Source: Hydrolagus colliei
Lineage: Eukaryota
DNA length: 64,000 nucleotides
Reading direction: 5' to 3'
Assembly: GCA_035084275.1 (NCBI GenBank)
Contig: CM068761.1
Span: 8,742,001 to 8,806,000, forward strand
Shown here: piece after piece, positions 1-64,000 of the stretch
How the letters are laid out: each line of letters opens with the position of its first letter
Numbering within the stretch: the first letter of the stretch is position 1
Position numbers and translations under genes: made by a program
The notes under the pieces: generated by a model
Seen by the model: only the letters and a program-made list of their open reading frames with translations
What the model was told of the DNA's origin: nothing
Database searches by the model: none

Positions 1-214
1 AGTGAGATTGGCCTGTGGAAGGGGTATAATATAGAAGGAACTTGCCATCATTGCTTTTCATCAATGTTACGGTCACATTTTGCAGTTTTATTTTGCAGAG
101 TATTGTTGCTCTTCCTGTTGCTATGAAAAATATCAAATGCAAATTTGTGATTTTGGAGAATATTTGAGCAGAAATTCCACTTGGGCTACTGAACTATCCA
201 TATCAGCCTGCCTT

Positions 215-510
215 TCCCCTCCGTTCAGTGGGCTCTGACCTGCTCCATGTCCCCTGCCCGAACTACCATAGCATTCGTGGCTGGGCTTTCAGCCACTCTG
301 CCCCCACACTCTGGAACTTCATCCCACAATCCCTTCACATCACTTCTGCCGTTTCGTCCTTCAAGCGATTCTAAAGACATTTCTCTTCAACCGTACCTTC
401 TTCTGCCCTCCTAACTCTCCTCCTTCCCCCTTCCCCTACCATCCCCCGGTCCCCACCCCAACCCCCGACCCCCCACATGGATCCTGACCTAACTGTTCAG
501 CGCATTGGGG
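215..510 (+). mobile_element. L2-type LINE 3' end fragment (approximate bounds)
   Basis: Degenerate L2 tail (gggctttcagccactctgcccccacactctggaac...cttcaagcgattctaaagacatttctcttcaaccgtaccttc) resembling other L2 tails in the window, e.g. 55640-55760. Confidence 0.55.
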
Positions 511-699
511 CATCCTACTCTCTGCTTACTACCCGATAGCCATTCTTTTATCTAGGTTAATATGTTCCCATTAATCCCATGGGCCTTAATCTTGAGTAGT
601 TAGTTGAATATGCTGGATATTCGGGCGGCAGTTTGCTGAAATCTAACACAAAATATTAACTTTTTTTAAACATCTTGTTTCTCATCCACAAACCCGAGA

Positions 700-1110
700 A
701 AGTTAACCGTGAAGTTTAAGAGGAGATTTAGTAGAAGATTTCAAAATTATCAGGGGATTCAAGACAGTGAACAAGAAGCAACTATTTCCACTGGCAACTG
801 GATTGGTAACCCGAGGACATTAATTTAAAGTAGTTGTTAAGAGAAGTAGAGGGGAGACAAGGAGAAAGTTTTTCAAACATCGTGTTGTTCGCATCTGGAT
901 TGCATTGCCTGAAAGGGTGGTGGAAGATTATTTGATAACAACTGTTTAGAGAGAAATTCATAGTTATTTGAGGAGGACAGATTGCAGGGCTATGTGGAGA
1001 TCACGGGGGAGAAGGTTTGATTAGGATTACCCTTTTTCAAACAGCTGGCACAAACATAATGCCCAGAATGGCCTTCTGTCTCTGCTGTATGATTCTACGA
1101 TTCTATGAAC
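700..1110 (+). mobile_element. CR1 LINE 3' end fragment
   Basis: Degenerate ORF2 C-terminus (agaggagatttagtagaagatttcaaaattatcagggg, gcatctggattgcattgcctgaaagggtggtggaag) ending in the ATTCTATG-type tail gattctacgattctatga at about 1090-1107. Confidence 0.7.
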
Positions 1111-1339
1111 ATCTTCATGCACAAGTATCTCCTTAGCTTTCTGACCTACTTTCTCCCCACTCTACTAACCACTGCGTGAAGGGCATTATTTAAATGCTGT
1201 TTTTGTTCTCCATTATGAAAGTCCATTGTAGACATTGCTGTGCCTTCAAGCTATAGGCAAGAGTATTGTAGTGTTTCACATGGTGATGAAGAGGCTCACA
1301 TGGAGTTCCTGGAATCTAATGGTTACCTAATGAAGCCTG

Positions 1340-2560
1340 AAAAATGCGCGTGTTAGATATCAAATTAAAAAAAAGGAAGGGTGACCTAAGGCATGGTCAA
1401 AGAGTAACATCTTGAGCTGGGCTTTCAAGGAGCGGAGGGATGTGGCAAGGTGAAAGAATGGGATTCTAGAGGCTGAAAGACTGAATGCTGAACTGCTGCG
1501 ACAGGTAGGGCATAGTATATGGAGCAGGCTACTGCGCACCAACCATAGGGAGAGAAAGGTAGGTAAAATTGTAGCAGTCAGATGGAGCAGAACCATGGAT
1601 GGCTTGAAAAGTGAGGTTAAGAATCACAAGCTTATTCCTCTAGCTTCTGGAGAGCCTGTGGAGCACAGAGTTGGGAGGCCTGAAAAGCTGGAAGTTAGTT
1701 TAGCATAGTCAAGCCACAACGTGATTAAAGTAAATGTGATTAATGGATGTGCTTGGGGGGAAAGGCAGGCAATTATGTGGAGGTGGGCAAGGCTGAATTG
1801 GAAAAGGCACAGATGTAGGACGAACAAAACAGCAACTTTCTGTATTGGTTCTGTGAGGTGGCGAGTTCATGTATGATGAGGAATAATGATGCAGTCAGTA
1901 CCTGAGGTGAGAATGCATTGGTAGGAGCCAAGAAGCAGAGCCTTCATCGTATCAATATTCAAATGTAGAAAGTTGACTTTCATCAGGACTGGATGCCTGA
2001 CATCAGATAGCAGTGGGAGAATGTAATATTAAAGAGGAGAGGACTAATGATGAAGCTGTCGGGAATGCTGCTCATAATGATGCAAAGGGTGAAGGAAAAA
2101 CCAAACGTAGACAGAAATTAGAGCCAATGGTAAAGGTAGAAGTGAAACCAGGCAATGACAGACCATGAAGGCGGATCTTGGAGCAGAAGCAGACGAGAAG
2201 TATAGAATGGCAGCACTGCGGAAGATGTCAAAAATATTGAGGAACACTAGGAGACAGTGGGAACATGGTCACAAATGGACAACATGTAATTTGTAAGTGT
2301 GACAAAGCCTGTCTATGTACTGTAGACAGCACAAAATGGATTGGCGGGTCTCATACAAGGTGGGGGAGTAAGAGTGAACCGGACTCATTGTAGGAACTTG
2401 GAAACAAAAGCAAGTTTGGGGATGGGATAGCAGTTTGAGAACAGAGGTGGGTGAAACAAAGTTTTTTGGTGGGAGATGATGATAACTGTTTTTAAGTGTG
2501 TGTGAATAGTTCCAGTGTAGAGAGAGGATTGAGATTTGGTCATCAAGATGTGGCTCTTGC
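1340..2560 (-). mobile_element. Degenerate L2 LINE 3' portion
   Basis: Reverse strand resembles the L2 tail and ORF2 C-terminus (LKAQLKMLLFDHA in ORF 1360-1596); fragmented. Confidence 0.55.
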
Positions 2561-3138
2561 CAACGTGCAGCTCATACTTTCTGGAATTACATACCGGTAA
2601 GTAGGATACGTCACTCTAGAGAGATTGCACACTCCATTCCACACACGGGAAAATCTCTGTGCACAGCTGGTAATGCACATGTAGTTCTCTTAGTTTGGAG
2701 GTGCATTAGCATTGGAATAGTTTTCCACATATGGGAGGCACCTAGGTGACCAAAATAAATGTACAGGTGTCTCAACATAGTTGGAGCAAATAAGGTAATT
2801 GAACATTAGATTAAATAAACGTTATTAAAATGTTCAACAGGTGCAACAGGTTGACATAGAGACTGAATCACTGAAAAGAGAAGTGGAAACATTGAAGAAT
2901 ATAGAGAAAGAGCTGGAACAGAATAGAAATACCAGTGTACTAATTTAACAAAACAACCAGGGTAGTAGTGATGCAGAGAGGATGGGCGAAATGATACCCT
3001 TCTATAATGACAATGGCTTGTTTTCATGTCCCATCAATGAATGGAAAGTTTGACCAGATCCCTAAATAATTAAAATAAATCTGGAGAAAGAACAGGGTAG
3101 GTCTCCAGCTCTTTTTCAGAGGAAAGTGCAGATGTGTC

Positions 3139-3530
3139 AGCGTGGCACAGTTGGTAGCATCTAAACTTTAATGCAAAAGACTGTGGGTTCAAGTCCCACG
3201 TTAGGCCTTTCAAGTCATGTTGTCTGGATTGACACTCTAATACAATGATGGGAATGTGCTTCATCGTTGGAAGTATCATTCAGTTTTTCTGTTCATGGCA
3301 GATGTTTAACATCCCTCGTCACTGTGGAAAAGAGAAGACAATGTATTTCCTACACTTCATGGCTGTTTTTGATACTTCACTTTGTTCGAATTTGTTGCCA
3401 CGTTTAGCAACAATATATGTTTAGTGAAGCATTATACAATGCACCCTTGGCTGCCGCTGTTTGAGCACAATTCACTTTGAAGTATATTCTATGAAACTCT
3501 TTGAGCCATGATAGGCACTATATCAAAGGT
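3139..3530 (+). mobile_element. tRNA-derived SINE, Deu-SINE/SacSINE1-like, degenerate
   Basis: A-box-like gtggcacagttggtag and B-box-like gggttcaagtccc; body resembles the copy at 43140-43550; tail ctctttgagccatgataggcactatatcaaa. Confidence 0.55.
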
Positions 3531-4465
3531 GAGGATTATTAATATGTCAATTTCCCTGGGGATGGAATTGAATGATTCCTCTCTTCCCCCACACCCCCCA
3601 TCGTAATCTGCAAAGTATTAGGGGCAGGTTGGCTATAGTATAATATCCTTTGTGGTCATATTATCTTTTGTGGCGCTGCTAGAGATTATACAGATAAAAC
3701 CATATTTGTCATTAAATGTATTTCCTGGCAAGCTACACACCGCTTGTCCAACTCGACCACTCCACCCTACGGAATTCCAAACAACACAAAACTGCATTAC
3801 TAACATAACGCACACCTATGGTGATCTTCGGTCACCAGATCTCGGGGCGCTTCACCATTTATAACGTTTCCAGCGAAAACAATTCTGTTAAGCATCGCAA
3901 AGTGGGAATGAGGTGTGAGGGAAGGATGGGGCTGGTACTTGTGGGAAGGTGACCTTTTATATCAAATACAATGATATTGTATCTCTATATAACTAAATAA
4001 TTATATTGGCTGCATAGTTCAGTGATCTAAAAGCATCAACGATCTGAAAGCATAAGTGTAGTGTGACCTTCCGTACAGGTCTGTATCTCACAGCTTGCAA
4101 ACTGTATCTGCGTAAAACGATGAAGGATTCTCAGCAACAAATTATCCAACTTCGGTACAAACGTCACTAGTGTAATTCTACGGGAATAATGGAAAGATCT
4201 TCCAGGATTCATACACTATAACCCATAACATATATTTATATTGAATGGAATCAGACGTTAACAGTATGCTATGAATACTTAGGGATTATTTAATGCTGGT
4301 TGATTTTAAATTAAGTACTGGAAATAAAAGATCTTAAGTGATTCAAACTCTTCACGGAGACATGATATGCAATAGTATTATGAAAAGTGCTTTGAAATGT
4401 GGGCAGTAAAATTACTGAAATCTGGACGGTGTTCAATTTCCCATTTAGATCAAGGACTCAAACCT

Positions 4466-4531
4466 ATTGGACGATGCATCCCCGAAAGTGATTTGCATAG
4501 CTAATGATTTCATCTGGACTTGCATCACCTG
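4466..4531 (+). promoter_or_regulatory. IgL cluster 1 promoter module: ATTGG 4466-4470, octamer ATTTGCAT 4491-4498, octamer variant ACTTGCAT 4518-4525, E-box CACCTG 4526-4531
   Basis: Exact octamer 133 bp upstream of the ATG; the same module and octamer spacing recur in all four intact clusters. Confidence 0.85.
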
Positions 4532-4623
4532 ATGGTTCATAAGCAGAAGTTTACAATCGAGCAGTAAAGTGGCTTTTGTCTAGAAAATCCCTCATCTCTC
4601 AGGTCGTCATCAAACTGTTCACA

Positions 4624-4672
4624 ATGGGCGATTGGTTCCGAGTTCTGGCCGCTTTGCTCCTGTGTCTGCATG
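4624..4672 (+). CDS. IGL: Ig lambda-like (type II) light chain cluster 1, leader exon (MGDWFRVLAALLLCLH-G)
   Basis: ATG at 4624, hydrophobic signal peptide, phase-1 donor G|GTAAG at 4673. Confidence 0.93.
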
Positions 4673-4724
4673 GTAAGCGCTGCGGAATCCGCACTGATCT
4701 CAATTACAATGATTGTGTACAGTT

Positions 4725-4788
4725 CTATAATGTGACCTATCTACAGTGTGACCTCTCTACAGTGTGACCTATCTACAGTGTGACTTAT
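4725..4788 (+). repeat. 16-bp tandem repeat (CTACAGTGTGACCTAT) x4 in the leader intron
   Basis: Units start at 4725, 4741, 4757 and 4773. Confidence 0.9.
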
Positions 4789-4810
4789 CTGTGACTTGTT
4801 ATTTCTCCAG

Positions 4811-5161
4811 GAACAACCGCAGCTGTTACCCTGACTCAGCCACCGTCCATCTCAACCTCCCCGGGAAACACCGTCAAGATCACCTGTACCATGTCCGGAG
4901 AAGATATCGACAGCTACCTCGTGAGCTGGTACCAGCAGAAGCCTGGCAGCGCCCCTGTGTTTGTTTGGGATGAGAACGGCAACAAAGGTCAGGGGATTCC
5001 TGATCGATTCGCCGGTTCTGTGGACTCATCGAGCAACCGCATGGATCTAACCATCAGCGGTGTGCAGCCGGAGGACGCCGCCGATTATTACTGTGGTGCC
5101 GGGTATACCAACAGTCCATATAACGTCTTGTTCGGTAAAGGGACCAGGCTGAGTTTGCGAA
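4811..5161 (+). CDS. IGL: IgL cluster 1, germline-joined VJ exon
   Basis: Acceptor tttctccag at 4810. Open frame [11 protein letters not shown]...KITC...WYQQKPG...DYYC-GAGYTNSPYNVL-FGKGTRLSLR; donor A|GTAAGT at 5162; no heptamer/nonamer between V and J. Confidence 0.95.
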
Positions 5162-5769
5162 GTAAGTGATCTTTGACATTGTATACTTTGCAGGGGATTG
5201 TTTCGACTTTTCGATGGCTATTTTTTTCTGGTTCTACTTCAAAGTAACACATGAATATTTGTATCCTTCACGGTATGTTTTCATAATCTTATGCCCACAA
5301 GCTTCTGAATTTAAAAAAATTATGTGGAGATCTGATATTTTGAAGAAACAAACAACAACTTGCAATTATATTTCGCCCTTCACGCGGGACAGTTTGATGT
5401 TTATCCCTGAAGAGTTTGATTAATTGAATTTTTTTATTTCGAGAATGAAATAATATTTCGGGTAAAACAAATATGCGAATCCTGAGTTTAATTGACAATT
5501 TCTGATGAATTAAGGCGAACTGTGTAGGAAATTAGCAAAAGCTGAAACGTGGAGGAACCAACTACATTAGTCACGCAGAGTTAAATGGTACAGTATACTG
5601 AAAGACCGAATATCCGAGATCCACTGCACTGCCATCTAGAGATCCTGGTAAATAATGAGCGACAAGGAAAGGAGATAACAGTTTCATACCTGGTGCCAGG
5701 ATAAGTCATTTACATGGATAAGTCATTTTTTTCTTCCCGGAGTCTGTACGCATGAGATGATATTTAAAA

Positions 5770-6030
5770 GCGAGACACTTGGGTTCAATTGCCGGCAGGA
5801 TGAAACCTTGGGCAACTTTCCTTACTTCACACACCTAATAATAATCCGTCCACGAAAATAATAATAAATTGGTCATTTCAATTCACGGCTGCTTGTGGGA
5901 CACTGCTGTGTGGGATTGGCTGCCGCGTTTTGCCACAAATATAAAATAATTCACAACAGAATATTCTGTGAAGCGCTTTGAGATGTCCAGAATAAGTGAA
6001 AAGCGCTGAATCAAATGCAAAGATTATTAT
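5770..6030 (+). mobile_element. Short tRNA-derived SINE with Deu-type 3' part, in the J-C intron
   Basis: gggttcaattgcc B-box-like; tgtgggacactgctgtgtgggattggctgccgcg core; gaagcgctttgagatgtcc tail. Confidence 0.6.
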
Positions 6031-7448
6031 TATTTTTGAGAACCTTCAGCACAGATAGATGAACAGCTTTCCATAGGGTGACTCTCCCTGGACTCTAATG
6101 CTCTAATTGGTGAGCGGTTCAAATTTCAGAGGGAACCAGATACCGAGGAAATGTTTCTGGTTTGTAAATAATTTCATATTTGAAGAATTTCGACTTCCAA
6201 GAAACCAAGTATTCCAAGAATTTCGACTTCCAAGAAACTCTTCAATTGATATCCAGACAACTGAACATAACCGTAAGAGAGGTTTATCTGACAATTATTT
6301 CATATTAATATCTAATCCATTATTGTTTGAATAATTGAAATGCTATAATCGGCTCAGTGAGTGAAAATGTATTTTTATACTATTTAGACTTGTGTAATTT
6401 AGACACTGTTATTTCTCCCATTAATAGGAGACTCCATATTATTCTTTTCCCGCAGAATTATATTCGAATTTCTGCTTGTTTAAAATGTTTTATTTTCTCC
6501 CAATTCCGTGTTTGATATCAGTGAGGGGAACACCATTGCAATTAGAAGCAGAGACTCAACAATGTTACTTGTGTTTTACCGCAAGTTGGCTGTAGTGGCA
6601 GGTGTCTGAGTGAAGACACAGACTGAGGAGCAGCTTCATTTGGTCAAAGCAAAAATGAACGTACGAAGAAAAACGTTATGTAACTGGTGTAAATGTAATA
6701 TGTTTATTTCCTATAGAATATGGATCGCTATTTATAAATACAATCCAACATAATTCAAGCAATAAAACATTGTGAAATTGGCAGTAATTCTCTTCAGCTG
6801 CTGAAATTTTTATGTAATTGTGCTTCTCAGGTGCTTTGTACATTTTCTTTCATACAGCGTTTGAGAAAAGCGAGCCTTCTCTTTTACCCCGAGATGTTCA
6901 CGTTTTTAACACCTGCCGCTCTTGCTTGTAAAATATTGTTGGTCGAAAAGGCGGTTATTTTTTTAATTGGACGATAAAGGAATGTGCGAGTTTTATCCGT
7001 TCTCTTCCTTGGGAATGATCTTCGTCAAAGATATAATTACTGTAATAATCAAAAGTGTTAATGCGTCTTCAATCTTTGGCTCATTTGCCATATTCCTTGT
7101 AGCATTTAAATATTTAGCGTCTGGAATCTTTTCTGATTATTGCGGTGTTTATCTTCTTAAATGTATTTGTGTCAAACTACTGATGCTATAATAAGATACA
7201 GAGTATGTGGTGAGCAAACCTTACCAACACTAATCACTTCACATTGATTTCATATCTTTTTACGCGGGAATTGTCATTGCTCAACATTATTGCGGACAAG
7301 AAAAGACTGCATGATATGTTTTTCAGTAATAATGTGAAACGTGTTGCGTAGATCCTTTGAACAAGGACATTATGATTCAGTATATTTAATATTTAGTTTT
7401 CAACTGATCTTCGGTCATCAAATAATGAACATTATCCTTTCCTTCCAG

Positions 7449-7771
7449 ACCCACGGGCCCCTTCGGTGACTGTCCTTCCGCCGCCACCAGAACAAATCAC
7501 AGCGAAGAGCAAGGCGACCCTGGTGTGTCTGGTGAATGATTTTACCCCGGGAGCTGTGGAGGTCAAGTGGACTGTGGATGGCAGTGCCAGAAGTGAAGGT
7601 GTTGAAACGAGTGCGATCAAGCAGGAGGTGGACAACACGTACAGTGTGAGCAGTTATCTGACTCTGCCAGCCTCCGAGTGGGAGTCACACGAGCTGTATT
7701 CCTGTCTGGTCAAACACGAGGCTCGGGGGACTCCGCTTAAAACAACCATCGCTAGATCCAGTTGTATCTAA
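7449..7771 (+). CDS. IGL: IgL cluster 1, constant exon
   Basis: Acceptor ccttccag at 7448. 323-nt exon encoding a C1-set Ig domain (ATLVCLV, VKWTVDG, YSVSSYL, YSCLVKHE) with C-terminal SSCI*. Spliced product is 240 aa. Confidence 0.95.
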
Positions 7772-8207
7772 ATCGGGAATGCGTAGCTCAACTCGCAATT
7801 ATTTCATTTTAGCCAACCTACCTTCAATAATAATGAAAATTTGTTTTTTAATATTTTGTAGATGGTTTTGCGTCATACACTTCCCAAACAGCTAACAATT
7901 AATATGCAGTTCATATCGTTTGCTGGAATCCATAGGTTCAATTCTAAGTGTTCGGACAACCATAAAATATATTTGCATTGTCCTTTGTGCGTCGCTCATT
8001 TACTTCCAGATTTTCTTTCTTTTAGTCAAACAATGAGGTTTTCATCTTATTTGTATTATTCAGCACATGGGTAAAACATAAAGCAGCGTCCATTTTTATG
8101 GACTTGGTTTACAGACGTGCAATCTAGCGGAGAAAATATTACACTGGTGATAAATCATAGCAACAAGTGAGCAGGAATTGAATATTTCCCTGTATGTTAT
8201 TTTAAAA

Positions 8208-8499
8208 ATAATCCTTACATTTGACATAGCACTTTTCAAGGCTTCTAGACATCTCAAAGTGCTTCATAGAATATACTGTAAAGTGAATTGACTGTGTATT
8301 TGCGGTCGAAACGTGGCAGCCAATTGCGCACAGCAGTGTCCCACAAACAGTAGTGAATTGAAATGACCAATTTATTATAGTTTTTTAGGAGGACGGCTTA
8401 TTATTAGGGGTGTGGAATAAGAAAACTTGCCCTGATCTGCCTGAATTCGAAACACAGGTCTCACGCTTGTAAGGCGAGTACTCTAACCATTGAGCTACA
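8208..8499 (-). mobile_element. Short tRNA-derived Deu-type SINE
   Basis: Reverse strand head gtagctcaatggttagagtactcgccttacaagcgtgagacctgtgtttcgaattc; same family as 62810-63112. Confidence 0.7.
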
Positions 8500-9105
8500 C
8501 TATTCAATTTTAGCTTTCTATTGTACCCTACTGAGTGTAATACCCATCACTCCAAACCAGTTAGAGATTGTAAGATCGTTTTGTGTTAAACTTTATTATT
8601 ATCTGGATTCGGACGAAAGGAGGGCGGATGTTGAATCCATTCTTCATTTGCAAGTCGTTTTTCTGCGTTTTTTTTTTTTAAAAGAGCCAACTTTCCAATT
8701 AAACCTGAAATTATTTTCTTCACAATTCTGCAGAAATTTAAATGTCATGACAAAATGCTGGACGTCTGCTGTTTGATTCTGACTTCCGCCTCGCAACAGC
8801 TTGGCTGATTTATTAATATCAGCAGATATCGCTGTATCAACTGATCAAAGTTGTATGTGTGTTTCACTACTTCTTCCCCTTTCATTACAAACTACAACAC
8901 ACCACCAATCAAATGCCATCTTTGCCAATCGCACGCCTTGGCTGAGTGCCAAAGGCATACTTCTTTCATTGTTACTCTATTAGAGAGGCCACATACACAC
9001 ACTAAAACATTTGACTTCACATATATCAATAAAACGTAATCAACATGTGTAATCTTATCCAACACATTTTCCTGGAAATAATGACATGGTATTGATAAGG
9101 TATTG

Positions 9106-11202
9106 CAGGGCCGTACGCAGGATTTTTTTTGGGGGGGTGCGAATTGCTAGTGATGGGACCAACAATGGTCGGCGGTTTGCGGGCTGCCCCCGAAGCCCCC
9201 TCGAGGCTCCGACGTTTTACACAGTTTGAGGTCTTATTTAATCGATTCAGAAGATCTAATATGAACGGTAAATGTTTCATGCCCTTGGTGTTTAAGAGCA
9301 TCATTATTTATTCAGTGTTTATATTTTCCCCGGTAGTCCGTGTCTAATTGGGAAGGTCGAATGTGTTCGCCGATAAAAGCCAACACGACTGTTGACTCGA
9401 TGATGTAAGGAATGCGAACGATAAAGTAAATTACAATCCAATTAACACAGTACAATGACGAATGCTTGATAAATGTATGCGTATAGAGAAAATGATCATA
9501 AACTACAGATTGACGGTAATTAATAAGTTGTTCTGCATTGTTATCCTAAGACTAAATTTCTTTCGGACTGTAATGAACAATAATGTAAGAGTAAAGTATG
9601 AATTATGTGCTCAGATATTCCAGCAAAGCAAATTTTATAAAAGACAAGAAAATATACAGAAACTGAAAATCAGTGTCAAACAGTTAATTCACACGTGTTA
9701 CAAGCCTGTTATCAGCATTATCCTGAAAATATCGTTGAACTGTGAGCAATAGTGTAGTTAGTTTTTATTTATTTATTTAGAATCAAAATTAAAGGAAGTG
9801 ACCCATCAAGCAATACTGATCTGACGAAAAAATACTTGAAAAAATAAGGGAGGGGAAATTAATTCTTTAATAGCGTTCCGTATTCGAGACGCCTCGGTCG
9901 CTTTGAAGCCAATACGTCAACCGCTCTACCAATATCGATTTCCATATTATAATGAATGTGCATTAAGGCGAGGGCTGAAAGTCGCTCCTATACGGAGCAG
10001 AATGCTGGACAGTTAGGCAAACCTCGACCAGGAGATTAGGTGACTCGTGAGGTTTATACCAGGCTTCTAAGAGACGCCCTGAACGTTTACTGGCGACAGC
10101 ATCAGACAAATAGTGAGCTATATGGTACACTACCACACTGGTATCACAGACATTACTGCAGAGGCGTCTTAGGTTTAGCGGACATAGCTGGAGAAGCCGG
10201 GAGGAAACTGTCCATAGTGCTATGGACAATGCCAGAGTTCGCTCGATCAGCTTTTTTTATGCCAAATTCGTGCGACATTGATGTTTTTTCACTCTGGGTA
10301 CAAAACTGAAAGTGAAATAAAGTAGCACTGTTTACTTTGCGGCCATATGTTTTTTGCACGCCAGTGGACGTCTCTAAAAGCAATTTTTAATTACCGGAAT
10401 ACATTTTTAATAATATAAATCAAATGTGATAATCAAGACAAAACAAGAAACGTGATATTTCAGAAACACGCCTATCAAAACTTAAGTCATTTTTACTTAC
10501 ATTTATCAGATTAAAATACGATTTCAGCTTCCACAAAGTGGTGCTACCTTTTTATGTAGTGACTGTATACGGGATGATTTCCGATTGACACACCACGTAG
10601 AATAGGCGCTAAAGCCTAGGTCTATGTCCATGAGTATCTTTTTTTAAAGATAGGCATTCCCGTCCAGACACATATAACATTCTTGTTGGGTTCTCAAAAG
10701 CTTTAAGTTCTCAGAAGCTTGTAAATATGTTGTCATTGTTTGCTAGCATTACAGTCACACCTCTCAACACTTGAGTAATTTTTACTTACGGTGATCAGAT
10801 GAAAAGATGATTTAACTTCCAGTAGTGGTGCTGCCCCTTGTGGCTGTTTACGGGATGATTTCCAAACGAGGATGGGTTTGAGTCTTGGCGCCCATGTTTA
10901 TGCAGTCACGAGTCACAGACTCGCCGCGTCATGGACTGGTCTATCCACGCGGTATGTTTTGGGGTAGACGCCGATTCTGGTGTGCGACTCGATAATTTTA
11001 TATTAATACTAAATCATTCAAAGATGTGTATTTATAATTTATACATAGTTTTGAAGAACTGATTGTTACACAAATGTTCAATAAATTTACTTGGTATTTA
11101 AATTTGATAAAAAATACAATTCTCTACCCCGGAAAATGTGGACCTTTTATAATTTGGGGGGGTGCGTACGCACCCGTCGCACCCCCCCTGCGTACGGCCT
11201 TG
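9106..11202. mobile_element. Non-autonomous TIR DNA transposon (hAT-like termini), copy 1
   Basis: Left end CAGGGCCGTACGCAGG, right end CCTGCGTACGGCCTTG (15/16 inverted match). Near-identical second copy at 41614-44247. No transposase ORF; flanks (aggtattg / cagttact) are not a TSD. Confidence 0.85.
10050..10222 (+). mobile_element. RTE-clade LINE ORF2 C-terminal fragment inside the DNA transposon
   Basis: YTRLLRDALNVYWRQHQTNSELYGTLP followed, after a frameshift, by LVSQTLLQRRLRFSGHSWRSREE, resembling RTE motifs RMLRxxLNISWxxHxTNxELY and RRLRFAGHxxR. Confidence 0.65.
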
Positions 11203-13265
11203 CAGTTACTGTATACAAAATTAATTCATCGTCATCCACCGTCTGCAGATTCTGGTAATGAATGAACTGCCACAGTGAAAGCAAGTACCGGTAACAGTTT
11301 CATACCTGGAATTGAAGAAGAGCTCTCTAGTGCCAGAATATTTAATTAATATGTTTAATCACAATCTTTTCAGCGGCGTCCTCCTGAAGTGAAAGGCGCT
11401 ATACCACTGTAATTTTGTTTTGTGAGTTTCTTGTATGAGATTCTCCAGCAACTTCTGTTTATGTTTCAGATTCCCAGCATCTGTAGTATATTGTAATTTC
11501 GTTTTGTTGTTTTCCTCGGTTTGTAAGCAGAGGTGATGTTTAACCGATCCTTCAGCACAGGAAAATAAACAGCAACTTTCCACAGGGTGAGTCTCCCTCG
11601 GCTCCAATAGGTGAGAGTTTCAGATCTTAGAGGGAACTGGATATTGGGGACATGTTTCTGTTCTGTAACTACTTGGATGTTTGAAGAAGTTAAACTTCCA
11701 AGAGACCTCGTAAATCTCTTCAACTGCTGCTCAGATGACGGAAGAACTCCGAGAGGTTTCTCTGAGCTTTATTTGACATCAACTTTTCATCCTCTATTTT
11801 AGGATAATTAAAATATGATAGTCGGCTTCGTGAGTGAATGTGTATTTTGGTACAATTTAGACTTGAGCAATGAACTACTGCATAATTCGCGACATTAATA
11901 ATCATCCATGTGTTATTTTTTCAGGTAGAGTTGTATTCCTGTTTCTGCTTCTTTAAATGCTTTATTTTCTCCCAATATCGTGGTTGATGTCACCGAGGAG
12001 AATACAATTGCAATTTGCAGCAGTGATTCAATAATGCCACCTGTGTTTCACCGCAAGTTGCTGTAAGTGATCGATGTGAATCAGTGAAGACACAGGCTGA
12101 GCAGCGGTTCAATCTCTCAAACCAGAAATAAAAGCACCACGAAATATAATACATATTGTAGATATTAAAGATTATTATTTCGCGTAGATATTGCAGCGAT
12201 ATTTATTGTAAATACAATACAATATATTTCATGGGCCCAATAAAACTTTGTGAATCACTATTTTAAGTTTCTAAAATTTAGTAAATGTGCGTCTCATATA
12301 TTTTGACATTTCCTTCCTACAGCATTTCAGGAAAGTGAACCCTCAGGTTTTCACTGGATTGTCCGGTTTTTATTGCCTGTTGCTGATGTCTACAAAACAT
12401 TGTGTGTCGAAACGGTGATTTATTTTGATAGGAGAGGGCGAAAACTTTATGGATTTGCAATGAACCCGATCAGGTCTAACTGCTAATCTTCAAATCGATT
12501 CGTTACCAATATCATCATTAATATTCTGGTTCTATTTATAAATAGTTGGTTGTATTTCGCAGTGTATTGAACCAGGGGTTTGTACACAAACCACTTTCCC
12601 ATTCTGGTACTTTTAATTCTCTTTCTCCCACGTTACTTCCCCCCAAATATACAATCAATTCACTTCATCGTACTTTCGCGTGAGTTGCTGTGAGACATCT
12701 TGAAAACTTGATACGGCGTTCTTGCAAATGAAAGAATTCATGTTATTATCATCGAGCTGTAAATGGTCAATGATACAGGCACTATACAATTGTAAATTGT
12801 TGTTATCTAGATCTACTTAGAGTTTGGTGAACTCCGTCACAGTTCAGCAGTAAATTAGTGGAGATTCAATCCAGTTTCGCCCCGACTGAGAATTCTGCAA
12901 ACTCTAAAATTATTCAACCTTTGACAAATATCTTCTCTAGATTGGCCATAGTTGCAAAGTGTCAGTTATTTGCAATCATGTTTGATTCTCTTTTGCGAAT
13001 GAGCTTCTTCAGAGATTCAATTAATAATCTAAACTTGTTACAGTTGGTTCAATCAAAAAAGCGCCAGAACCATATTAACTGTGTGTGACATGATATTTGA
13101 TGGTTGTGGTCATTTCTGATCAGTTAAATGTTTTCGTGAGAATCGACAGATGATATAGTAGGCTATGGGGTGTGTTGCGAGGAAAATATTTCATGTTTTG
13201 TTTTGAATTGTCGTTCGGGTCATCAAATAATGGACATTATCTGAAGATAAAATCTTTATTTCCAG

Positions 13266-13588
13266 ACCCACGGGCCCCTTCGGTGACTGTCCTTCCGCCG
13301 TCACCAGATTAAATCACAGCAAAGCGCAAGGCGACCCTGGTGTGTCTGGTGAATGATTTTACCCCGGGAGCTGTGGAGGTCAAGTGGACTGTGGATGGCA
13401 GTGCCAGAAGTGAAGGTGTTGAAACGAGTGCGATCAAGCAGGAGGTGGACAACACGTACAGTGTGAGCAGTTATCTGACTCTGCCAGCCTCCGAGTGGGA
13501 GACACACGAGCTGTATTCCTGTCTGGTCACACACGAGACTCGGGGGACTCCGCTGGAAAAACCCATCGCCAGATCCAGTTGTTCCTAA
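13266..13588 (+). pseudogene. IGL: Orphan IgL constant exon (pseudo-C) lacking leader and VJ
   Basis: Intact acceptor (tttccag, 13265) and 323-nt exon, but CAA(Gln) is TAA at 13310-13312. No leader or VJ between C1 (7771) and this exon. Confidence 0.92.
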
Positions 13589-14759
13589 TCAAGAATGTGC
13601 AGCGCTGGTCGAATGTACTATTTGCAATGTACTTTTAATGATTATTATTCTGTTTTCAAATATTTGTTGATTACGTTTGTTTTATCAAATATTTTCCCAA
13701 ATGACTAACATTGCAAGCAAAAACTTAAATTGCCAAATTCTGTAAATTTCCCGACTGAAGGGAAGGCATCCTTTAGATTTGTTTGAAGTATTTAAACTAG
13801 TAATAATGAATACACGGTTCACATCGTTTGCCTAAATCCTTAGGTTGGATTCCACATCCTTGTGTCATGTTACACAAATACCGAAAAATAATAAAAAGTC
13901 TCTGCATTCTCCTCTGTACAGTCACTCGATTTCTTCCAGATTTTCTTCACGATTGTTCAAACCAACCGATTTTTATCTTAGTTTTATTATTCGGTAAATC
14001 AACATAAGCAATGATCGTTGATGGAATTGCTTCACAGATATGTTTAAACGAGGATATGTTACACTAGAAGCAATTCGTAGCAACAAGGGAACAACAGGTT
14101 TGGTTCTCTGTTGTGGGATCCAGAGGATTTCAGCTTCAAAATCTCACCTGGTGTCAACTTGTAAGATAACTACATTTTAAACTTTGGATTATCTGGAGGG
14201 AATTCAATCTGAATTTGACTGTGTCTTTCCGTATTTATTGATTTGTTTTAAACCCAATTAAGACCCAATTCTGATGACGTTTCGCATGTTACGACAAAAC
14301 TGGTGGATATCGTCTTTCATGTTGGCTGTTCGGAAATGTTTGGTTCTAACATCCGCCTGGCAACTGTTGCTGCTTATGAACATCAGCAGGTGTCGCTGCA
14401 TCAACCGATTAAAATTGCATGTGTGTGTTCCACTAGTGTTGCAAACTACAGCATTGCTAGCATTATATACGCAATGTTGTAGGTCATTATTCAGTGCAAT
14501 ATAATATTAAAGATCGGATTATTTAAGTTGTAAATGAAGCCCAGAAACAACAGGTCTGCAGCAACATCCATATGTATAATTGTCCAAGGCCAATCCAAGC
14601 AGATTAAGTGCTTTGTGACTACATTACGGGAAAAGCGCTATACAAAACGCAAGGATTATTCTTATTATCCATACATCAGACTTAATATTTTTCTTTGAAA
14701 GAGATAAAACATTACTAGCGTTACATACGCAATTTTGATAATAAATTACGAATAATGTA

Positions 14760-15075
14760 GTAGTAGTTTATTTGGTGGACTCCTGTAACTTGACCTACAT
14801 GTGAGATACACGGATTTAATTCCAGCCAGGGTGAAACATTAGGCCTGTTTCCTGAACTCAGCCGACAACAAATAATCCATCCAAAGAGTAAAAATAAATA
14901 ATAATAAGAAATCAGTCATTTCAATCCATAACTATTTGTGGGAATCTGCTGTGCACAATTAGCTGCCGTGTTGCGCCACAAAATATACAGACAATTCACT
15001 TTACAGTGTAGTCTGTGAAATACATTGAGCCATCTAGCATACATGAACAGCGGTAGATGAAATACAAATATTTAT
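14760..15075 (+). mobile_element. Short Deu-type SINE, paralogous to 37525-37830
   Basis: tttgtgggaatctgctgtgcacaattagctgccgtg core with a degenerate tRNA-like head. Confidence 0.6.
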
Positions 15076-15639
15076 TTTACTATTGTTACTATTTTGCGAG
15101 AATATAAATATAAATCCATTATATCCCGCAACGCATTTTGAATGACGCCCACAGAGGAAGTTTGTCAATCAACTAGAATGTTGGCTAATCCCACACCTTG
15201 GCTAAATGCCAAAGACAAGTTTTTGTCATTCTTACTCTAACCAATTAGAAAGGCCACAAACACTAATTGGAATGTTTAACTTCACGAGCAGATATATATC
15301 AATGAAACTTAACCAATTTATGTATGGTTTAATCTTGAACATCTTACTTTCTTGGAAATAATCACATGGTATTGATATAGAAATACATCAACACATGGAG
15401 CATGCTAATGTATCCATTCAAATTAAACTTTGATGTGTAAATAGTTTAGCAGATTAGCACATTAATCTTAATGAAGATCTGAACATTGAAAGTAATAAAG
15501 ACCATAAACTGCCATCGTGGCAGGAAGGCATGGTGTGTTTGGGGATGGGGAAGAGATGTAAGGGAGGACAATGTAGCCAAATGGATATTTACGATTTTTG
15601 AGCTGAAGAAGTCTAGGACTTTTTCGTACTTTTAAATGT

Positions 15640-17000
15640 GATTTATCAGCATTTGCCGGTGGACCGTGAGGCCAGATTTGAGCCAGGTGCGTTCAACTGC
15701 TCTCGCTTGGCTTTTGAGGGAACGGAGGTGAGTTGTGTACCACGGTGATGATCGGGAATGGGAGACGGTTTTGGAGGTGAAGGGGGCCAGGGTGTCGACG
15801 GTAGTGGAGAGGGTATTGTGGAGGGCGGTGGAGGCGGAGGATGGGTGGGTGCAAATGAAGTGCCATTGTGGGTAGAGATCGTAGGTTTCTAGGGCAGAGG
15901 TGAAACTTTGAGGGGGAATCTTCTTCCAGGGCCGGTAGAAGATGGTGGTCGGTTTGGAGGTGGAGGGGGGAGGGATAGAGGTGTTGCAGGAAATGAAAGA
16001 ATGGTCGGAAATCGCCTTGTCTGTGATGGTGACGCCAGAGACGTTGAGGCCTCGGGTGATCACCAGATCGAGCGGATGGCCGTTGGGTGTGGATGGCAGT
16101 GTTAATATGAAGGGAGAAGTTGAAAGACGAAAGTAAAGAGGAAAATTCAAAGGAAATGGGGCAGGAGGGGGTGAAATGGAGGTTGAAATCGCCAAGAATA
16201 ATAAGGCGATCAGAGGAGGCGCAAAGGGAGGTTAAAAGTGAAGAAAAATCTGAAATGAAAGTGGGGGAGGGTTTGGGGGGGCGATAAACTATAAAATTTT
16301 GAAAGAATGGTGGGAGGAGTGAGAAAGGGTGAGCTGTTCAAAAGAGGGGAAGGAGCCGGAGGAGTAGGGGGATACGGCGAGGGATGACTTTGAAATGAGG
16401 GCCACGCCACCGCCACGACAGTTGGATCGAGGAGCACGGTGGAATGTATAGTTGGGTGGTGTGGCTTCAACAAGGGGGAAAGTGTCGCCTGGGGTCATGC
16501 AAGTCTCCGTCAGGGCCATCATGTCAACGTTCTCATCAAGGACGAGATCGTTGATGGCCAGGGTCTTGTTGCACACAGAGCGGACATTTTGGGGGCCGAT
16601 GCGGAAACAGCCGAGGGGTGTGAGGGGGGGACTGGGATGGTCGGTGGGGAAGGTGGGGATCTGAATAAGGGAAGAGAGGTTAACCCCCCGGGTTTGTGTC
16701 CGGTGGGGCTGGTGGTGATGGTGGGGTACAGGGCACTTGGTGTGGCTGCTATTGGACAACCAACGCCGAGTGCCACGGTAAGCCCGACGGAGGATTCCAA
16801 TACTGGAACAGAGGGAAGCGGTGGGAGGGTCGAGCAGGGACAGTAGGCGAGGGGGGCTAAGAGAAAGAAGGGTAAAGAAGGAATAAGGAAGAGGGGGGGT
16901 TGGGGGGAAAAACTTGAGGAGGGGGAGGGAAGCTCGGGTCATGGCGGCAGCCATATTGCGCACGTGGGAGACCAGGAGCGAGGGTCAATGGGGCGGCATC
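15640..17000 (-). mobile_element. L2-clade LINE, apurinic endonuclease region, degenerate
   Basis: Translations QNVRSVCNK, DMMALTETCM, RGGGVALI, GHPLDLVITRG and ISDHSFI are APE endonuclease motifs (ORFs 16289-16963 and 15632-16195). Confidence 0.8.
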
Positions 17001-17913
17001 ATCCCAAGGCATGTGAGGCCGCGGCTGGGGGATGCAGAGGCGCTGCAGTCTGGAGCCTGGCCAGGGCTGAGACCGAGGCTGGGGTTGTGGTTAGGGAAGG
17101 TGGTAGACAAAAATAATTTTCAGTGGCAGAGAGGGATGGCAGAGAGTGAGGTGCTCAAAAGAGTGCAAGCAGCCAGAGGAATAGCAGAAAGTCCAAGTGA
17201 AGCTTTGGATATGGATATGATATCAGGGCGATGCTCAAGTCGGGGCAGCAGCCAAAACGTGCATGCAGAGCCGGGAAGCAAGCAATCAGTGGGATGGCAT
17301 CAGCATGCATGGTACGTGGTCATGGCTAAGATGTGAGTGACAAGGTCTGCCATGACATTTTCTCCTTACCCACTTTCACTACATAATAGTTTTAGCTGCC
17401 ACGTTTTGCCCACAAATCTCGTGAATTCACTGTATATATGTGGGAGACAACACACTGTCCTTCTGTAGGTTGAATAACATAAACCTGTTTCCTATTCTAT
17501 ATCGCATCATCTAATAGGTGTCAGGAACATGTCCAGAACATCAGAACAAAACGCAAATTACTGAAGCTGCAGCTGCTGAAAGCGAAACGGCAGACGCTGG
17601 GAACACTTTGCTGATCAGGTAGCATCTATGGAGAAAATAAAATGCGTCATTGTTTCGGGTGCATGACCCTTCATCAGTCCCCAACTCAGAACTCTGTGAT
17701 CCCAGCGATGTCTGTCTGTCTTCCAGAAGATCGGAATTGCGTATTTATGATTTGATACCATCGCACCTCTGTTACCTAGGAGGAAATATGACTTACAGCT
17801 GTTAATGTTTCATCTGAAAAAACTAATGTGTCACAGTGCATAGCGGTAATGGGCAGGACATTGCAATTCATTGTTGTTTACTTAAGCATGCTGAGGGGAA
17901 CATTCATTAAAAG

Positions 17914-18790
17914 ATAAGAACATAAGCATTAGGAGCAGGAGTAAGCCATTTAGCCCTTCGAGTCTGTTCCGCCATTCAATAAGATCATGGCTGATCGTCT
18001 CATCTATCTCTGATTACCTGCCCTATCCCCATACCCCTAATCTCCCTATTTTTCAAAAATCTATCAGTCTCAGCCTTGAAAATGTTCAACGACTGAGCAT
18101 CTATAACCATATGGGGTAATGAATTCCATAAATTCACTGCCCTCTGAGTGAAGAAATGTTTCCTCAACTCTCTTCTGAAAGGGTGACCCTTAATTTTAAG
18201 ACTGTGAAACCTGGCTATAGATTCTCCTACAAGGGGAAACAATCCCTCACTGTCTACTTTATCTTGCCCTTTAAGAATCTTATATGTTTCAATAAGATCC
18301 CCTCTAATTCTTCTGTACTCTGGAAAATACAGCCCTGGTTTATTCAACCTATCCTTATAGTCCCCTCAGTCCCCTCATCCCAGGAACTAACCTAGTGAAT
18401 CTACACTGCACCCCCTCTAAGGCAAGTATGTCATTTTTTAAATACGGAGACCAAAACTGTATATAATACTCTATGTGGAGTATCACCAAAACACTGCACA
18501 GTTGCAGCAAGACTTACCTACTCTTGCACTCTAAACCTTTTGAAATGAACGCTAGCCTTCTTAGTTGCTTAGTCGCCTTCTTAGTTGCTTCCTGCGCCTG
18601 CAAACTAACTTTTTGGGACTCGTTTACAAGGACACCCAAATTCCTTTGAACACTAATACTATCTAACTTCTCCCCATGTAGAAAATAATCTATTGTTTAA
18701 TCTTGCTACCTAGGTGAATAATGTCACACTTGCTGACATTGAATTCCATCTGCCACCTACTTGCCCACTCCCCTAGCCCATCTATATCTC
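17914..18790 (-). mobile_element. CR1 LINE 3' fragment
   Basis: ORF 18000-18347 has RRIRGDLIETYKIL...FFTQRAVNLWNSLP; tail ataagaacataag at about 17914. Confidence 0.85.
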
Positions 18791-19982
18791 CTGTAGCCTA
18801 TCTATACCAAGATATTGATAGTGAGGTCGGATCAGAGGTTGTGGAGGGCAGGGCATATTGGGATTGAAGCGTTTTACGATGCGTATAGAAGAAATCAAGG
18901 GAGGGAGTGAACAGAGGTAGGAAGGAACAAGGCCGTAGGGAACTTTGAAGTCGACGTTGAGAATTTTTGACTTTTGCCTCTGTGAGATGTGGAGCAAATG
19001 TTGAGGAAATGGAGCGGAGCGATGGTGGGGGTTAACAGGTTCATCCAGAGAAAAATATCCCGCATGCAGGAAGGCAAAGTAGGAGTCAAGAAAATCCCAG
19101 TATGAGAGTAGGATCGGACCTGAAAACTGTGCGATGGTAACTTGGACAGTTCATATTGTGAAATATCTATAAACCGTACCCATATTTTGAAGGTGGTGGG
19201 CGTCGCTTGAAAAGTGTGGCTTTCTGTGCGGATCTGCAGCAGATCAAATGTAGCAAGTCAGTCTGCCAACTGTAACTGCAAATGTTCTTTGTCCCTCGCT
19301 TATCCGGTTATTAGCCAACCGAGGGTTATCAAAAAACAGCCGGGCTTATTCTGCTGATTGGCCAGAAGTCGACAAAATGCAGAAACAATTATCCCACATC
19401 AGAAAAAACTCCCCAACATTGACATTCCCTGTGAACTTGGGCAAGTGGTCTTCCGGGATTCACACACTGAAAAGCACACTGTTAATATTTAATGGGATCC
19501 AGCATTTCCAGGGTCCTGTAAATAATTGTTTGTTGTGTGAATACTATTAATGGTAATAATCCTTGCCTATGATAAGGTGCGTTACAATGTCTTCTGGACG
19601 TTTCAAAGCTGTCAATTGAACTCTTGTACATTTTCTGGGCGACTCAAGGCAGCCGATGTCACTCTGCAGAGTCCTAGATACAATGTTGGATAGAGAAACT
19701 ACAGTATATTTTGAAAATTTGACAACTTTATAACCTGCCAGTGATTCCGCCCAGATCCTATGCTTCCGAGACTACTCCTCTAACAACTTTGCTGGAGGAC
19801 GCCATGTACCTTCAGTTTACATTAAATACTTTGTTTCTTACTGGAAATAAAATGATTTGATCAATCAAACTCTTCAGGGAGAAACGTTATATAATATTAT
19901 CATGCAATATCTTTTGAAATATGGGCATTAAAATGCCTGAAATCTGCATGATATTCCGTTTACTGCTGAGAGCAAGTTTACT

Positions 19983-20048
19983 ATTGGACAATGCAACCCG
20001 GGGGATGATTTGCATAATCTATCAATTCAACTAAATTTGCATCACCTG
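19983..20048 (+). promoter_or_regulatory. IgL cluster 2 promoter: ATTGG 19983-19987, octamers ATTTGCAT 20008-20015 and 20035-20042, E-box 20043-20048
   Basis: Two perfect octamers starting 27 bp apart, upstream of ATG 20143. Confidence 0.87.
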
Positions 20049-20142
20049 ATGGTTCTTAAGGAGAAGTTTGGATCAAACACTGATGTGGCTTTTGTCTGGA
20101 AAATCCCTCATCTCTCTTCAGATCTTCGTCAAACTGTTCACA

Positions 20143-20191
20143 ATGGGCGATTGGCTCCGAGTTCTGGCCGCTTTGCTCCTTTGTCTACATG
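20143..20191 (+). CDS. IGL: IgL cluster 2, leader exon (MGDWLRVLAALLLCLH-G)
   Basis: ATG 20143; donor GTAAG at 20192. Confidence 0.93.
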
Positions 20192-20247
20192 GTAAGCGCT
20201 GCGGAATCCGCACTGATCTCAATTAGCTTCACTTTGTACAGTTAGTT

Positions 20248-20295
20248 CTACAGTGTGACCTATCTACAGTGTGACTTATCTACAGTGTGACTTAT
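20248..20295 (+). repeat. 16-bp leader-intron repeat x3
   Basis: CTACAGTGTGAC(C/T)TAT units at 20248, 20264 and 20280. Confidence 0.9.
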
Positions 20296-20317
20296 CTGTG
20301 ACTTGTTATTTCTCCAG

Positions 20318-20665
20318 GAACAACCGCAGCTGTTACCCTGACTCAGCCACCGTCCATCTCAACCTCCCCGGGAAACACCGTCAAGATCACCTGTACCATG
20401 TCCGGAGGCAGCATCGGCAGCTACTACACGAGCTGGTACCAGCAGAAGCCTGGCAGCGCCCCTGTGCTTGTTTGGCGTGATTATGACTCCACCAGAGGTC
20501 AGGGGATTCCTGATCGATTCACTGGTTCTACGGGATCATCGGACATGCATTTGACCATCAGGGGTCTGCAGCCGGAGGACGCGGCTGATTATTACTGTGG
20601 TGCTGGTTTGCGCAGCAGTCCGTATACCTTCGTGTTCGGTAAAGGGACCAAACTGAATTTGAAAA
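20318..20665 (+). CDS. IGL: IgL cluster 2, germline-joined VJ exon
   Basis: Acceptor at 20317. Open frame ...[25 protein letters not shown]; donor GTAAGT at 20666; no RSS. Confidence 0.95.
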
Positions 20666-23414
20666 GTAAGTGATTTTTGCGATTCTACATTGACTGTGAA
20701 GTGGGGAGTCTCGGGTTTACAATAATTATTTTGACCTGGTTCTTTGTGATTCATTTTACAATATAAATGTTTAGCTGCCTTACCCTCGCTCTGTGTTTAA
20801 TTCTGTTATACAATATTCCTGTTATGTTTGCATTGAGCAGTAATCTTCGGAATGGTAAGTGATTTATTTACGTGGTATTCGGATATTCTGAATTCAGAAA
20901 CACGTGAACCCTGAGTTTCATTAAGAATCTCTAAAGAATTAAGGATATTGCAGGAAACAAGCAATGGCAAAATAACAGCAATAAAATTGTATTTATAGAG
21001 TGCATTTCACATCGAGAGGAATTCCAAAGGCGCCTAGCAGACAGGGGTCAGGACACCAGAATGTGGGGGAGGGGGGGAATAGTGTGTGGGGTGTTGGCTG
21101 GGTGCGGTGTGGGGAGAGCAGGGATGAGGGAGAGCAGAGGTGTAAGACTGAGGCTGATGGTTTAGTCGAGGAGCAGCATCATCAGTTTGAATTTGAAGGA
21201 GGCAAGATAGGAAGCCAGGCGAAGTAATTCTGGGCAAAAAAACGTAGACGAATGAATTAATCAAGAGCACAACAACTACAAAATTACATTTCTATGGCGC
21301 ATGTCGCGTCGAGCGCGGAGCATAATGGTGGTTAAATTTACTTTAACATTGTGTCTATTGAAGGACTGAATATATAAGATTCAATAATCCACCGTCTGGA
21401 GATTCTTGTAATGAATGAACTGCTCCAGTGAAACCAGGTAACAGTTTCACGTCTGGAATCGAGCTTTCGAGTGCCAGATTAATGAATTCATATGTTTAAT
21501 CACCCCGGTTTGTAAGCATGAGGTCATGTATAGCCAAACATCTATTAAACAAGTAACTACTTTTGATGCTTGAAGCATTTAAACTTCCAAGTGACCTAGT
21601 AACTCTCTTCAACTGCTGGTCAGATGACAGAACAACTCTGATAGGTTTCTTTTAGTATTATTTGACATTAGCTTATCCTCCATTATTTTGGGATGATCAA
21701 AATGTTATAGTCGGCTTAGTAGCTTGTATCTTGGTGTAATGTAGACTCGTGCAATGAACCACTGTGTTATTCCCACCATTAATAGTCGTCCATGTGTTAT
21801 TTTTTCAGGTAGAGCTTTATTCCTATTTCTGCTTCTTTAAAATGTTTTATTTGCTCCCAATACCGTGGTTGATGTCACTGAGGGATTCACCATTGCAATT
21901 GGCAACAGAGACTAAGTCACGTCAAATTTGTTTCAGCATACATTGCTGTAAATCAATCTGAATCAGCGCAAAGTGAAGATACAGGCTGAGCAGCGGGTCA
22001 ATCTGTTCAAAACAGAAATAAAGCACTAAGAAATATAAAACATATTGTGGATATTGAAGATGTTTATTTCCCATAGACAGTGCCGCGATATTGATTATAA
22101 ACACAATGCACAATAGAGAGCACAATAAAGAGACCAATACAACTTTGTGAAATTGGCAATCACTTTCTTCAGCTGCTAAAATTTAGTCAGTGTGCTTCTC
22201 AACTGCTCCATATTATGACTTTTCCTTCATACAGCATTTGAGTAAAGTGAACCATATGGTTTTTACCCCGAATTTTCACGTTTGTTTAATCATCTGTAGC
22301 CGTAAAACATTAAGGGTCGAAACGGTGATTTTGTTTGAGAAGAGAGGATGCAGGAATTTGCGGATTTAGAATGATCCCGATCCAATGTCACTGCTAAGCT
22401 GGCGTCTTCAAACCGACTAGTTACAAATATGATTGTTGTTATTGTGGTTGTATTTATAAATAGCTGGTTGCATTTCGTGGTGTATTGAATCAGGGCTTTA
22501 TGCACAAACTGTTTTCCGATACTGTTACTTTTAATTCTCTTTCTCCCGCGTTTGTTCCCCAAAATATACAATCAATTCACTTCACATTGTGTGAATTGCT
22601 GTGAGACGTCTCGAAGTCTTGTTCTAAAAATGAAAGGATTATCGTCATTATCATCGAGCTGTAAATGGTCAATGTGAAAGGCACCTTACATTTGTAAATT
22701 ATTGTGATGTAGAGCTATTTGGTGTTTGCTGCAGTCCGTCACAGCTCAGCCTTACGGTAATAGGAAATTTAATCCAGATTCCTACGGACAAACAATTCTT
22801 TAAACTCACAAAGCTATTCAAAGGTTGACACATTTCTTCCGATAAGCCATAGTTGCAAAGGATTCATTTTTGCTTCTTCGCTTTGAATGAGCTTCGTCAG
22901 AAATACCATTAATAATCAAAACGTTTTCCTGCCCTTTCAATCAATATGACGCCCAGATCATATTTCCTGTGACACAGTTAATGTTTGGTGTCGATTCTGA
23001 CGATGGCAGTCTTTATTTGTTAAATGCGTTTGTGAGAATCTACAGATGATATAATAAACTAGTGTGTGTTTGGTGAGAAACACAGGTGAGCATTTAACCT
23101 CATGCTCCTTAAAGTCTCTTCACATTGGTTTGATATCTTTATAGCAGGACAGAGTCACTGTTAAATATTTTCGGCAACAGACAAGAAAACGTGGGTAAAT
23201 GTGTTATTAAGTAGTAATGATGTGATTTGTTTTGTAGATCGGTTGAACGAGGGTATTATGAGTAAAACCTTTTGCTAAACACTCTAAAACGGCGTTTGGC
23301 ACGGAGAGCGCTATATAAATCCCATTTGTTGCTTTCATAGCTATTTCATTTTCAACTGTCTTTCGGATTATCGAATAATGGACATTATCTGAATATACAA
23401 TCCTTTAATTCCAG

Positions 23415-23737
23415 ACCCACGGGCCCCTTCGGTGACTGTCCTTCCGCCGTCACCAGATCAAATCACAGCAAAGAGCAAGGCGACCCTGGTGTGTCTGGTG
23501 AATGATTTTAACCCGGGAGCTGTGGAGGTCAAGTGGACTGTGGATGGCAGTGCCAGAAGTGAAGGTGTTGAAACGAGTGCGATCAAGCAGGAGGTGGACA
23601 ACACGTACAGTGTGAGCAGTTATCTGACTCTGCCAGCCTCCGAGTGGGAGTCACACGAGCTGTATTCCTGTCTGGTCAAACACGAGACTCGGGGGACTCC
23701 GCTGGAAAAAACCATCGCCAGATCCAGTTGTTCCTAA
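23415..23737 (+). CDS. IGL: IgL cluster 2, constant exon
   Basis: Acceptor attccag at 23414; 323-nt open C1-set domain ending SSCS*. Spliced product is 239 aa. Confidence 0.95.
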
Positions 23738-24036
23738 TCAGGAATGTGCGGCGCTGGTCGAATCTACTAATTGCAATCTACCTTTAATAATTGTGTTTTG
23801 AACTATTTTGATGATTATGTTTATTTTGACAAACATTTTCCCAAATGACAAACATTTAAGCGCAAACTGCCAAATAACCAAATTCGGTATATTTCCCCAA
23901 AGAAGGGAAGGATCACTTTAGATTTGTTTCATGTATTTAAACTGGTAACAAGGAATACACAGTTCACATCGTTTGCTGGAATCCTCAGGTTAAATTTTAC
24001 ATCGTGTTCTCCTTATTTACACAAACATCGAACAAT

Positions 24037-24042
24037 AATAAA
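24037..24042 (+). terminator. Probable polyadenylation signal AATAAA for cluster 2 (paralogous AATAAA at 13890, 36639 and 50662)
   Basis: AATAAA at a homologous position 3' of four C exons; cluster 1 has CATAAA at 7961. Confidence 0.55.
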
Positions 24043-24362
24043 ATATCTCTGCATTGTCCTCTGTGCTGTCATTCGTTTTGTTACAATTTTCTTTCCGATT
24101 AGTCAAACCATCAGATTTTCATTTTAGTTGCATAATTCAGAAAAAAAACTTACTTAAAACAGCGACCGTTTGCTGGTTTGGTTTACAGATTTGTTGCCTT
24201 ACGGGCAGAACTATTACACTAATAGTAATTCATAGCAATGAGGGGGCAGAAGTGGAACATTCTCCCGCAACATGTTTATTATCTATTGTGTGCTCCTGGG
24301 GCTTCCAGGCTCAACATCTCACCGGGTATCAGCCTGAAGGATAATTTGGTCTTAAACTTTAA

Positions 24363-24653
24363 NNNNNNNNNNNNNNNNNNNNNNNNNNNNNNNNNNNNNN
24401 NNNNNNNNNNNNNNNNNNNNNNNNNNNNNNNNNNNNNNNNNNNNNNNNNNNNNNNNNNNNNNNNNNNNNNNNNNNNNNNNNNNNNNNNNNNNNNNNNNNN
24501 NNNNNNNNNNNNNNNNNNNNNNNNNNNNNNNNNNNNNNNNNNNNNNNNNNNNNNNNNNNNNNNNNNNNNNNNNNNNNNNNNNNNNNNNNNNNNNNNNNNN
24601 NNNNNNNNNNNNNNNNNNNNNNNNNNNNNNNNNNNNNNNNNNNNNNNNNNNNN
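24363..24653. other. Assembly gap (291 N)
   Basis: Run of N. Confidence 0.99.
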
Positions 24654-24956
24654 TTAATTTGTAAGTCGCTTTTCCGTATTTTCAATAAAACAAACAACTT
24701 CCCAATTAAGACATTTCCACAATTCTGGTGCAATTTTAAATGTTACGGCAAACTGGTAGATTTCATCTTTTGAGAGTGTCGTTCAGATATGTTTGGCTTC
24801 AATTTCCGCTTGGCAATGAGGTTTCTGATTTATCAACATGAGCAGGTGTCGCTGTATCAACGGTTCAACGTTGCAAGTGGGTTACATTGATGTTTTCCCC
24901 TTATATTGCAAACTACAACATTGCTAAACACCTGATACTGAAGGTCGATATTCAAT

Positions 24957-25210
24957 ATCATAGAAATATAGAATTATCGGGTCAGAAGGAGGCCATTTGT
25001 CTCATTGTGTCTTGCTGCCCCTTCAATAAGAGCAGTCAGAATCCCCGCCACTGCCCACACTCTGTCCCAATAGCCATACTCACCTGTCCCCACAAACAAT
25101 TATCTGTTTCCCTCTTAAAAGTTATTATCTTCAACCACCCTTTCAGGCAATGCATTCCTGATCAGAAGAACTCGCTTTGTGTAAACAAATCTCACCTTCC
25201 CACTCTTTCT
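24957..25210 (-). mobile_element. Short CR1 3' fragment (paralogue at about 51308-51560)
   Basis: atcatagaaatatagaat tail followed by gaaggaggccatttg and tttcaggcaatgcattcctgatcag. Confidence 0.65.
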
Positions 25211-26129
25211 TTTAAAAACTATTTAAAAGCTACTTTTCTAAGGATTGGATTATTTATTTGAAACCAAGAAACAACATGTTTTCACCAAATTCTACATGGT
25301 TGAGGTCAATCCATACTTCAGACTTCTTCCATTTATTATATAAAGCAAGCGTCAAACTAGATGAATTACACAGTATGCTGTGAAGTATACTGTACATCCA
25401 TTTGAAAAAAATTAAAATTTTGAGACGAGCTCCAGAAGAACACATGTCAATCCAATACTATTTTGGGCAAACCTACCTATTTGGCTGAGTGCCAAATACA
25501 GATTATTTTCATATTATTCTATCCATTAGAAAGGCCACACAAATATAATTAAACATTTAACTTCACAAACATATGTCAATTAAACTTAATCAACACGTAA
25601 AAATCTTGACGTATTTTCTTTGCGAAATAATCACATGGAATACTTCAGCAGATTGGAACACACTGACTAAGTATTTCCATATATATTATGCATTGACATA
25701 CACATACTTAAGCAGAATGTCAACAGAATGCAACCTAATGATATGAACAGTGAAGGTAATAAAGAAGTGAAGAATATGTTTTATAAGTAAAATAGATGAA
25801 AATTGAACTCAACAATTCATGTAAGGGGCATGCAGTCAGTGAAAGACCCTTTTCTGCAAAACCCAGTTCTTAAAACCACGAGTAAGAGCATAAAAAGTGA
25901 AAGTGACAAACATTTTGGAGTTCAGCCATCCTCACCCATGTCTCTCCCGCTTAGTGTGGGTCACATCACTCAGGCACACGATAAGGCCAGCATCCAGGTT
26001 TCCCTATTCCTATCAGTCAGTTTCAGCATGTCTCATATACACAGCGTCAAGAATAGCAACATGAAAAATAGATCTGTATTGCACAATGTGCCAAGACGCT
26101 GCTCAGACAGTATTTCAGTATCTCCAAGC

Positions 26130-27520
26130 TGGAGATAGGGACCAGGGAGTATGGAGGTCATAAGGCAGGGGGGGCTCGGGGGCAGGGTAGGATGTGGTTC
26201 AAAGCAGGAAGTGAAGCAGTCCAGAATGAAGCAGGCAGAAGTGGAGGAAGGTGTTCCTGGTCGGGGACCAGCTGTGGGGAAGGATGAAGAGCTGGGGTCG
26301 AATTGGATACATAGATTATACAGTAGTTCAGTGAATCTGAAGGAGAGCTCAGGGAGCTTGATGACTTTAGATCACTCTGCAGGAGTGAAGACATTGATGG
26401 GAGCTAACGAGGATGGCTTCTCCACATTCAGCTGCAACGAATGTGCACTCAATCAGGCCCAGACAATCAGATCCAACATCTGCGGACCTGGGGTCAAGAC
26501 AGGAGGAAACAAAATACAGTTCTAGGTGTGTGATGCATTGTCAGCGGTCCTTCCATCTTACAAGTGCCAAACCAAAGTCCAAACTGCCTGTCCACCTGAA
26601 TGTCAAGCATCTCAGGGCACTATTCAAAAAGAGAAGGAAATTTATTTCAGTGTTCATGGCCAATAATTCCCCAAATAATATTGATCCATAAGGTATTATA
26701 ACACACAGAACACACACTGCCACTTGTCTTGAGAGTACATGTTGCCAAGTGTATTGGGACATCCTCAGAGGATAGAATTCAAAACACTTTGCTCACTTTC
26801 AAGGCCCTGCAGAGCCTTGCCCCTTCCTACCTCTCTTACCCACTGACACCCTATCAACCTGTCTCCATACATCAGGCTATAGCCTTGTCCATGTCTTGCC
26901 CGACCCACTCTAGCATTGGCGGCTAAATATTTAGTCTCTAGGCCCCTACCCTTTGGAACTCCATTACAATCCCTTCACCTTGATGCCTTCCATGCATCCT
27001 ACAAGACCCAACTCAACAACCTCCTTTGCAACTGTGCATTAAGTCGTCCTGCAATCTCTCTGCACAGTCGATAAGAAAGGTCATTAGACAAGAGCTGAAA
27101 GTTGGAAGAGAGGCATTGAGTCGAAGGGAATGAGGAAAGGAGTTCCAGAACCTTGGGGCATAATGGCTGAAGGCACAGCCACCACTGGTGGAATGGAGGA
27201 TTCGGGGAACAAGGAGGAGGCCCGATCCGGTGGAGTGAAGTCAACGGGTACTGCTGGGAGGACACAGGAGGTCAGAGAGAAGGGGCATTCAGAGCAGTGG
27301 AGGAATTTGAAAGCAAGAGTGAGGATATTGAAATGGATCCTCTCCAGGATATGGAGCCAGTGCAATCTGGCATGTACTGGAGTAATCAGATTGTGGTGTT
27401 TGGTATGCGACAGAATTCTGCATCACCTGTATTCTATGAATGGAAGCGTAGAGGAGACAGCGAGAAGGGCATTTGAATAGTTCAGCTGAGAGGTGAAAAA
27501 GGCATCGACAGGGTCTGCAC
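26130..27520. mobile_element. Cluster of L2 fragments in both orientations
   Basis: Reverse QLNVEK-like motif near 26420; + strand L2 tail at 26740-27040; - strand HWLHILERIHFNILTLAFK (ORF 27084-27365). Confidence 0.6.
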
Positions 27521-27609
27521 AAGGCTCTTTCATGGCCTAGGCGAGCCTTCAGATGTGCACCCCCCAGTAACTTTCCAGTAACGGCGCCTACCCCTCACAT
27601 TGCTACATA

Positions 27610-27997
27610 CAGTAAAAGCCTGTTTAGCCATGACCCGATTAAACGGATTGCTCAACCCCCACTTCGTGGCAATTCTCCATTCCAGAAATCGCGAGTATGC
27701 TCAATTTGCTCATGCGTGCGCATGCGCACTTATTAAACTTACGAACTTGGAGGTTTTTACCGATCGGTAAAAAATGCTGTTTTACCTAGTTTTTACTGAG
27801 TGTGCTGAAATCTTTATTGGTAAGTAGCTATATGCTATTCTGTTACTATTTAGTATATTATTAATATAGTAAGTTTTAAAATAAGTAAATTTTTTGTTTT
27901 GGGTTTTCGGAAACTTCCTGTCCGATTATCCGGCACAGTCAATTAGTTACCCACACTCGCCCCCCACCAGGCGTGCCGGATAAACGGGCTTTTACTG
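27610..27997. mobile_element. Tigger/pogo-like (Tc1/mariner superfamily) MITE
   Basis: TIRs CAGTAAAAGCCTGTTTA ... TAAACGGGCTTTTACTG (16/17) flanked by TA at 27608-27609 and 27998-27999. Confidence 0.85.
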
Positions 27998-28189
27998 TAC
28001 CTTGTCCTGTGCCCATCCCTGGAGCAGCTCCTCGCCTGTGATCTGAACTCCAGTGGAGCCCTGTCCTCCCACTCGCCGGGAGGAGAGCTGTTGAGCGGGA
28101 GACGTCACCTCACTGATATCTGTCTGCTGCCATCCCCACTCCTGCTGGGTTCAGAGCTGCTGCGGCGAAGCATGTTGCAGGTGTCGAAG

Positions 28190-28278
28190 CAGGGCCGGCG
28201 CCAACAAAATTTTGGTGCTTCCAAAATATTGGCACCTTAGGTGACTGCCTAGTTTGCCTAATGGTAGTGCTGGCCCTG
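28190..28278. mobile_element. 89-bp hAT-like MITE
   Basis: Ends CAGGGCCGGCGC ... GTGCTGGCCCTG are inverted; related element at 56781-56850; no clear TSD. Confidence 0.6.
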
Positions 28279-28329
28279 GGCGTGGACCAGCGTTTTGCCA
28301 GCATTTGGGATGAAATAATGGCAAAGACA

Positions 28330-29421
28330 GACGATCACATCAGAAATAGAAGAAAGCACTGCTGGTGAGGGACTGGATGTGTGGTAGAAAGAATAATTGG
28401 TGGTCGAACTTGACGGCTAGGTTAGGTACGGGTTCAGAGAATTTAAGTGGCAGGTCAGGTAGGTGGAAACGTTGAGAACTGTGCAATTAATGATGCTAAC
28501 AAGAGCAAAATTGTATGGATTCAAACTTGTTAACATTTAGCTGAAGGAAATTCCTTCTCATCCAGCTCCTGATTTTTAATAGGCAGGCTGACCGAATATC
28601 AGGTGATTGGGGGTCGCAAAGTGAAGTGGAAAAATAGAGATAGGTGTCATACACATATGGAAATGTCCCCCATGTCTGCGGATGAGATACCCAAGAGGGA
28701 GCATATAGATTAGGAAGAGGAGGGGGTCAAAGATGGATTCTGGGGGTAGCACGCAGGTAAACGGGTGAGATCAGGTGGAAAAGCTATTTGTGGAGATGTA
28801 CTGCTGGTGGTTTGTGATGTAGGACTCAAACCAGGTGAGGGCGGTCCCATTGCGATGGATGACAGATGACAGGGGGTGGAAGAGGATGTGGCAATCGACT
28901 GTGTCGAAAGCGGCAGAGAGGTCCGGGAGGACAAGGAGGTAGAGGGAGCCCCTGTCACAGGTAGAGAGGATGTCATTTGTGATGTTCACAAGCGCAGTCT
29001 CTGCACTGTGGGCAGGACGGAAACCAGATGCCATGACTTTGGCAGTGAAGTGCAAGTTTGGAATAGGGCCAAAGTGGCTTGGGATTGAGGGAGCTAGGGA
29101 AGATGTTTTGAGGATGGGAGTGATGGCAGCAGTTATGAGTGCGGCATGAACTGATCCTGAGGAGAGGGACAGATTGATGACATCAACCAGCAGTGGGCAG
29201 AAAAGGGGGAGCTGGGTGACCAGCAAAATGGTGGGAAGTGGGTCGAGGCAACAGGTGGTGGATTTCAGAGAAATGATGATGGATGAGAAAGGGGAAAGAG
29301 AGATGGGGAGGAAGGAATGTAGGATGGGGGTGTGGTAGAAGCTGATGATGGGGAGGGTGAGGGGAATGAAGAGGCGGTGATGTTGGGCAACAAAAGGCAA
29401 GAGCATGATGCTGCATGGCAA
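28330..29421 (-). mobile_element. L2 LINE reverse-transcriptase region, degenerate
   Basis: ORF 28771-29421: CCLDPLPT, GFRPAHSAETALVNITNDIL, DLSAAFDTVD, GTALTWFESY. Confidence 0.85.
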
Positions 29422-30619
29422 CTATTATTTATTTTTGTCCTTGATCTCCACAAACTTAATATTTGATATGAAGTTTGAGGAGGCCAGATTGTCACACAGA
29501 GGAGGTAGTGGGTAGTGGAAAAAACGACTTCAGCATTATTTTATTAGAAATGGCCTTGTCCATTATCCTCAGGTCGGGAAATGTAATTGGCATGTGTGAT
29601 GGCGAGTTACAGGGCATGGCCACACTTCTGGGATGCTGAATTTATGCGAAGGTGGGTGAGGTTTAGGGAGGAGAGGAGAACAGTGGAGTCAGAAGCTGTG
29701 GTGGAAAGGGAGTTTAGGTGGAGTTTGATGTCACCCATTATGAGCAGGCATTCAGAAGAGGGGGACAGGGAAGAGAGAAAAAAGATGAGAGAAGAAGGAG
29801 CCAGGGGTTGTAGGGAAGGTGGTAGACCAAAATAATTTTCAGTGGCAGAGAGGGATGGCAGAGAGTGAGGTGCTCAAAAGAGTGCAATCAGCCAGAGGAA
29901 TAGCAGAAAGTCCAAGGGAAGCTTTGGATATGGATATGATATCAGGGCGATGCTCGATGGGGGCAGCAGCCAAAACGTGCATGCAGAGCCGGGAAGCAAG
30001 CAATCAGTGGGATGGCATCAGCATGCAGGGTACGTGGTCATGGCTAAGATGTGAGTGACAAGGTCTGCCATGACATTTTCTCCTTACCCACTTTCACTAC
30101 ATATTAGATTTAGCTGCCACGTTTTGCCCACAAATCTCGTGAATTCACTGTATGTATGTGGGAGACAACACACTGTCCTTCAGTAGGTTGAATAACATAA
30201 ACCTGTTTCCTATTCTATATCGCATCATCTAATAGGTGTCAGGAACATGTCCAGAACATCAGAACAAAATGCAAATTACTGAAGCTGCAGCTGCTGAAAG
30301 CAAAACGGGAGTCGCTGGGAACATTGTATTTTCTATGGAGAAAATACAATGCGTCATTGTTTCGGGTGCATGACCCTTCATCAGTCCCCAACTCAGAACT
30401 CAGTGATCCCAGCGATGTCTGTGCTTGTTCCAGAAGATCGGTCTTGCGTATTTATGATTTGATACCATCGCATCTCTGTTACCTAGGAGGAAAAAAGACT
30501 TACAGCTGTTAATGTTTCAGCTGACCAAACTCATGTGTCACAGTGCATAGCGGTAATGGGCAGGACATTGCAATTCATTGTTGTTTACTTAAGCATGCTG
30601 AGGGGAACATTCATTAAAA

Positions 30620-31470
30620 GACAAGAACATAAGAATTAGGAGCAGGAGTAAGCCATTTAGCCCTTCGAGTCTGTTCCGCCATTCAATAAGATCATGGCTG
30701 ATCGTCTCATCTAACTCTGATTACCTGCCCTATCCCCATACCCCTAATTTCCCTATTTTTCAAAAATCTATCTGTCTCAGCCTTGAAAATGTTCAACGAC
30801 TGAGCATCTATAACCATTTGGGGTAATGAGTTCCACAAATCCACTGCCCTCTGAGTGAAGAAATGTTTCCTCAACTCTCTTCTGAAAGGGTGACCCTTAA
30901 TTTTAAGACTGTGAAACCTGGCTATAGGTTCTCCTACCAATCTCTCAATATCTACTTTATCTTGCCATTTAATAACCTTATATGTTTCAATAAGATCCCA
31001 TCTAATCCTTCTGTACTCTGGAAAATACAGCCCTGGTTTATTCAACCTATCCTTATAGTCCCCTCATCCCAGGAACTAACCTAGTGAATCTACGCTGCAC
31101 CCCCTCTAAGGCAAGTGTGTCATTTTTTAATTAAGGAGCCCGAAACTGCATACAATACTCTAGGTGTGGTATCACCAAAGCTCTGTACAGTTGCAGCAAG
31201 ACTTCCCTACTCTTGCACTCTAAACCTTTTGAAATGAACGCTAGCATGCCGTTCGCCTTCTTAGTTGCTTGCTGCACCTGCAAACTAACTTTTTGGGACT
31301 CGTTTACAAGGACACCCAAATCCCTTTGAACACTGATACTATCTAACTTCTCCCCATGTAGAAAATAATCTATTGTTTTATTCTTGCTACCTAGGTGAAT
31401 AATTTCACACTTGCTGACATTGAATTCCATCTGCCACCTACTTACCCACTCCCCTAGCCTATCTATATCT
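30620..31470 (-). mobile_element. CR1 LINE 3' fragment, paralogue of 17914-18790
   Basis: ORFs 30707-31045 and 31131-31430 (MEFNVSKCEIIHLG, RDLGVLV, PHLEYCMQF); same flanking context as the 17914 copy. Confidence 0.85.
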
Positions 31471-32581
31471 CCTGTAGCCTATCTATACCTAGATATTGAT
31501 AGTGAGGTGGGATCAGAGGTTTTGGAGGGCAAGGCATGTTGGGACTGAAGGGTTTTACGACGCGTATAGAAGGAATCAAGGGAGGGAGTGAACAGAGGTA
31601 GGAAGGAACAAGGCCGTAGGGATCTTTGAAGTCGATGTTGAGAAATTTTGACTTTAGCCTCTGTGAGATGTGGAGCAAATGTGGAGCAAATGTAGCGGAG
31701 GGATGGTGGGGGGTGATAGGTTCATCTGGAGAAAAATATCTCGCATGCAGGAACGCAAAGTAGGAGTCAAGAAAATCCCAGTGTGAGGGTAGGATCGGGC
31801 CTGAAAACTGTGCGATGGTAACTTGGACAGTTCATATTGTGAAATATCTATAAACCGTACACATAGTTTGAAGATGGTGGGCGTCGCTTGAAAAGTGTGG
31901 CTTTCTGTGCAGATGTGCAGCATATCAACTGTAGCAAGTCAGTCTGCAAACTGTAACTGCAAATGTTGTTGGTCCCTCGCTTATCCGGTTATTAGGCAAC
32001 CGAGGGCTATCAAAAAACAGCCGGGCTTATTCTACAGATTAGCCAGAAGTCAACAAAATGCAGAAACAATTATCCGAAATTATCAGAAAAAACTCCCCAA
32101 CATTGACATTCCCTGTGAACTTGGGCAAGTGGTCTTCCGGGATTCACACAATGAAAAGCACACTGTTAATATTTAACTAACAGTGTTAATTAAATATTTT
32201 CGAAGCTGTCAAGTGAACTCATTGTACATTTTCTGGGCGACTCAAGGCAGCCGATGCCACTCTGCAGAGTCCTAGATACAATGGTGGATAGAGAAACCAC
32301 AGTATATATTGAAAATTTGACAACTTTACAACCCGCCAGTGAATCCGCCCAGGTCCTATGCTTCCGAGGCTACTCCTCTAACAACTTTGCTGGAGGACGC
32401 CATGTATCTTCAGTTTACATTAAATACTTTGTTTCTTACTGGAAATAAAATGATTTGATCAATCAAACTCTTCAGGGAGAAACGTTGTATAATATTATCA
32501 TGCAATATCTTTTCAAATATGGGCAGTAAAATGCCTAAAATCTGCATGATATTCAGTTTACTGCTGAGAGCAAGTTTTACT

Positions 32582-32647
32582 ATTGGACAATGCAACCCGG
32601 GGGATGATTTGCATAATCTATCAATTCAACTGAATTTGCATCACCTG
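32582..32647 (+). promoter_or_regulatory. IgL cluster 3 promoter: ATTGG 32582-32586, octamers 32607-32614 and 32634-32641, E-box 32642-32647
   Basis: Two perfect ATTTGCAT starting 27 bp apart. Confidence 0.87.
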
Positions 32648-32741
32648 ATGGTTCTTAAGGAGAAGTTTGGATCAAACACTGAAGTGGCTTTTGTCTGGAA
32701 AATCCCTCATTTCTCTTCAGATCTTCGTCAAACTGTTCACA

Positions 32742-32790
32742 ATGGGCGATTGGCTCCGTGTTCTGGCCGCTTTGCTCCTGTGTCTGCATG
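32742..32790 (+). CDS. IGL: IgL cluster 3, leader exon
   Basis: ATG 32742; MGDWLRVLAALLLCLH-G; donor GTAAG at 32791. Confidence 0.93.
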
Positions 32791-32846
32791 GTAAGCGCTG
32801 CGGAATCCGCACTGATCTCAATTACCTTCACTTTGTACAGTTAGTT

Positions 32847-32910
32847 CTACAGTGTGACCTGTCTACAGTGTGACCTATCTACAGTGTGACCTATCTACAG
32901 TGTGACTTAT
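32847..32910 (+). repeat. 16-bp leader-intron repeat x4
   Basis: Units at 32847, 32863, 32879 and 32895. Confidence 0.9.
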
Positions 32911-32932
32911 CTGTGACTTGTTATTTCTCCAG

Positions 32933-33280
32933 GAACAACCGCAGCTGTTACCCTGACTCAGCCACCGTCCATCTCAACCTCCCCGGGAAACACCGTCAAG
33001 ATCACCTGTACCATGTCCGGAGGCAGCATCGGCAGCTACTACACGAGCTGGTACCAGCAGAAGCCTGGCAGCGCCCCTGTGCTTGTTTGGCGTGATTATG
33101 ACTCCACCAGAGGTCAGGGGATTCCTGATCGATTCACTGGTTCTACGGGATCATCGGACATGCATTTGACCATCAGGGGTCTGCAGCCGGAGGACGCGGC
33201 TGATTATTACTGTGGTGCTTGTTTGAGCAGCAGTCCGTATACCTTCGTGTTCGGTAAAGGGACCAAACTGAATTTGAAAA
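32933..33280 (+). CDS. IGL: IgL cluster 3, germline-joined VJ exon
   Basis: Acceptor at 32932. Open frame ...[25 protein letters not shown]; donor at 33281. Confidence 0.95.
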
Positions 33281-36013
33281 GTAAGTGATTTTTGCGATTC
33301 TACATTGACTGTGAAGTGGGGAGTCTCGGGTTTACAATAATTATTTTGATCTGGTTCTGTGTGATTCATTTTACAATATAAATGTTTAGCTGCCTTACCC
33401 TCGCTCTGTGTTTAATTCTGTTATACAATATTCCTGTTATGTTTGCATTAAGCAGTAATCTTCGGAATGGTAAGTGATTTATTTACGTGGAATTCGGATA
33501 TTCTGAATTCAGAAACATGTGAACCCTGAGTTTCAATAAGAATCTCTGAAGAATTAAGGATACTGCAGGAAACAAGCAATGACAAAATAACAGCAACAAA
33601 ATTATATGTGTAGAGCGCCTTTCACATCGAGAGGAATTCCCAAGGCGCAGAGCAGACAGGACATGAAAATGGGGGGGTGGGGGTGTTGGCTGGCGGGGTT
33701 TGCAGGGATGAGGGAAGGTGTAGGACGGCGGCTGAAAGCATGGTCGAAGAGGAGGATCTTTAGTTTGGGACTGAGGGGGGAAGGTAGGAAACAAGACAAA
33801 GAAATTGTGAGAAGAAAACTGGGCGAAGGAATTAAATTAATTAGGAGACAACAACAACAAAATTACATTCGTATAGCGCCTTTCATTCGAACGCCGACTA
33901 TGATGGTGGTTAAGTTTACTTTAATATTGTGTATATTCAAAGACTCAATAAAGTATATAAGATTCACTGAACGTCTGCAGATCCTGGTAATGGATGAACA
34001 GCTACAGTGAAAGGATGTAACAGTTTCACACCTGGAATTGAAGAGGAGCTTTCCAGTGCCAAATTACTGAATTGATATACAAACCACAAAATACTACAGA
34101 TGCTGGGAATCTGAAACAAAAACAGAAGTAGGTTGAGTTCTGACGAAGGGTTGTAGATCCGAAACGTTGACTCTTTTTCCTTTCTCCATGGATGCTGCCT
34201 GACCCGCTGAGTTTCCCCAGCAACTTCTGTTTTTGTTACATAAATTGATATGTTTAATTACAATCTTTTACCCGGTTTGTAAGCATGAGGTGATGTTTAA
34301 CCGAACCTTCAGCACAGGAAAATAAACAGCAACTTTCCACAGGGTGAGTCTCCCTCGGCTCCAATAGGTGAGAGTTTCAGATCTTAGAGGGAACTGGATA
34401 TTGGGGACATGTTTCTGTTCTGTAACTACTTGGATGTTTGAAGAATTTAAACTTCCAAGAGACCTCGTAACTCTCTTCAACTGCTGCTCAGATGACGGAA
34501 CAACTCCGAGAGGTTTCTCTGAGCATTATTTGACATCAACTTTTCATCCTCTATTTTAGGATAATTAAAATGCGATAGTCGGCTTCGTGAGCGAATGTGT
34601 ATCTTGGTACAATTTAGACATGCGCAATCAACCACTGCGTTATTCCCAGCATTAATAATCATCCATGTGTTATTTTTTCAGGTAGAGTTGTATTCCTATT
34701 TCTGCTTCTTTAAAATATTTTATTTCCTCCCAATATCGTGGTTGGTGTCACTGAGGAGAGTTCAATTGTAATTTGCAGCAGAGATTCAGTATATCACCTG
34801 TGATTCACCGCAAGTTGCTGTAAGTGATCAATGTGAATCAGTGAAGACACAGGCTGAGCAGCGGTTCAATCTCTCAAACCAGCAATAAAAGCACCAAGAA
34901 ATATTATACATATTGTAGATGTTAAAGATTATTATTTCGCGGGGACAGTATAGCGATCTTTATTGTAAATATAATACAATATATTTCATGAGCCCTACAA
35001 AACATTGTGAAATTGGCAATCACTATTTTAAGCTGCTAAAAATTAATCAACATGCGTCTCAAATGCCTCATATTTTGACTTTTCCTTCCTACAGCATTTA
35101 AGGAAAGTGAACCGTCAGGTTTTCACCCCGGATTGTCCGGTTTTTATTGCGTGTCGCTGATGTCTGAAAAACATTGTGTGTCGAAACGTTGATTTATTAG
35201 GAGAGGAGAGAACGCAAACATTTGCGGATTTATAATGAACTCAATCAGGTCTGATTGGTTGCCTCTTCAAACGAATCGTTACCAATATCATTGCTAATAT
35301 TCTGTTTGCATTTGTAAAGCTCGTTGTATTTCGCGGTGTATTGAACCAGGGGTTTGTACACAAACCGCGTTTAGTATTTATAATTCTCTTTCTCCCGCGT
35401 TTGTTCCCCCAAAATATACAATCAATTCACTTCACCGCACATTCTGTGAATTGCTGTGAGACATCTCGAAAACTTGATAAGGCGTTCTAAAAATGAAAGA
35501 ATTCTTGTTATTATCATCGAGCTGTAAATGGTCAATGAAACAGGCACTATACAATTGTAAATTGTTGTTATCTAGATCTACTTGGAGTTTGGTGAACTCC
35601 GTCACAGTTCAGCAGTACATTAGTGGAGATTCAACCCAGTTTCCTCCCGACTGAAAATTCTTGAAACTCCAAAGTATTCAAATGTGGACAAAGATCTTCC
35701 TTAGATTCGGCGTAGTTGCAAAGTGTCAATTACTTGCATTATTTTTTGCTTCTCCTTTGCGAATCAACTTCAACAGTGATTCAATTAACGATCTAAACAT
35801 TTTACAGCGCGTTCAATCAATTTAACGTCAAGACCATATTACCTGTGACATGATATTTAATGGTTGGTGTCGTTTCTCATTTGTTCAATGTTTTCGTGAG
35901 AATCGACAGATGATATGATAGGCCGTGGAGTTTATTGCGAGGAAAATATTTGATGTATTGTTTTCAACTGTCTTTCGGGGACATTATCTAAATATACAAT
36001 CCTTTCCTTCCAG

Positions 36014-36336
36014 ATCCACGGGCCCCTTCGGTGACTGTCCTTCCGCCGTCACCAGATCAAATCACAGCAAAGAGCAAGGCGACCCTGGTGTGTCTGGTGA
36101 ATGATTTTACCCCGGGAGCTGTGGAGGTCAAGTGGACTGTGGATGGCAGTGCCAGAAGTGAAGGTGTTGAAACGAGTGCGATCAAGCAGGAGGTGGACAA
36201 CACGTACAGTGTGAGCAGTTATCTGACTCTGCCAGCCTCCGAGTGGAAGTCACACGAGCTGTATTCCTGTCTGGTCACACACGAGGCTCGGGCAGATCCG
36301 CTGGAAAAAACCATCGCCAGATCCAGTTGTTCCTAA
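36014..36336 (+). CDS. IGL: IgL cluster 3, constant exon
   Basis: Acceptor ccttccag at 36013; 323-nt open C1-set domain ending SSCS*. Confidence 0.95.
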
Positions 36337-37524
36337 TCAGGAATGTGCAGCGCTGGTCGAATGTACTATTTGCAATGTACTTTTAGTGATCATTATTCTG
36401 TTTCGAAATATTTGTTGATTACGTTTGTTTTGTCAAATATGTTCACAAATGACTAACATTGTAAGCACAAACTACTAAGTTGCCAAATTCTGTAAATTTC
36501 CGGACTGAAGGGAAGGCATCCTTTAGATTTGTTTGAAGTATTTAAACTGGTAATAATGAATACACGGTTCACATCGTTTGCCTGAATCCTTAGGTTGGAT
36601 TTCACATCCTTTTGTCATGTTACACAAATACCGAAAATAATAAAAAGTCTCTGCATTCTCCTCTGTGCCGTCACTCGATTTCTTCCAGATTTTCTTTCCG
36701 ATTGTTCAAACCAACCGATTTTTATCTTAGTTTTATTATTCGGCAAATCAACATAAACAATGATCGTTGATGGAATGGCTTCACAGACATGTTTACACGA
36801 GGATCTGTTACACTAGAAGCAATTCGTGCCAACAAGCGAACAACAGGTTTGGTTCTCTATTGTGGGATCCAGAGGATTTCAACTTCAAAATCTCACCTGG
36901 TGTCAACCTGTAAAATAATTAGATTTAAAACTTTAGATTGTCTGGAGGGAATTCAGTCTGAATTTGACTGCGTCTTTCCATATTTATTGATTTATTTTAA
37001 ACCCAATTAAGACACAATTTTGCTGACATTTCGCATGTTATGACAAAACCGGTGGATATCGTCTTTCATGTTGGCTGTTCGGAAATGTTTGGTTCTAACA
37101 TCCGCCTGGCAACTGTTGCTGCTTATGAACATCAGCAGGTGTCGCTGCATCAACCGATTAAAAATTGCATGTCTGTGTTCCACTAGTGTTGCAAACTACA
37201 GCATTGCTAGCATTATATACGCAATGTTGTAGGTCATTATTCAGTACAATATAATATTAAAGATCGGATTATTTAAGTTGCAAATGAAGCCCAGAAATAA
37301 CAGGTCTGCAGCAGCATCCATATGTATATTTGTCCAAGGCCAATCCAAGCAGATTAAGTGCTTTGTGACTACATTACGGGAAAAGCGCTATATAAAACGC
37401 AAGGATTATTCTTATTATCCATACATCAGACTTAATATTTTTCCTTGAAAGACATTACTAATTAATGAAAGATATTACTAGCATTATATTAGCAATTTTG
37501 ATAATAAATTAAGAATTACGTAGT

Positions 37525-37830
37525 ATTAACCTATTTGGTGGAGTCTTGTAACTCGGCCTACAAGTAAGAAACATGGGTTCAATTACAACCACGGTGAAAC
37601 CGTGAGCCGATTTTCTTAATTAAGACGAAAAAAAAAATCCCTCCAAAAAATAAAAAATAATAAATGAATCATTTCAATGCATAACTATTTGTGGGAATCT
37701 GCTGTGCACAATTAGCTGCCGTGTTTCGCCCACAAAATATACAGACAATCCAATTTACAGTATAGTCTGTGAAGTACATTGAGACTTCTAGCGTACGTAA
37801 ACTGCGTAATATAAAATGCAAAACAATTTT
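37525..37830 (+). mobile_element. Short Deu-type SINE, paralogue of 14760-15075
   Basis: Same core and same position downstream of C. Confidence 0.6.
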
Positions 37831-38339
37831 TTTAGCAGTATTATTATTTTGTGAGGATATAAATCCACCAGAATATCCATATCCCGCAACGCAATTTGAG
37901 TGAAGCCCACGTCTGTCAATCAACTAGAATCTCGGCCAAACCCACGCCTTGGCTGAGTGCCAAAGACAAGCTTTTTTTCATTGTTATTCTAACCAATTGG
38001 AAAGGCCACAAACACTCATTTAAATGTTTAACTTCACCAGCAGATAGATATCAATGATACTTAACCAACATATGTATAGTTTAATCCTGAACAGTTTACT
38101 TTCTTGGAAATCATGGTATTGATATAAAAATACATCAACACATGGACAACAACAACAAATTACATCTATAGAGCGCCTTTCACATCGGGAGGACGTCCCA
38201 AGGCACTGAACAGTTAGGTCGGGACACGAACACGGGGCAGGGGACGGGATAGGGGTAAGGAGAGTAGGAGAATTGAAGGTATATTTGTAGGCAAAACGCG
38301 GCAGCCAATTGCACACAGCAGTGTCCCACAAACAGTCCT

Positions 38340-38775
38340 GGGGTGCGTTGGGGTAAATTCAGGGAGGAAAAAGGCGGGGGAAAGGGCAGTAAGTGGGGAG
38401 AGAGAGGGAAAGATGGGGGTGTATTCAGTCATGGAGAAATGGGGAGGAGAAAGGGGGTAAGGGGGAAGAGGGGGGGAAAGGGAAAAGAATGTGAGGGAGA
38501 GAATGCGGGAAATGGAGCAAAGGGAAGGAAGAGGAAGAGGGGAAGGGTAGAAGAGAGGCACAAAAGGGAGAAGAGAGGGAGGGGTGAAAGAGCGAGAGGA
38601 AGAAAGGGGGGAAAGAGGGGGTAAAAGGAAAGGAGGGAAGAGGGGGAAAGAAAAAGTGAAGTAAAGTAGAGAGAGGCAAAGAAGGGAGGAAAATGGGGAA
38701 AGAAAGCGGGATAGGGAGGGAGGGAAGAAAAGGCGGGGAGAGAGAGTAGGGGGCAAAAGGGGGATCAATCAACAG
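38340..38775 (+). repeat. Purine-rich (G/A) low-complexity tract
   Basis: Almost exclusively G and A on the + strand. Confidence 0.85.
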
Positions 38776-39699
38776 CAAAAAAGCAACAACAACAGCGTGT
38801 ACCCATCCAGCATACCTCGATGGCAGGGGAAGCCTGAGAGCACCACCCAGGCCTTATACGGTGGTCTCACTTCTCCTCGGTCCCATTTGATAATGGAGGA
38901 GCCACTGCCGCAGTTATGCTTGCCGTGAACAGTCCTGTTGTGGAGAGGGTACGACCGGATTTACAGATCGATAAAGAGTGAGAGGTGGAGCTGACGAGGC
39001 AGGGATTTCCAGAGGATAAGGGTGCAGTGGCTTAAAGGAGGAAAAGAGATATGAAAACACAATGAAAATTCAGGGAGAGTGAGGTGTGCATGAAGCGTTT
39101 ATATCTCAGGTGTACAGCAGTGTGGGAGCTCATAATAAATGCCATTATCAATTGTCCTCTGCCTCAAGGAGAATGTTAAAAACCTGCAATTAAAAACATG
39201 AGACTTAGGGAATCTGGTGGGCGGCTGCCGGCCATACTGAACAGGGCAGATGTCTTCCAAAGCATTGCCTCACTCCTGTGAATGGCTGTCATACTTCTCA
39301 GGGAGTTACACGGGTTGGCATTGGGAAGCCTTTCTCATTCAGAGTTTGAGGACATCTCTTCATCTAAGGTCAAATCACTTGGATCTACAATATCTTCAGA
39401 TGGTGATAAACTAGGTTTCTTTTTCTCTATTATTTCACTTTCCATTTTCAACTTTGCCGCTTTAACCTGCAATCTGTCCTACATCAGCTTTTTTTCAGAA
39501 AAATGGTTGTGAAGAAGCACTGGAGAGGGTTCAAACAATGATTCAGAGCTTTTCTTTCTCTTTTTGGCTACAAGTTCATCAGAGTCTTCGTTGCGGCCTT
39601 CACGTCCTACTGCAAGCCTCCTGCCCCCGCCAATAAATTGTTGTTTTCCAATGATTTGGGCTCTCTGGATATTGGTTTTGATTCCATATGTGCTGTCTT

Positions 39700-39830
39700 A
39701 CACACACGCATATACACACACATACATACACATGATAGACAAACGATGGACACACAGAGACCCACAGACACACACACTCACACGCACTCACTCAGACAGG
39801 CAGAGAGAGAGACACACAGACACACACAGA
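39700..39830 (+). repeat. Imperfect (CA)n/(GA)n microsatellite
   Basis: acacacacgcatatacacacacatacatacacat...gagagagagacacacagacacacacagac. Confidence 0.8.
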
Positions 39831-40899
39831 CATGGACCATGCTGATGTATCTATTTGAATTAAACTTTGATGTTTAAATTTTATTGATGTGCAAATATTT
39901 CAGCAAAATAGCACATTAAGCTTAATCAAGATCTGAACATTGAAAATAATAAAGACCTGAAGGTCCCATAGTGGCAGGAAGGCATACTGCTGTTGTTTGG
40001 GGGTGGGGAAGAGATGTAGGGGAGGATGATGCAGCCAAATGGATATTTACCATTTTTGACATTAAGAAGTGAAGGGCTTTTTCATACTTTTGAGTGTAAT
40101 TTGTCAGCATTCCGCAGTTTGTCGCATTCTAGTCTCTGTGGCAGAAGATTGTAAGTTCGAGTTCCTCATTAGGCCTTTCAAATAAATTGTCTAGGGTGAC
40201 ACTTTACTGCGATGATTGGGATGGCTGCATTGTTGTCAGTGCCACATTGTTTGCCTGGCCATGGTTACGATCTCGGATCACTCCACAAAAAAAAATGCAA
40301 ACATCCCATGTCATTCCCGAGCTCCAGGCCAGCAATTTCCTAATTAAAATTCTCATCCACTTCATGACTGTTTGTGATATCCTGCTTGATGCAGATCATC
40401 CCGCATTCTGTGGCCCATGTCCTCTCCTATGCCAGGATCTGTGATGCTATCACACTTGCTTGACTCCACTGGCTTACCATTACTTATAGGATACTGCTCA
40501 AAATACTGGTCTTCATCTTCAAATCCCTCGTTAACATTTTCTGCCATAATACCCTCTCTACCACTCTCAATGTCCTTGCCACCCCTCACCTCCAAAACCA
40601 CCTCCGACTGACGAACCTCAAGCTAATATTTCAGCCACCTCAATGCTCCCTCAATAGTCCATTGTGTGCCACTAAATGCACCAGTCTCAAATCTCACCTA
40701 ACAGTCCACCAGCATATCTGGTCCAACCACGTAAAACATAACACTCCATTCCGGCCTCTGCCATATTCTCCTCTACGCAAGATAATCTCCCAAGACAACT
40801 CCAGTCTCCCATTCTCAGCCACCAACTGGCTCCTCCATTCACAACCACCTCATTTTTTTCTCCTCAAAATATGATTGTGAGGAGCTGCTTAGAATTCCT

Positions 40900-41613
40900 C
40901 AAATCCTAAATTGAGTGAATATTTTCAGCTGCCTCTGCACTGCTTACTGCCAATCCATTCCCATCTCCCTGCAACACTTCGTATCAATTACTGCTTCCAC
41001 ATTTTCAAATGTATTAAGGCCTCCTCTCTCATCACCACCATATTGACCATGAAAAACACCAAGTTCTCCATTCACCACAATGCCCCCCGTCTGTTTACCT
41101 CCCAGCTCCACCTCTTCAACCCTCTACTCTCCAACACCATCAATCTCTCCTTGCCATATGGCACTGTTCCCATCCCCTCAAAACAGATATGATCACCTCC
41201 ACTCTGAACAAATCTTTCCTGGATACATCCCTGCTTTCCAACTACCAGAGGATCTCTAACCTTCCTTTTGCCTCTAAGATCCTTGGAAGAGTCATTGCTT
41301 CCCAGCTTGCTCATTCCTCGCGTACCATTTCCTTTATGTGATACTCCATTTATGTTTTGATGCTGCTCATGGCACAGAAACTGCTTATGTTCCAGGAGAA
41401 ACAACCTCGATTCCAGGAGAAATGGCATCCTTACAGCCAACAACAACAACAACAACAAATTACATTTATAGAGCGCCTTTCACGTTGGGAGGACGTCGTC
41501 CCAAGGCACTGCACAGACATCAAGTCCTGGATGAGAGGCAATTTTCTAACACTGAACATCATCAAAATTGAGGCACCCCTGATTGGCCCTCCTTACCCCT
41601 GATTGGCCCTGGA
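40900..41613 (+). mobile_element. Degenerate L2 RT fragments; the element continues at 44248-45135 after the transposon
   Basis: aactaccagaggatctctaaccttccttttgcctctaagatccttggaagagtc resembles NYRPISNLPFLSKILERV; DIKSWMRGNFLTLN at about 41515-41560. Confidence 0.65.
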
Positions 41614-44247
41614 CAGGGCCGTACGCAGGATTTTTTTTGGGGGGGTGCGAATTGCTAGTGATGGGACCAACAATGGCCGGGGGCTTGGGGGCTGCCCCCG
41701 AAGCCCCCTCGAGGCTCCGACGTTTTACACAGTTTGAGGTCTTATTTAATCGGTTCAGAAGATCCAATATGAACGGTAAATGTTTCATGCCCTTGGTGTT
41801 TAAGAGCATCATTATTTATTCAGTGTTTATATTTTCCCCGGTAGTCCGTGTCTAATTGGGAAGGTCGAATGTGTTCGCCGATAAAAGCAAACACGATTGT
41901 TGACTCGATGATGTAAGGAATGTGAACGATAAAGTAAATTACAATCCAATTAACACAGTACAATGACGAATGCTTGATAAATGTATGCGTATAGAGAAAA
42001 TGATCATAAACTACAGATTGACGGTAATTAATAAGTTGTTCTGCATTGTTATCCTAAGACTAAATTTATTTCGGACTGTAATGAACAATAATGTAAGAGT
42101 AAAGTATGAATGATGTGCTCAGATATTCCAGCAAAGCAAATTTTATAAAAGACAAGAAAATATACAGAAACTGAAAATCAGTGTCAAACAGTTAATTCAC
42201 ACGTGCTACAAGCCTGTTATCAGCATTATCCTGAAAATATCGTTGAACTGTGAGCAATAGTGTAGTTAGTTTTTATTTATTTATTTAGAATCAAAATGAA
42301 AGGCATCGAGCAATACTGATCTGACGAAAAAATACTTTAAAAAATAAGGGAGGGGAAATTAATTATTTAATAGCGTTCCATATTCGAGACGCCTCGGTCG
42401 CTTTGAAGCCAATACGTCAACCGCTCTACCAATATCGATTTCCATATTATAATGAATGTGCATTAACGCGAGGGCTGAAAGTCGCTCCTATATGGAGCAG
42501 AATGCTGGACACTTAGGCAAACCCAGGAGATTAGGTGACTCGTGAGGTATATACCAGGCTTCTAAGAGACGCCCTGAACGTTTACTGGCGACAGCATCTG
42601 ACAAATAGTGAGCTATATGGTACACCACCACACTGGTATCACAGACATTACCGCAGAGGCGTCTTAGGTTTAGCGGACATAGCTGGAGAAGCCGGGAGGA
42701 AACTGTCCATAGTGCTACTATCCTATGGGAACCATTGCACGGTCACAGAACACGAGGTAGACCGACCCTAACCTACCTCGCTACATGAAATGCACGGATT
42801 ATATTATTATTCAAAGAGAGAAAGAGTGACTTTCAGAGGAGTCACGTTGAAGAGATTTGTGTAGGAAGAGCTGTTGCTTTGCAGACTCGACTGCACCTGT
42901 CCTTTATATCCCGCTGGTGTGAGGCAGCAGTTCTGGGGACCTCAACTCTAACAGGTGCAGGTTAACAATCCTTTAAGTTATAGCCAATTACGTGACACTG
43001 CCCACAAACCCTGAAAATAAATCTCAGTTGTCAATCAGTCAGATATGCAACCTCGACCTTGGGAATGTCTTCAGATTCAGAGGCACTGAGTAGGAGGGAA
43101 AGAAAGTTTCCCACAGGTGATAGAAGACAGCAGCATCACCTGGCGAGTCGCCTGGCACAGTGAATAGCACTCTGGCCTCTGAGTCAGAAAGTTGTGGGTT
43201 CAAACCCCACGTCGGCACTCGGTATCACACAGAGGAAGCTGACACTTCAATGTGGTGCTGTGGGGGGGGGGGGGTCCCATTGTTAGAGGCTGTTCTTTTG
43301 GTTGAGATGCTGAACCGAGGTCTGATCCGTCTGTTTAGATGGATGTGAAAAGATCCTCTGACACTACTCGAAAAGCGGAGGGAAGTCTCTCTCCTGTTGT
43401 CCTGGCCAACAAACGCCCCCAAATAAAATCGGTGACTCACTCCATCGGTGTTTGTGGGACAATCCTGGGCAAAAACTGGCCACTTTACAGTACGTTCTGT
43501 GAAGCGCTCTGAGCTATCTCGACAATGTACTAAGGCACTATTATCAATTGCTAACATTATCAGATTAAAATACGATTTCAGCTTCCACAAAGTGGTGCTA
43601 CCTTTTTATGTAGTGACTGTATACGGGATGATTTCCAATTGACACACCACATAGAATAGGCGCTAAAGCATAGGCCTACGTCCATGAGTATTTTTTTTAA
43701 AGATAGGCATTCCCGCCCAGCATATAACTTTTTTGTTGGGTTCTCAAAAGCTTTAAGTTCTCAGAAGCTTGTAAATATGTTGTCATTGTTTGCCAGCATT
43801 ACAGTCACACCTCTCAAAACTTGAGTAATTTTTACTTACGGTGATCAGATGAAAAGATGATTTTAACTCCAGAATTGGTGCTGCCCCTTGTGGCTGTTTA
43901 CGGGATGATTTCCAAACGAGGATTTGAGTCTTGGCGCCTATGTTTATCCAATCACGAGTCACAGACTCGCCGCGTCATGGACTGGTCTATCGACGCGGTA
44001 TGTTTTGGGGAGACGCCGATTCTGGTGTGCGACTCGATAATTTTATATTAATACTAAATCATTCAAAGATGTGTGTTTATAATTTATACATAGTTTTGAA
44101 GAACTGATTGTTGCACAAATGTTCAATAAATTTACTTGGTATTTAAATTTGATAAAAAATGCAATTCTCTACCCCGGAAAATGTGGACCTTTTATAATTT
44201 GGGGGGGTGCGTACGCACCCGTCGCACCCCCCCTGCGTACGGCCTTG
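41614..44247. mobile_element. Non-autonomous TIR DNA transposon (hAT-like), copy 2, with an internal replacement
   Basis: Same TIRs as 9106-11202; flanked by direct repeat CCTGGA (41608-41613 and 44248-44253); about 42718-43555 is foreign sequence relative to copy 1. Confidence 0.87.
43140..43550 (+). mobile_element. Long-form tRNA-derived Deu-SINE (SacSINE1-like) nested in the transposon
   Basis: Head ggcacagtgaatagcactctggcctctgagtcagaaagttgtgggttcaaaccc; core gagatgctgaaccgagg...gatggatgtgaaaagatcc...gtcctggccaac; tail gtgaagcgctctgag. Confidence 0.7.
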
Positions 44248-45135
44248 CCTGGATACATGCTTCACCTCACCAAATGAGTGGGGAATCTGGGGAAATTTTG
44301 ACCCTCAACTGTCCTTTGTCCCCCATATCTGTGCCATAACCCACACTGCCTCCTAGCACCCCTGCAACATTGCTTGACTCCATCATTGCTTCACTACCCC
44401 CCCATCCCCATGCCAACAAAATGCTCAAAAATGCATTTGTTTCCTGATGGCACCCCTACCAAAACTCCTCCTTTGTGCGTCTCCACAATTCTTCCCTCCA
44501 CACGCTGCAGATCATATACTCTGACGCACCAGCCTCCATGACCCCATCACCCCCACACTCAACCAACTCCACTGGTTCCCCATGCATCAGACGATAGAAT
44601 TCAAAATCCTTGTACCCCCATTCAATGCCCTCTACGGAATGCCATCTGTCACCTCACTGACCTTCTGACCCCTATCAACCTGTCCACTTCCTCCACTCTG
44701 CAAGCTTCACCATTCTGCCTGTCTCCCAACTGATCTGCCCAAGCATTGGCGGCTGTGTCTCTCTGACCACACACTCCACCCGACCTGAACTGTACTGCAA
44801 ATGTAATTTTCTTCCTGTTATTGTTGCTGCTCACCACCGTCCATCTCTGCGTCTTTGTAACCAACTCTACCACCCCCCCCACTCTCTCCGAGCAGCTGGT
44901 TCCAACCTGTTAATATGCGCCATGACCCACATCGTCAGATTGGACCTCTACCATCTTCACCCTGCTCTGTGGAATTCCATTACAAAGTCCCGCTGCCTCG
45001 CCCCTCCCTTGGCTTGGTTAAGACCTGTCACAACACCCTCATCTGTGAACATGCCTTCAATCACCCTGACTACCATTTTCGATCAGACACTGATTGTCCA
45101 GTCCTTCGGGATATTCACTTGATGTGAAAGGCGCT
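44248..45135 (+). mobile_element. L2 3' portion, degenerate
   Basis: ctccactggttccccatgcatcagacgatagaattcaaaatccttg resembles LHWLPxxxRIxFKIL; L2-type tail near 45100-45135. Confidence 0.6.
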
Positions 45136-45439
45136 ACACAATTATAATTATTCTCTTGGTATTATTATACATTTATTTTCAATAATAGGGTACAGGTAAT
45201 GTAAGAGCATTGTAGTTAAAATGAAAGCTGCTCTGTGTTTCTGCGCATTTGCACTTGAGTTAGAAATCAGTCGTTGGATCAAGGTATGCGCATAATTCAG
45301 TGCCCGCATGTTCGAATAGTCTTCCAAACATGCATTTTGAGCACTCCTCTTCGCTCTGTGTGTTGAGTACCATAAATCTATTTCCTGTTCCATATCACAT
45401 TATATAAAAGCTGCCAGAAACTTGTACAGAAGTTAGGAA

Positions 45440-45710
45440 CAATACGCAAAACACTGCAACTGCTGGAAGCCTGAAACAAACCAAAAAAACAGCAGAGTCG
45501 CTGTGAACACTCAGCTGCTCAGGCAGCATCTGTGGAGAAAGCAAACTCCACAGTGAACACCTCCAGCGGTGAGCACCGCTTCCACAGATCTCAACTCGGA
45601 ATTCAGTTCTGACGAAGGGTTGTGGACTCGAAAAGCTGACACATTTTGCTTTCTCCATAGATGCTGCCTGACCTGCTCAATATTCCCAGCGATTGCTGTT
45701 TTTGTTCCAC
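45440..45710. repeat. Palindromic short interspersed element (possibly Penelope-derived); partial copies at about 11440-11520, 17545-17740, 30260-30440 and 34085-34240
   Basis: Arm tcaggcagcatctgtggagaaagcaaa is inverted to tttgctttctccatagatgctgcctga (1 mismatch); loop contains tgacgaaggg...cgaaa. Confidence 0.65.
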
Positions 45711-47269
45711 AAGATCGGAATTGTGTATTTGTGTTTCGATGTCCCTGTTACATTTCGCTACACAGCTATAGTTGTTAATATTTTATCAGAAAGGCTCGCA
45801 TAGAACGAAAGGGAAACGGGCAGGAGATTACATTTCATTTTTATTTATTCAAGCATGGTGAGGACACCCTTCCTAAAATATATTTATGATGATGTTCTTT
45901 TCCAAGATCAGGAGAGAAGAATTTACCAAAGTGCGAACCGTTCGACAAACGGATATTTCGGTTGACAGAAACAAAAGATAATGTACAATGGTGCTGGAGG
46001 ATGATATCGGGGTGCTGACCAGATTCCCGTGTGATGATATCCAACTGATTAATTAATCATTTGGCGCTATAAATCGCAAATTAGCCATGCCTTGTGCCAT
46101 TTGTGGTACTACCCTTAGAAGTTACAAACAGAGCAAACACTACACGAATAAATGTATCACATACACTGTCTCGGGGTGAGTTACTGTCCTCCCTGCTTGA
46201 GGATCAACAGACCCTGGCTCATTTCAGCGATTATATCATTTCTGCACTGAAATGTTCTTTCAGTATCAGGAAGTGGGAATCGAGATCATATTCTATTAAT
46301 AATAACATCAAATTACGTTTATATAGCGCGTTTCACATGTAGAGGACGTCCCAAGTGCTGGACAGTGAGGGATGAGGACCCGGGATTTTGTTTTGGGATC
46401 AGGAGCGATGGAGGGCAGGAAGGCGGGGATTGCAGGGTGACTGAAGGCGCCGTCTGCGACTAGGCTATTAAGACGGGGATAGAACGAATCAAGGTGGGAG
46501 TGATAGGGTAGGTTCACCTCGCGAAACAGTTCCTATCTGCAGTAAGGCATAGTGAAGTAAAGAAAATCCCAGTGTGAGGGTAGTATCGGAACTGGAACCT
46601 GTGGGAAGGTAACTTGGACAGTTCATATTGTGAAATATCCATAAAACATACATATAATTCGAAGATGGTGAGCGTGCCTTGTAAATTGTGCCTTCCTGTG
46701 CAGAACTGCAGCAGGTCAGCCTGCAAACTGTACTTGCAAATGTCTGTGGTTCCTCTCTTCTCGGGTGCTTACCAAAGGAGGGCTATAAAGAATCAACTGG
46801 TCTTATTCTGCTGATTGCCCAGCAAAAGTAAGACACAATTATCCAACATCGGGACAATCTCCACATCATTAAAATTCCCTGTGAAAATGGGCCAGTGGTC
46901 TTGCAGGATTCACTCGCTGGAAAAGCCTTGATACATGCTAATATTCAATGGAGTACAACGTTTCCAGGATTCTGTAAATAATTGTGTGTTGTGTGGTTAC
47001 GATGAATGATTAAATTGCCCATCGTTTGGAACATATATGGGAATCAAGCCTGATCGCTTGGGAGACGAGTCCTCCAATATCTTAATGACAGGACCCCATG
47101 AAATAGTACCTTTGGTTTGCATTAAACACTTGGTCTCAAGTGGAACTAAAATCCTTTGCTAAATCAAACTCTTCATTGAGAAACCGTATCAATATTATCG
47201 TGGAAAATCTTTGGAAATTTAGGCGGTAAAATGGCTCCAATAATGCAATTATTCATAACAAGGATTCCT

Positions 47270-47335
47270 ATTGGACGATACCAACCGTAGGGTGATTTGC
47301 ATAAATTATGAATCCAACGGGACTTGCATCACCTG
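47270..47335 (+). promoter_or_regulatory. IgL cluster 4 promoter: ATTGG 47270-47274, octamer 47295-47302, variant ACTTGCAT 47322-47329, E-box 47330-47335
   Basis: Same module and spacing as the other clusters. Confidence 0.85.
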
Positions 47336-47426
47336 ATGGTTCTTAAGGAGAAGTTTACAATCGAGCAGTAAAGTGGCTTTTGTCTGTGAATCACTAATTT
47401 CTCTGATGTTCATCAAACTGTTCACA

Positions 47427-47475
47427 ATGGGCGATTGGCTCCGAGTTCTGGCCGCTTTGCTCCTGTGTCTGCATG
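47427..47475 (+). CDS. IGL: IgL cluster 4, leader exon
   Basis: ATG 47427; MGDWLRVLAALLLCLH-G; donor at 47476. Confidence 0.93.
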
Positions 47476-47531
47476 GTAAGCGCTGCGGAATCCGCCCTGA
47501 TCTCAATTAGCTTCACTTTGTACAGTTAGTT

Positions 47532-47563
47532 CTACAGTGTGACCTATCTACAGTGTGACTTAT
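47532..47563 (+). repeat. 16-bp leader-intron repeat x2
   Basis: Units at 47532 and 47548. Confidence 0.88.
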
Positions 47564-47585
47564 CTGTGACTTGTTATTTCTCCAG

Positions 47586-47939
47586 GAACAACCGCGGCTG
47601 TTACCCTGACTCAGCCACCGTCCATCTCAACCTCCCCGGGAAACACCGTCAAGATCACCTGTACCATGTCCGGAGGCAGCATCGGCAGCTACTACACGAG
47701 CTGGTACCAGCAGAAGCCTGGCAGCGCCCCTGTGCTTGTTTGGTATCAGTATGGTAGTAGCTCCGGCAGAGGTCAGGGGATTCCTGATCGATTCACTGGT
47801 TCTACGGGATCATCGAACATGCATTTGACCATCGGGGGTGTGCAGCCGGAGGACGCGGCGGATTATTACTGTGGTGCCCAGTATAGCAGCAGTCCGTATA
47901 CCTTCTTGTTCGGTAAAGGGACCAAACTGAATTTGAAAA
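47586..47939 (+). CDS. IGL: IgL cluster 4, germline-joined VJ exon
   Basis: Acceptor at 47585. Open frame with longer CDR2 (WYQYGSSSGRGQG) and [25 protein letters not shown]; donor at 47940. Confidence 0.95.
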
Positions 47940-50179
47940 GTAAGTGACATTCAGCATTCCTCATTGACTATGAAGTTTGCGTTTCGACTTTTCGATAGTT
48001 ATTTTGATGTGGTTTTATGTGAAAGATTCTATAGTATACATGAAGGAATTAAATTAATCAAGAGCACAACAACAAGATGACATTTGTGTGGCGCCTTTCA
48101 CGTCGGGAGGCGAGATAAAAGGTTACAGTTCATATTTAACATTGTGTATATTGAAGGACAGAATATATCACATCCACTGAACCACCGTCTGGAGATCGTG
48201 GCAAAGAATGAACTGCAGGAGGTAACAGTTGTACACATGGTATTCAAGTAAGTCCAGGCTCCTTTTACCAGATTACCGCATTGATATTTAGAAGAAGCTT
48301 CAGATCAAGATTGTAAACTGCAGCTTTCCATACGGTGACTCTCCCTGGGTTCGGTTTTGTGAGCGATTGAAATCTCAGAGGGCACTGGAGATCGTAGCAA
48401 TTAAACTTCCGATAGACTGAGTAACTCTCCTGCATTATGACGGAATATCTCTCAGGGACGCTTCTCAGAGCATTATTTGACATTAGCTTCTAATCCGTTA
48501 TTTGAGGATAATCAGAATAATATTGTCATTTTAGTTAGTGAATTTGTATTTTGAAACGATTTAGACTTGTACAATGAACCCTGTGTTATTCATAACACTA
48601 ATAGATGGCTCTGTGTTGTTTTTCCACATACTGCACATAATGCATACTGTATTTGTATTTCTGTTGGTTTGAAATGTTGTATTTTTCTCCCAATTCCGTG
48701 TTTGGTGTCACTGGGGGAAGAACCATTCCAATCAGTAGCACACTCAGTATGTTGTTTGTGTTTCACCACAAGCTGTTGGCTGGAAGTGATCAATGTGAAA
48801 TCAGCGCGAAGTGAGGAAACCGGCTGAGCGGCGCTGCAATCTGCTCCAAACAGAAATAAATTGCAAAGAAACATATAACACAAATTGCGGAAATTGAAGA
48901 TGTTGATTTCCCATAGACTGTGCAGTGATATTTAGTAGAAATACAATGTAGTTCATCCGCCCAATTATACATTGTGAAATTTAGCTGCTGAAATTTACCT
49001 AATTGTGCTTATGATACATATTGTGACTTTTCCTTCGTACAACATTCGAGGAAAGTGAACCCTTTGCTTTTTAGCCTGGATTTCCCCGTTTTTATTATCT
49101 GTCGCTGTTGTCTGTAAAGCATTGTTGGTCGAAACGGCGATTTTCTACGAGAAAAGACGACTAAAGAATTAGTAGATTTACAATTATCCCGATCAGGTGT
49201 AACAGAAAAGTTTGCCTCAAGAACTGCAGAACAGTTTGCAAATCGGATTAATTACCATTATAAATGTTAATATTCTGCTTGTATCTATAAATAGCTTGTT
49301 GTATCCTGGTGTACTGAACCGCGTGTTTGTGCACAAACCGCTTTCCGATTCCGATGCTTTTAATTCTTTCTCGCTGGCGTTTCTTCCCCCAAAATATATA
49401 AACAATTCAACGTACATTCTGTGAAGTGATCTAAGTCGTCTCTAACATTAGATAAGGCGTTCAAAACAAATGCAAGGAACAGTATTATTATCATGGACCT
49501 GCGGGTCATCGGGCGCTCTACTATTAAAATTTATTGTTGTTATGTAGATCTTGGAGTTTAGTGAAGTCCTTCATTGCTCAGCCGTACAGTAGTGGAGTTT
49601 CAATCCAGTTTCCTGCAGACTGCGGATTCTTGTAACTCCCCCAAATACTCAAAGATTGACTAATTTCTTCCCTCAATTTGGGCGTAGGTGCAAAGGGTCA
49701 GTTACTTGCATTCACTTTTTGCTTCTCCGTTGTGAATGAGCTTCGTCAGATATACAATTAATAATCAAAACGTATCAGTGCGCATTCAATCAATATGACG
49801 CCCTTTCAATATGTGACATATTTGGTGTCGTTTCTGATGATTCCAGTTTTTAAATTGCTAAATGTATTTGTGAGAATCTACAGATGGTACAATAAACTAT
49901 AGAGTGTGTGGTGAGAAACACTTATAACCTCATAATCCTCAAAACCTCTTCACATTGGTTTGATATCTTGACAGGAGGACGGTGTCGGTATTCAATATTG
50001 TTGTCAGCAGACAAGAAAACAATGTGTGATGCGTTATTCAGTAATGATGTGAGATGTTGTGTAGATTTGGCGAACAATGGCATTAATCATGATTAAAAAC
50101 TTTTGCTATTTACTTTTCAACTGTCCTTCGTATCACCAATTAATGGACATTATCTGAATATAAAATTATTTCTTTCCAG

Positions 50180-50502
50180 ACCCACGGGCACCTTCGGTGA
50201 CTGTCCTTCCGCCGTCACCAGATCAAATCACAGCAAAGAGCAAGGCGACCCTGGTGTGTCTGGTGAATGATTTTATCCCGGGAGCTGTGGAGGTCAAGTG
50301 GACTGTGGATGGCAGTGCCAGAAGTGAAGGTGTTGAAACGAGTGCGATCAAGCAGGAGGTGGACAACACGTACAGTGTGAGCAGTTATCTGACTCTGCCA
50401 GCCTCCGAGTGGGAGTCACACGAGCTGTATTCCTGTCTGGTCACACACGAGACTCGGGCAGATCCGCTTAAAACAAGCATCGCTAGATCCAGTTGTTCAT
50501 AA
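50180..50502 (+). CDS. IGL: IgL cluster 4, constant exon
   Basis: Acceptor tctttccag at 50179; 323-nt open C1-set domain ending SSCS*. Spliced product is 241 aa. Confidence 0.95.
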
Positions 50503-51307
50503 TCAGGAATGTGCAGCGCTGGTCGGTAAATTTCCCGACTGAAGGGAAGGAGCCATTTAGATTTGTTTTATGTATTTAAACTGGTAACAATGTTAGTAAC
50601 ATCGATGGTAACATCGTTTGCCTCAATTTTACACGGTATTCTCTTCATGTACACAAACAATAATAAAATATCTCTGCATTGTCCCCTGTGCCGTCACTCA
50701 TTTTGTTCCAGATTTTCTTTCCGATCAGTCAAACCATCAGATTTTCATCTTATTTTAATTATTCAGAGCAAAAGTGACATAAAAGAGTGACCATTTGATT
50801 AAATTAGAGACATGCTTACGGGAGGATCTGTTACATTTAGAGTAATTCATAGCAACTGGTTCCGTTATCTGTTGTGCGCTCCAGGGGCTTTGAGGCTGAA
50901 AACCTCACCTCGTGTCAGCCTGTAACATAATATGGTCTTTAAACTTTAACATTGTCTGCGATCCGAGGGAGGGGGGTGAGCACTTGAATTCAATCTTAAT
51001 TTGTAAGTCGCTTTTCCGTATTTTCAATAAAACAAACAATTTCCCAATTGAGACATTTCCACAATTCTGGTGCAATTTTAAATGTTACGACAAACTGGTG
51101 GATTTCATCTTCTGAGTTCGTTGTTCAGAAATGTTTGATTCCAACTTCCGCTCGGCAATGACGTTGCTAATTTATCAACATGAGCGGGTGTCGCTGTATC
51201 AACGGTTCAACGTTGCAAGTGGGTTACATTGATGTTTTCCCCTTTTTTTGCAAACTATAACATCGCTAAACATATATACACCTGATACTAAAGGTCGATA
51301 TTCAATA

Positions 51308-51560
51308 TCATAGAATCATAGAATACTACAGTACCGAATGAGGCCATTTGACTCGGTGTGTCTTGCTGGATCTTTAACAAGAGCAGTCCGAATCACTGCC
51401 ACTTCCCCCACTCTGTCCCAATAGCCATACAGCTGTCTCTACAAATAGTTATCTGTTTCTCTTTAGAGTTGTTATCGAACTGGCTTCTTCCACCCTTTCA
51501 GGTAATGCATTCCTGATCAGAACAACTCGCTGAATGAAAAATATTCTCCTCACATTCCCT
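51308..51560 (-). mobile_element. Short CR1 3' fragment, paralogue of 24957-25210
   Basis: atcatagaatcatagaat tail followed by gaatgaggccatttg. Confidence 0.65.
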
Positions 51561-52869
51561 CTTTTTCTTTTAACAAACTATTGAAAAACTACTTTCAATA
51601 TATTATTAAAGATTGGATTATTTATTTGGAGTATAAGAAGCCCAGAAACAACATGTTTTCAACAAATTCCACCTGATCGAGGTCAATATATACTTCAGAC
51701 TCAGGAAAAGTCAAAACATATGAATTACATAGTATGTGGTGAAGACATTATATACAGTAAATTTCGAGAGAAACTCTATGTCAATCCAGTTCCATCTTGG
51801 CCAAATCCACCGCTTTAGCTAAGTGCCAAAGACCAGATGTGGGGAGGATGGACAGCTGGGGGGTCGAATCAGGTGCCTAATTTACGCACTGGTTCAGTGA
51901 GTCTGAGGGAGAACCCAGGGAGCTTGATGAGTTTAGATATGCAGGAGTGAAGGAGTGGAAGCTAAAGAGTATTGCTTCTCCACATTCAACTGCATGAAGT
52001 GTGCGCTCAACCAGTCCCTGATGTCTGTCAGACAAGCTGAGAAAGCATCGGTGGACCTGGAGCTGAGATGGGAGGAGACACAATATAGTTCTGGGTGTGT
52101 GCTGCATTGTCAGAGGTGCTTCCTTCTTAGAAGTGTTAAACTAAAGTCCCAACTGCCTGTCCAGATGAATGTCAAGCATCTCATGGCAGTATTCCAAAAG
52201 AGAAGGAAACGGAGCTCAGTGTTCATGGCCAATTATTCCCCAAATAAAATTGATTTAAATCAATTATAACCCACAGAACACATGCTGCCACTTGACTTGA
52301 GAGTATACATTGTCAGGTGTATTGGGACATACTCAGAGGATAGAATTCAAAATGATTTCCTCACTTTCAAGGCCCTCCAGAGCCTTCCCCCTTTCTATCT
52401 CTCTTACCCCCTGATACCCAATCAACCTGTCTCCATTGAGGAGGCTCTGGCCTGCTCCATGTCTCTTGCCCTACCCGCTTTAGCATCAGCGGCTAAACAT
52501 TCAGCCTCTCTTCCCCCACTCTTTGGAACTCCAGCCTACAATCCCTTCACCTTGATGCATTCCATGCATCCTGCAAGACCCAACTCAACACCCTCCTTTT
52601 TGACGGTGCCTTCAGTCATCCTCCTCTAAGGATTCCGTGGCACTATTCCAAAAAAGGAGGAAATTTATATCAGTGTTCATGGCCAATGGTTCTCCAAATA
52701 AAATTGAACTAAGGCTATTATAACACAGAGAATACACACTGGCACTTCACAAGAGAGTATAGATTGTCAAATGTATTGGGACATCCTCCTAAAGCACTGG
52801 TCCTCAGAGGATAAAATTAAAAATCCCTGTCCACACTTTCAAGGCCCTCCACAGCCTTCCTCCTTTCAA

Positions 52870-55540
52870 AACAACAAGAACAGCAACTTTGATTTATATA
52901 GTGCCATCCACACCAGACGGCATCTCAAAGTGCTTCAGAACAATGGATCAAGGGAACCGAGCCAGGGGCAGGAGTAGAAAGGTGACCAAAGGCTCGGTCA
53001 AAGAGCAAGGTCTTTAGCTGGGATCTGAAACTGGGAAGAGAGTGGGTAAGGCGAAGGCAGTGAGGAAAGCAGTTCCAAAGCCTCGGGGTGTAGTGGCTGA
53101 AAGCATGGCCACCGAGGGTGGAGTGGAGGATTCAGGGGACACGGAGCAGGCCGGACTCGGTGGAGTGAAGGTAACGGGTGCTGGTTTGAGGAGAGAGGAG
53201 GTTGGAGAGGTAGGGCGTGCAGAGGAGTCCAGGGATTTGAAGACAAAGGTGAGGATCTTGAAATTAATCCTCTCTAGGAGGCAGTGAAGTCTGGCAAGGA
53301 CTGGAGTAATGGGGGAGCAAAGTTTGGTGCAGGTGAGAATGCGGACGGCACAGTTTTGAATGAGTTGGATTTTATGATTGTGGTGGAGGGGAGACCAGTG
53401 AGGAGGGCATTGGAATCGTCCAGCTGAGAGGTGACAAAGGCATGGACCAGGGTTTCAACAGCTTTTGAGTGAGATATTGCCAGAGACGGGCGATCCAGTA
53501 GAGGTGGAAGAAAGCGGTGCTGGTGAGGGATCGGATGTGGGGGAAGAAGAACAGTTGGGGGTCGAACCTGGTGCTCAGATTTCACACGGGTTCGGAGAGT
53601 TTTAGGGACAGGCCAGGAAGGTGGAGGAGGTAAGAGCTGTGCAACATGGAGACATTGACAAGAGCCAAAGAATATGGCTTCCATCTTGTCAACATTCAGC
53701 TGTAGGAAGTTTGCACTCATCCAGCTCCTGATGTCTGACAGGCAGGCTGACAGAACATCAGGGGACTGGTGGTCGGAAAGTGAGGTAGAGAAATAGAGTT
53801 GGGTATCATCCGCATAGAATCATAGAATCATAGAATCATAGAATTTTACGGCACAAAAGGAGGCCATTCGGCCCATCTAGTCTGTGCCGGCTCTTTGAAA
53901 AGAGCGATTCAATCCCACTGCCCTGCCCGCTCCCCATAGCCTAATAGACCCGTTCTCCCTAAATAAAGATCTAATTCCCTTTTAAAAGTTGTTATCGAAT
54001 CAGCCTCCACCACCTTTTCAGGCAATGCATTCCAGATTCGAACAACTCGCTGAGTGAAAAAATTTCTCCTCAGCTCCCCTCTACTGCGCCTTGAAACTAT
54101 TTTAAATCTGTGACCACGAGTCACAGATTCACCCACGAGTGGAAATAGTTTTTCTCTATTTGCCCTGTCGAAACCCCTCATGATCTTATAAACCTCTATT
54201 AGGTCTCCCCTCAATCTTCTCTGCTCCAGAGAGAATAATCCTAGCCTATCTAGCCTCTCCTCATAGCTGAAGTCACTCAATCCTGGCACCATCCTAGTAA
54301 ATCTTCTTTGTACCCTTTCCAATGCCTTCACATCCTTTCTGTAGTGTGGTGACCAGAATTGAACACAGTATTCCAGCTGAGGCCTCACCAAAGTCCTATA
54401 GAGGTTAGTCAGCACTTCCTGACTTTTGTACTCTATACCCCTATTTATAAAGCCTAGTATCCCATATGCCTTCTTAACAGCCTTGTCTACCTGTCCTGCC
54501 ACCTTCAACGAGTCACTAACACAAATCCCCAGGTCTCTCTGTTCCTTCACACCATTTAGAAATTGTACTATCTAGCCTATATTGCATACATGTGGAAGTG
54601 TACCCCATGTCTGCGCCCACATCCCAAAAGGGAGCATATAGATGAGGAAGAGAAGGGGGGCCAAGGATGGATCCTTGGGATACCCCGTAGGTAACCGGGT
54701 GAGAACGGGAAGAAAAGCCATTTGTGAAGATGCACTGATGGTAGGAGGTAGGACTCGAACCAGCCAGTTGTGGTCCCACTGAGGTGGATGATGGAGGACA
54801 GGCAGTGGAGGAGGATGGCATGGCCGACTGTATTGAACGCAGCAGACCCGTCCAGGAGGATAAGGAGGCCTGGTCACAGATAGAGAGGACATCGTTTGTA
54901 ACTTTCACAAGCGCAATCTCTGAATTATGGGCAGGGCCGAATCCAAACTGGAGGGGTTTGAAAAGGGAGTGGGAGGAGAGGTGGGAGCGGAGTTGGTTGG
55001 CAACAATGCTTTTGAGTGCTTTGGCAAGGAAAGGCAGGTTTGAAATAGGGATCTGGGAAAGGTTGTTTTAGGAAGGGGGTGATGGCAGCACTTTTCAGGG
55101 GGTCAGGGACTGATCGTGTGTAGAGTGATTGGTTGATGATGTCAGCTAGCAGTGGGCAGAGGAGGGGGAGCTGGGTGACCAGTAAGTTGGTTGGAAGAGG
55201 ATCAAGGTAGAAGTTGGTGGGCTTCATAGAGGTCATGGTGCGTGAGAGGGAGGAAGGAGAGATGGGGAGAATGAATGTAGGAAGGGGAGCATGGTAGGAG
55301 CTGATGCCGGGGAGGGTGAGGGAGACATAATGGGGGTGTTGGTTGTGGTCGACGAGAAGCAGAAGAATGAGGCTGCCTGGTGAATGTTTTGGATTTTGGA
55401 GGAGAAGAAGTTCATGACCTCCTCGCACTTCGCATTTGAAGTGAAGATTGAAGATGCCTGAGGGGGCGCACGGAGGAGGTGGTGGGTGGTGGGAAAAAGG
55501 ACTTTTGAGTTGTGTTTTGCCTGCAGGATGATACCTCTCT
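52870..55540 (-). mobile_element. Long degenerate L2 LINE (RT to 3' end) interrupted by a CR1
   Basis: LDPLPTNLLVTQLP, MKVTNDVL, FHMYA|DDTQL split by the insertion, NFLQLNVDKMEAI, LVHAFVTSQLDDSNALL. Confidence 0.82.
53817..54583 (-). mobile_element. 5'-truncated CR1 LINE with an uninterrupted 213-aa ORF2 C-terminus
   Basis: ORF 53909-54550 (RDLGI, VRPQLEYCVQFWSPH, ALERVQRRFTRMV, LFSLEQRRLRGDLIEVYKI, FFTQRVVRIWNALP); (CATAGAAT)4 tail at 53813-53844; flanked by GCATA. Confidence 0.92.
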
Positions 55541-55559
55541 TACCTCTCCTACCCGCTGA

Positions 55560-55850
55560 CACCTTATCAATCTGTCTCCATTCAGCAGGCTCTGGCCTGC
55601 TCCATGTCTCCTGCCCGACCCGCTCTATCATCGGTCGCTGAGCTTTCAGCCTCTTTGCCCCCACCCTTTGGAATTCCAGCCTAGAATCCCTTCGCCTTGA
55701 TCCCTTCCATGCATTCTTCAAGGCCCAACTCAAGACCCTTCTTTTCGACCGTGCCTTCAGTCGTCCTCTTATCTCTCCCATACCATCACTTCTCCCCCAC
55801 AACCCCACTCTCACCCCCATGCTGACTGTTCAGTGCCTTGAAATTTTGTT
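55560..55850 (+). mobile_element. L2 3' tail fragment
   Basis: gagctttcagcctctttgcccccaccctttggaattcc...ttcaaggcccaactcaagacccttcttttcgaccgtgccttc. Confidence 0.65.
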
Positions 55851-56780
55851 TTGTTGTTGTGACCGGTACGCATTCTGCTAATGCTGCCACAATATCTACA
55901 AGTTGTTGTTGTTTTTATTTCCCGGCATTTTGGGACATCAGCCCTACATGAAAGATCTACATAAATCAAATTTGTTGTTGTTGTTAGATGAAGAAGTGTG
56001 GTTGAAATGCAATACTGAAAAGATAAAAAGGAAAGGATTCACAGAAAATTAACTCACAAGAGCCAGACACAAAACCAATTGCACAAAAAGAGAGTGGATA
56101 AGGATAGAAAGATCAGAGATAGAAAGTGAGGGAGAGAAAACTACGAAGCCATATGGATCCATCCTGGCATAACCACTTTATTTATTGTTTGATATATTCA
56201 CATGAATTTTTTTGAATTGAACATCTACAGTTGCAAATGTGAAACGAACCACTAGACATAGTGATATGAAATTGGCCGAGAAATCGCCTTGAATGAATTC
56301 AGTGTGATTGTTCCTATGAATGTCATCTCTATGACCTCTCTGATTTGTGGGCTTTCATTAATGCTTGCTGGGAAATGCGTGTTAACTCTTCCAAATCCAT
56401 GACAAGTCGGATGGATTGTTAGCAGAGAGAAAACTTTGTTCTCTTGATTTTTAGCTGAGTTCAGATACAGACACATATTTTTCAGGAAAACTGTTGTCAT
56501 TTCAGCTGCTCTACCCATGTCTGCATACAACAATAATAATAACACCTTACATTGGTGAAGCATCTTTCATGTTGGGAGGATGCCAAGAGTAATGTAAACA
56601 TTTTTCTGCATAGACAGAATAGAAATTAAAGTAAAACTTTGTTTATCTGGTACCCAACCAAACGGCATACTCAACCAACCAGTATCTCTCAATACAATTC
56701 ACCATTCCAGCAATCAGATCTCATACCGTAGCAGTCAGGGACACTCACGGTATCCTCACTGTAAGTGTGCGTGGGGCATG

Positions 56781-56850
56781 CGGGGCTGGCGCTACCTTTA
56801 GGCGAACTAGGCGGTTGCCTAGGGCCAAAATTTGGGGAGCGCTGGCCCTG
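56781..56850. mobile_element. 70-bp hAT-like MITE
   Basis: CGGGGCTGGCGC ... GCGCTGGCCCTG inverted ends; related to 28190-28278. Confidence 0.5.
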
Positions 56851-57969
56851 ATCAGCATACTAACAACTGCAATGGTTGGGGGACAGTACCTGAATTTTGC
56901 CCTCCTCTTGCTCTCTGTACTAACGGTCCCCGCCAGTCACATCAACTCAGCATCCCGTTGGTTGCCACTTGCATCAATCAGACAGGAGCCGTTCACGCCC
57001 TGTTAGGGTGAGTTCACTTTAATGGCCTGCCCTCAAGGCTGCTCGTGCCCTTTGCTATTGACCCAATCAATTGATAAGGTTACTTCAAGGTTACAATTTC
57101 AATACATGATCGAATATTTGAGCAACAGATTTACAGTATTAATTAACTTGTGCTTCTACAAATAAGTAATATGAATATATAATAGTACAACAATAACAGC
57201 TTGGACTTATAGAGAGCCTTTCAAGTAGAAAAATATCTCAAAGCAGTTGACAGAGCAAAGCATGGGCTTCAGCGAGCTAAGAGATAGGAAGGGTACTAGG
57301 AGAGTTGAGATTTCTGATTCCGAGAATTCCAATGATGACCAACAATCCTTATAGGTATAATTAAGTTTAATGTTTGATGTAGGTATAAATCATAGTTATT
57401 AGATACCGTAATCACAACACAAAGTATTAGTCTTAAGATATAATAATGAGGGTAACGAGCATAAGTATAAGTCACATAAAAGATATCTAAGTATACTACC
57501 AGGTTCACACTACACTCAGCTGAGAAGTTGTGAAGAGGTTCTATACTCACAGCTGGAACCATTGCACACCCTTGCCTGCTGCTCGAGCCTCGTTCTTTTT
57601 TTCCTACCTCAAAACTTCTCCAATTATACTCTTTTTCCCAGACTTCGACCCTCACTGTAGATTAATTCAGTGGGACAAAGTTCTCTATCATATCTCGAAG
57701 GTGATGGAGTATCTACCCTTTCTTATCAACCGGGGTCAGGGTCCCATACTCCAATTTGTTCCCTGCGGAATGCAATCTGGTCCTGGCCAAAACTACGTAA
57801 TTTCACTATGTTTATACATTTGTTTGTTATATTTGGATACAGAATGATACCTATAAATACATGTTATGTCTAAACCTGTTTTTCCCAACAGGAGGGAGAT
57901 GACCAAAGGTGGATTTGGGGAAGGGTTTTGAAAGCAGAGAGGGAGTGTGGAAGGGAGAATGCTTTACGG

Positions 57970-58759
57970 TAGGGTCCGATATATCGCTAAAACCTGATAT
58001 AATTTTCATATAGATACGCCGATCTGGGCATTTCAAAAATATCAATATATCGAAAAAATCGATATATCGAGGGAAAAAATCAGAATGCGCGTACACTGAA
58101 CTACCAGAACGCAGACCGAAGTGCAAAGCCGCACAGGTATGCAAGGGGTGAGGGGAGAGAGATGGCTGGGTGGGGTGGGGGTGAGGGGGAGAGAGATGGC
58201 TGGGGGGTGGGGGTGAGGGGGAGAGAGATGCCTGGTGGGTGGGAGTGGGAGAGAGACGGCTGGGGGAGGGGAGGGAGAGAAAGATGGTGGGGGGGAGGGT
58301 GAGAGAGACGGCAGGGGGGGAGGGGGAGAGAGACGGCTGGGGGGGATGGGGGGGGAGAGAGACGGCGGGGGTGGGTGGGTGGGAGAGAGGGACGGCGGCG
58401 GGGGGGCGGGAGGAGAGAAGGACGGCGGCGGCGGGGGGGGGGGGGGGGTGTGGGGGGAGAGATGGGGTAGATGTGATAATATACAGATAGATAGATAGAG
58501 ATGGGAGGGATGTGAGACAGGAGAGAGACACAAAGACACAGACAGAAAAACACAGAGATGGAGAGAGGGAGTGTGAGAGACACAAAGAAAGATATTTGCC
58601 TCCTGAGGAAATAGGCCCCGAATACGCGCGCACTCCGAATGCGCACGCTGCGCGCGCATGCGCAGTACGAACAACCCGAAAATATCGATATTTCGGTATA
58701 TCTCGATATGAGCCCATTGATATATCTAAATCGGAAAATTTCCATATCGACGGACCCTA
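57970..58759. mobile_element. hAT-like non-autonomous transposon with a G-rich core
   Basis: Termini TAGGGTCCG ... CGGACCCTA; 8-bp flanks CTTTACGG / CTTTGTGG (6/8); many subterminal ATATCG repeats; G/A-rich interior at 58140-58590. Confidence 0.78.
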
Positions 58760-59523
58760 CTTTGTGGTGACATTTTCAGAGAGCAAAGAGGTGAAAATTG
58801 TATTCACCCATGCTGGGGTGGAAGGAGTGAGTACATGTGCAGGTAGATACGGGATTGCAATAAAAAGTAAGTGAGCTGCAGAACTCCGAATAATTTGATG
58901 ATAAAAATTGGATCTCTTACGTCAGGAGAATACAAAAATGAAACTTAAAGGTGATAAAGGAATGGGTCGGGTTGGAGCTGTGTTATTGTGAGGAAGATAC
59001 AGAATCAGGTAATATTCTGAAGGTGGGGAAAAACAGACTTGATCAATGACTGGATGAAAGTTTTGTGGAAATTATGTTGAAGGGAGTTTAAGACTTTAAG
59101 ACAGCAGCGTTCCTGGGATCAATACAAATCAATTATGTGTTGCAAGTGTAGGAATGGTTTACACATGTATTCCATAGTTCGTAAAAGATCTTATCCCGTA
59201 TGCTACAATCAATTATATCTGATACACTACTTTATTCTTTGTGAACCAAACCACTTCGTGTTTTGTAAAGTTATTGAGTACATGTTTGTTCAGCTGTGTG
59301 CTGAGCTCAATGGTGAATACTCAGGGTGAATATGAGCTTGAAATTTGCAACAGAGTGATAGCATAATATTAGCACAATATAACCCAATTGTTTCAGACAG
59401 AAAGAAGACATTCGCATCACTGTTCAAAAGAGTGCAAAGGTTGGAAATCCAGTAAAGAACGTCTGACAAGTCAAACAACTATCTATTGGGTTTGATAGCA
59501 TATAATTTAGTTGCATAATGTGT

Positions 59524-60105
59524 TCACATTGCATTCTCAAAGGTATCTTCTTGTGGAGTTAAAATGGCTGCCTTGGAAAAACCTTCAAATTTCCTGAGAA
59601 ATATGATCACGAGTATCAAAAGAATGGCTTGAATGATAATAAAGATGAAGAGTCCAATCTGACAAATCAGAGCAACTGTACAGTACCATTTCTGACAGGT
59701 GGGGACAATCTCATCTTCTGTTAGATACAAGATCCGTCTATCACGAAGCTCAACTGGCAGATAACACTTTATATTCTTATCCTGCAAACTTCTTTCTTGA
59801 TTAAGGAGCCAGGATCGCAGGTACAATATATTACAATCGCATACCCATGGGTTATCATCCAGTGAAATCGACCTCAGGTGTTGCAAGTTGTCAAACAGTC
59901 CATTGGGGATGGAGAATAACTTGTTGTTGTTCAGCCTGATCTCTGTTGTAGTGGCTTCAAAGTGCTTGGGGAGAGTGCTGAGGTTTAGCATTTGTCCACT
60001 GCAATCAACAGTGTTGTCGGAACACCTGCAAGGTTCCAAACACTGAAACACAGCCATTGGGATCAGAGACAGGATGAGGAAAATGCTTTGTGGTCTGATC
60101 ATCAT
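59524..60105 (-). CDS. GP1BB: Platelet/thrombocyte glycoprotein Ib beta chain-like: signal peptide, LRRNT, one LRR, LRRCT, TM, short tail; 193 aa
   Basis: CxxPCxC...VDC, LNNNKLFSIPNGLFDNL, NPWVCDC...LRSWL. VDCSGQMLNLSTLPKHF..TTEIRL, LRDRRILYLTEDEI and CTVALICQIGL align by eye better to recalled human GP1BB than to GP9. A ctaac...tttcag acceptor lies immediately before the ATG, so an upstream exon is likely. Confidence 0.82.
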   Translation of the reverse strand: MMIRPQSIFLILSLIPMAVFQCLEPCRCSDNTVDCSGQMLNLSTLPKHFEATTTEIRLNNNKLFSIPNGLFDNLQHLRSISLDDNPWVCDCNILYLRSWLLNQERSLQDKNIKCYLPVELRDRRILYLTEDEIVPTCQKWYCTVALICQIGLFIFIIIQAILLILVIIFLRKFEGFSKAAILTPQEDTFENAM

Positions 60106-62809
60106 CTGAAATATAGTTAGCTGTCTGCAAAATTAAAAAATCGGGCTTAAGTAATTGTAACCACACAACTTGAGGAAAATACTTTTACAACATGGACAAC
60201 TATAACCATTAGGCTCTTTAATTTACAGGGTTAAAGACATGTCAAATCGATTGAAAAGGCAAAAGTTAAACAGTTAATCAGGTTGTAACATACTTGGCTG
60301 ATAGATGTATCTCATGGAGCAAACTCAATCCTTCCTATAAGTGATTTTTATACTGGGAGAAAGAGTATTCAAGTTATCTTTGGTAAGGTTCTAATTCCGA
60401 GTCCATGGTCAACCATAATGCAGGGAAATTACTACATCTTGCATGAGGGAAATTACTACATTTCCCTCATGCAAGAGCATGAGGGAAATGTAGTAATTGT
60501 ACAGCGAGGTAGGAAGAAGCAAACTATCTGTGGTATCAATTTGGGAACTGAATGTTTACCTGAAATAAAGTATCTCCTTCATAAATATGCCAGCAAATTC
60601 ATTATGATACAAAATTACTCAAATTTTAACATGGTTCTATCACTTTGAAAGAGCACTTCTTAAAACAATTCATAGATAATTATTGTCAAACATAGTGCCT
60701 ACTTGGCAAGCCAGCACCATCAAGTGTTGGATGTCCTCCTGGTGTGGAAGGGGCTATATACAGTAAATTTAAACATTTATTGTACTTTTGTAGGCATACG
60801 TGACCCATCTATTTGCTTTCACGAGATCCTACTAACTGCCACGAGGTGATTAATCAATTATTTTCTCAATAATCTCAGATCTTGCTAGTCAAAGTATAAA
60901 CAGAGACCAAAGAAATAGTGTAGGCAGTAATATTTAGTCCAACTAGCTACGCAATATGAATCCCTGCCTGCAAATATGAATATACAAAGAGGAAGAAAGA
61001 ATGCGTAAAGAAATGAAAAGGGTTGTTTTACCAAGAGAAACCACTTACCAGTAGATGCAACCACCCTTTGTTTTGCATAACTCATCATTCCCAAACCCTT
61101 ATATACTTTCCATATGGTTCGTGGGCATGTCAGATGACTCAATCCTTATTACTGGCTAATGAACGAGTTATCATTGTATTGATTCACACATAACTCAGTT
61201 AAGAAATCTGAAATGTTTACCAATTTACTTAGAGGACTTTTTTATATTCTCCTTTCACATCCCAGTTGTCAATAATTCAATAATTAATTTGAGAAACCCT
61301 AAATAGTATCACAAACTTTCATATACAATGTAGCTAAAAATAAACCTCAGTCTATCATAATGAAATGTCTCAATTACCTTTAAATGTCCTCCGGAATGCG
61401 TAATTGCACTTCACAATGAACGTCCTTCGTATCTGTTTAAATAAAAGTGAATCTGAGTTTATATTGTAGAAAATTATACACAGGAGGCATGCAAATACAA
61501 TATAACTCATTAAATCCTCTTGAACTCGGATCAAATTTAGTGATCATACCTCCTTCAAGGTTCGGGGCTACTTAAGGGGCTAACTCTGTTGCTGCTGATA
61601 AAAGGACCACATCATCAGATAAAAACCAACAGGACAAACACATAAACTCAGAAATGACCAATAAGATGTACAGAAAGTGCACTGCATCAGAATGTTGTGA
61701 CATTGCAGATAACAAAATAGCATCGGGTCCTATGGTTATTTGCATTTGTTTTGGTTAAAATACACAAACTCACATCTCTGATACCGAACCTGATTTTATT
61801 CCTAATCAACTAGAGAGACAAATGAATCTCATTCAGTTAGCACTGCAAATCGTTGGGCTTCGCATTTGTACTGAGTAATGTTCAAAATTATTTGTATTTG
61901 AACTAAGAAAAATAATACATCAATGATCAATTACAACTGGGAAATGTATCTGATGTTAATAATAATAATAATCCTTGCATTTGTTACGGCACATTATCAT
62001 CGTTGTTGAGACACCTCAAAATGTTTCACATACAAGATACGTTGCTAAAGTGGCTTGACAATCTATTTTGTGGTTGAAACATAGCATTCAATTGCATATG
62101 TTAAGCACATAACTGCTGAACAAGTATTTGTTAAAAACTACTAACATGGTTAGTGGAGCAAACAAGCAATCTTGTTTATATTTCTCCAATTTTAGATTAA
62201 ATAATAATTTCAAAAGAAATGCCCAATGAATGACCCTCAGCCATAAACCCAGACACTATATTCTATTGTCCGCACACAGAATGAAATATTTTGTTGACAT
62301 GCATGACACATCTATTAGAACATTGCTGAATACCGTCCCAAGTGTATAAGACAATTTGAGTATAGAAATGGGAGCAATCCTCATCTTTTCACTTTTGTAA
62401 AAAGAGAAGTAGAGGCTTTTAGACGAGGTTGGATTTTGGCAGCAGAGCAGTGGTGTTGCATATGAGTTTGCATATTTATTCTGAGTTTATCTCTGCCAAC
62501 CTCCCGGACAACTCATTATCAGGGCATGGCAGGGGAGTATGCCTGAGGCTTAGCCATGTTTGCAAAACATTGTCAGTTCAGTTGAATTGGAAAACTAGAT
62601 TAGATTCGTGGAAAACTAGTTGCAAGTAAAGCAAGCTAATTCTGTGATAGTACTGCATCTGCTTTTACAATTCAAAGTATTTCGGAAAAAAAAGAGTCAC
62701 TCAAATATTGTATAAAATGGAAATGTAAGCTTGGATGTGACATGTTGAAACACTTAATTAATTGAAACGATAATCATAGAACGTTAGGAAATAATAATAT
62801 CAAATAATA

Positions 62810-63112
62810 ATCATTGCAATTGATTTGAGAAGCACTATGAAGCACTTTGAGATGTCTTCTAGATGTCTCAAAGTGCTTCACAGAATTTACTGCAAAATGA
62901 ATTGACTGTGTATATGTGGGTGAATCATTGCAGCCAATTGCACACAGCAGTGTCCCACAAACAATCGTGGATTGCAATGACCAATTTATAATTTTTTTGA
63001 GGGATTATTATTAGGCATGTGGAATAAGGAAACTTGCCCGACATTTCGCCCTGTCTGGAATCCAACCTAGATCCCTCACTTGTAAGGCGAGTGCTCTAAC
63101 CACTGAGCTACA
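62810..63112 (-). mobile_element. Short tRNA-derived Deu-type SINE
   Basis: Reverse head tgtagctcagtggttagagcactcgccttacaagtgagggatctaggttggattcc (A box, anticodon-like arm, B box) joined to tttgtgggacactgctgtgtgcaattggctgc core. Confidence 0.75.
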
Positions 63113-64000
63113 GGACTCTACATTCTGTAAATGAAAAACCTCTGATAATGGTAAAGTAACTTACATATATACAATTATCATTTATTAGGTGTAAAACTTA
63201 AAAAAGCAATTGAATTCAATTCATGACCTTTGACATTTTTACGCAACAAGAATCTGTTGTTGTATCCACTTTATTCACTTATGACAGTACAAATAGTCTG
63301 TATGTAATAAAGGTATCAATATACTGTATATTTATCCTTATTGCTGATTTATGGACAGGCAATTAGTTAAGATTGTTTTTCATGTCGTTACCTATTGAAT
63401 ACAAATGTGGAACTATTTACACATTTCCTTATGATGTGTTTTGCCCACAAAATATACAATCAATTCACTAAACAATATATTCATGCCTTTCTACCTATGC
63501 ATAACAATTTGTTTTAATGACCCAGTTTGATCTGATGTATAAATTGAATTTCTTACTCCAAGTTGTATAAACCAATACAAGGTTCCCAGCGCCTTGGGAC
63601 ATCCTCCAGACATGAAAGGCGCTCTATAAATGTAAATGTAATTTTGTTGTGCTGTTGTAGTTACTTCCCCAATTTCACGTGAATAACAAAAGGTCAAATG
63701 TTTGAAATTCAAGCCACTTTATACTGTAAAAGCAACATGTGATTTGTAATACTTCAACCCATTTCTTTTTCTTAATATAAAACTTTTAAAGCACATTCAA
63801 ATTCAAGAAAAACAAGGGAATAAAAGAAAATTACAATCATTAATTACAATAAAGACTGCCAGCCTCAAGATGAAGATCAGAATAATTTTGTCCCATGAGA
63901 ACAATTAATTTTATATGTGGAATATAAAACTAGTTAATACTATGATCTGTTAATAATATACTATACCCTTTTACAAATGATTTGTATAATATATTATAAT

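Follow-up and report, generated by a model that had tools for sequence, protein, structure and literature searches.

The window analysed here, a stretch of 64,000 nucleotides, holds a lambda-like (type II) light-chain array of the chimaera Hydrolagus colliei. The chain predicted from cluster B finds its best protein match, at 92%, in a Hydrolagus colliei L chain, with further matches of 77-80% to Callorhinchus milii and of ~70% to shark 'lambda-1-like' chains. As in the germline-joined type II clusters of cartilaginous fish, tandem L-VJ-C units carry a V that is already joined to J in the germline: YYC...FGKGT runs continuously through four exons, with no RSS in between. The window contains five C exons and four fused VJ exons, making up four intact L-VJ-C clusters whose spliced frames (leader, VJ and a single C) are open over 239-241 aa; the remaining C exon, an orphan, has no V. 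The intact clusters are the following:

4624-7772, + strand: cluster A, intact; leader 4624-4672, VJ 4811-5161, C 7449-7772; open spliced frame of 240 aa
20143-23737, + strand: cluster B, intact; leader 20143-20191, VJ 20318-20665, C 23415-23737; open spliced frame of 239 aa
32742-36336, + strand: cluster C, intact, with an open reading frame; the orphan has its closest relative in the 3' half
47427-50502, + strand: cluster D, intact; open reading frame of 241 aa

The C exons of the array are homogenised, with 95-98% identity among themselves where the flanks reach only 69-89%. The array is a mosaic, in which the 5' half of cluster C resembles cluster B and its 3' half the orphan. The switch in similarity between clusters B and C falls at 34078-34266, and cluster C carries a small inverted repeat, both in the same stretch of the intron as the deletion described below. 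A single run of N occurs in the window, at 24363-24653.

The orphan C exon lies between clusters A and B, in the following setting:

11203-13265, + strand: surviving 3' part of a J-C intron (2.06 kb), recognised by homology to the introns of the other clusters
13266-13588, + strand: orphan C exon, pseudogene; 95-98% identical to the other four C exons, with an intact acceptor AG
13310-13312, + strand: premature stop TAA, where 4/4 paralogous C exons have CAA
13589-15653, + strand: 3' flank of the orphan C, with the array running normally into cluster B, recognised by homology to paralogous flanks

The orphan differs from the other C exons by 4 private changes (13310 CAA>TAA, 13325 AGC>CGC, 13502 TCA>ACA and 13562 ACC>CCC), all at first codon positions and all amino-acid changing (1 nonsense and 3 missense), and it is now a pseudogene. 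Few as these changes are, they do not date the loss of the cluster because the C exons are homogenised; a date from the C exon was tried and dropped, homogenised exons being no reliable clock. Further 3', 13589-15399 aligns with 36337-38146 at 9.3% substitutions, and 15393-15653 aligns with 39830-40111. Over 11510-15399, the match to cluster C (34266-38146) is 88% overall, in patches of 79-98%. Taken together, the orphan intron and 3' flank show 9-11% site differences from cluster C and only 69-70% identity to cluster A.

Upstream of the orphan C exon, between 7772 and 13266, no remnant of a V exon, a leader or a promoter was found. The exon is preceded by the 2.06 kb of J-C intron, this by a 2,097-bp element bounded by terminal inverted repeats (TIRs), and this in turn by the 3' flank of cluster A. 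The match to the introns begins at ~11203-11234, with counterparts at 21387 in cluster B, 33972 in cluster C and 48182 in cluster D, points that lie 0.69-0.72 kb below the J splice donor; 11234-11362 is 79% identical to intron B (21387-21503) and 81% to intron C (33972-34078). The homology to introns B, C and D reaches the end of the element and may cross it, the pattern predicted for an element still in its original place in the intron.

On the other side of the element, two stretches meet the junction:

7773-9097, + strand: 3' flank of cluster A downstream of its C exon, the left side of the junction; colinear with the post-C regions of other clusters
9098-9105, + strand: junction bases AGGTATTG, confidently placed with neither flank

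The last block of the left flank, 8906-9097, is 70-72% identical to 15166-15377 and 37917-38124, and is also homologous to 25481-25641; these paralogous sites lie ~1.8 kb downstream of the other C exons. Homology runs through GGTATTGATA and ends at 9097, 8 nt short of the element. Of the 8 junction bases, 3 match the post-C paralogs, against ~70% elsewhere, a difference that decides nothing at such divergence. Seven of the 8 repeat the GGTATTG of 9088-9094, 11 nt upstream; a local repeat of this kind occurs empirically at 0.7-0.8% of window positions. The last 5 junction bases, TATTG, match the paralogous introns just to the left of the aligned insertion point: the paralogs read TATTG-AAG-GACTG and the orphan TATTG-[element]-CAG-TTACTG. 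The gap between the last post-C base and the element is thus 8 nt, or 3 nt if TATTG is counted as intron. The 8-mer looks like end-joining filler, or like 5 nt of surviving intron, and repetition of a neighbouring 7-mer at a junction is a usual feature of templated end-joining filler. To either side the array is regular, and its sole break is at 9097/9101, where post-C sequence meets mid-intron sequence.

Most of what an earlier note on this DNA had described is borne out by these comparisons. It had placed a TIR element of about 2.1 kb at 9106-11202, with post-C sequence to its left and sequence ~0.7 kb inside a J-C intron to its right; it had read a TAA stop at 13310 of the C exon; and it had concluded, as the tally of five C to four VJ exons and the clean upstream region also indicate, that the intergenic DNA, promoter, leader and VJ were lost and an orphan C left behind. 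Its further claim that the C then decayed is upheld as regards the pseudogene itself, with one nonsense and three missense changes; the order in time that it implies finds no reliable clock in homogenised exons.

The element is present in the window as two copies, the first of which is bracketed by a direct repeat that overlaps its ends:

9106-11202, + strand: copy 1 of a non-autonomous TIR element with hAT-like termini, 2,097 bp; 16-nt TIRs at 9106-9121 and 11187-11202
41614-44247, + strand: copy 2, 2,634 bp, located between clusters C and D and sharing the TIRs of copy 1
9103-9108, + strand: TTGCAG, left copy of a 6-bp direct repeat overlapping the element end, read from the sequence
11200-11205, + strand: TTGCAG, right copy of the same 6-bp repeat, read from the sequence

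The 16-nt TIRs read CAGGGCCGTACGCAGG and CAAGGCCGTACGCAGG. The two copies, 32 kb apart and in the same orientation, align in two blocks that are 96.7% and 95.2% identical (2.2% and 3.4% of sites differ), and their middle parts differ, 270 bp in copy 1 against 830 bp in copy 2. Beyond these four termini, no further copy or solo end of the element was found in the 64-kb window. Copy 2 is flanked by a clean 6-bp target site duplication (TSD), CCTGGA at 41608-41613 and 44248-44253, which indicates that the family transposes normally. With copy 1, the answer depends on where the ends are drawn. Ends set at CAG...TTG leave no flanking repeat, and ends set 3 nt further in give the perfect TTGCAG repeat, which brackets a perfect 13-nt TIR core, the only TIR mismatch lying in the outer 3 nt; such bracketing would arise by chance at ~2e-4 for this exact reading and at ~2-5e-3 when other registers are counted. 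The earlier note's account of the CCTGGA repeat at copy 2 thus agrees with ours, and its statement that copy 1 has no TSD holds for ends at CAG...TTG and fails for ends 3 nt further in. Both the ends and the TSD length are judged from two copies, which do not fix the true termini. A repeat search extended the inverted repeat of copy 1 to 18 nt (TGCAGGG...CCTTGCA); ends of the form TG...CA were rejected, copy 2 being without the extra bases. An 8-bp TSD of the hAT type is absent at both copies.

No open reading frame longer than 97 aa was found in copy 1, nor longer than 126 aa in either copy, and Pfam gave no match; the interior carries a piece that resembles a LINE tail. Exact-protein look-ups aimed at this locus in other assemblies, with the reading frames across each element junction and with a GP1BB-like reading frame returned nothing on record. 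A scan of metagenome contigs for the TIR gave 3 matches, all in one bacterial coding sequence and attributable to chance, and a search of the literature for the TIR sequence found nothing. The terminal motif of hAT elements is of the YARNG type. The element's TIRs, 16 nt long and starting with CAGGG and CAAGG, are short and of the YARNG type, as in hAT elements, and the fit of CAGGG/CAAGG to that motif suggests that the outer 3 nt are the element's own. Reported hAT TIRs are 10-25 bp long (PMC3942097), and hAT families with 6-bp TSDs form a described group, designated hAT6 (PMC12730594). With this group the element shares its 16-nt CAGGG/CAAGG TIRs and the 6-bp TSD of copy 2, that of copy 1 depending on the ends chosen; unlike hAT6, it has no reading frame for a transposase, which in hAT elements combines a DDE domain with a C-terminal dimerisation domain, so its placement rests on termini and TSD and it is called hAT-like only. 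Membership of IS3EU, whose fungal families have 6-bp TSDs, TIRs >30 bp and termini TAYGG..CCRTA (PMC12730594), was rejected: the TSD is of the right length, but the element differs in its termini, CAGGG..CCTTG, and in its TIR of 16 nt.

We lean, with slightly better than even confidence, towards reading the region as the stump of a fifth germline-joined lambda-like cluster, beheaded by a single end-joined deletion beside an element in its intron. The layout is explained by a single germline deletion of ~6-10 kb from a regular array. It would have brought the 3' flank of cluster A, up to 9097, against the following cluster's J-C intron at a point ~0.7 kb below J, removing the intergenic DNA, the promoter, the leader exon, the fused VJ exon and the first ~0.7 kb of the intron, and leaving a joint of the end-joining type with 3-8 bases of neither side, largely a copy of GGTATTG. 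In the likeliest sequence of events, the element would first have entered an intron in a cluster that still worked. A break at or next to its left end, made by a transposase cut or at a structure-prone end, may then have led to loss of the DNA to its left and to rejoining of the end upstream. The C exon, freed from selection once it had no V exon to splice to, would finally have acquired the CAA>TAA change and the three missense changes. The window itself gives no sign of which came first, insertion or deletion. The copies of the element differ at 2.2-3.4% of sites, as against 9-11% (cluster C) and 69-70% identity (cluster A) for the cluster sequence; the cluster is therefore older than the activity of the element, in keeping with an element that landed in a cluster already present.

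The absent exons, the position of the junction, the element with its second copy and the stop codon are there to be read in the DNA; that the transposon caused the deletion is likely, a link that rests mainly on closeness. Both TIRs are intact, the deletion has one junction, and this lies 0-8 nt to the left of the element; closeness of this degree has a chance of ~1 in 1,000, given four element ends in 64 kb. If the match of TATTG to the introns is real, 5 nt of intron remain to the left of the element, the break was not at its end, and this argues against a transposase cut, which requires a break at the end. Accurate in its location of the junction at the left end of the element, as mapped against the paralogous clusters, the earlier note was less so in letting the breakpoints coincide with the TIRs, which they do not both do. 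Of its proposed causes, transposase-mediated deletion or recombination between element copies, the junction beside a TIR still speaks for the element, but the TSD argument is ambiguous and the 3-8 bases of end-joining type are not what recombination between copies predicts.

Among the alternatives, the strongest, which we hold to be unlikely, makes the element a bystander. The deletion would be an independent end-joining event, from two breaks or from one with long resection, and the element an ordinary intron insertion with TTGCAG as its TSD, 2-5 nt from the junction by chance or at a fragile spot. The TTGCAG pair at 9103-9108 and 11200-11205, round a perfect TIR core with the sole mismatch outside it, fits such an insertion, which would give 6-bp TSDs at both copies; so does the single TATTG-AAG-GACTG of the paralogous introns against the orphan's TATTG-CAG...TTG-CAG-TTACTG. 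The same orientation of the copies and their spacing suit a local hop, and other rearrangements have struck the same stretch of intron (the B/C switch and the inverted repeat of cluster C). However, it calls for an insertion only a few nt away from a junction with which it has nothing to do, at a chance of ~1e-3 to 2e-2. As a corollary, copy 2 would descend from the orphan locus and must have taken along precisely 3 nt of flank at either end, and we know of no cut-and-paste chemistry that mobilises an element in this way. The fit of the ends to the hAT motif, which suggests that the outer 3 nt belong to the element, also counts against it, and with interiors of 270 and 830 bp the copies look rather as if each had arisen from a longer master by its own deletion, and not one from the other.

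Recombination between two copies in the same orientation, one ~1.3 kb below the C exon of cluster A and one in the next intron, leaving a hybrid element, is improbable in our judgement. It is a standard route of repeat-mediated deletion, copy 2 shows that the array can hold several elements, and with ends at CAG...TTG it would account for an intact element with both TIRs between non-matching flanks. Such an exchange would leave ancestral sequence on either side as far as the element, with half of a different TSD on each, and the right flank fits this. Nevertheless, it predicts that the flank of cluster A continues unbroken to the element, where the last 8 nt match at 3 positions and duplicate a nearby 7-mer; it leaves the TTG/CAG coincidence of the two ends unexplained; and it requires an extra, unobserved insertion. 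The paralogous sites have neither an element copy nor a footprint.

We give very little credence to an assembly artefact in which repeat copies or clusters were misjoined and a real VJ segment dropped. The tandem array, a 96% identical element copy 32 kb away and the N run could invite one, but the junction lies outside the repeat, by 0-8 nt, where the sequence is unique; copy 1 shows an internal segment of its own, 270 bp long, and substitutions private to it from end to end; the orphan C has four private substitutions including the stop, and so is a locus of its own; and the flanks, 70-89% identical to their paralogs, are too divergent to collapse. Equally remote is a C exon that was born an orphan, copied in with half an intron by partial duplication or unequal exchange, perhaps with the element as mediator. 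When hAT elements undergo alternative transposition, as with maize Ac, tandem duplications with the element at the joint can result; a tandem duplication from mid-intron to post-C would give the same junction topology, and the mosaic of cluster C, B-like 5' and orphan-like 3', is in keeping with such exchange. Yet from the orphan intron onward the array is complete and regular, and a single deletion is the shortest account. An element-mediated tandem duplication of the 3' unit of cluster A was rejected, the units being 69-70% identical and the element copies ~97%.

Least credible of all is a deletion by germline RAG at a cryptic signal, in a lineage where RAG fused V to J, with the element as a bystander: in the paralogous introns CATTGTG, whose reverse complement CACAATG departs by one base from the consensus heptamer, ends 2 nt to the left of the retained TATTG, and no cryptic RSS of the CAC..TG type was found within 70 nt on the left side of the deletion in the paralogs. 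The 3 extra bases at the joint would, under such a reading, resemble a coding joint. If true, it would make the death of one cluster a by-product of germline recombinase activity.

The end-joined deletion beside the element has partial counterparts in known systems. Cut-and-paste elements leave flanking deletions in maize, by sister-chromatid transposition of Ac/Ds, and with the P element of Drosophila, and these events join the element end precisely to the new target. Common to them and to the present locus are an intact, two-ended element at the edge of a multi-kb one-sided deletion and, if the ends are CAG...TTG, the lack of a TSD; here, by contrast, 3-8 bases intervene, and the end-overlapping 6-bp repeat leaves room for an ordinary insertion. 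Where dispersed repeats recombine ectopically, as in the Alu or L1 recombination-mediated deletions of primates, one repeat copy likewise stays behind at a junction of unrelated flanks; in this case, however, there is no clean passage from the left flank to the element, and the paralogous sites lack a second copy or a footprint.

Cartilaginous fish keep their antibody genes as many small independent clusters, and what is known of the birth and loss of these comes mostly from counting pseudogenes that have point defects. Shark L-chain families include such pseudogene members, damaged for instance by stop codons or by faulty splice or RSS signals (PMC2193156). In contrast to these, the cluster here has lost its entire 5' half and kept only C. 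A beheaded cluster is an ordinary kind of gene death, and deletion beside a transposon and end joining are well-known mechanisms, so that the value of the locus is that of a documented example rather than of a new principle. It presents the structural death of one cluster with the junction preserved, in which everything needed for expression was removed and the C exon left to drift. Whole-cluster loss by deletion thus occurs inside a live, otherwise intact array, and a young family of DNA transposons, active within that array, is flagged as a candidate cause.

Translation of the window revealed four germline-fused VJ exons, each unbroken from framework 1 through YYC...FGKGT, and five C exons. 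Spliced to their leader exons, the four intact clusters, A to D, yielded open frames of 239-241 aa, and the cluster B product was 92% identical to a Hydrolagus colliei immunoglobulin light chain, 77-80% identical to elephant-shark chains and ~70% identical to shark 'lambda-1-like' chains. Thus, the window contains a light-chain array of the chimaera lambda-like (type II) kind, germline-joined and in cluster organisation. The fifth C exon, hereafter the orphan (13266-13588), follows the 3' part of a J-C intron adjoining a transposable element (copy 1), of which a second copy lies between clusters C and D.

Light-chain exons, element copies and paralogs of the left flank
~5161, 20665, 33280, 47939: ends of the fused VJ exons, by translation
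~7449, 13266, 23415, 36014, 50180: starts of the five C exons, by translation
9106-11202: element copy 1, with 16-nt terminal inverted repeats (TIRs) carrying one mismatch
41614-44247: element copy 2, aligning to copy 1 in two blocks
15166-15377, 37917-38124, 25481-25641: paralogs of 8906-9097, by post-C homology

The left flank of copy 1 (8906-9097) shares homology with DNA ~1.8 kb 3' of C exons elsewhere in the array, and this homology extends through ...CATGGTATTGATA and ends at 9097. Right of copy 1 lies J-C intron: 11234-11362 matches intron B (21387-21503) and intron C (33972-34078) at positions 0.69-0.72 kb below the J splice donors, and the match can be traced, with gaps, back to the last base of the element. 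No V, leader or promoter homology was found anywhere between 7772 and 13266. These results bear out the earlier note, which described a 3'-of-C region left of the element, an intron resuming about 0.7 kb from its start on the right, and the absence of promoter, leader and VJ. The array is regular on both sides of the junction, running from cluster A through 3' flank, mid-intron, C exon, 3' flank and intergenic DNA to cluster B and onward, and its sole irregularity is the post-C region abutting mid-intron sequence. In the three complete intervals, the landmarks of the junction lie 6.0 kb (15377 to ~21380), 8.3 kb (25641 to ~33965) and 10.1 kb (38124 to ~48180, copy 2 included) apart, so that ~6-10 kb is missing. 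The shortest account is one deletion from a regular array, the lost segment having contained intergenic DNA, promoter, leader and VJ exon together with 0.7 kb of intron. Since the intron homology carries on from the right end of the element, that end is not a breakpoint, and the deletion has one junction, not two.

A tandem duplication of a segment from mid-intron to the post-C region could in principle give the same junction topology. However, the cluster A and orphan units are only 69-70% identical in non-coding DNA, and the nearest relative of the orphan is cluster C, at 9-11% divergence, whereas the two element copies diverge by only ~3%. Thus, the orphan unit is much older than the element activity, which excludes an element-mediated duplication of the cluster A unit.

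The orphan C exon retains its acceptor and, as previously reported, contains a TAA (13310-13312), where all four paralogs have CAA. It carries 4 private substitutions, compared with 6, 0, 2 and 3 in the exons of clusters A, B, C and D, respectively, and each alters the first base of a codon and is non-synonymous (Q>stop, S>R, S>T and T>P), a pattern that, with numbers this small, would fit relaxed selection. The five C exons are 95-98% identical, whereas introns and flanks are 69-89% identical, which indicates that the C exons are undergoing homogenisation and are thus unusable for dating the loss.

At the junction, post-C homology stops 8 nt short of the element. Of these 8 nt (AGGTATTG, 9098-9105), only 3 agree with the post-C paralogs, and 7 repeat the GGTATTG of 9088-9094; recurrence of a 7-mer within 25 nt is seen at only 0.7-0.8% of window positions. 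Furthermore, the last five nucleotides (TATTG) equal the paralogous intron sequence directly left of the aligned insertion point (TATTG-AAG-GACTG in introns B and D, TATTC-AAA-GACTC in intron C). A broken intron end starting TATTG could have annealed to the TATTG of the cluster A flank, copied GG and then been joined. The junction bases would fit such templated end joining, which is suggestive only, because DNA this AT-rich offers many 5-nt matches.

The aligned blocks of copy 1 (9106-10222 and 10493-11202) differ from copy 2 at 2.2% and 3.4% of sites, and are separated by 270 bp in copy 1 versus 830 bp in copy 2. Both copies lack ORFs >126 aa and Pfam matches and are thus non-autonomous. The element interior (10025-10222 and 42520-42800) encodes peptide stretches such as ...RRLRFSGHSWRS...HGHRTRGRPTLTY..., which lack a Pfam match and resemble the conserved tail at the C terminus of LINE ORF2 proteins. 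Because this LINE-like fragment continues in copy 2 at the internal replacement of copy 1, copy 1 looks like the deleted derivative. A metagenome contig scan for further copies gave only a bacterial chance match.

Whether copy 1 lacks a target site duplication (TSD) is ambiguous, hinging on where the element ends are placed (n=2 copies in the window). With ends drawn as CAG...TTG, copy 2 has a clean TSD, the CCTGGA direct repeat of the earlier note being present on either side, and copy 1 has none; TTG closes its left flank and CAG opens its right. Copy 1 can equally be written TTGCAG-GGCCGTACGCAGG...CCTGCGTACGGCC-TTGCAG, in which a perfect 6-bp direct repeat encloses an equally perfect inverted repeat of 13 nt; the chance of this arrangement is ~2e-4 for that register and a few in a thousand with other registers. 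The CAG...TTG ends are supported by their outer 3 nt, which are common to both copies, and by the CAGGG/CAAGG termini, which fit the hAT terminal motif. They are also supported by hAT6, a described group of hAT families with 6-bp TSDs (PMC12730594). In favour of the inner ends, both copies then acquire 6-bp TSDs and the sole TIR mismatch falls outside the element, but copy 2 must then have been mobilised from the copy 1 locus together with 3 flanking nt at either end. We know of no chemistry that predicts such mobilisation. The reported lack of a TSD in copy 1 thus stands with the CAG...TTG ends and falls with the inner ones, which place TTGCAG on both sides.

Taken at face value, the evidence favours some involvement of the element in the deletion, mainly through the closeness of the two: the junction lies ≤8 nt from the end of a young element, and the 64 kb contain only four such ends. 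In the most likely version, the element would have landed in the intron of a still functional cluster, a later break at or beside its left end would have led to loss of the DNA to the left, and the broken end would have been joined to the cluster A flank with a short filler. The proposal in the earlier note that the transposon caused the deletion is weakened by the single junction, by the 8 nt that separate the post-C homology from the element and by the ambiguous TSD. That the element was a bystander is a serious rival, although we consider it doubtful. Recombination between two element copies, also raised in the earlier note, is a less likely route, as the left flank should then be clean and an additional, unseen copy is required. 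Misassembly is unlikely, given that the junction sits in unique sequence outside the repeat, that copy 1 and the orphan C exon each carry private changes along their length, and that the flanks and their paralogs differ too much to have been collapsed. Finally, a germline deletion by RAG, suggested by a heptamer-like CACAATG that the paralogs carry 2 nt from the right breakpoint, would be highly improbable, because the accompanying nonamer is poor and the left side of the deletion showed no partner signal of the CAC..TG type within 70 nt in the paralogs.

Several other features of the array were recorded. Cluster C is a mosaic (17075-21493 versus 29798-34078, and 11510-15399 versus 34266-38146): it resembles cluster B (89-93%) from the upstream region through the VJ exon to the first 0.85 kb of intron, and the orphan (88% overall, patches 97-98%) over the remaining intron, C exon and 3' flank. 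The switch point (34078-34266) lies only ~100-300 bp from the position that corresponds by homology to the orphan junction, and this intron stretch may therefore be prone to rearrangement. The cluster C intron also holds an inverted repeat (34112-34129/34223-34240; 18 nt, 94% complementary, 93 nt apart), and a segment of the orphan (11436-11494) aligns to cluster C in either orientation, suggesting that cluster C underwent a local inverted duplication. In cluster A, a 1-nt insertion near the end of the C exon (7765-7772) leaves the frame open, the chain terminating in ...SSCI versus ...SSCS in the other clusters. Leader introns at 4724-4790, 32846-32912 and 20245-20300 hold ~4 copies of a 16-bp tandem repeat, TGTGACCTATCTACAG, including TACAGTG, which matches the RSS heptamer at all but one base. 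The GC-rich, GC-skewed blocks of the composition profile are explained by intergenic LINE fragments (15632-16963, 28771-29421, 53274-55820, minus strand), which include an endonuclease domain (Exo_endo_phos, E=7e-7), a weakly matching RVT_1 stretch and additional RT-tail-like ORFs. A ~280-bp repeat, probably a SINE or MITE, occurs at 8203-8499 and again at 5810-6032, 14895-15079, 37640-37791, 35412-35510, 62841-63112 and elsewhere; there are at least 7 copies, lying in both orientations and 73-87% identical. Approximately 9 kb beyond the last cluster, a single-exon ORF of 193 aa (59524-60105, minus strand) is a platelet glycoprotein Ib beta homologue (PDB 8wfs chain c, E=8e-30, full length; weak Pfam LRRNT/LRR_8 matches), with a G-rich tandem array, GGGGTGAGGGGGAGAGAGA... 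(58145-58444, period ~28-32 bp), upstream of this GP1BB-like gene. In human, GP1BB maps to 22q11, as does the lambda locus, and the proximity observed here may thus represent conserved linkage.

Deletion next to a cut-and-paste element, repeat-mediated deletion and deletion by end joining are each well established, and the case adds an example of such known mechanisms. Shark light-chain families have pseudogene members with point defects (PMC2193156), whereas the orphan reflects a structural deletion of the cluster. It offers a clear, well-preserved case of a whole Ig cluster disabled by structural deletion adjoining a young transposon.

What the first reader, a model, noticed from the sequence alone, without database searches (positions are those of the whole stretch)
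50180..60105. GP1BB lies 9 kb from the lambda clusters: candidate ancient synteny with the human 22q11 Ig lambda region
The last C exon ends at 50502 and a GP1BB-like gene ends at 59524, tail to tail, with only repeats between. In human, GP1BB (with SEPT5 directly upstream) is at 22q11.21 and IGL at 22q11.22. Inference: this array marks the ancestral gnathostome lambda locus, giving synteny-based support for orthology of chondrichthyan type II chains with tetrapod lambda, and marking one edge of the array. Prediction: SEPT5 lies to the right of this window on the - strand.
Basis: partly seen in the sequence, partly recalled or inferred. Interest (0 to 1): 0.75.

Follow-up and report, generated by a model that had tools for sequence, protein, structure and literature searches.

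The report
GP1BB gene beside chimaera lambda light-chain clusters
An intact platelet glycoprotein Ib-beta gene lies 9 kb, tail to tail, from the last lambda-type antibody light-chain cluster of a chimaera; four other cartilaginous-fish lineages have the same neighbourhood, and in humans both genes lie in 22q11, so the linkage looks ancient, though the genes themselves are ordinary.

Summary
The last light-chain C exon runs 50180-50502 (+). A 193-aa ORF at 59524-60105 (-) ends 9,021 bp away, tail to tail.

The ORF is a true GP1BB orthologue. It is 83% identical to Callorhinchus GP1BB. In a tree it is sister to Callorhinchus GP1BB (100/99) and is separated from a GP9 clade (94/94) that includes shark GP9.

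The light chains are germline-joined type II/lambda. The best hit is a Hydrolagus colliei light chain at 92% identity.

New evidence from relatives:
- The same convergent GP1BB/lambda layout occurs in Heptranchias (4 kb apart), Carcharodon (at most 127 kb), Pristis (at most 147 kb) and Heterodontus (at most 248 kb).
- Lambda-like genes share a chromosome with GP1BB or SEPT5 in 14 elasmobranch species.
- In the sawfish Pristis, SEPT5 ends 11.6 kb upstream of GP1BB on the same strand. This supports the SEPT5 prediction, although no septin exon lies in the 3.9 kb left in the window.

Two caveats. The sawfish also has a lambda-like gene 508 kb beyond SEPT5, so GP1BB need not be the edge of the whole array. 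The link to human 22q11 rests on one gene pair that sits about 2.3 Mb from IGL.

Verdict: real, conserved across Chondrichthyes, and plausibly ancestral to jawed vertebrates. It supports an orthology that is already accepted. Interest is moderate.

The parts
47427..47475 (+). Leader exon of light-chain cluster 4
   Evidence: ATG at 47427 and a GT donor after 47475, read directly. The spliced product is 92% identical to a Hydrolagus colliei light chain.
47586..47939 (+). Germline-joined VJ exon of cluster 4
   Evidence: An open frame runs from framework 1 through YYC...FGKGTKL with no recombination signal between V and J, and the donor is at 47940.
50180..50502 (+). C exon of cluster 4, the last one before GP1BB; the stop codon is at 50500-50502
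   Evidence: Acceptor AG at 50178-50179. Pfam C1-set E 6e-27.
50523..55778 (.). Spacer sequence that still belongs to the duplicated cluster unit; it carries decayed retroelement-like ORFs (e.g. 53909-54550, minus strand)
   Evidence: blastn finds 66-82% identity to the regions downstream of other C exons (23884-29530, 36489-37255, 13739-14470). No Pfam hit for any ORF. The retroelement reading rests on my memory of CR1/L2-type ORF2 tails, not on a test.
58145..58444 (.). G-rich minisatellite with a period of 28-32 bases
   Evidence: Tandem Repeats Finder. It accounts for the long low-complexity ORFs at 57851-58745.
59524..60105 (-). GP1BB orthologue: a single-exon coding sequence of 193 aa (signal peptide, LRRNT, one LRR, LRRCT, membrane-proximal Cys, transmembrane helix, short tail)
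   Evidence: It is the only stretch of 55779-64000 that is strongly conserved at the DNA level with five elasmobranch loci.
60106..64000 (-). GP1BB upstream region; it contains no septin exon
   Evidence: tblastx with caecilian and killifish SEPT5 exons, which are 85-90% identical to each other, finds nothing here.
4891..36336 (+). Three further intact VJ + C clusters (VJ 4891-5169 / C 7466-7771; VJ 20398-20673 / C 23432-23737; VJ 33013-33288 / C 36031-36336) and one pseudo-C exon at about 13266-13588
   Evidence: ORF list, tblastn, and an in-frame TAA at 13310-13312.

Best explanation
The window comes from a chimaerid holocephalan, probably Hydrolagus or a close relative. It holds the end of a tandem array of germline-joined type II (lambda) light-chain miniclusters. 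An intact GP1BB gene follows on the opposite strand, so the 3' ends of the last cluster and of GP1BB converge across 9 kb. GP1BB encodes the beta subunit of the thrombocyte GPIb-IX-V adhesion receptor and has no functional tie to the antibody genes; the two are simply neighbours. The neighbourhood SEPT5 -> GP1BB -> <- IGL-lambda was already present in the last common ancestor of living cartilaginous fishes. Most likely it descends from the jawed-vertebrate ancestor. In humans the same genes remain together in 22q11 (SEPTIN5-GP1BB in q11.21, IGL in q11.22), spread apart by later insertions and rearrangements. Shown here: the identities of the genes, the layout, and its conservation in Chondrichthyes. 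Inferred: continuity with the human arrangement, and the presence of SEPT5 beyond the right end of this window.
For: GP1BB identity: best PDB match is human GPIb-beta, E 8e-30, full length including the transmembrane helix and the aligned membrane-proximal Cys. It is 83% identical to Callorhinchus GP1BB and 45-53% to amphibian, bird, squamate and teleost GP1BB. In the ML tree it is sister to Callorhinchus (100/99), inside the chondrichthyan GP1BB clade (87/98), and split 94/94 from a GP9 clade containing Heptranchias and Stegostoma GP9. Lambda identity: 92% to a Hydrolagus colliei light chain and 69% to sandbar-shark 'Ig lambda'. Type II is equated with lambda in Table 2 of PMC5985310. P0076 is the sequence used as Pristis 'IgLL' in PMC12227049. 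Conserved layout, always convergent: Heptranchias 4,080 bp; Carcharodon 127 kb; Pristis 147 kb; Heterodontus 248 kb. SEPT5: Pristis septin 5a ends 11,577 bp upstream of GP1BB on the same strand. A septin ends about 4-4.5 kb upstream in the caecilian and the killifish. Human: SEPTIN5, the SEPT5-GP1BB read-through and GP1BB are in the proximal 22q11.2 deletion interval (PMC9149807), and IGL is at 22q11.2 (PMC13113880). Genes of that same interval (SLC25A1, CLTCL1, ESS2, GSC2, DGCR6, DGCR2, HIRA, TSSK2) are among the genes named in the legend of a tetrapod synteny figure for the VpreB3 and surrogate-light-chain loci, which lie at or in IgL (PMC9614664).
Against: Only one locus, the SEPT5-GP1BB pair, ties the shark neighbourhood to human 22q11. 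The human distance is about 2.3 Mb (my knowledge of GRCh38), roughly 250 times larger than here. 22q11 is known to be prone to rearrangement. In four of the six chondrichthyan lineages looked at (Heterodontus, Carcharodon, Pristis, Hemiscyllium) no light-chain exon lies within 10 kb of GP1BB, so the tight adjacency may be ancestral or may be secondary. The 127-248 kb distances are to whichever lambda gene was looked up, not necessarily the nearest one, and the genes in between were not seen. In sterlet and gar the lambda locus is reported next to IFT81 (PMC5985310), which is on human 12q24 (my knowledge) and not on 22q11. Kappa, sigma and sigma-2 clusters were not mapped, so it is not shown that the linkage is specific to lambda. 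SEPT5 was not observed in this genome.
Confidence: 0.7

Rival explanations
1. The linkage is chondrichthyan-specific and the resemblance to human is coincidence. Lambda clusters came to lie beside GP1BB in the chondrichthyan stem lineage, by duplication or translocation of miniclusters, and the shared 22q11 address in humans is unrelated.
For: Shark Ig miniclusters multiply and their numbers vary between species (PMC12227049). Only one anchor locus is shared with human. Ray-finned fish lambda is reported beside IFT81 instead.
Against: A random human gene has roughly a 0.2% chance of lying within 2.5 Mb of IGL (my estimate: 5 Mb out of 3,100 Mb). In every chromosome-level chondrichthyan assembly, all listed lambda-like genes sit on one chromosome, which argues against free dispersal. 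Other genes of the proximal 22q11.2 deletion interval are named in the legend of a tetrapod synteny figure for the VpreB3/surrogate-light-chain region at or in IgL. The killifish has a DHX37-like gene directly after GP1BB. DHX37 is on human 12q24 (my knowledge), so 12q24 and 22q11 orthologues may have been one ancestral block, which would reconcile the IFT81 report.
Confidence: 0.15
2. There is only chromosome-scale conservation. GP1BB and lambda simply belong to the same ancient linkage group, so the proximity says nothing specific about lambda orthology, because other light-chain isotypes could lie in the same group.
For: Distances of 127-248 kb or more in most elasmobranchs. Lambda-like genes on both sides of SEPT5-GP1BB in Pristis, spread over at least 750 kb. 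Other isotypes were not mapped here. [quoted passage not shown]
Against: The convergent orientation is identical in all five lineages with coordinates. Gaps are under 10 kb in two deeply separated lineages, the chimaera and the sevengill shark.
Confidence: 0.13
3. The 193-aa protein is GP9 or another small LRR membrane protein, so the GP1BB-based synteny argument fails.
For: Pfam gives only sub-threshold LRR_8 and LRRNT hits. Many LRR proteins (VLRs, Slit, LRRTM) score well against it.
Against: Tree and reciprocal searches. A separate GP9 exists in sharks, on another chromosome (P0412, contig 65,719,261, against the Heptranchias GP1BB contig of 48,464,211). The full-length alignment to human GPIb-beta includes the transmembrane region.
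Confidence: 0.02

Closest known systems
Platelet glycoprotein Ib beta chain (GP1BB), annotated in Callorhinchus milii and in many sharks and rays
   Same: Same length class (184-214 aa). 83% identity to Callorhinchus and 60-70% to elasmobranch GP1BB. Single-exon coding sequence as in Heptranchias. Same order of LRRNT, one LRR, LRRCT, Cys, transmembrane helix. Orthologous placement in the tree.
   Different: Nothing of substance. It is the orthologue in another chimaera, and this exact sequence was not in the protein collection (best cluster hit 83%).
Chondrichthyan type II (lambda) light-chain miniclusters with germline-joined VJ (Hydrolagus colliei, sandbar shark, skate)
   Same: Leader, joined VJ and C exons within about 3 kb. 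Units repeat every 13-15 kb. 92% identity to a published H. colliei light chain. The VJ exon also aligns without interruption in Heptranchias, Heterodontus, Carcharodon and Pristis.
   Different: Nothing unusual in the clusters themselves. What is added here is their chromosomal neighbour.
Human 22q11: SEPTIN5-GP1BB (q11.21) and the IGL locus (q11.22)
   Same: The same three genes lie on one chromosome segment. SEPT5 is immediately upstream of GP1BB on the same strand.
   Different: Human IGL is a translocon locus about 2.3 Mb from GP1BB with many genes in between (my knowledge). Here a minicluster array begins 9 kb from GP1BB. The SEPT5-GP1BB gap is 11.6 kb in the sawfish, versus a read-through distance in human.
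Published lambda-locus synteny in bony vertebrates (IFT81 beside sterlet and gar lambda, PMC5985310; TOP3B, MIF and 22q11/12q24 genes in the tetrapod VpreB3/surrogate-light-chain synteny figure, PMC9614664)
   Same: The same kind of argument: flanking genes used as anchors for light-chain loci.
   Different: Neither paper covers cartilaginous fishes. PMC9614664 does not contain GP1BB or SEPT5; PMC5985310 was not searched for those names. No paper in the searchable library combines GP1BB, lambda, synteny and light chain.

Membership tests
GP1BB (platelet glycoprotein Ib beta) | Ectodomain of LRRNT, a single LRR and LRRCT | tested here: met
   phmmer aligns residues 22-138 to the human GPIb-beta ectodomain crystal chains 3rfe and 3rez (E about 1e-24 to 1e-25). 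Pfam LRRNT and LRR_8 hits fall at the right positions but below the curated cut-offs.
GP1BB (platelet glycoprotein Ib beta) | Single transmembrane helix preceded by a membrane-proximal cysteine (the one that bonds GPIb-alpha in human) | tested here: met
   The alignment to 8wfs_c runs through residue 179. The Cys of 'KWYC' aligns with the Cys of human 'GPLC', just before the hydrophobic stretch. That this cysteine forms the disulphide is inferred from the human protein.
GP1BB (platelet glycoprotein Ib beta) | Orthology: groups with GP1BB and not with GP9 | tested here: met
   IQ-TREE places it as sister to Callorhinchus GP1BB (100/99). The GP9 clade, including two shark GP9 sequences, is separated at 94/94.
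GP1BB (platelet glycoprotein Ib beta) | SEPT5 immediately upstream on the same strand | tested here: inconclusive
   No septin exon lies in the 3.9 kb of window upstream. The feature is met in Pristis (11.6 kb), a caecilian and a killifish. The five elasmobranch loci show that the gap exceeds 10 kb, so absence from the window is expected.
GP1BB (platelet glycoprotein Ib beta) | Expressed in thrombocytes and assembled with GPIb-alpha and GPIX | not testable with these tools
   No expression or protein data are available.
Chondrichthyan type II / lambda light chain | V-set plus C1-set light chain whose closest relatives are type II/lambda chains | tested here: met
   C1-set E 6e-27. Top hits are Hydrolagus, Callorhinchus and sandbar-shark 'Ig lambda', and P0076, which is the Pristis 'IgLL' of PMC12227049. 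No tree against kappa or sigma was built here.
Chondrichthyan type II / lambda light chain | Minicluster organisation with germline-joined VJ | tested here: met
   Four units of leader, VJ and C. An uninterrupted frame runs through CDR3 and the FGKGT J motif in all four.
Chondrichthyan type II / lambda light chain | Lambda-type recombination-signal arrangement (V-23 / J-12) | not testable with these tools
   The segments are already joined in the germline, so no signals remain.
Conserved synteny block with human 22q11 | Several orthologous anchor genes around the locus in both species | tested here: inconclusive
   Only the SEPT5-GP1BB pair could be placed.

The most novel reading that the evidence does not exclude
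SEPT5-GP1BB-lambda is the ancestral jawed-vertebrate address of the lambda locus. It sat inside a block that later split into human 22q11 and 12q24. That would give a fixed genomic anchor for assigning light-chain isotype orthology by position from chimaeras to mammals, and for placing lambda relative to the other isotypes in the genome-duplication paralogons.
Probability: 0.5. Interest if true: 0.5.

Novelty: new member of a known kind. Interest (0 to 1): 0.4.

Why it matters
Orthology between cartilaginous-fish and tetrapod light-chain isotypes has rested, as far as I know and in the papers read here, on sequence trees and recombination-signal orientation, and type II genes have lost their signals. 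A positional anchor that holds across roughly 450 million years would be independent evidence. It would also help to define where the lambda array begins and ends in new shark and chimaera assemblies. It changes no classification, because type II = lambda is already accepted.

Tried and rejected
1. I looked for SEPT5 exons by tblastx, using caecilian and killifish septin exons, in window 50503-64000 and within 10 kb either side of GP1BB in five elasmobranchs. None were found. The sawfish gap of 11.6 kb explains this.
2. I considered using RefSeq accession order as a proxy for gene order. I rejected it, because P0069 (XP_051887751) lies at 10.95 Mb while SEPT5 (XP_051887948) lies at 10.72 Mb and GP1BB (XP_051888155) at 10.81 Mb.
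3. A Pfam scan of nine ORFs between the C exon and GP1BB gave no hits, so there is no hidden gene. My 'LINE remnant' label for 53909-54550 rests on memory only.
4. The window's own GP1BB is not in the protein collection (best hit 83%), so the scaffold beyond 64000 could not be fetched.
5. The supplement of PMC12227049, which holds the table of IgL coordinates, is not held. Criscitiello & Flajnik 2007 is not held. The held text of PMC2192082 is too short to be useful.
6. DNA-level conservation upstream of GP1BB amounts to one weak 75-bp match to Heterodontus (61360-61433, E 4e-4). I did not pursue it.
Full report
**What is in the window**

The window carries four light-chain miniclusters on the plus strand, each with a leader exon, a VJ exon and a C exon:
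- VJ 4891-5169 / C 7466-7771
- VJ 20398-20673 / C 23432-23737
- VJ 33013-33288 / C 36031-36336
- VJ 47666-47947 / C 50197-50502 (ORF coordinates)

For the last cluster I read the splice sites directly. The leader is 47427-47475, the VJ exon 47586-47939, and the C exon 50180-50502 with its stop codon at 50500-50502. In all four clusters one open frame runs through YYC, CDR3 and the FGKGT J motif, so V and J are joined in the germline. The C exon is a C1-set domain (E 6e-27).

On the minus strand, an ORF of 193 aa occupies 59524-60105. The 3' ends of the last C exon and of this ORF face each other across 9,021 bp. The coordinates in the finding are correct.

**Identity of the 193-aa protein**

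- Against all PDB chains, the best match is human platelet glycoprotein Ib beta (8wfs_c, E 8e-30). The alignment covers residues 22-179, through the transmembrane helix, and the membrane-proximal cysteine is aligned. Human GPIX scores E 8e-14 over residues 22-104 only.
- The 29 homologues found in the large protein collection include 26 with a source name. Most of those are called GP1BB and the rest are 'hypothetical' or 'uncharacterized'; none carries another family's name. Callorhinchus milii is 83% identical, sharks and rays 59-70%, and amphibians, birds, a squamate and a teleost 45-53%.
- A full HMMER scan of 1.84 billion representatives supplied more distant small LRR proteins. Their source names identified GP9 from Heptranchias, Stegostoma, a frog and a teleost, and GP1BB-like proteins from hagfish and lamprey.
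- In a maximum-likelihood tree the window protein is sister to Callorhinchus GP1BB (100/99). It lies inside the chondrichthyan GP1BB clade (87/98). The GP9 clade is split from all GP1BB at 94/94.

The degree of identity to Callorhinchus, together with a 92% match of the spliced light chain to a Hydrolagus colliei light chain, indicates that the window comes from a chimaerid holocephalan.

**Identity of the light chains**

The spliced cluster-4 product matches Hydrolagus (92%), Callorhinchus (77-81%), and sandbar-shark chains that their source calls 'Ig lambda' (69%). Table 2 of PMC5985310 equates chondrichthyan type II/NS3 with lambda. One of the Pristis hits, P0076 = XP_051887747, is the sequence used as Pristis 'IgLL' in PMC12227049. 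I did not build a tree against kappa and sigma. The isotype assignment rests on these names and on the literature.

**The interval between the two genes**

- Positions 50523-55778 are 66-82% identical to the spacers that follow other C exons in the window. The duplicated cluster unit therefore extends about 5.3 kb beyond the last C exon.
- The remaining 3.7 kb contains a G-rich minisatellite at 58145-58444.
- None of the nine longer ORFs has a Pfam hit.
- Across 55779-64000, apart from one weak 75-bp match, only the GP1BB coding sequence is conserved at the DNA level with five elasmobranch loci.

'Only repeats between' is a fair description.

**Is the adjacency more than chance?**

I looked up GP1BB and lambda-like genes in public chromosome-level assemblies.

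| Species | Record | GP1BB | Lambda-like gene looked up | Gap |
|---|---|---|---|---|
| Heptranchias perlo | CM068661.1 | fetched locus L001, positions 10001-10588 (+) | 14668-19365 (-), joined VJ and C exon confirmed | 4,080 bp |
| Heterodontus francisci | CM071058.1 | 54,942,491-54,943,078 (-) | 54,691,070-54,694,931 (+) | 248 kb |
| Carcharodon carcharias | CM029977.1 | 55,504,803-55,505,557 (-) | 55,374,109-55,377,744 (+) | 127 kb |
| Pristis pectinata | CM019871.1 | 10,806,490-10,807,044 (+) | 10,954,179-10,956,645 (-) | 147 kb |

In all four species, as in the window, the light-chain gene lies on the 3' side of GP1BB and points towards it. The three larger distances are upper bounds, because I looked up one arbitrary lambda gene per species. 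The lower bound is 10 kb, since no light-chain exon lies within 10 kb of GP1BB in those species or in Hemiscyllium.

The 'longest contig' lengths reported for the proteins add further support. They show lambda-like genes on the same chromosome-scale record as:
- GP1BB, in Heptranchias, Heterodontus, Carcharodon, Pristis, Mustelus, Hemiscyllium, Mobula birostris, Mobula hypostoma, Narcine, Hypanus and Hemitrygon;
- SEPT5, in Scyliorhinus canicula, Cetorhinus, Leucoraja and Mobula hypostoma.

In every chromosome-level assembly, all the lambda-like genes listed sit on a single record. The linkage therefore dates at least to the common ancestor of living cartilaginous fishes.

**SEPT5**

In a caecilian and a killifish, a septin gene ends about 4-4.5 kb upstream of GP1BB on the same strand. 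Its exons are 85-90% identical between those two species. They find nothing in window 50503-64000 or within 10 kb of GP1BB in five elasmobranchs.

A search with the hand-spliced killifish septin returned a chondrichthyan 'septin 5a' cluster. The Pristis member maps to 10,715,305-10,794,913 (+), ending 11,577 bp upstream of GP1BB with no called gene between them.

The order SEPT5 -> GP1BB -> <- lambda therefore holds in a batoid. I could not test this directly, because the source assembly is not in the collection.

**Edge of the array**

In Pristis, another lambda-like gene (P0106, 61% identical to the window's chain) lies at 10,203,955-10,206,965 (+). That is 508 kb beyond the 5' end of SEPT5. 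Lambda-like genes thus flank the SEPT5-GP1BB pair on both sides in the sawfish. GP1BB ends the local run of clusters in this window, but it need not mark the edge of the whole lambda region.

**Link to human**

SEPTIN5, the SEPT5-GP1BB read-through transcript and GP1BB lie in the proximal 1.5 Mb 22q11.2 deletion interval (PMC9149807). IGL is at 22q11.2 (PMC13113880). From my own knowledge of GRCh38, the two are about 2.3 Mb apart.

The legend of a tetrapod synteny figure for the VpreB3 and surrogate-light-chain loci, which sit at or in IgL, names other genes of the same deletion interval (SLC25A1, CLTCL1, ESS2, GSC2, DGCR6, DGCR2, HIRA, TSSK2) along with 12q24 genes (PMC9614664).

In sterlet and gar, lambda is reported next to IFT81 (PMC5985310). 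In the killifish, the gene just after GP1BB is DHX37-like. Both are on human 12q24 (my knowledge). This suggests one ancestral block that was later divided between 22q11 and 12q24.

My rough estimate is that a random human gene has about a 0.2% chance of lying within 2.5 Mb of IGL. Continuity with the human arrangement is therefore the most economical reading. It still rests on one anchor locus, and I could not map the other light-chain isotypes as a specificity control. [quoted passage not shown]

**Literature and novelty**

No paper in the searchable library combines GP1BB, lambda, synteny and light chain. The shark-genome and light-chain papers I read do not mention this neighbour. The genes themselves are annotated in related species, and type II = lambda is the accepted view.

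The result is therefore a new orthologue plus a positional observation that appears to be unreported. It is a moderately useful piece of supporting evidence, not a new kind of system.

Noticed in passing
window 13266-13588 (+): A fifth light-chain C exon, 91% identical to the others, carries an in-frame TAA at 13310-13312 where the intact copies have CAA. No VJ exon was detected between it and cluster 1, so it looks like an orphan pseudo-C exon.
   Followed up: partly
window 63047-63116 (-): A tRNA-Val (anticodon TAC) is called by both Rfam (45 bits) and ARAGORN, about 3 kb upstream of GP1BB. It could be a real tRNA gene or a tRNA-derived SINE head; I did not decide which.
   Followed up: partly
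window 50523-55778: The sequence after the last C exon is paralogous to the spacers after clusters 1-3 (66-82% identity). The tandem duplication unit therefore extends about 5.3 kb past the last cluster, and only about 3.7 kb of unique DNA separates the array from GP1BB.
   Followed up: yes
L011 and L009 (Pristis pectinata CM019871.1, 10.20 Mb and 10.95 Mb): Lambda-like light-chain genes lie on both sides of the SEPT5-GP1BB pair in the sawfish, at least 750 kb apart.
   Followed up: partly
L007 12454-20624 (Nematolebias whitei): In the killifish, the gene directly downstream of GP1BB is a DHX37-like helicase (Pfam DHX37_C). DHX37 is on human 12q24 (my knowledge), which hints that 22q11 and 12q24 orthologues were once contiguous.
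   Followed up: no
L001, L008, L009, L011, L012: The VJ exon of the window aligns without interruption through CDR3 and J in Heptranchias, Heterodontus, Pristis and Carcharodon. These lambda-like genes therefore also appear to be germline-joined.
   Followed up: partly
window 61360-61433 vs L002 7458-7529: A weak 75-bp match (75% identity, E 4e-4) lies between the GP1BB upstream regions of the window and of Heterodontus. It may be a conserved non-coding element or a 5' exon.
   Followed up: no
window 58145-58444: A G-rich minisatellite (period 28-32, about 9-10 copies) produces the long proline- and serine-rich ORFs on the minus strand and glycine-rich ORFs on the plus strand. These ORFs are not genes.
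   Followed up: yes
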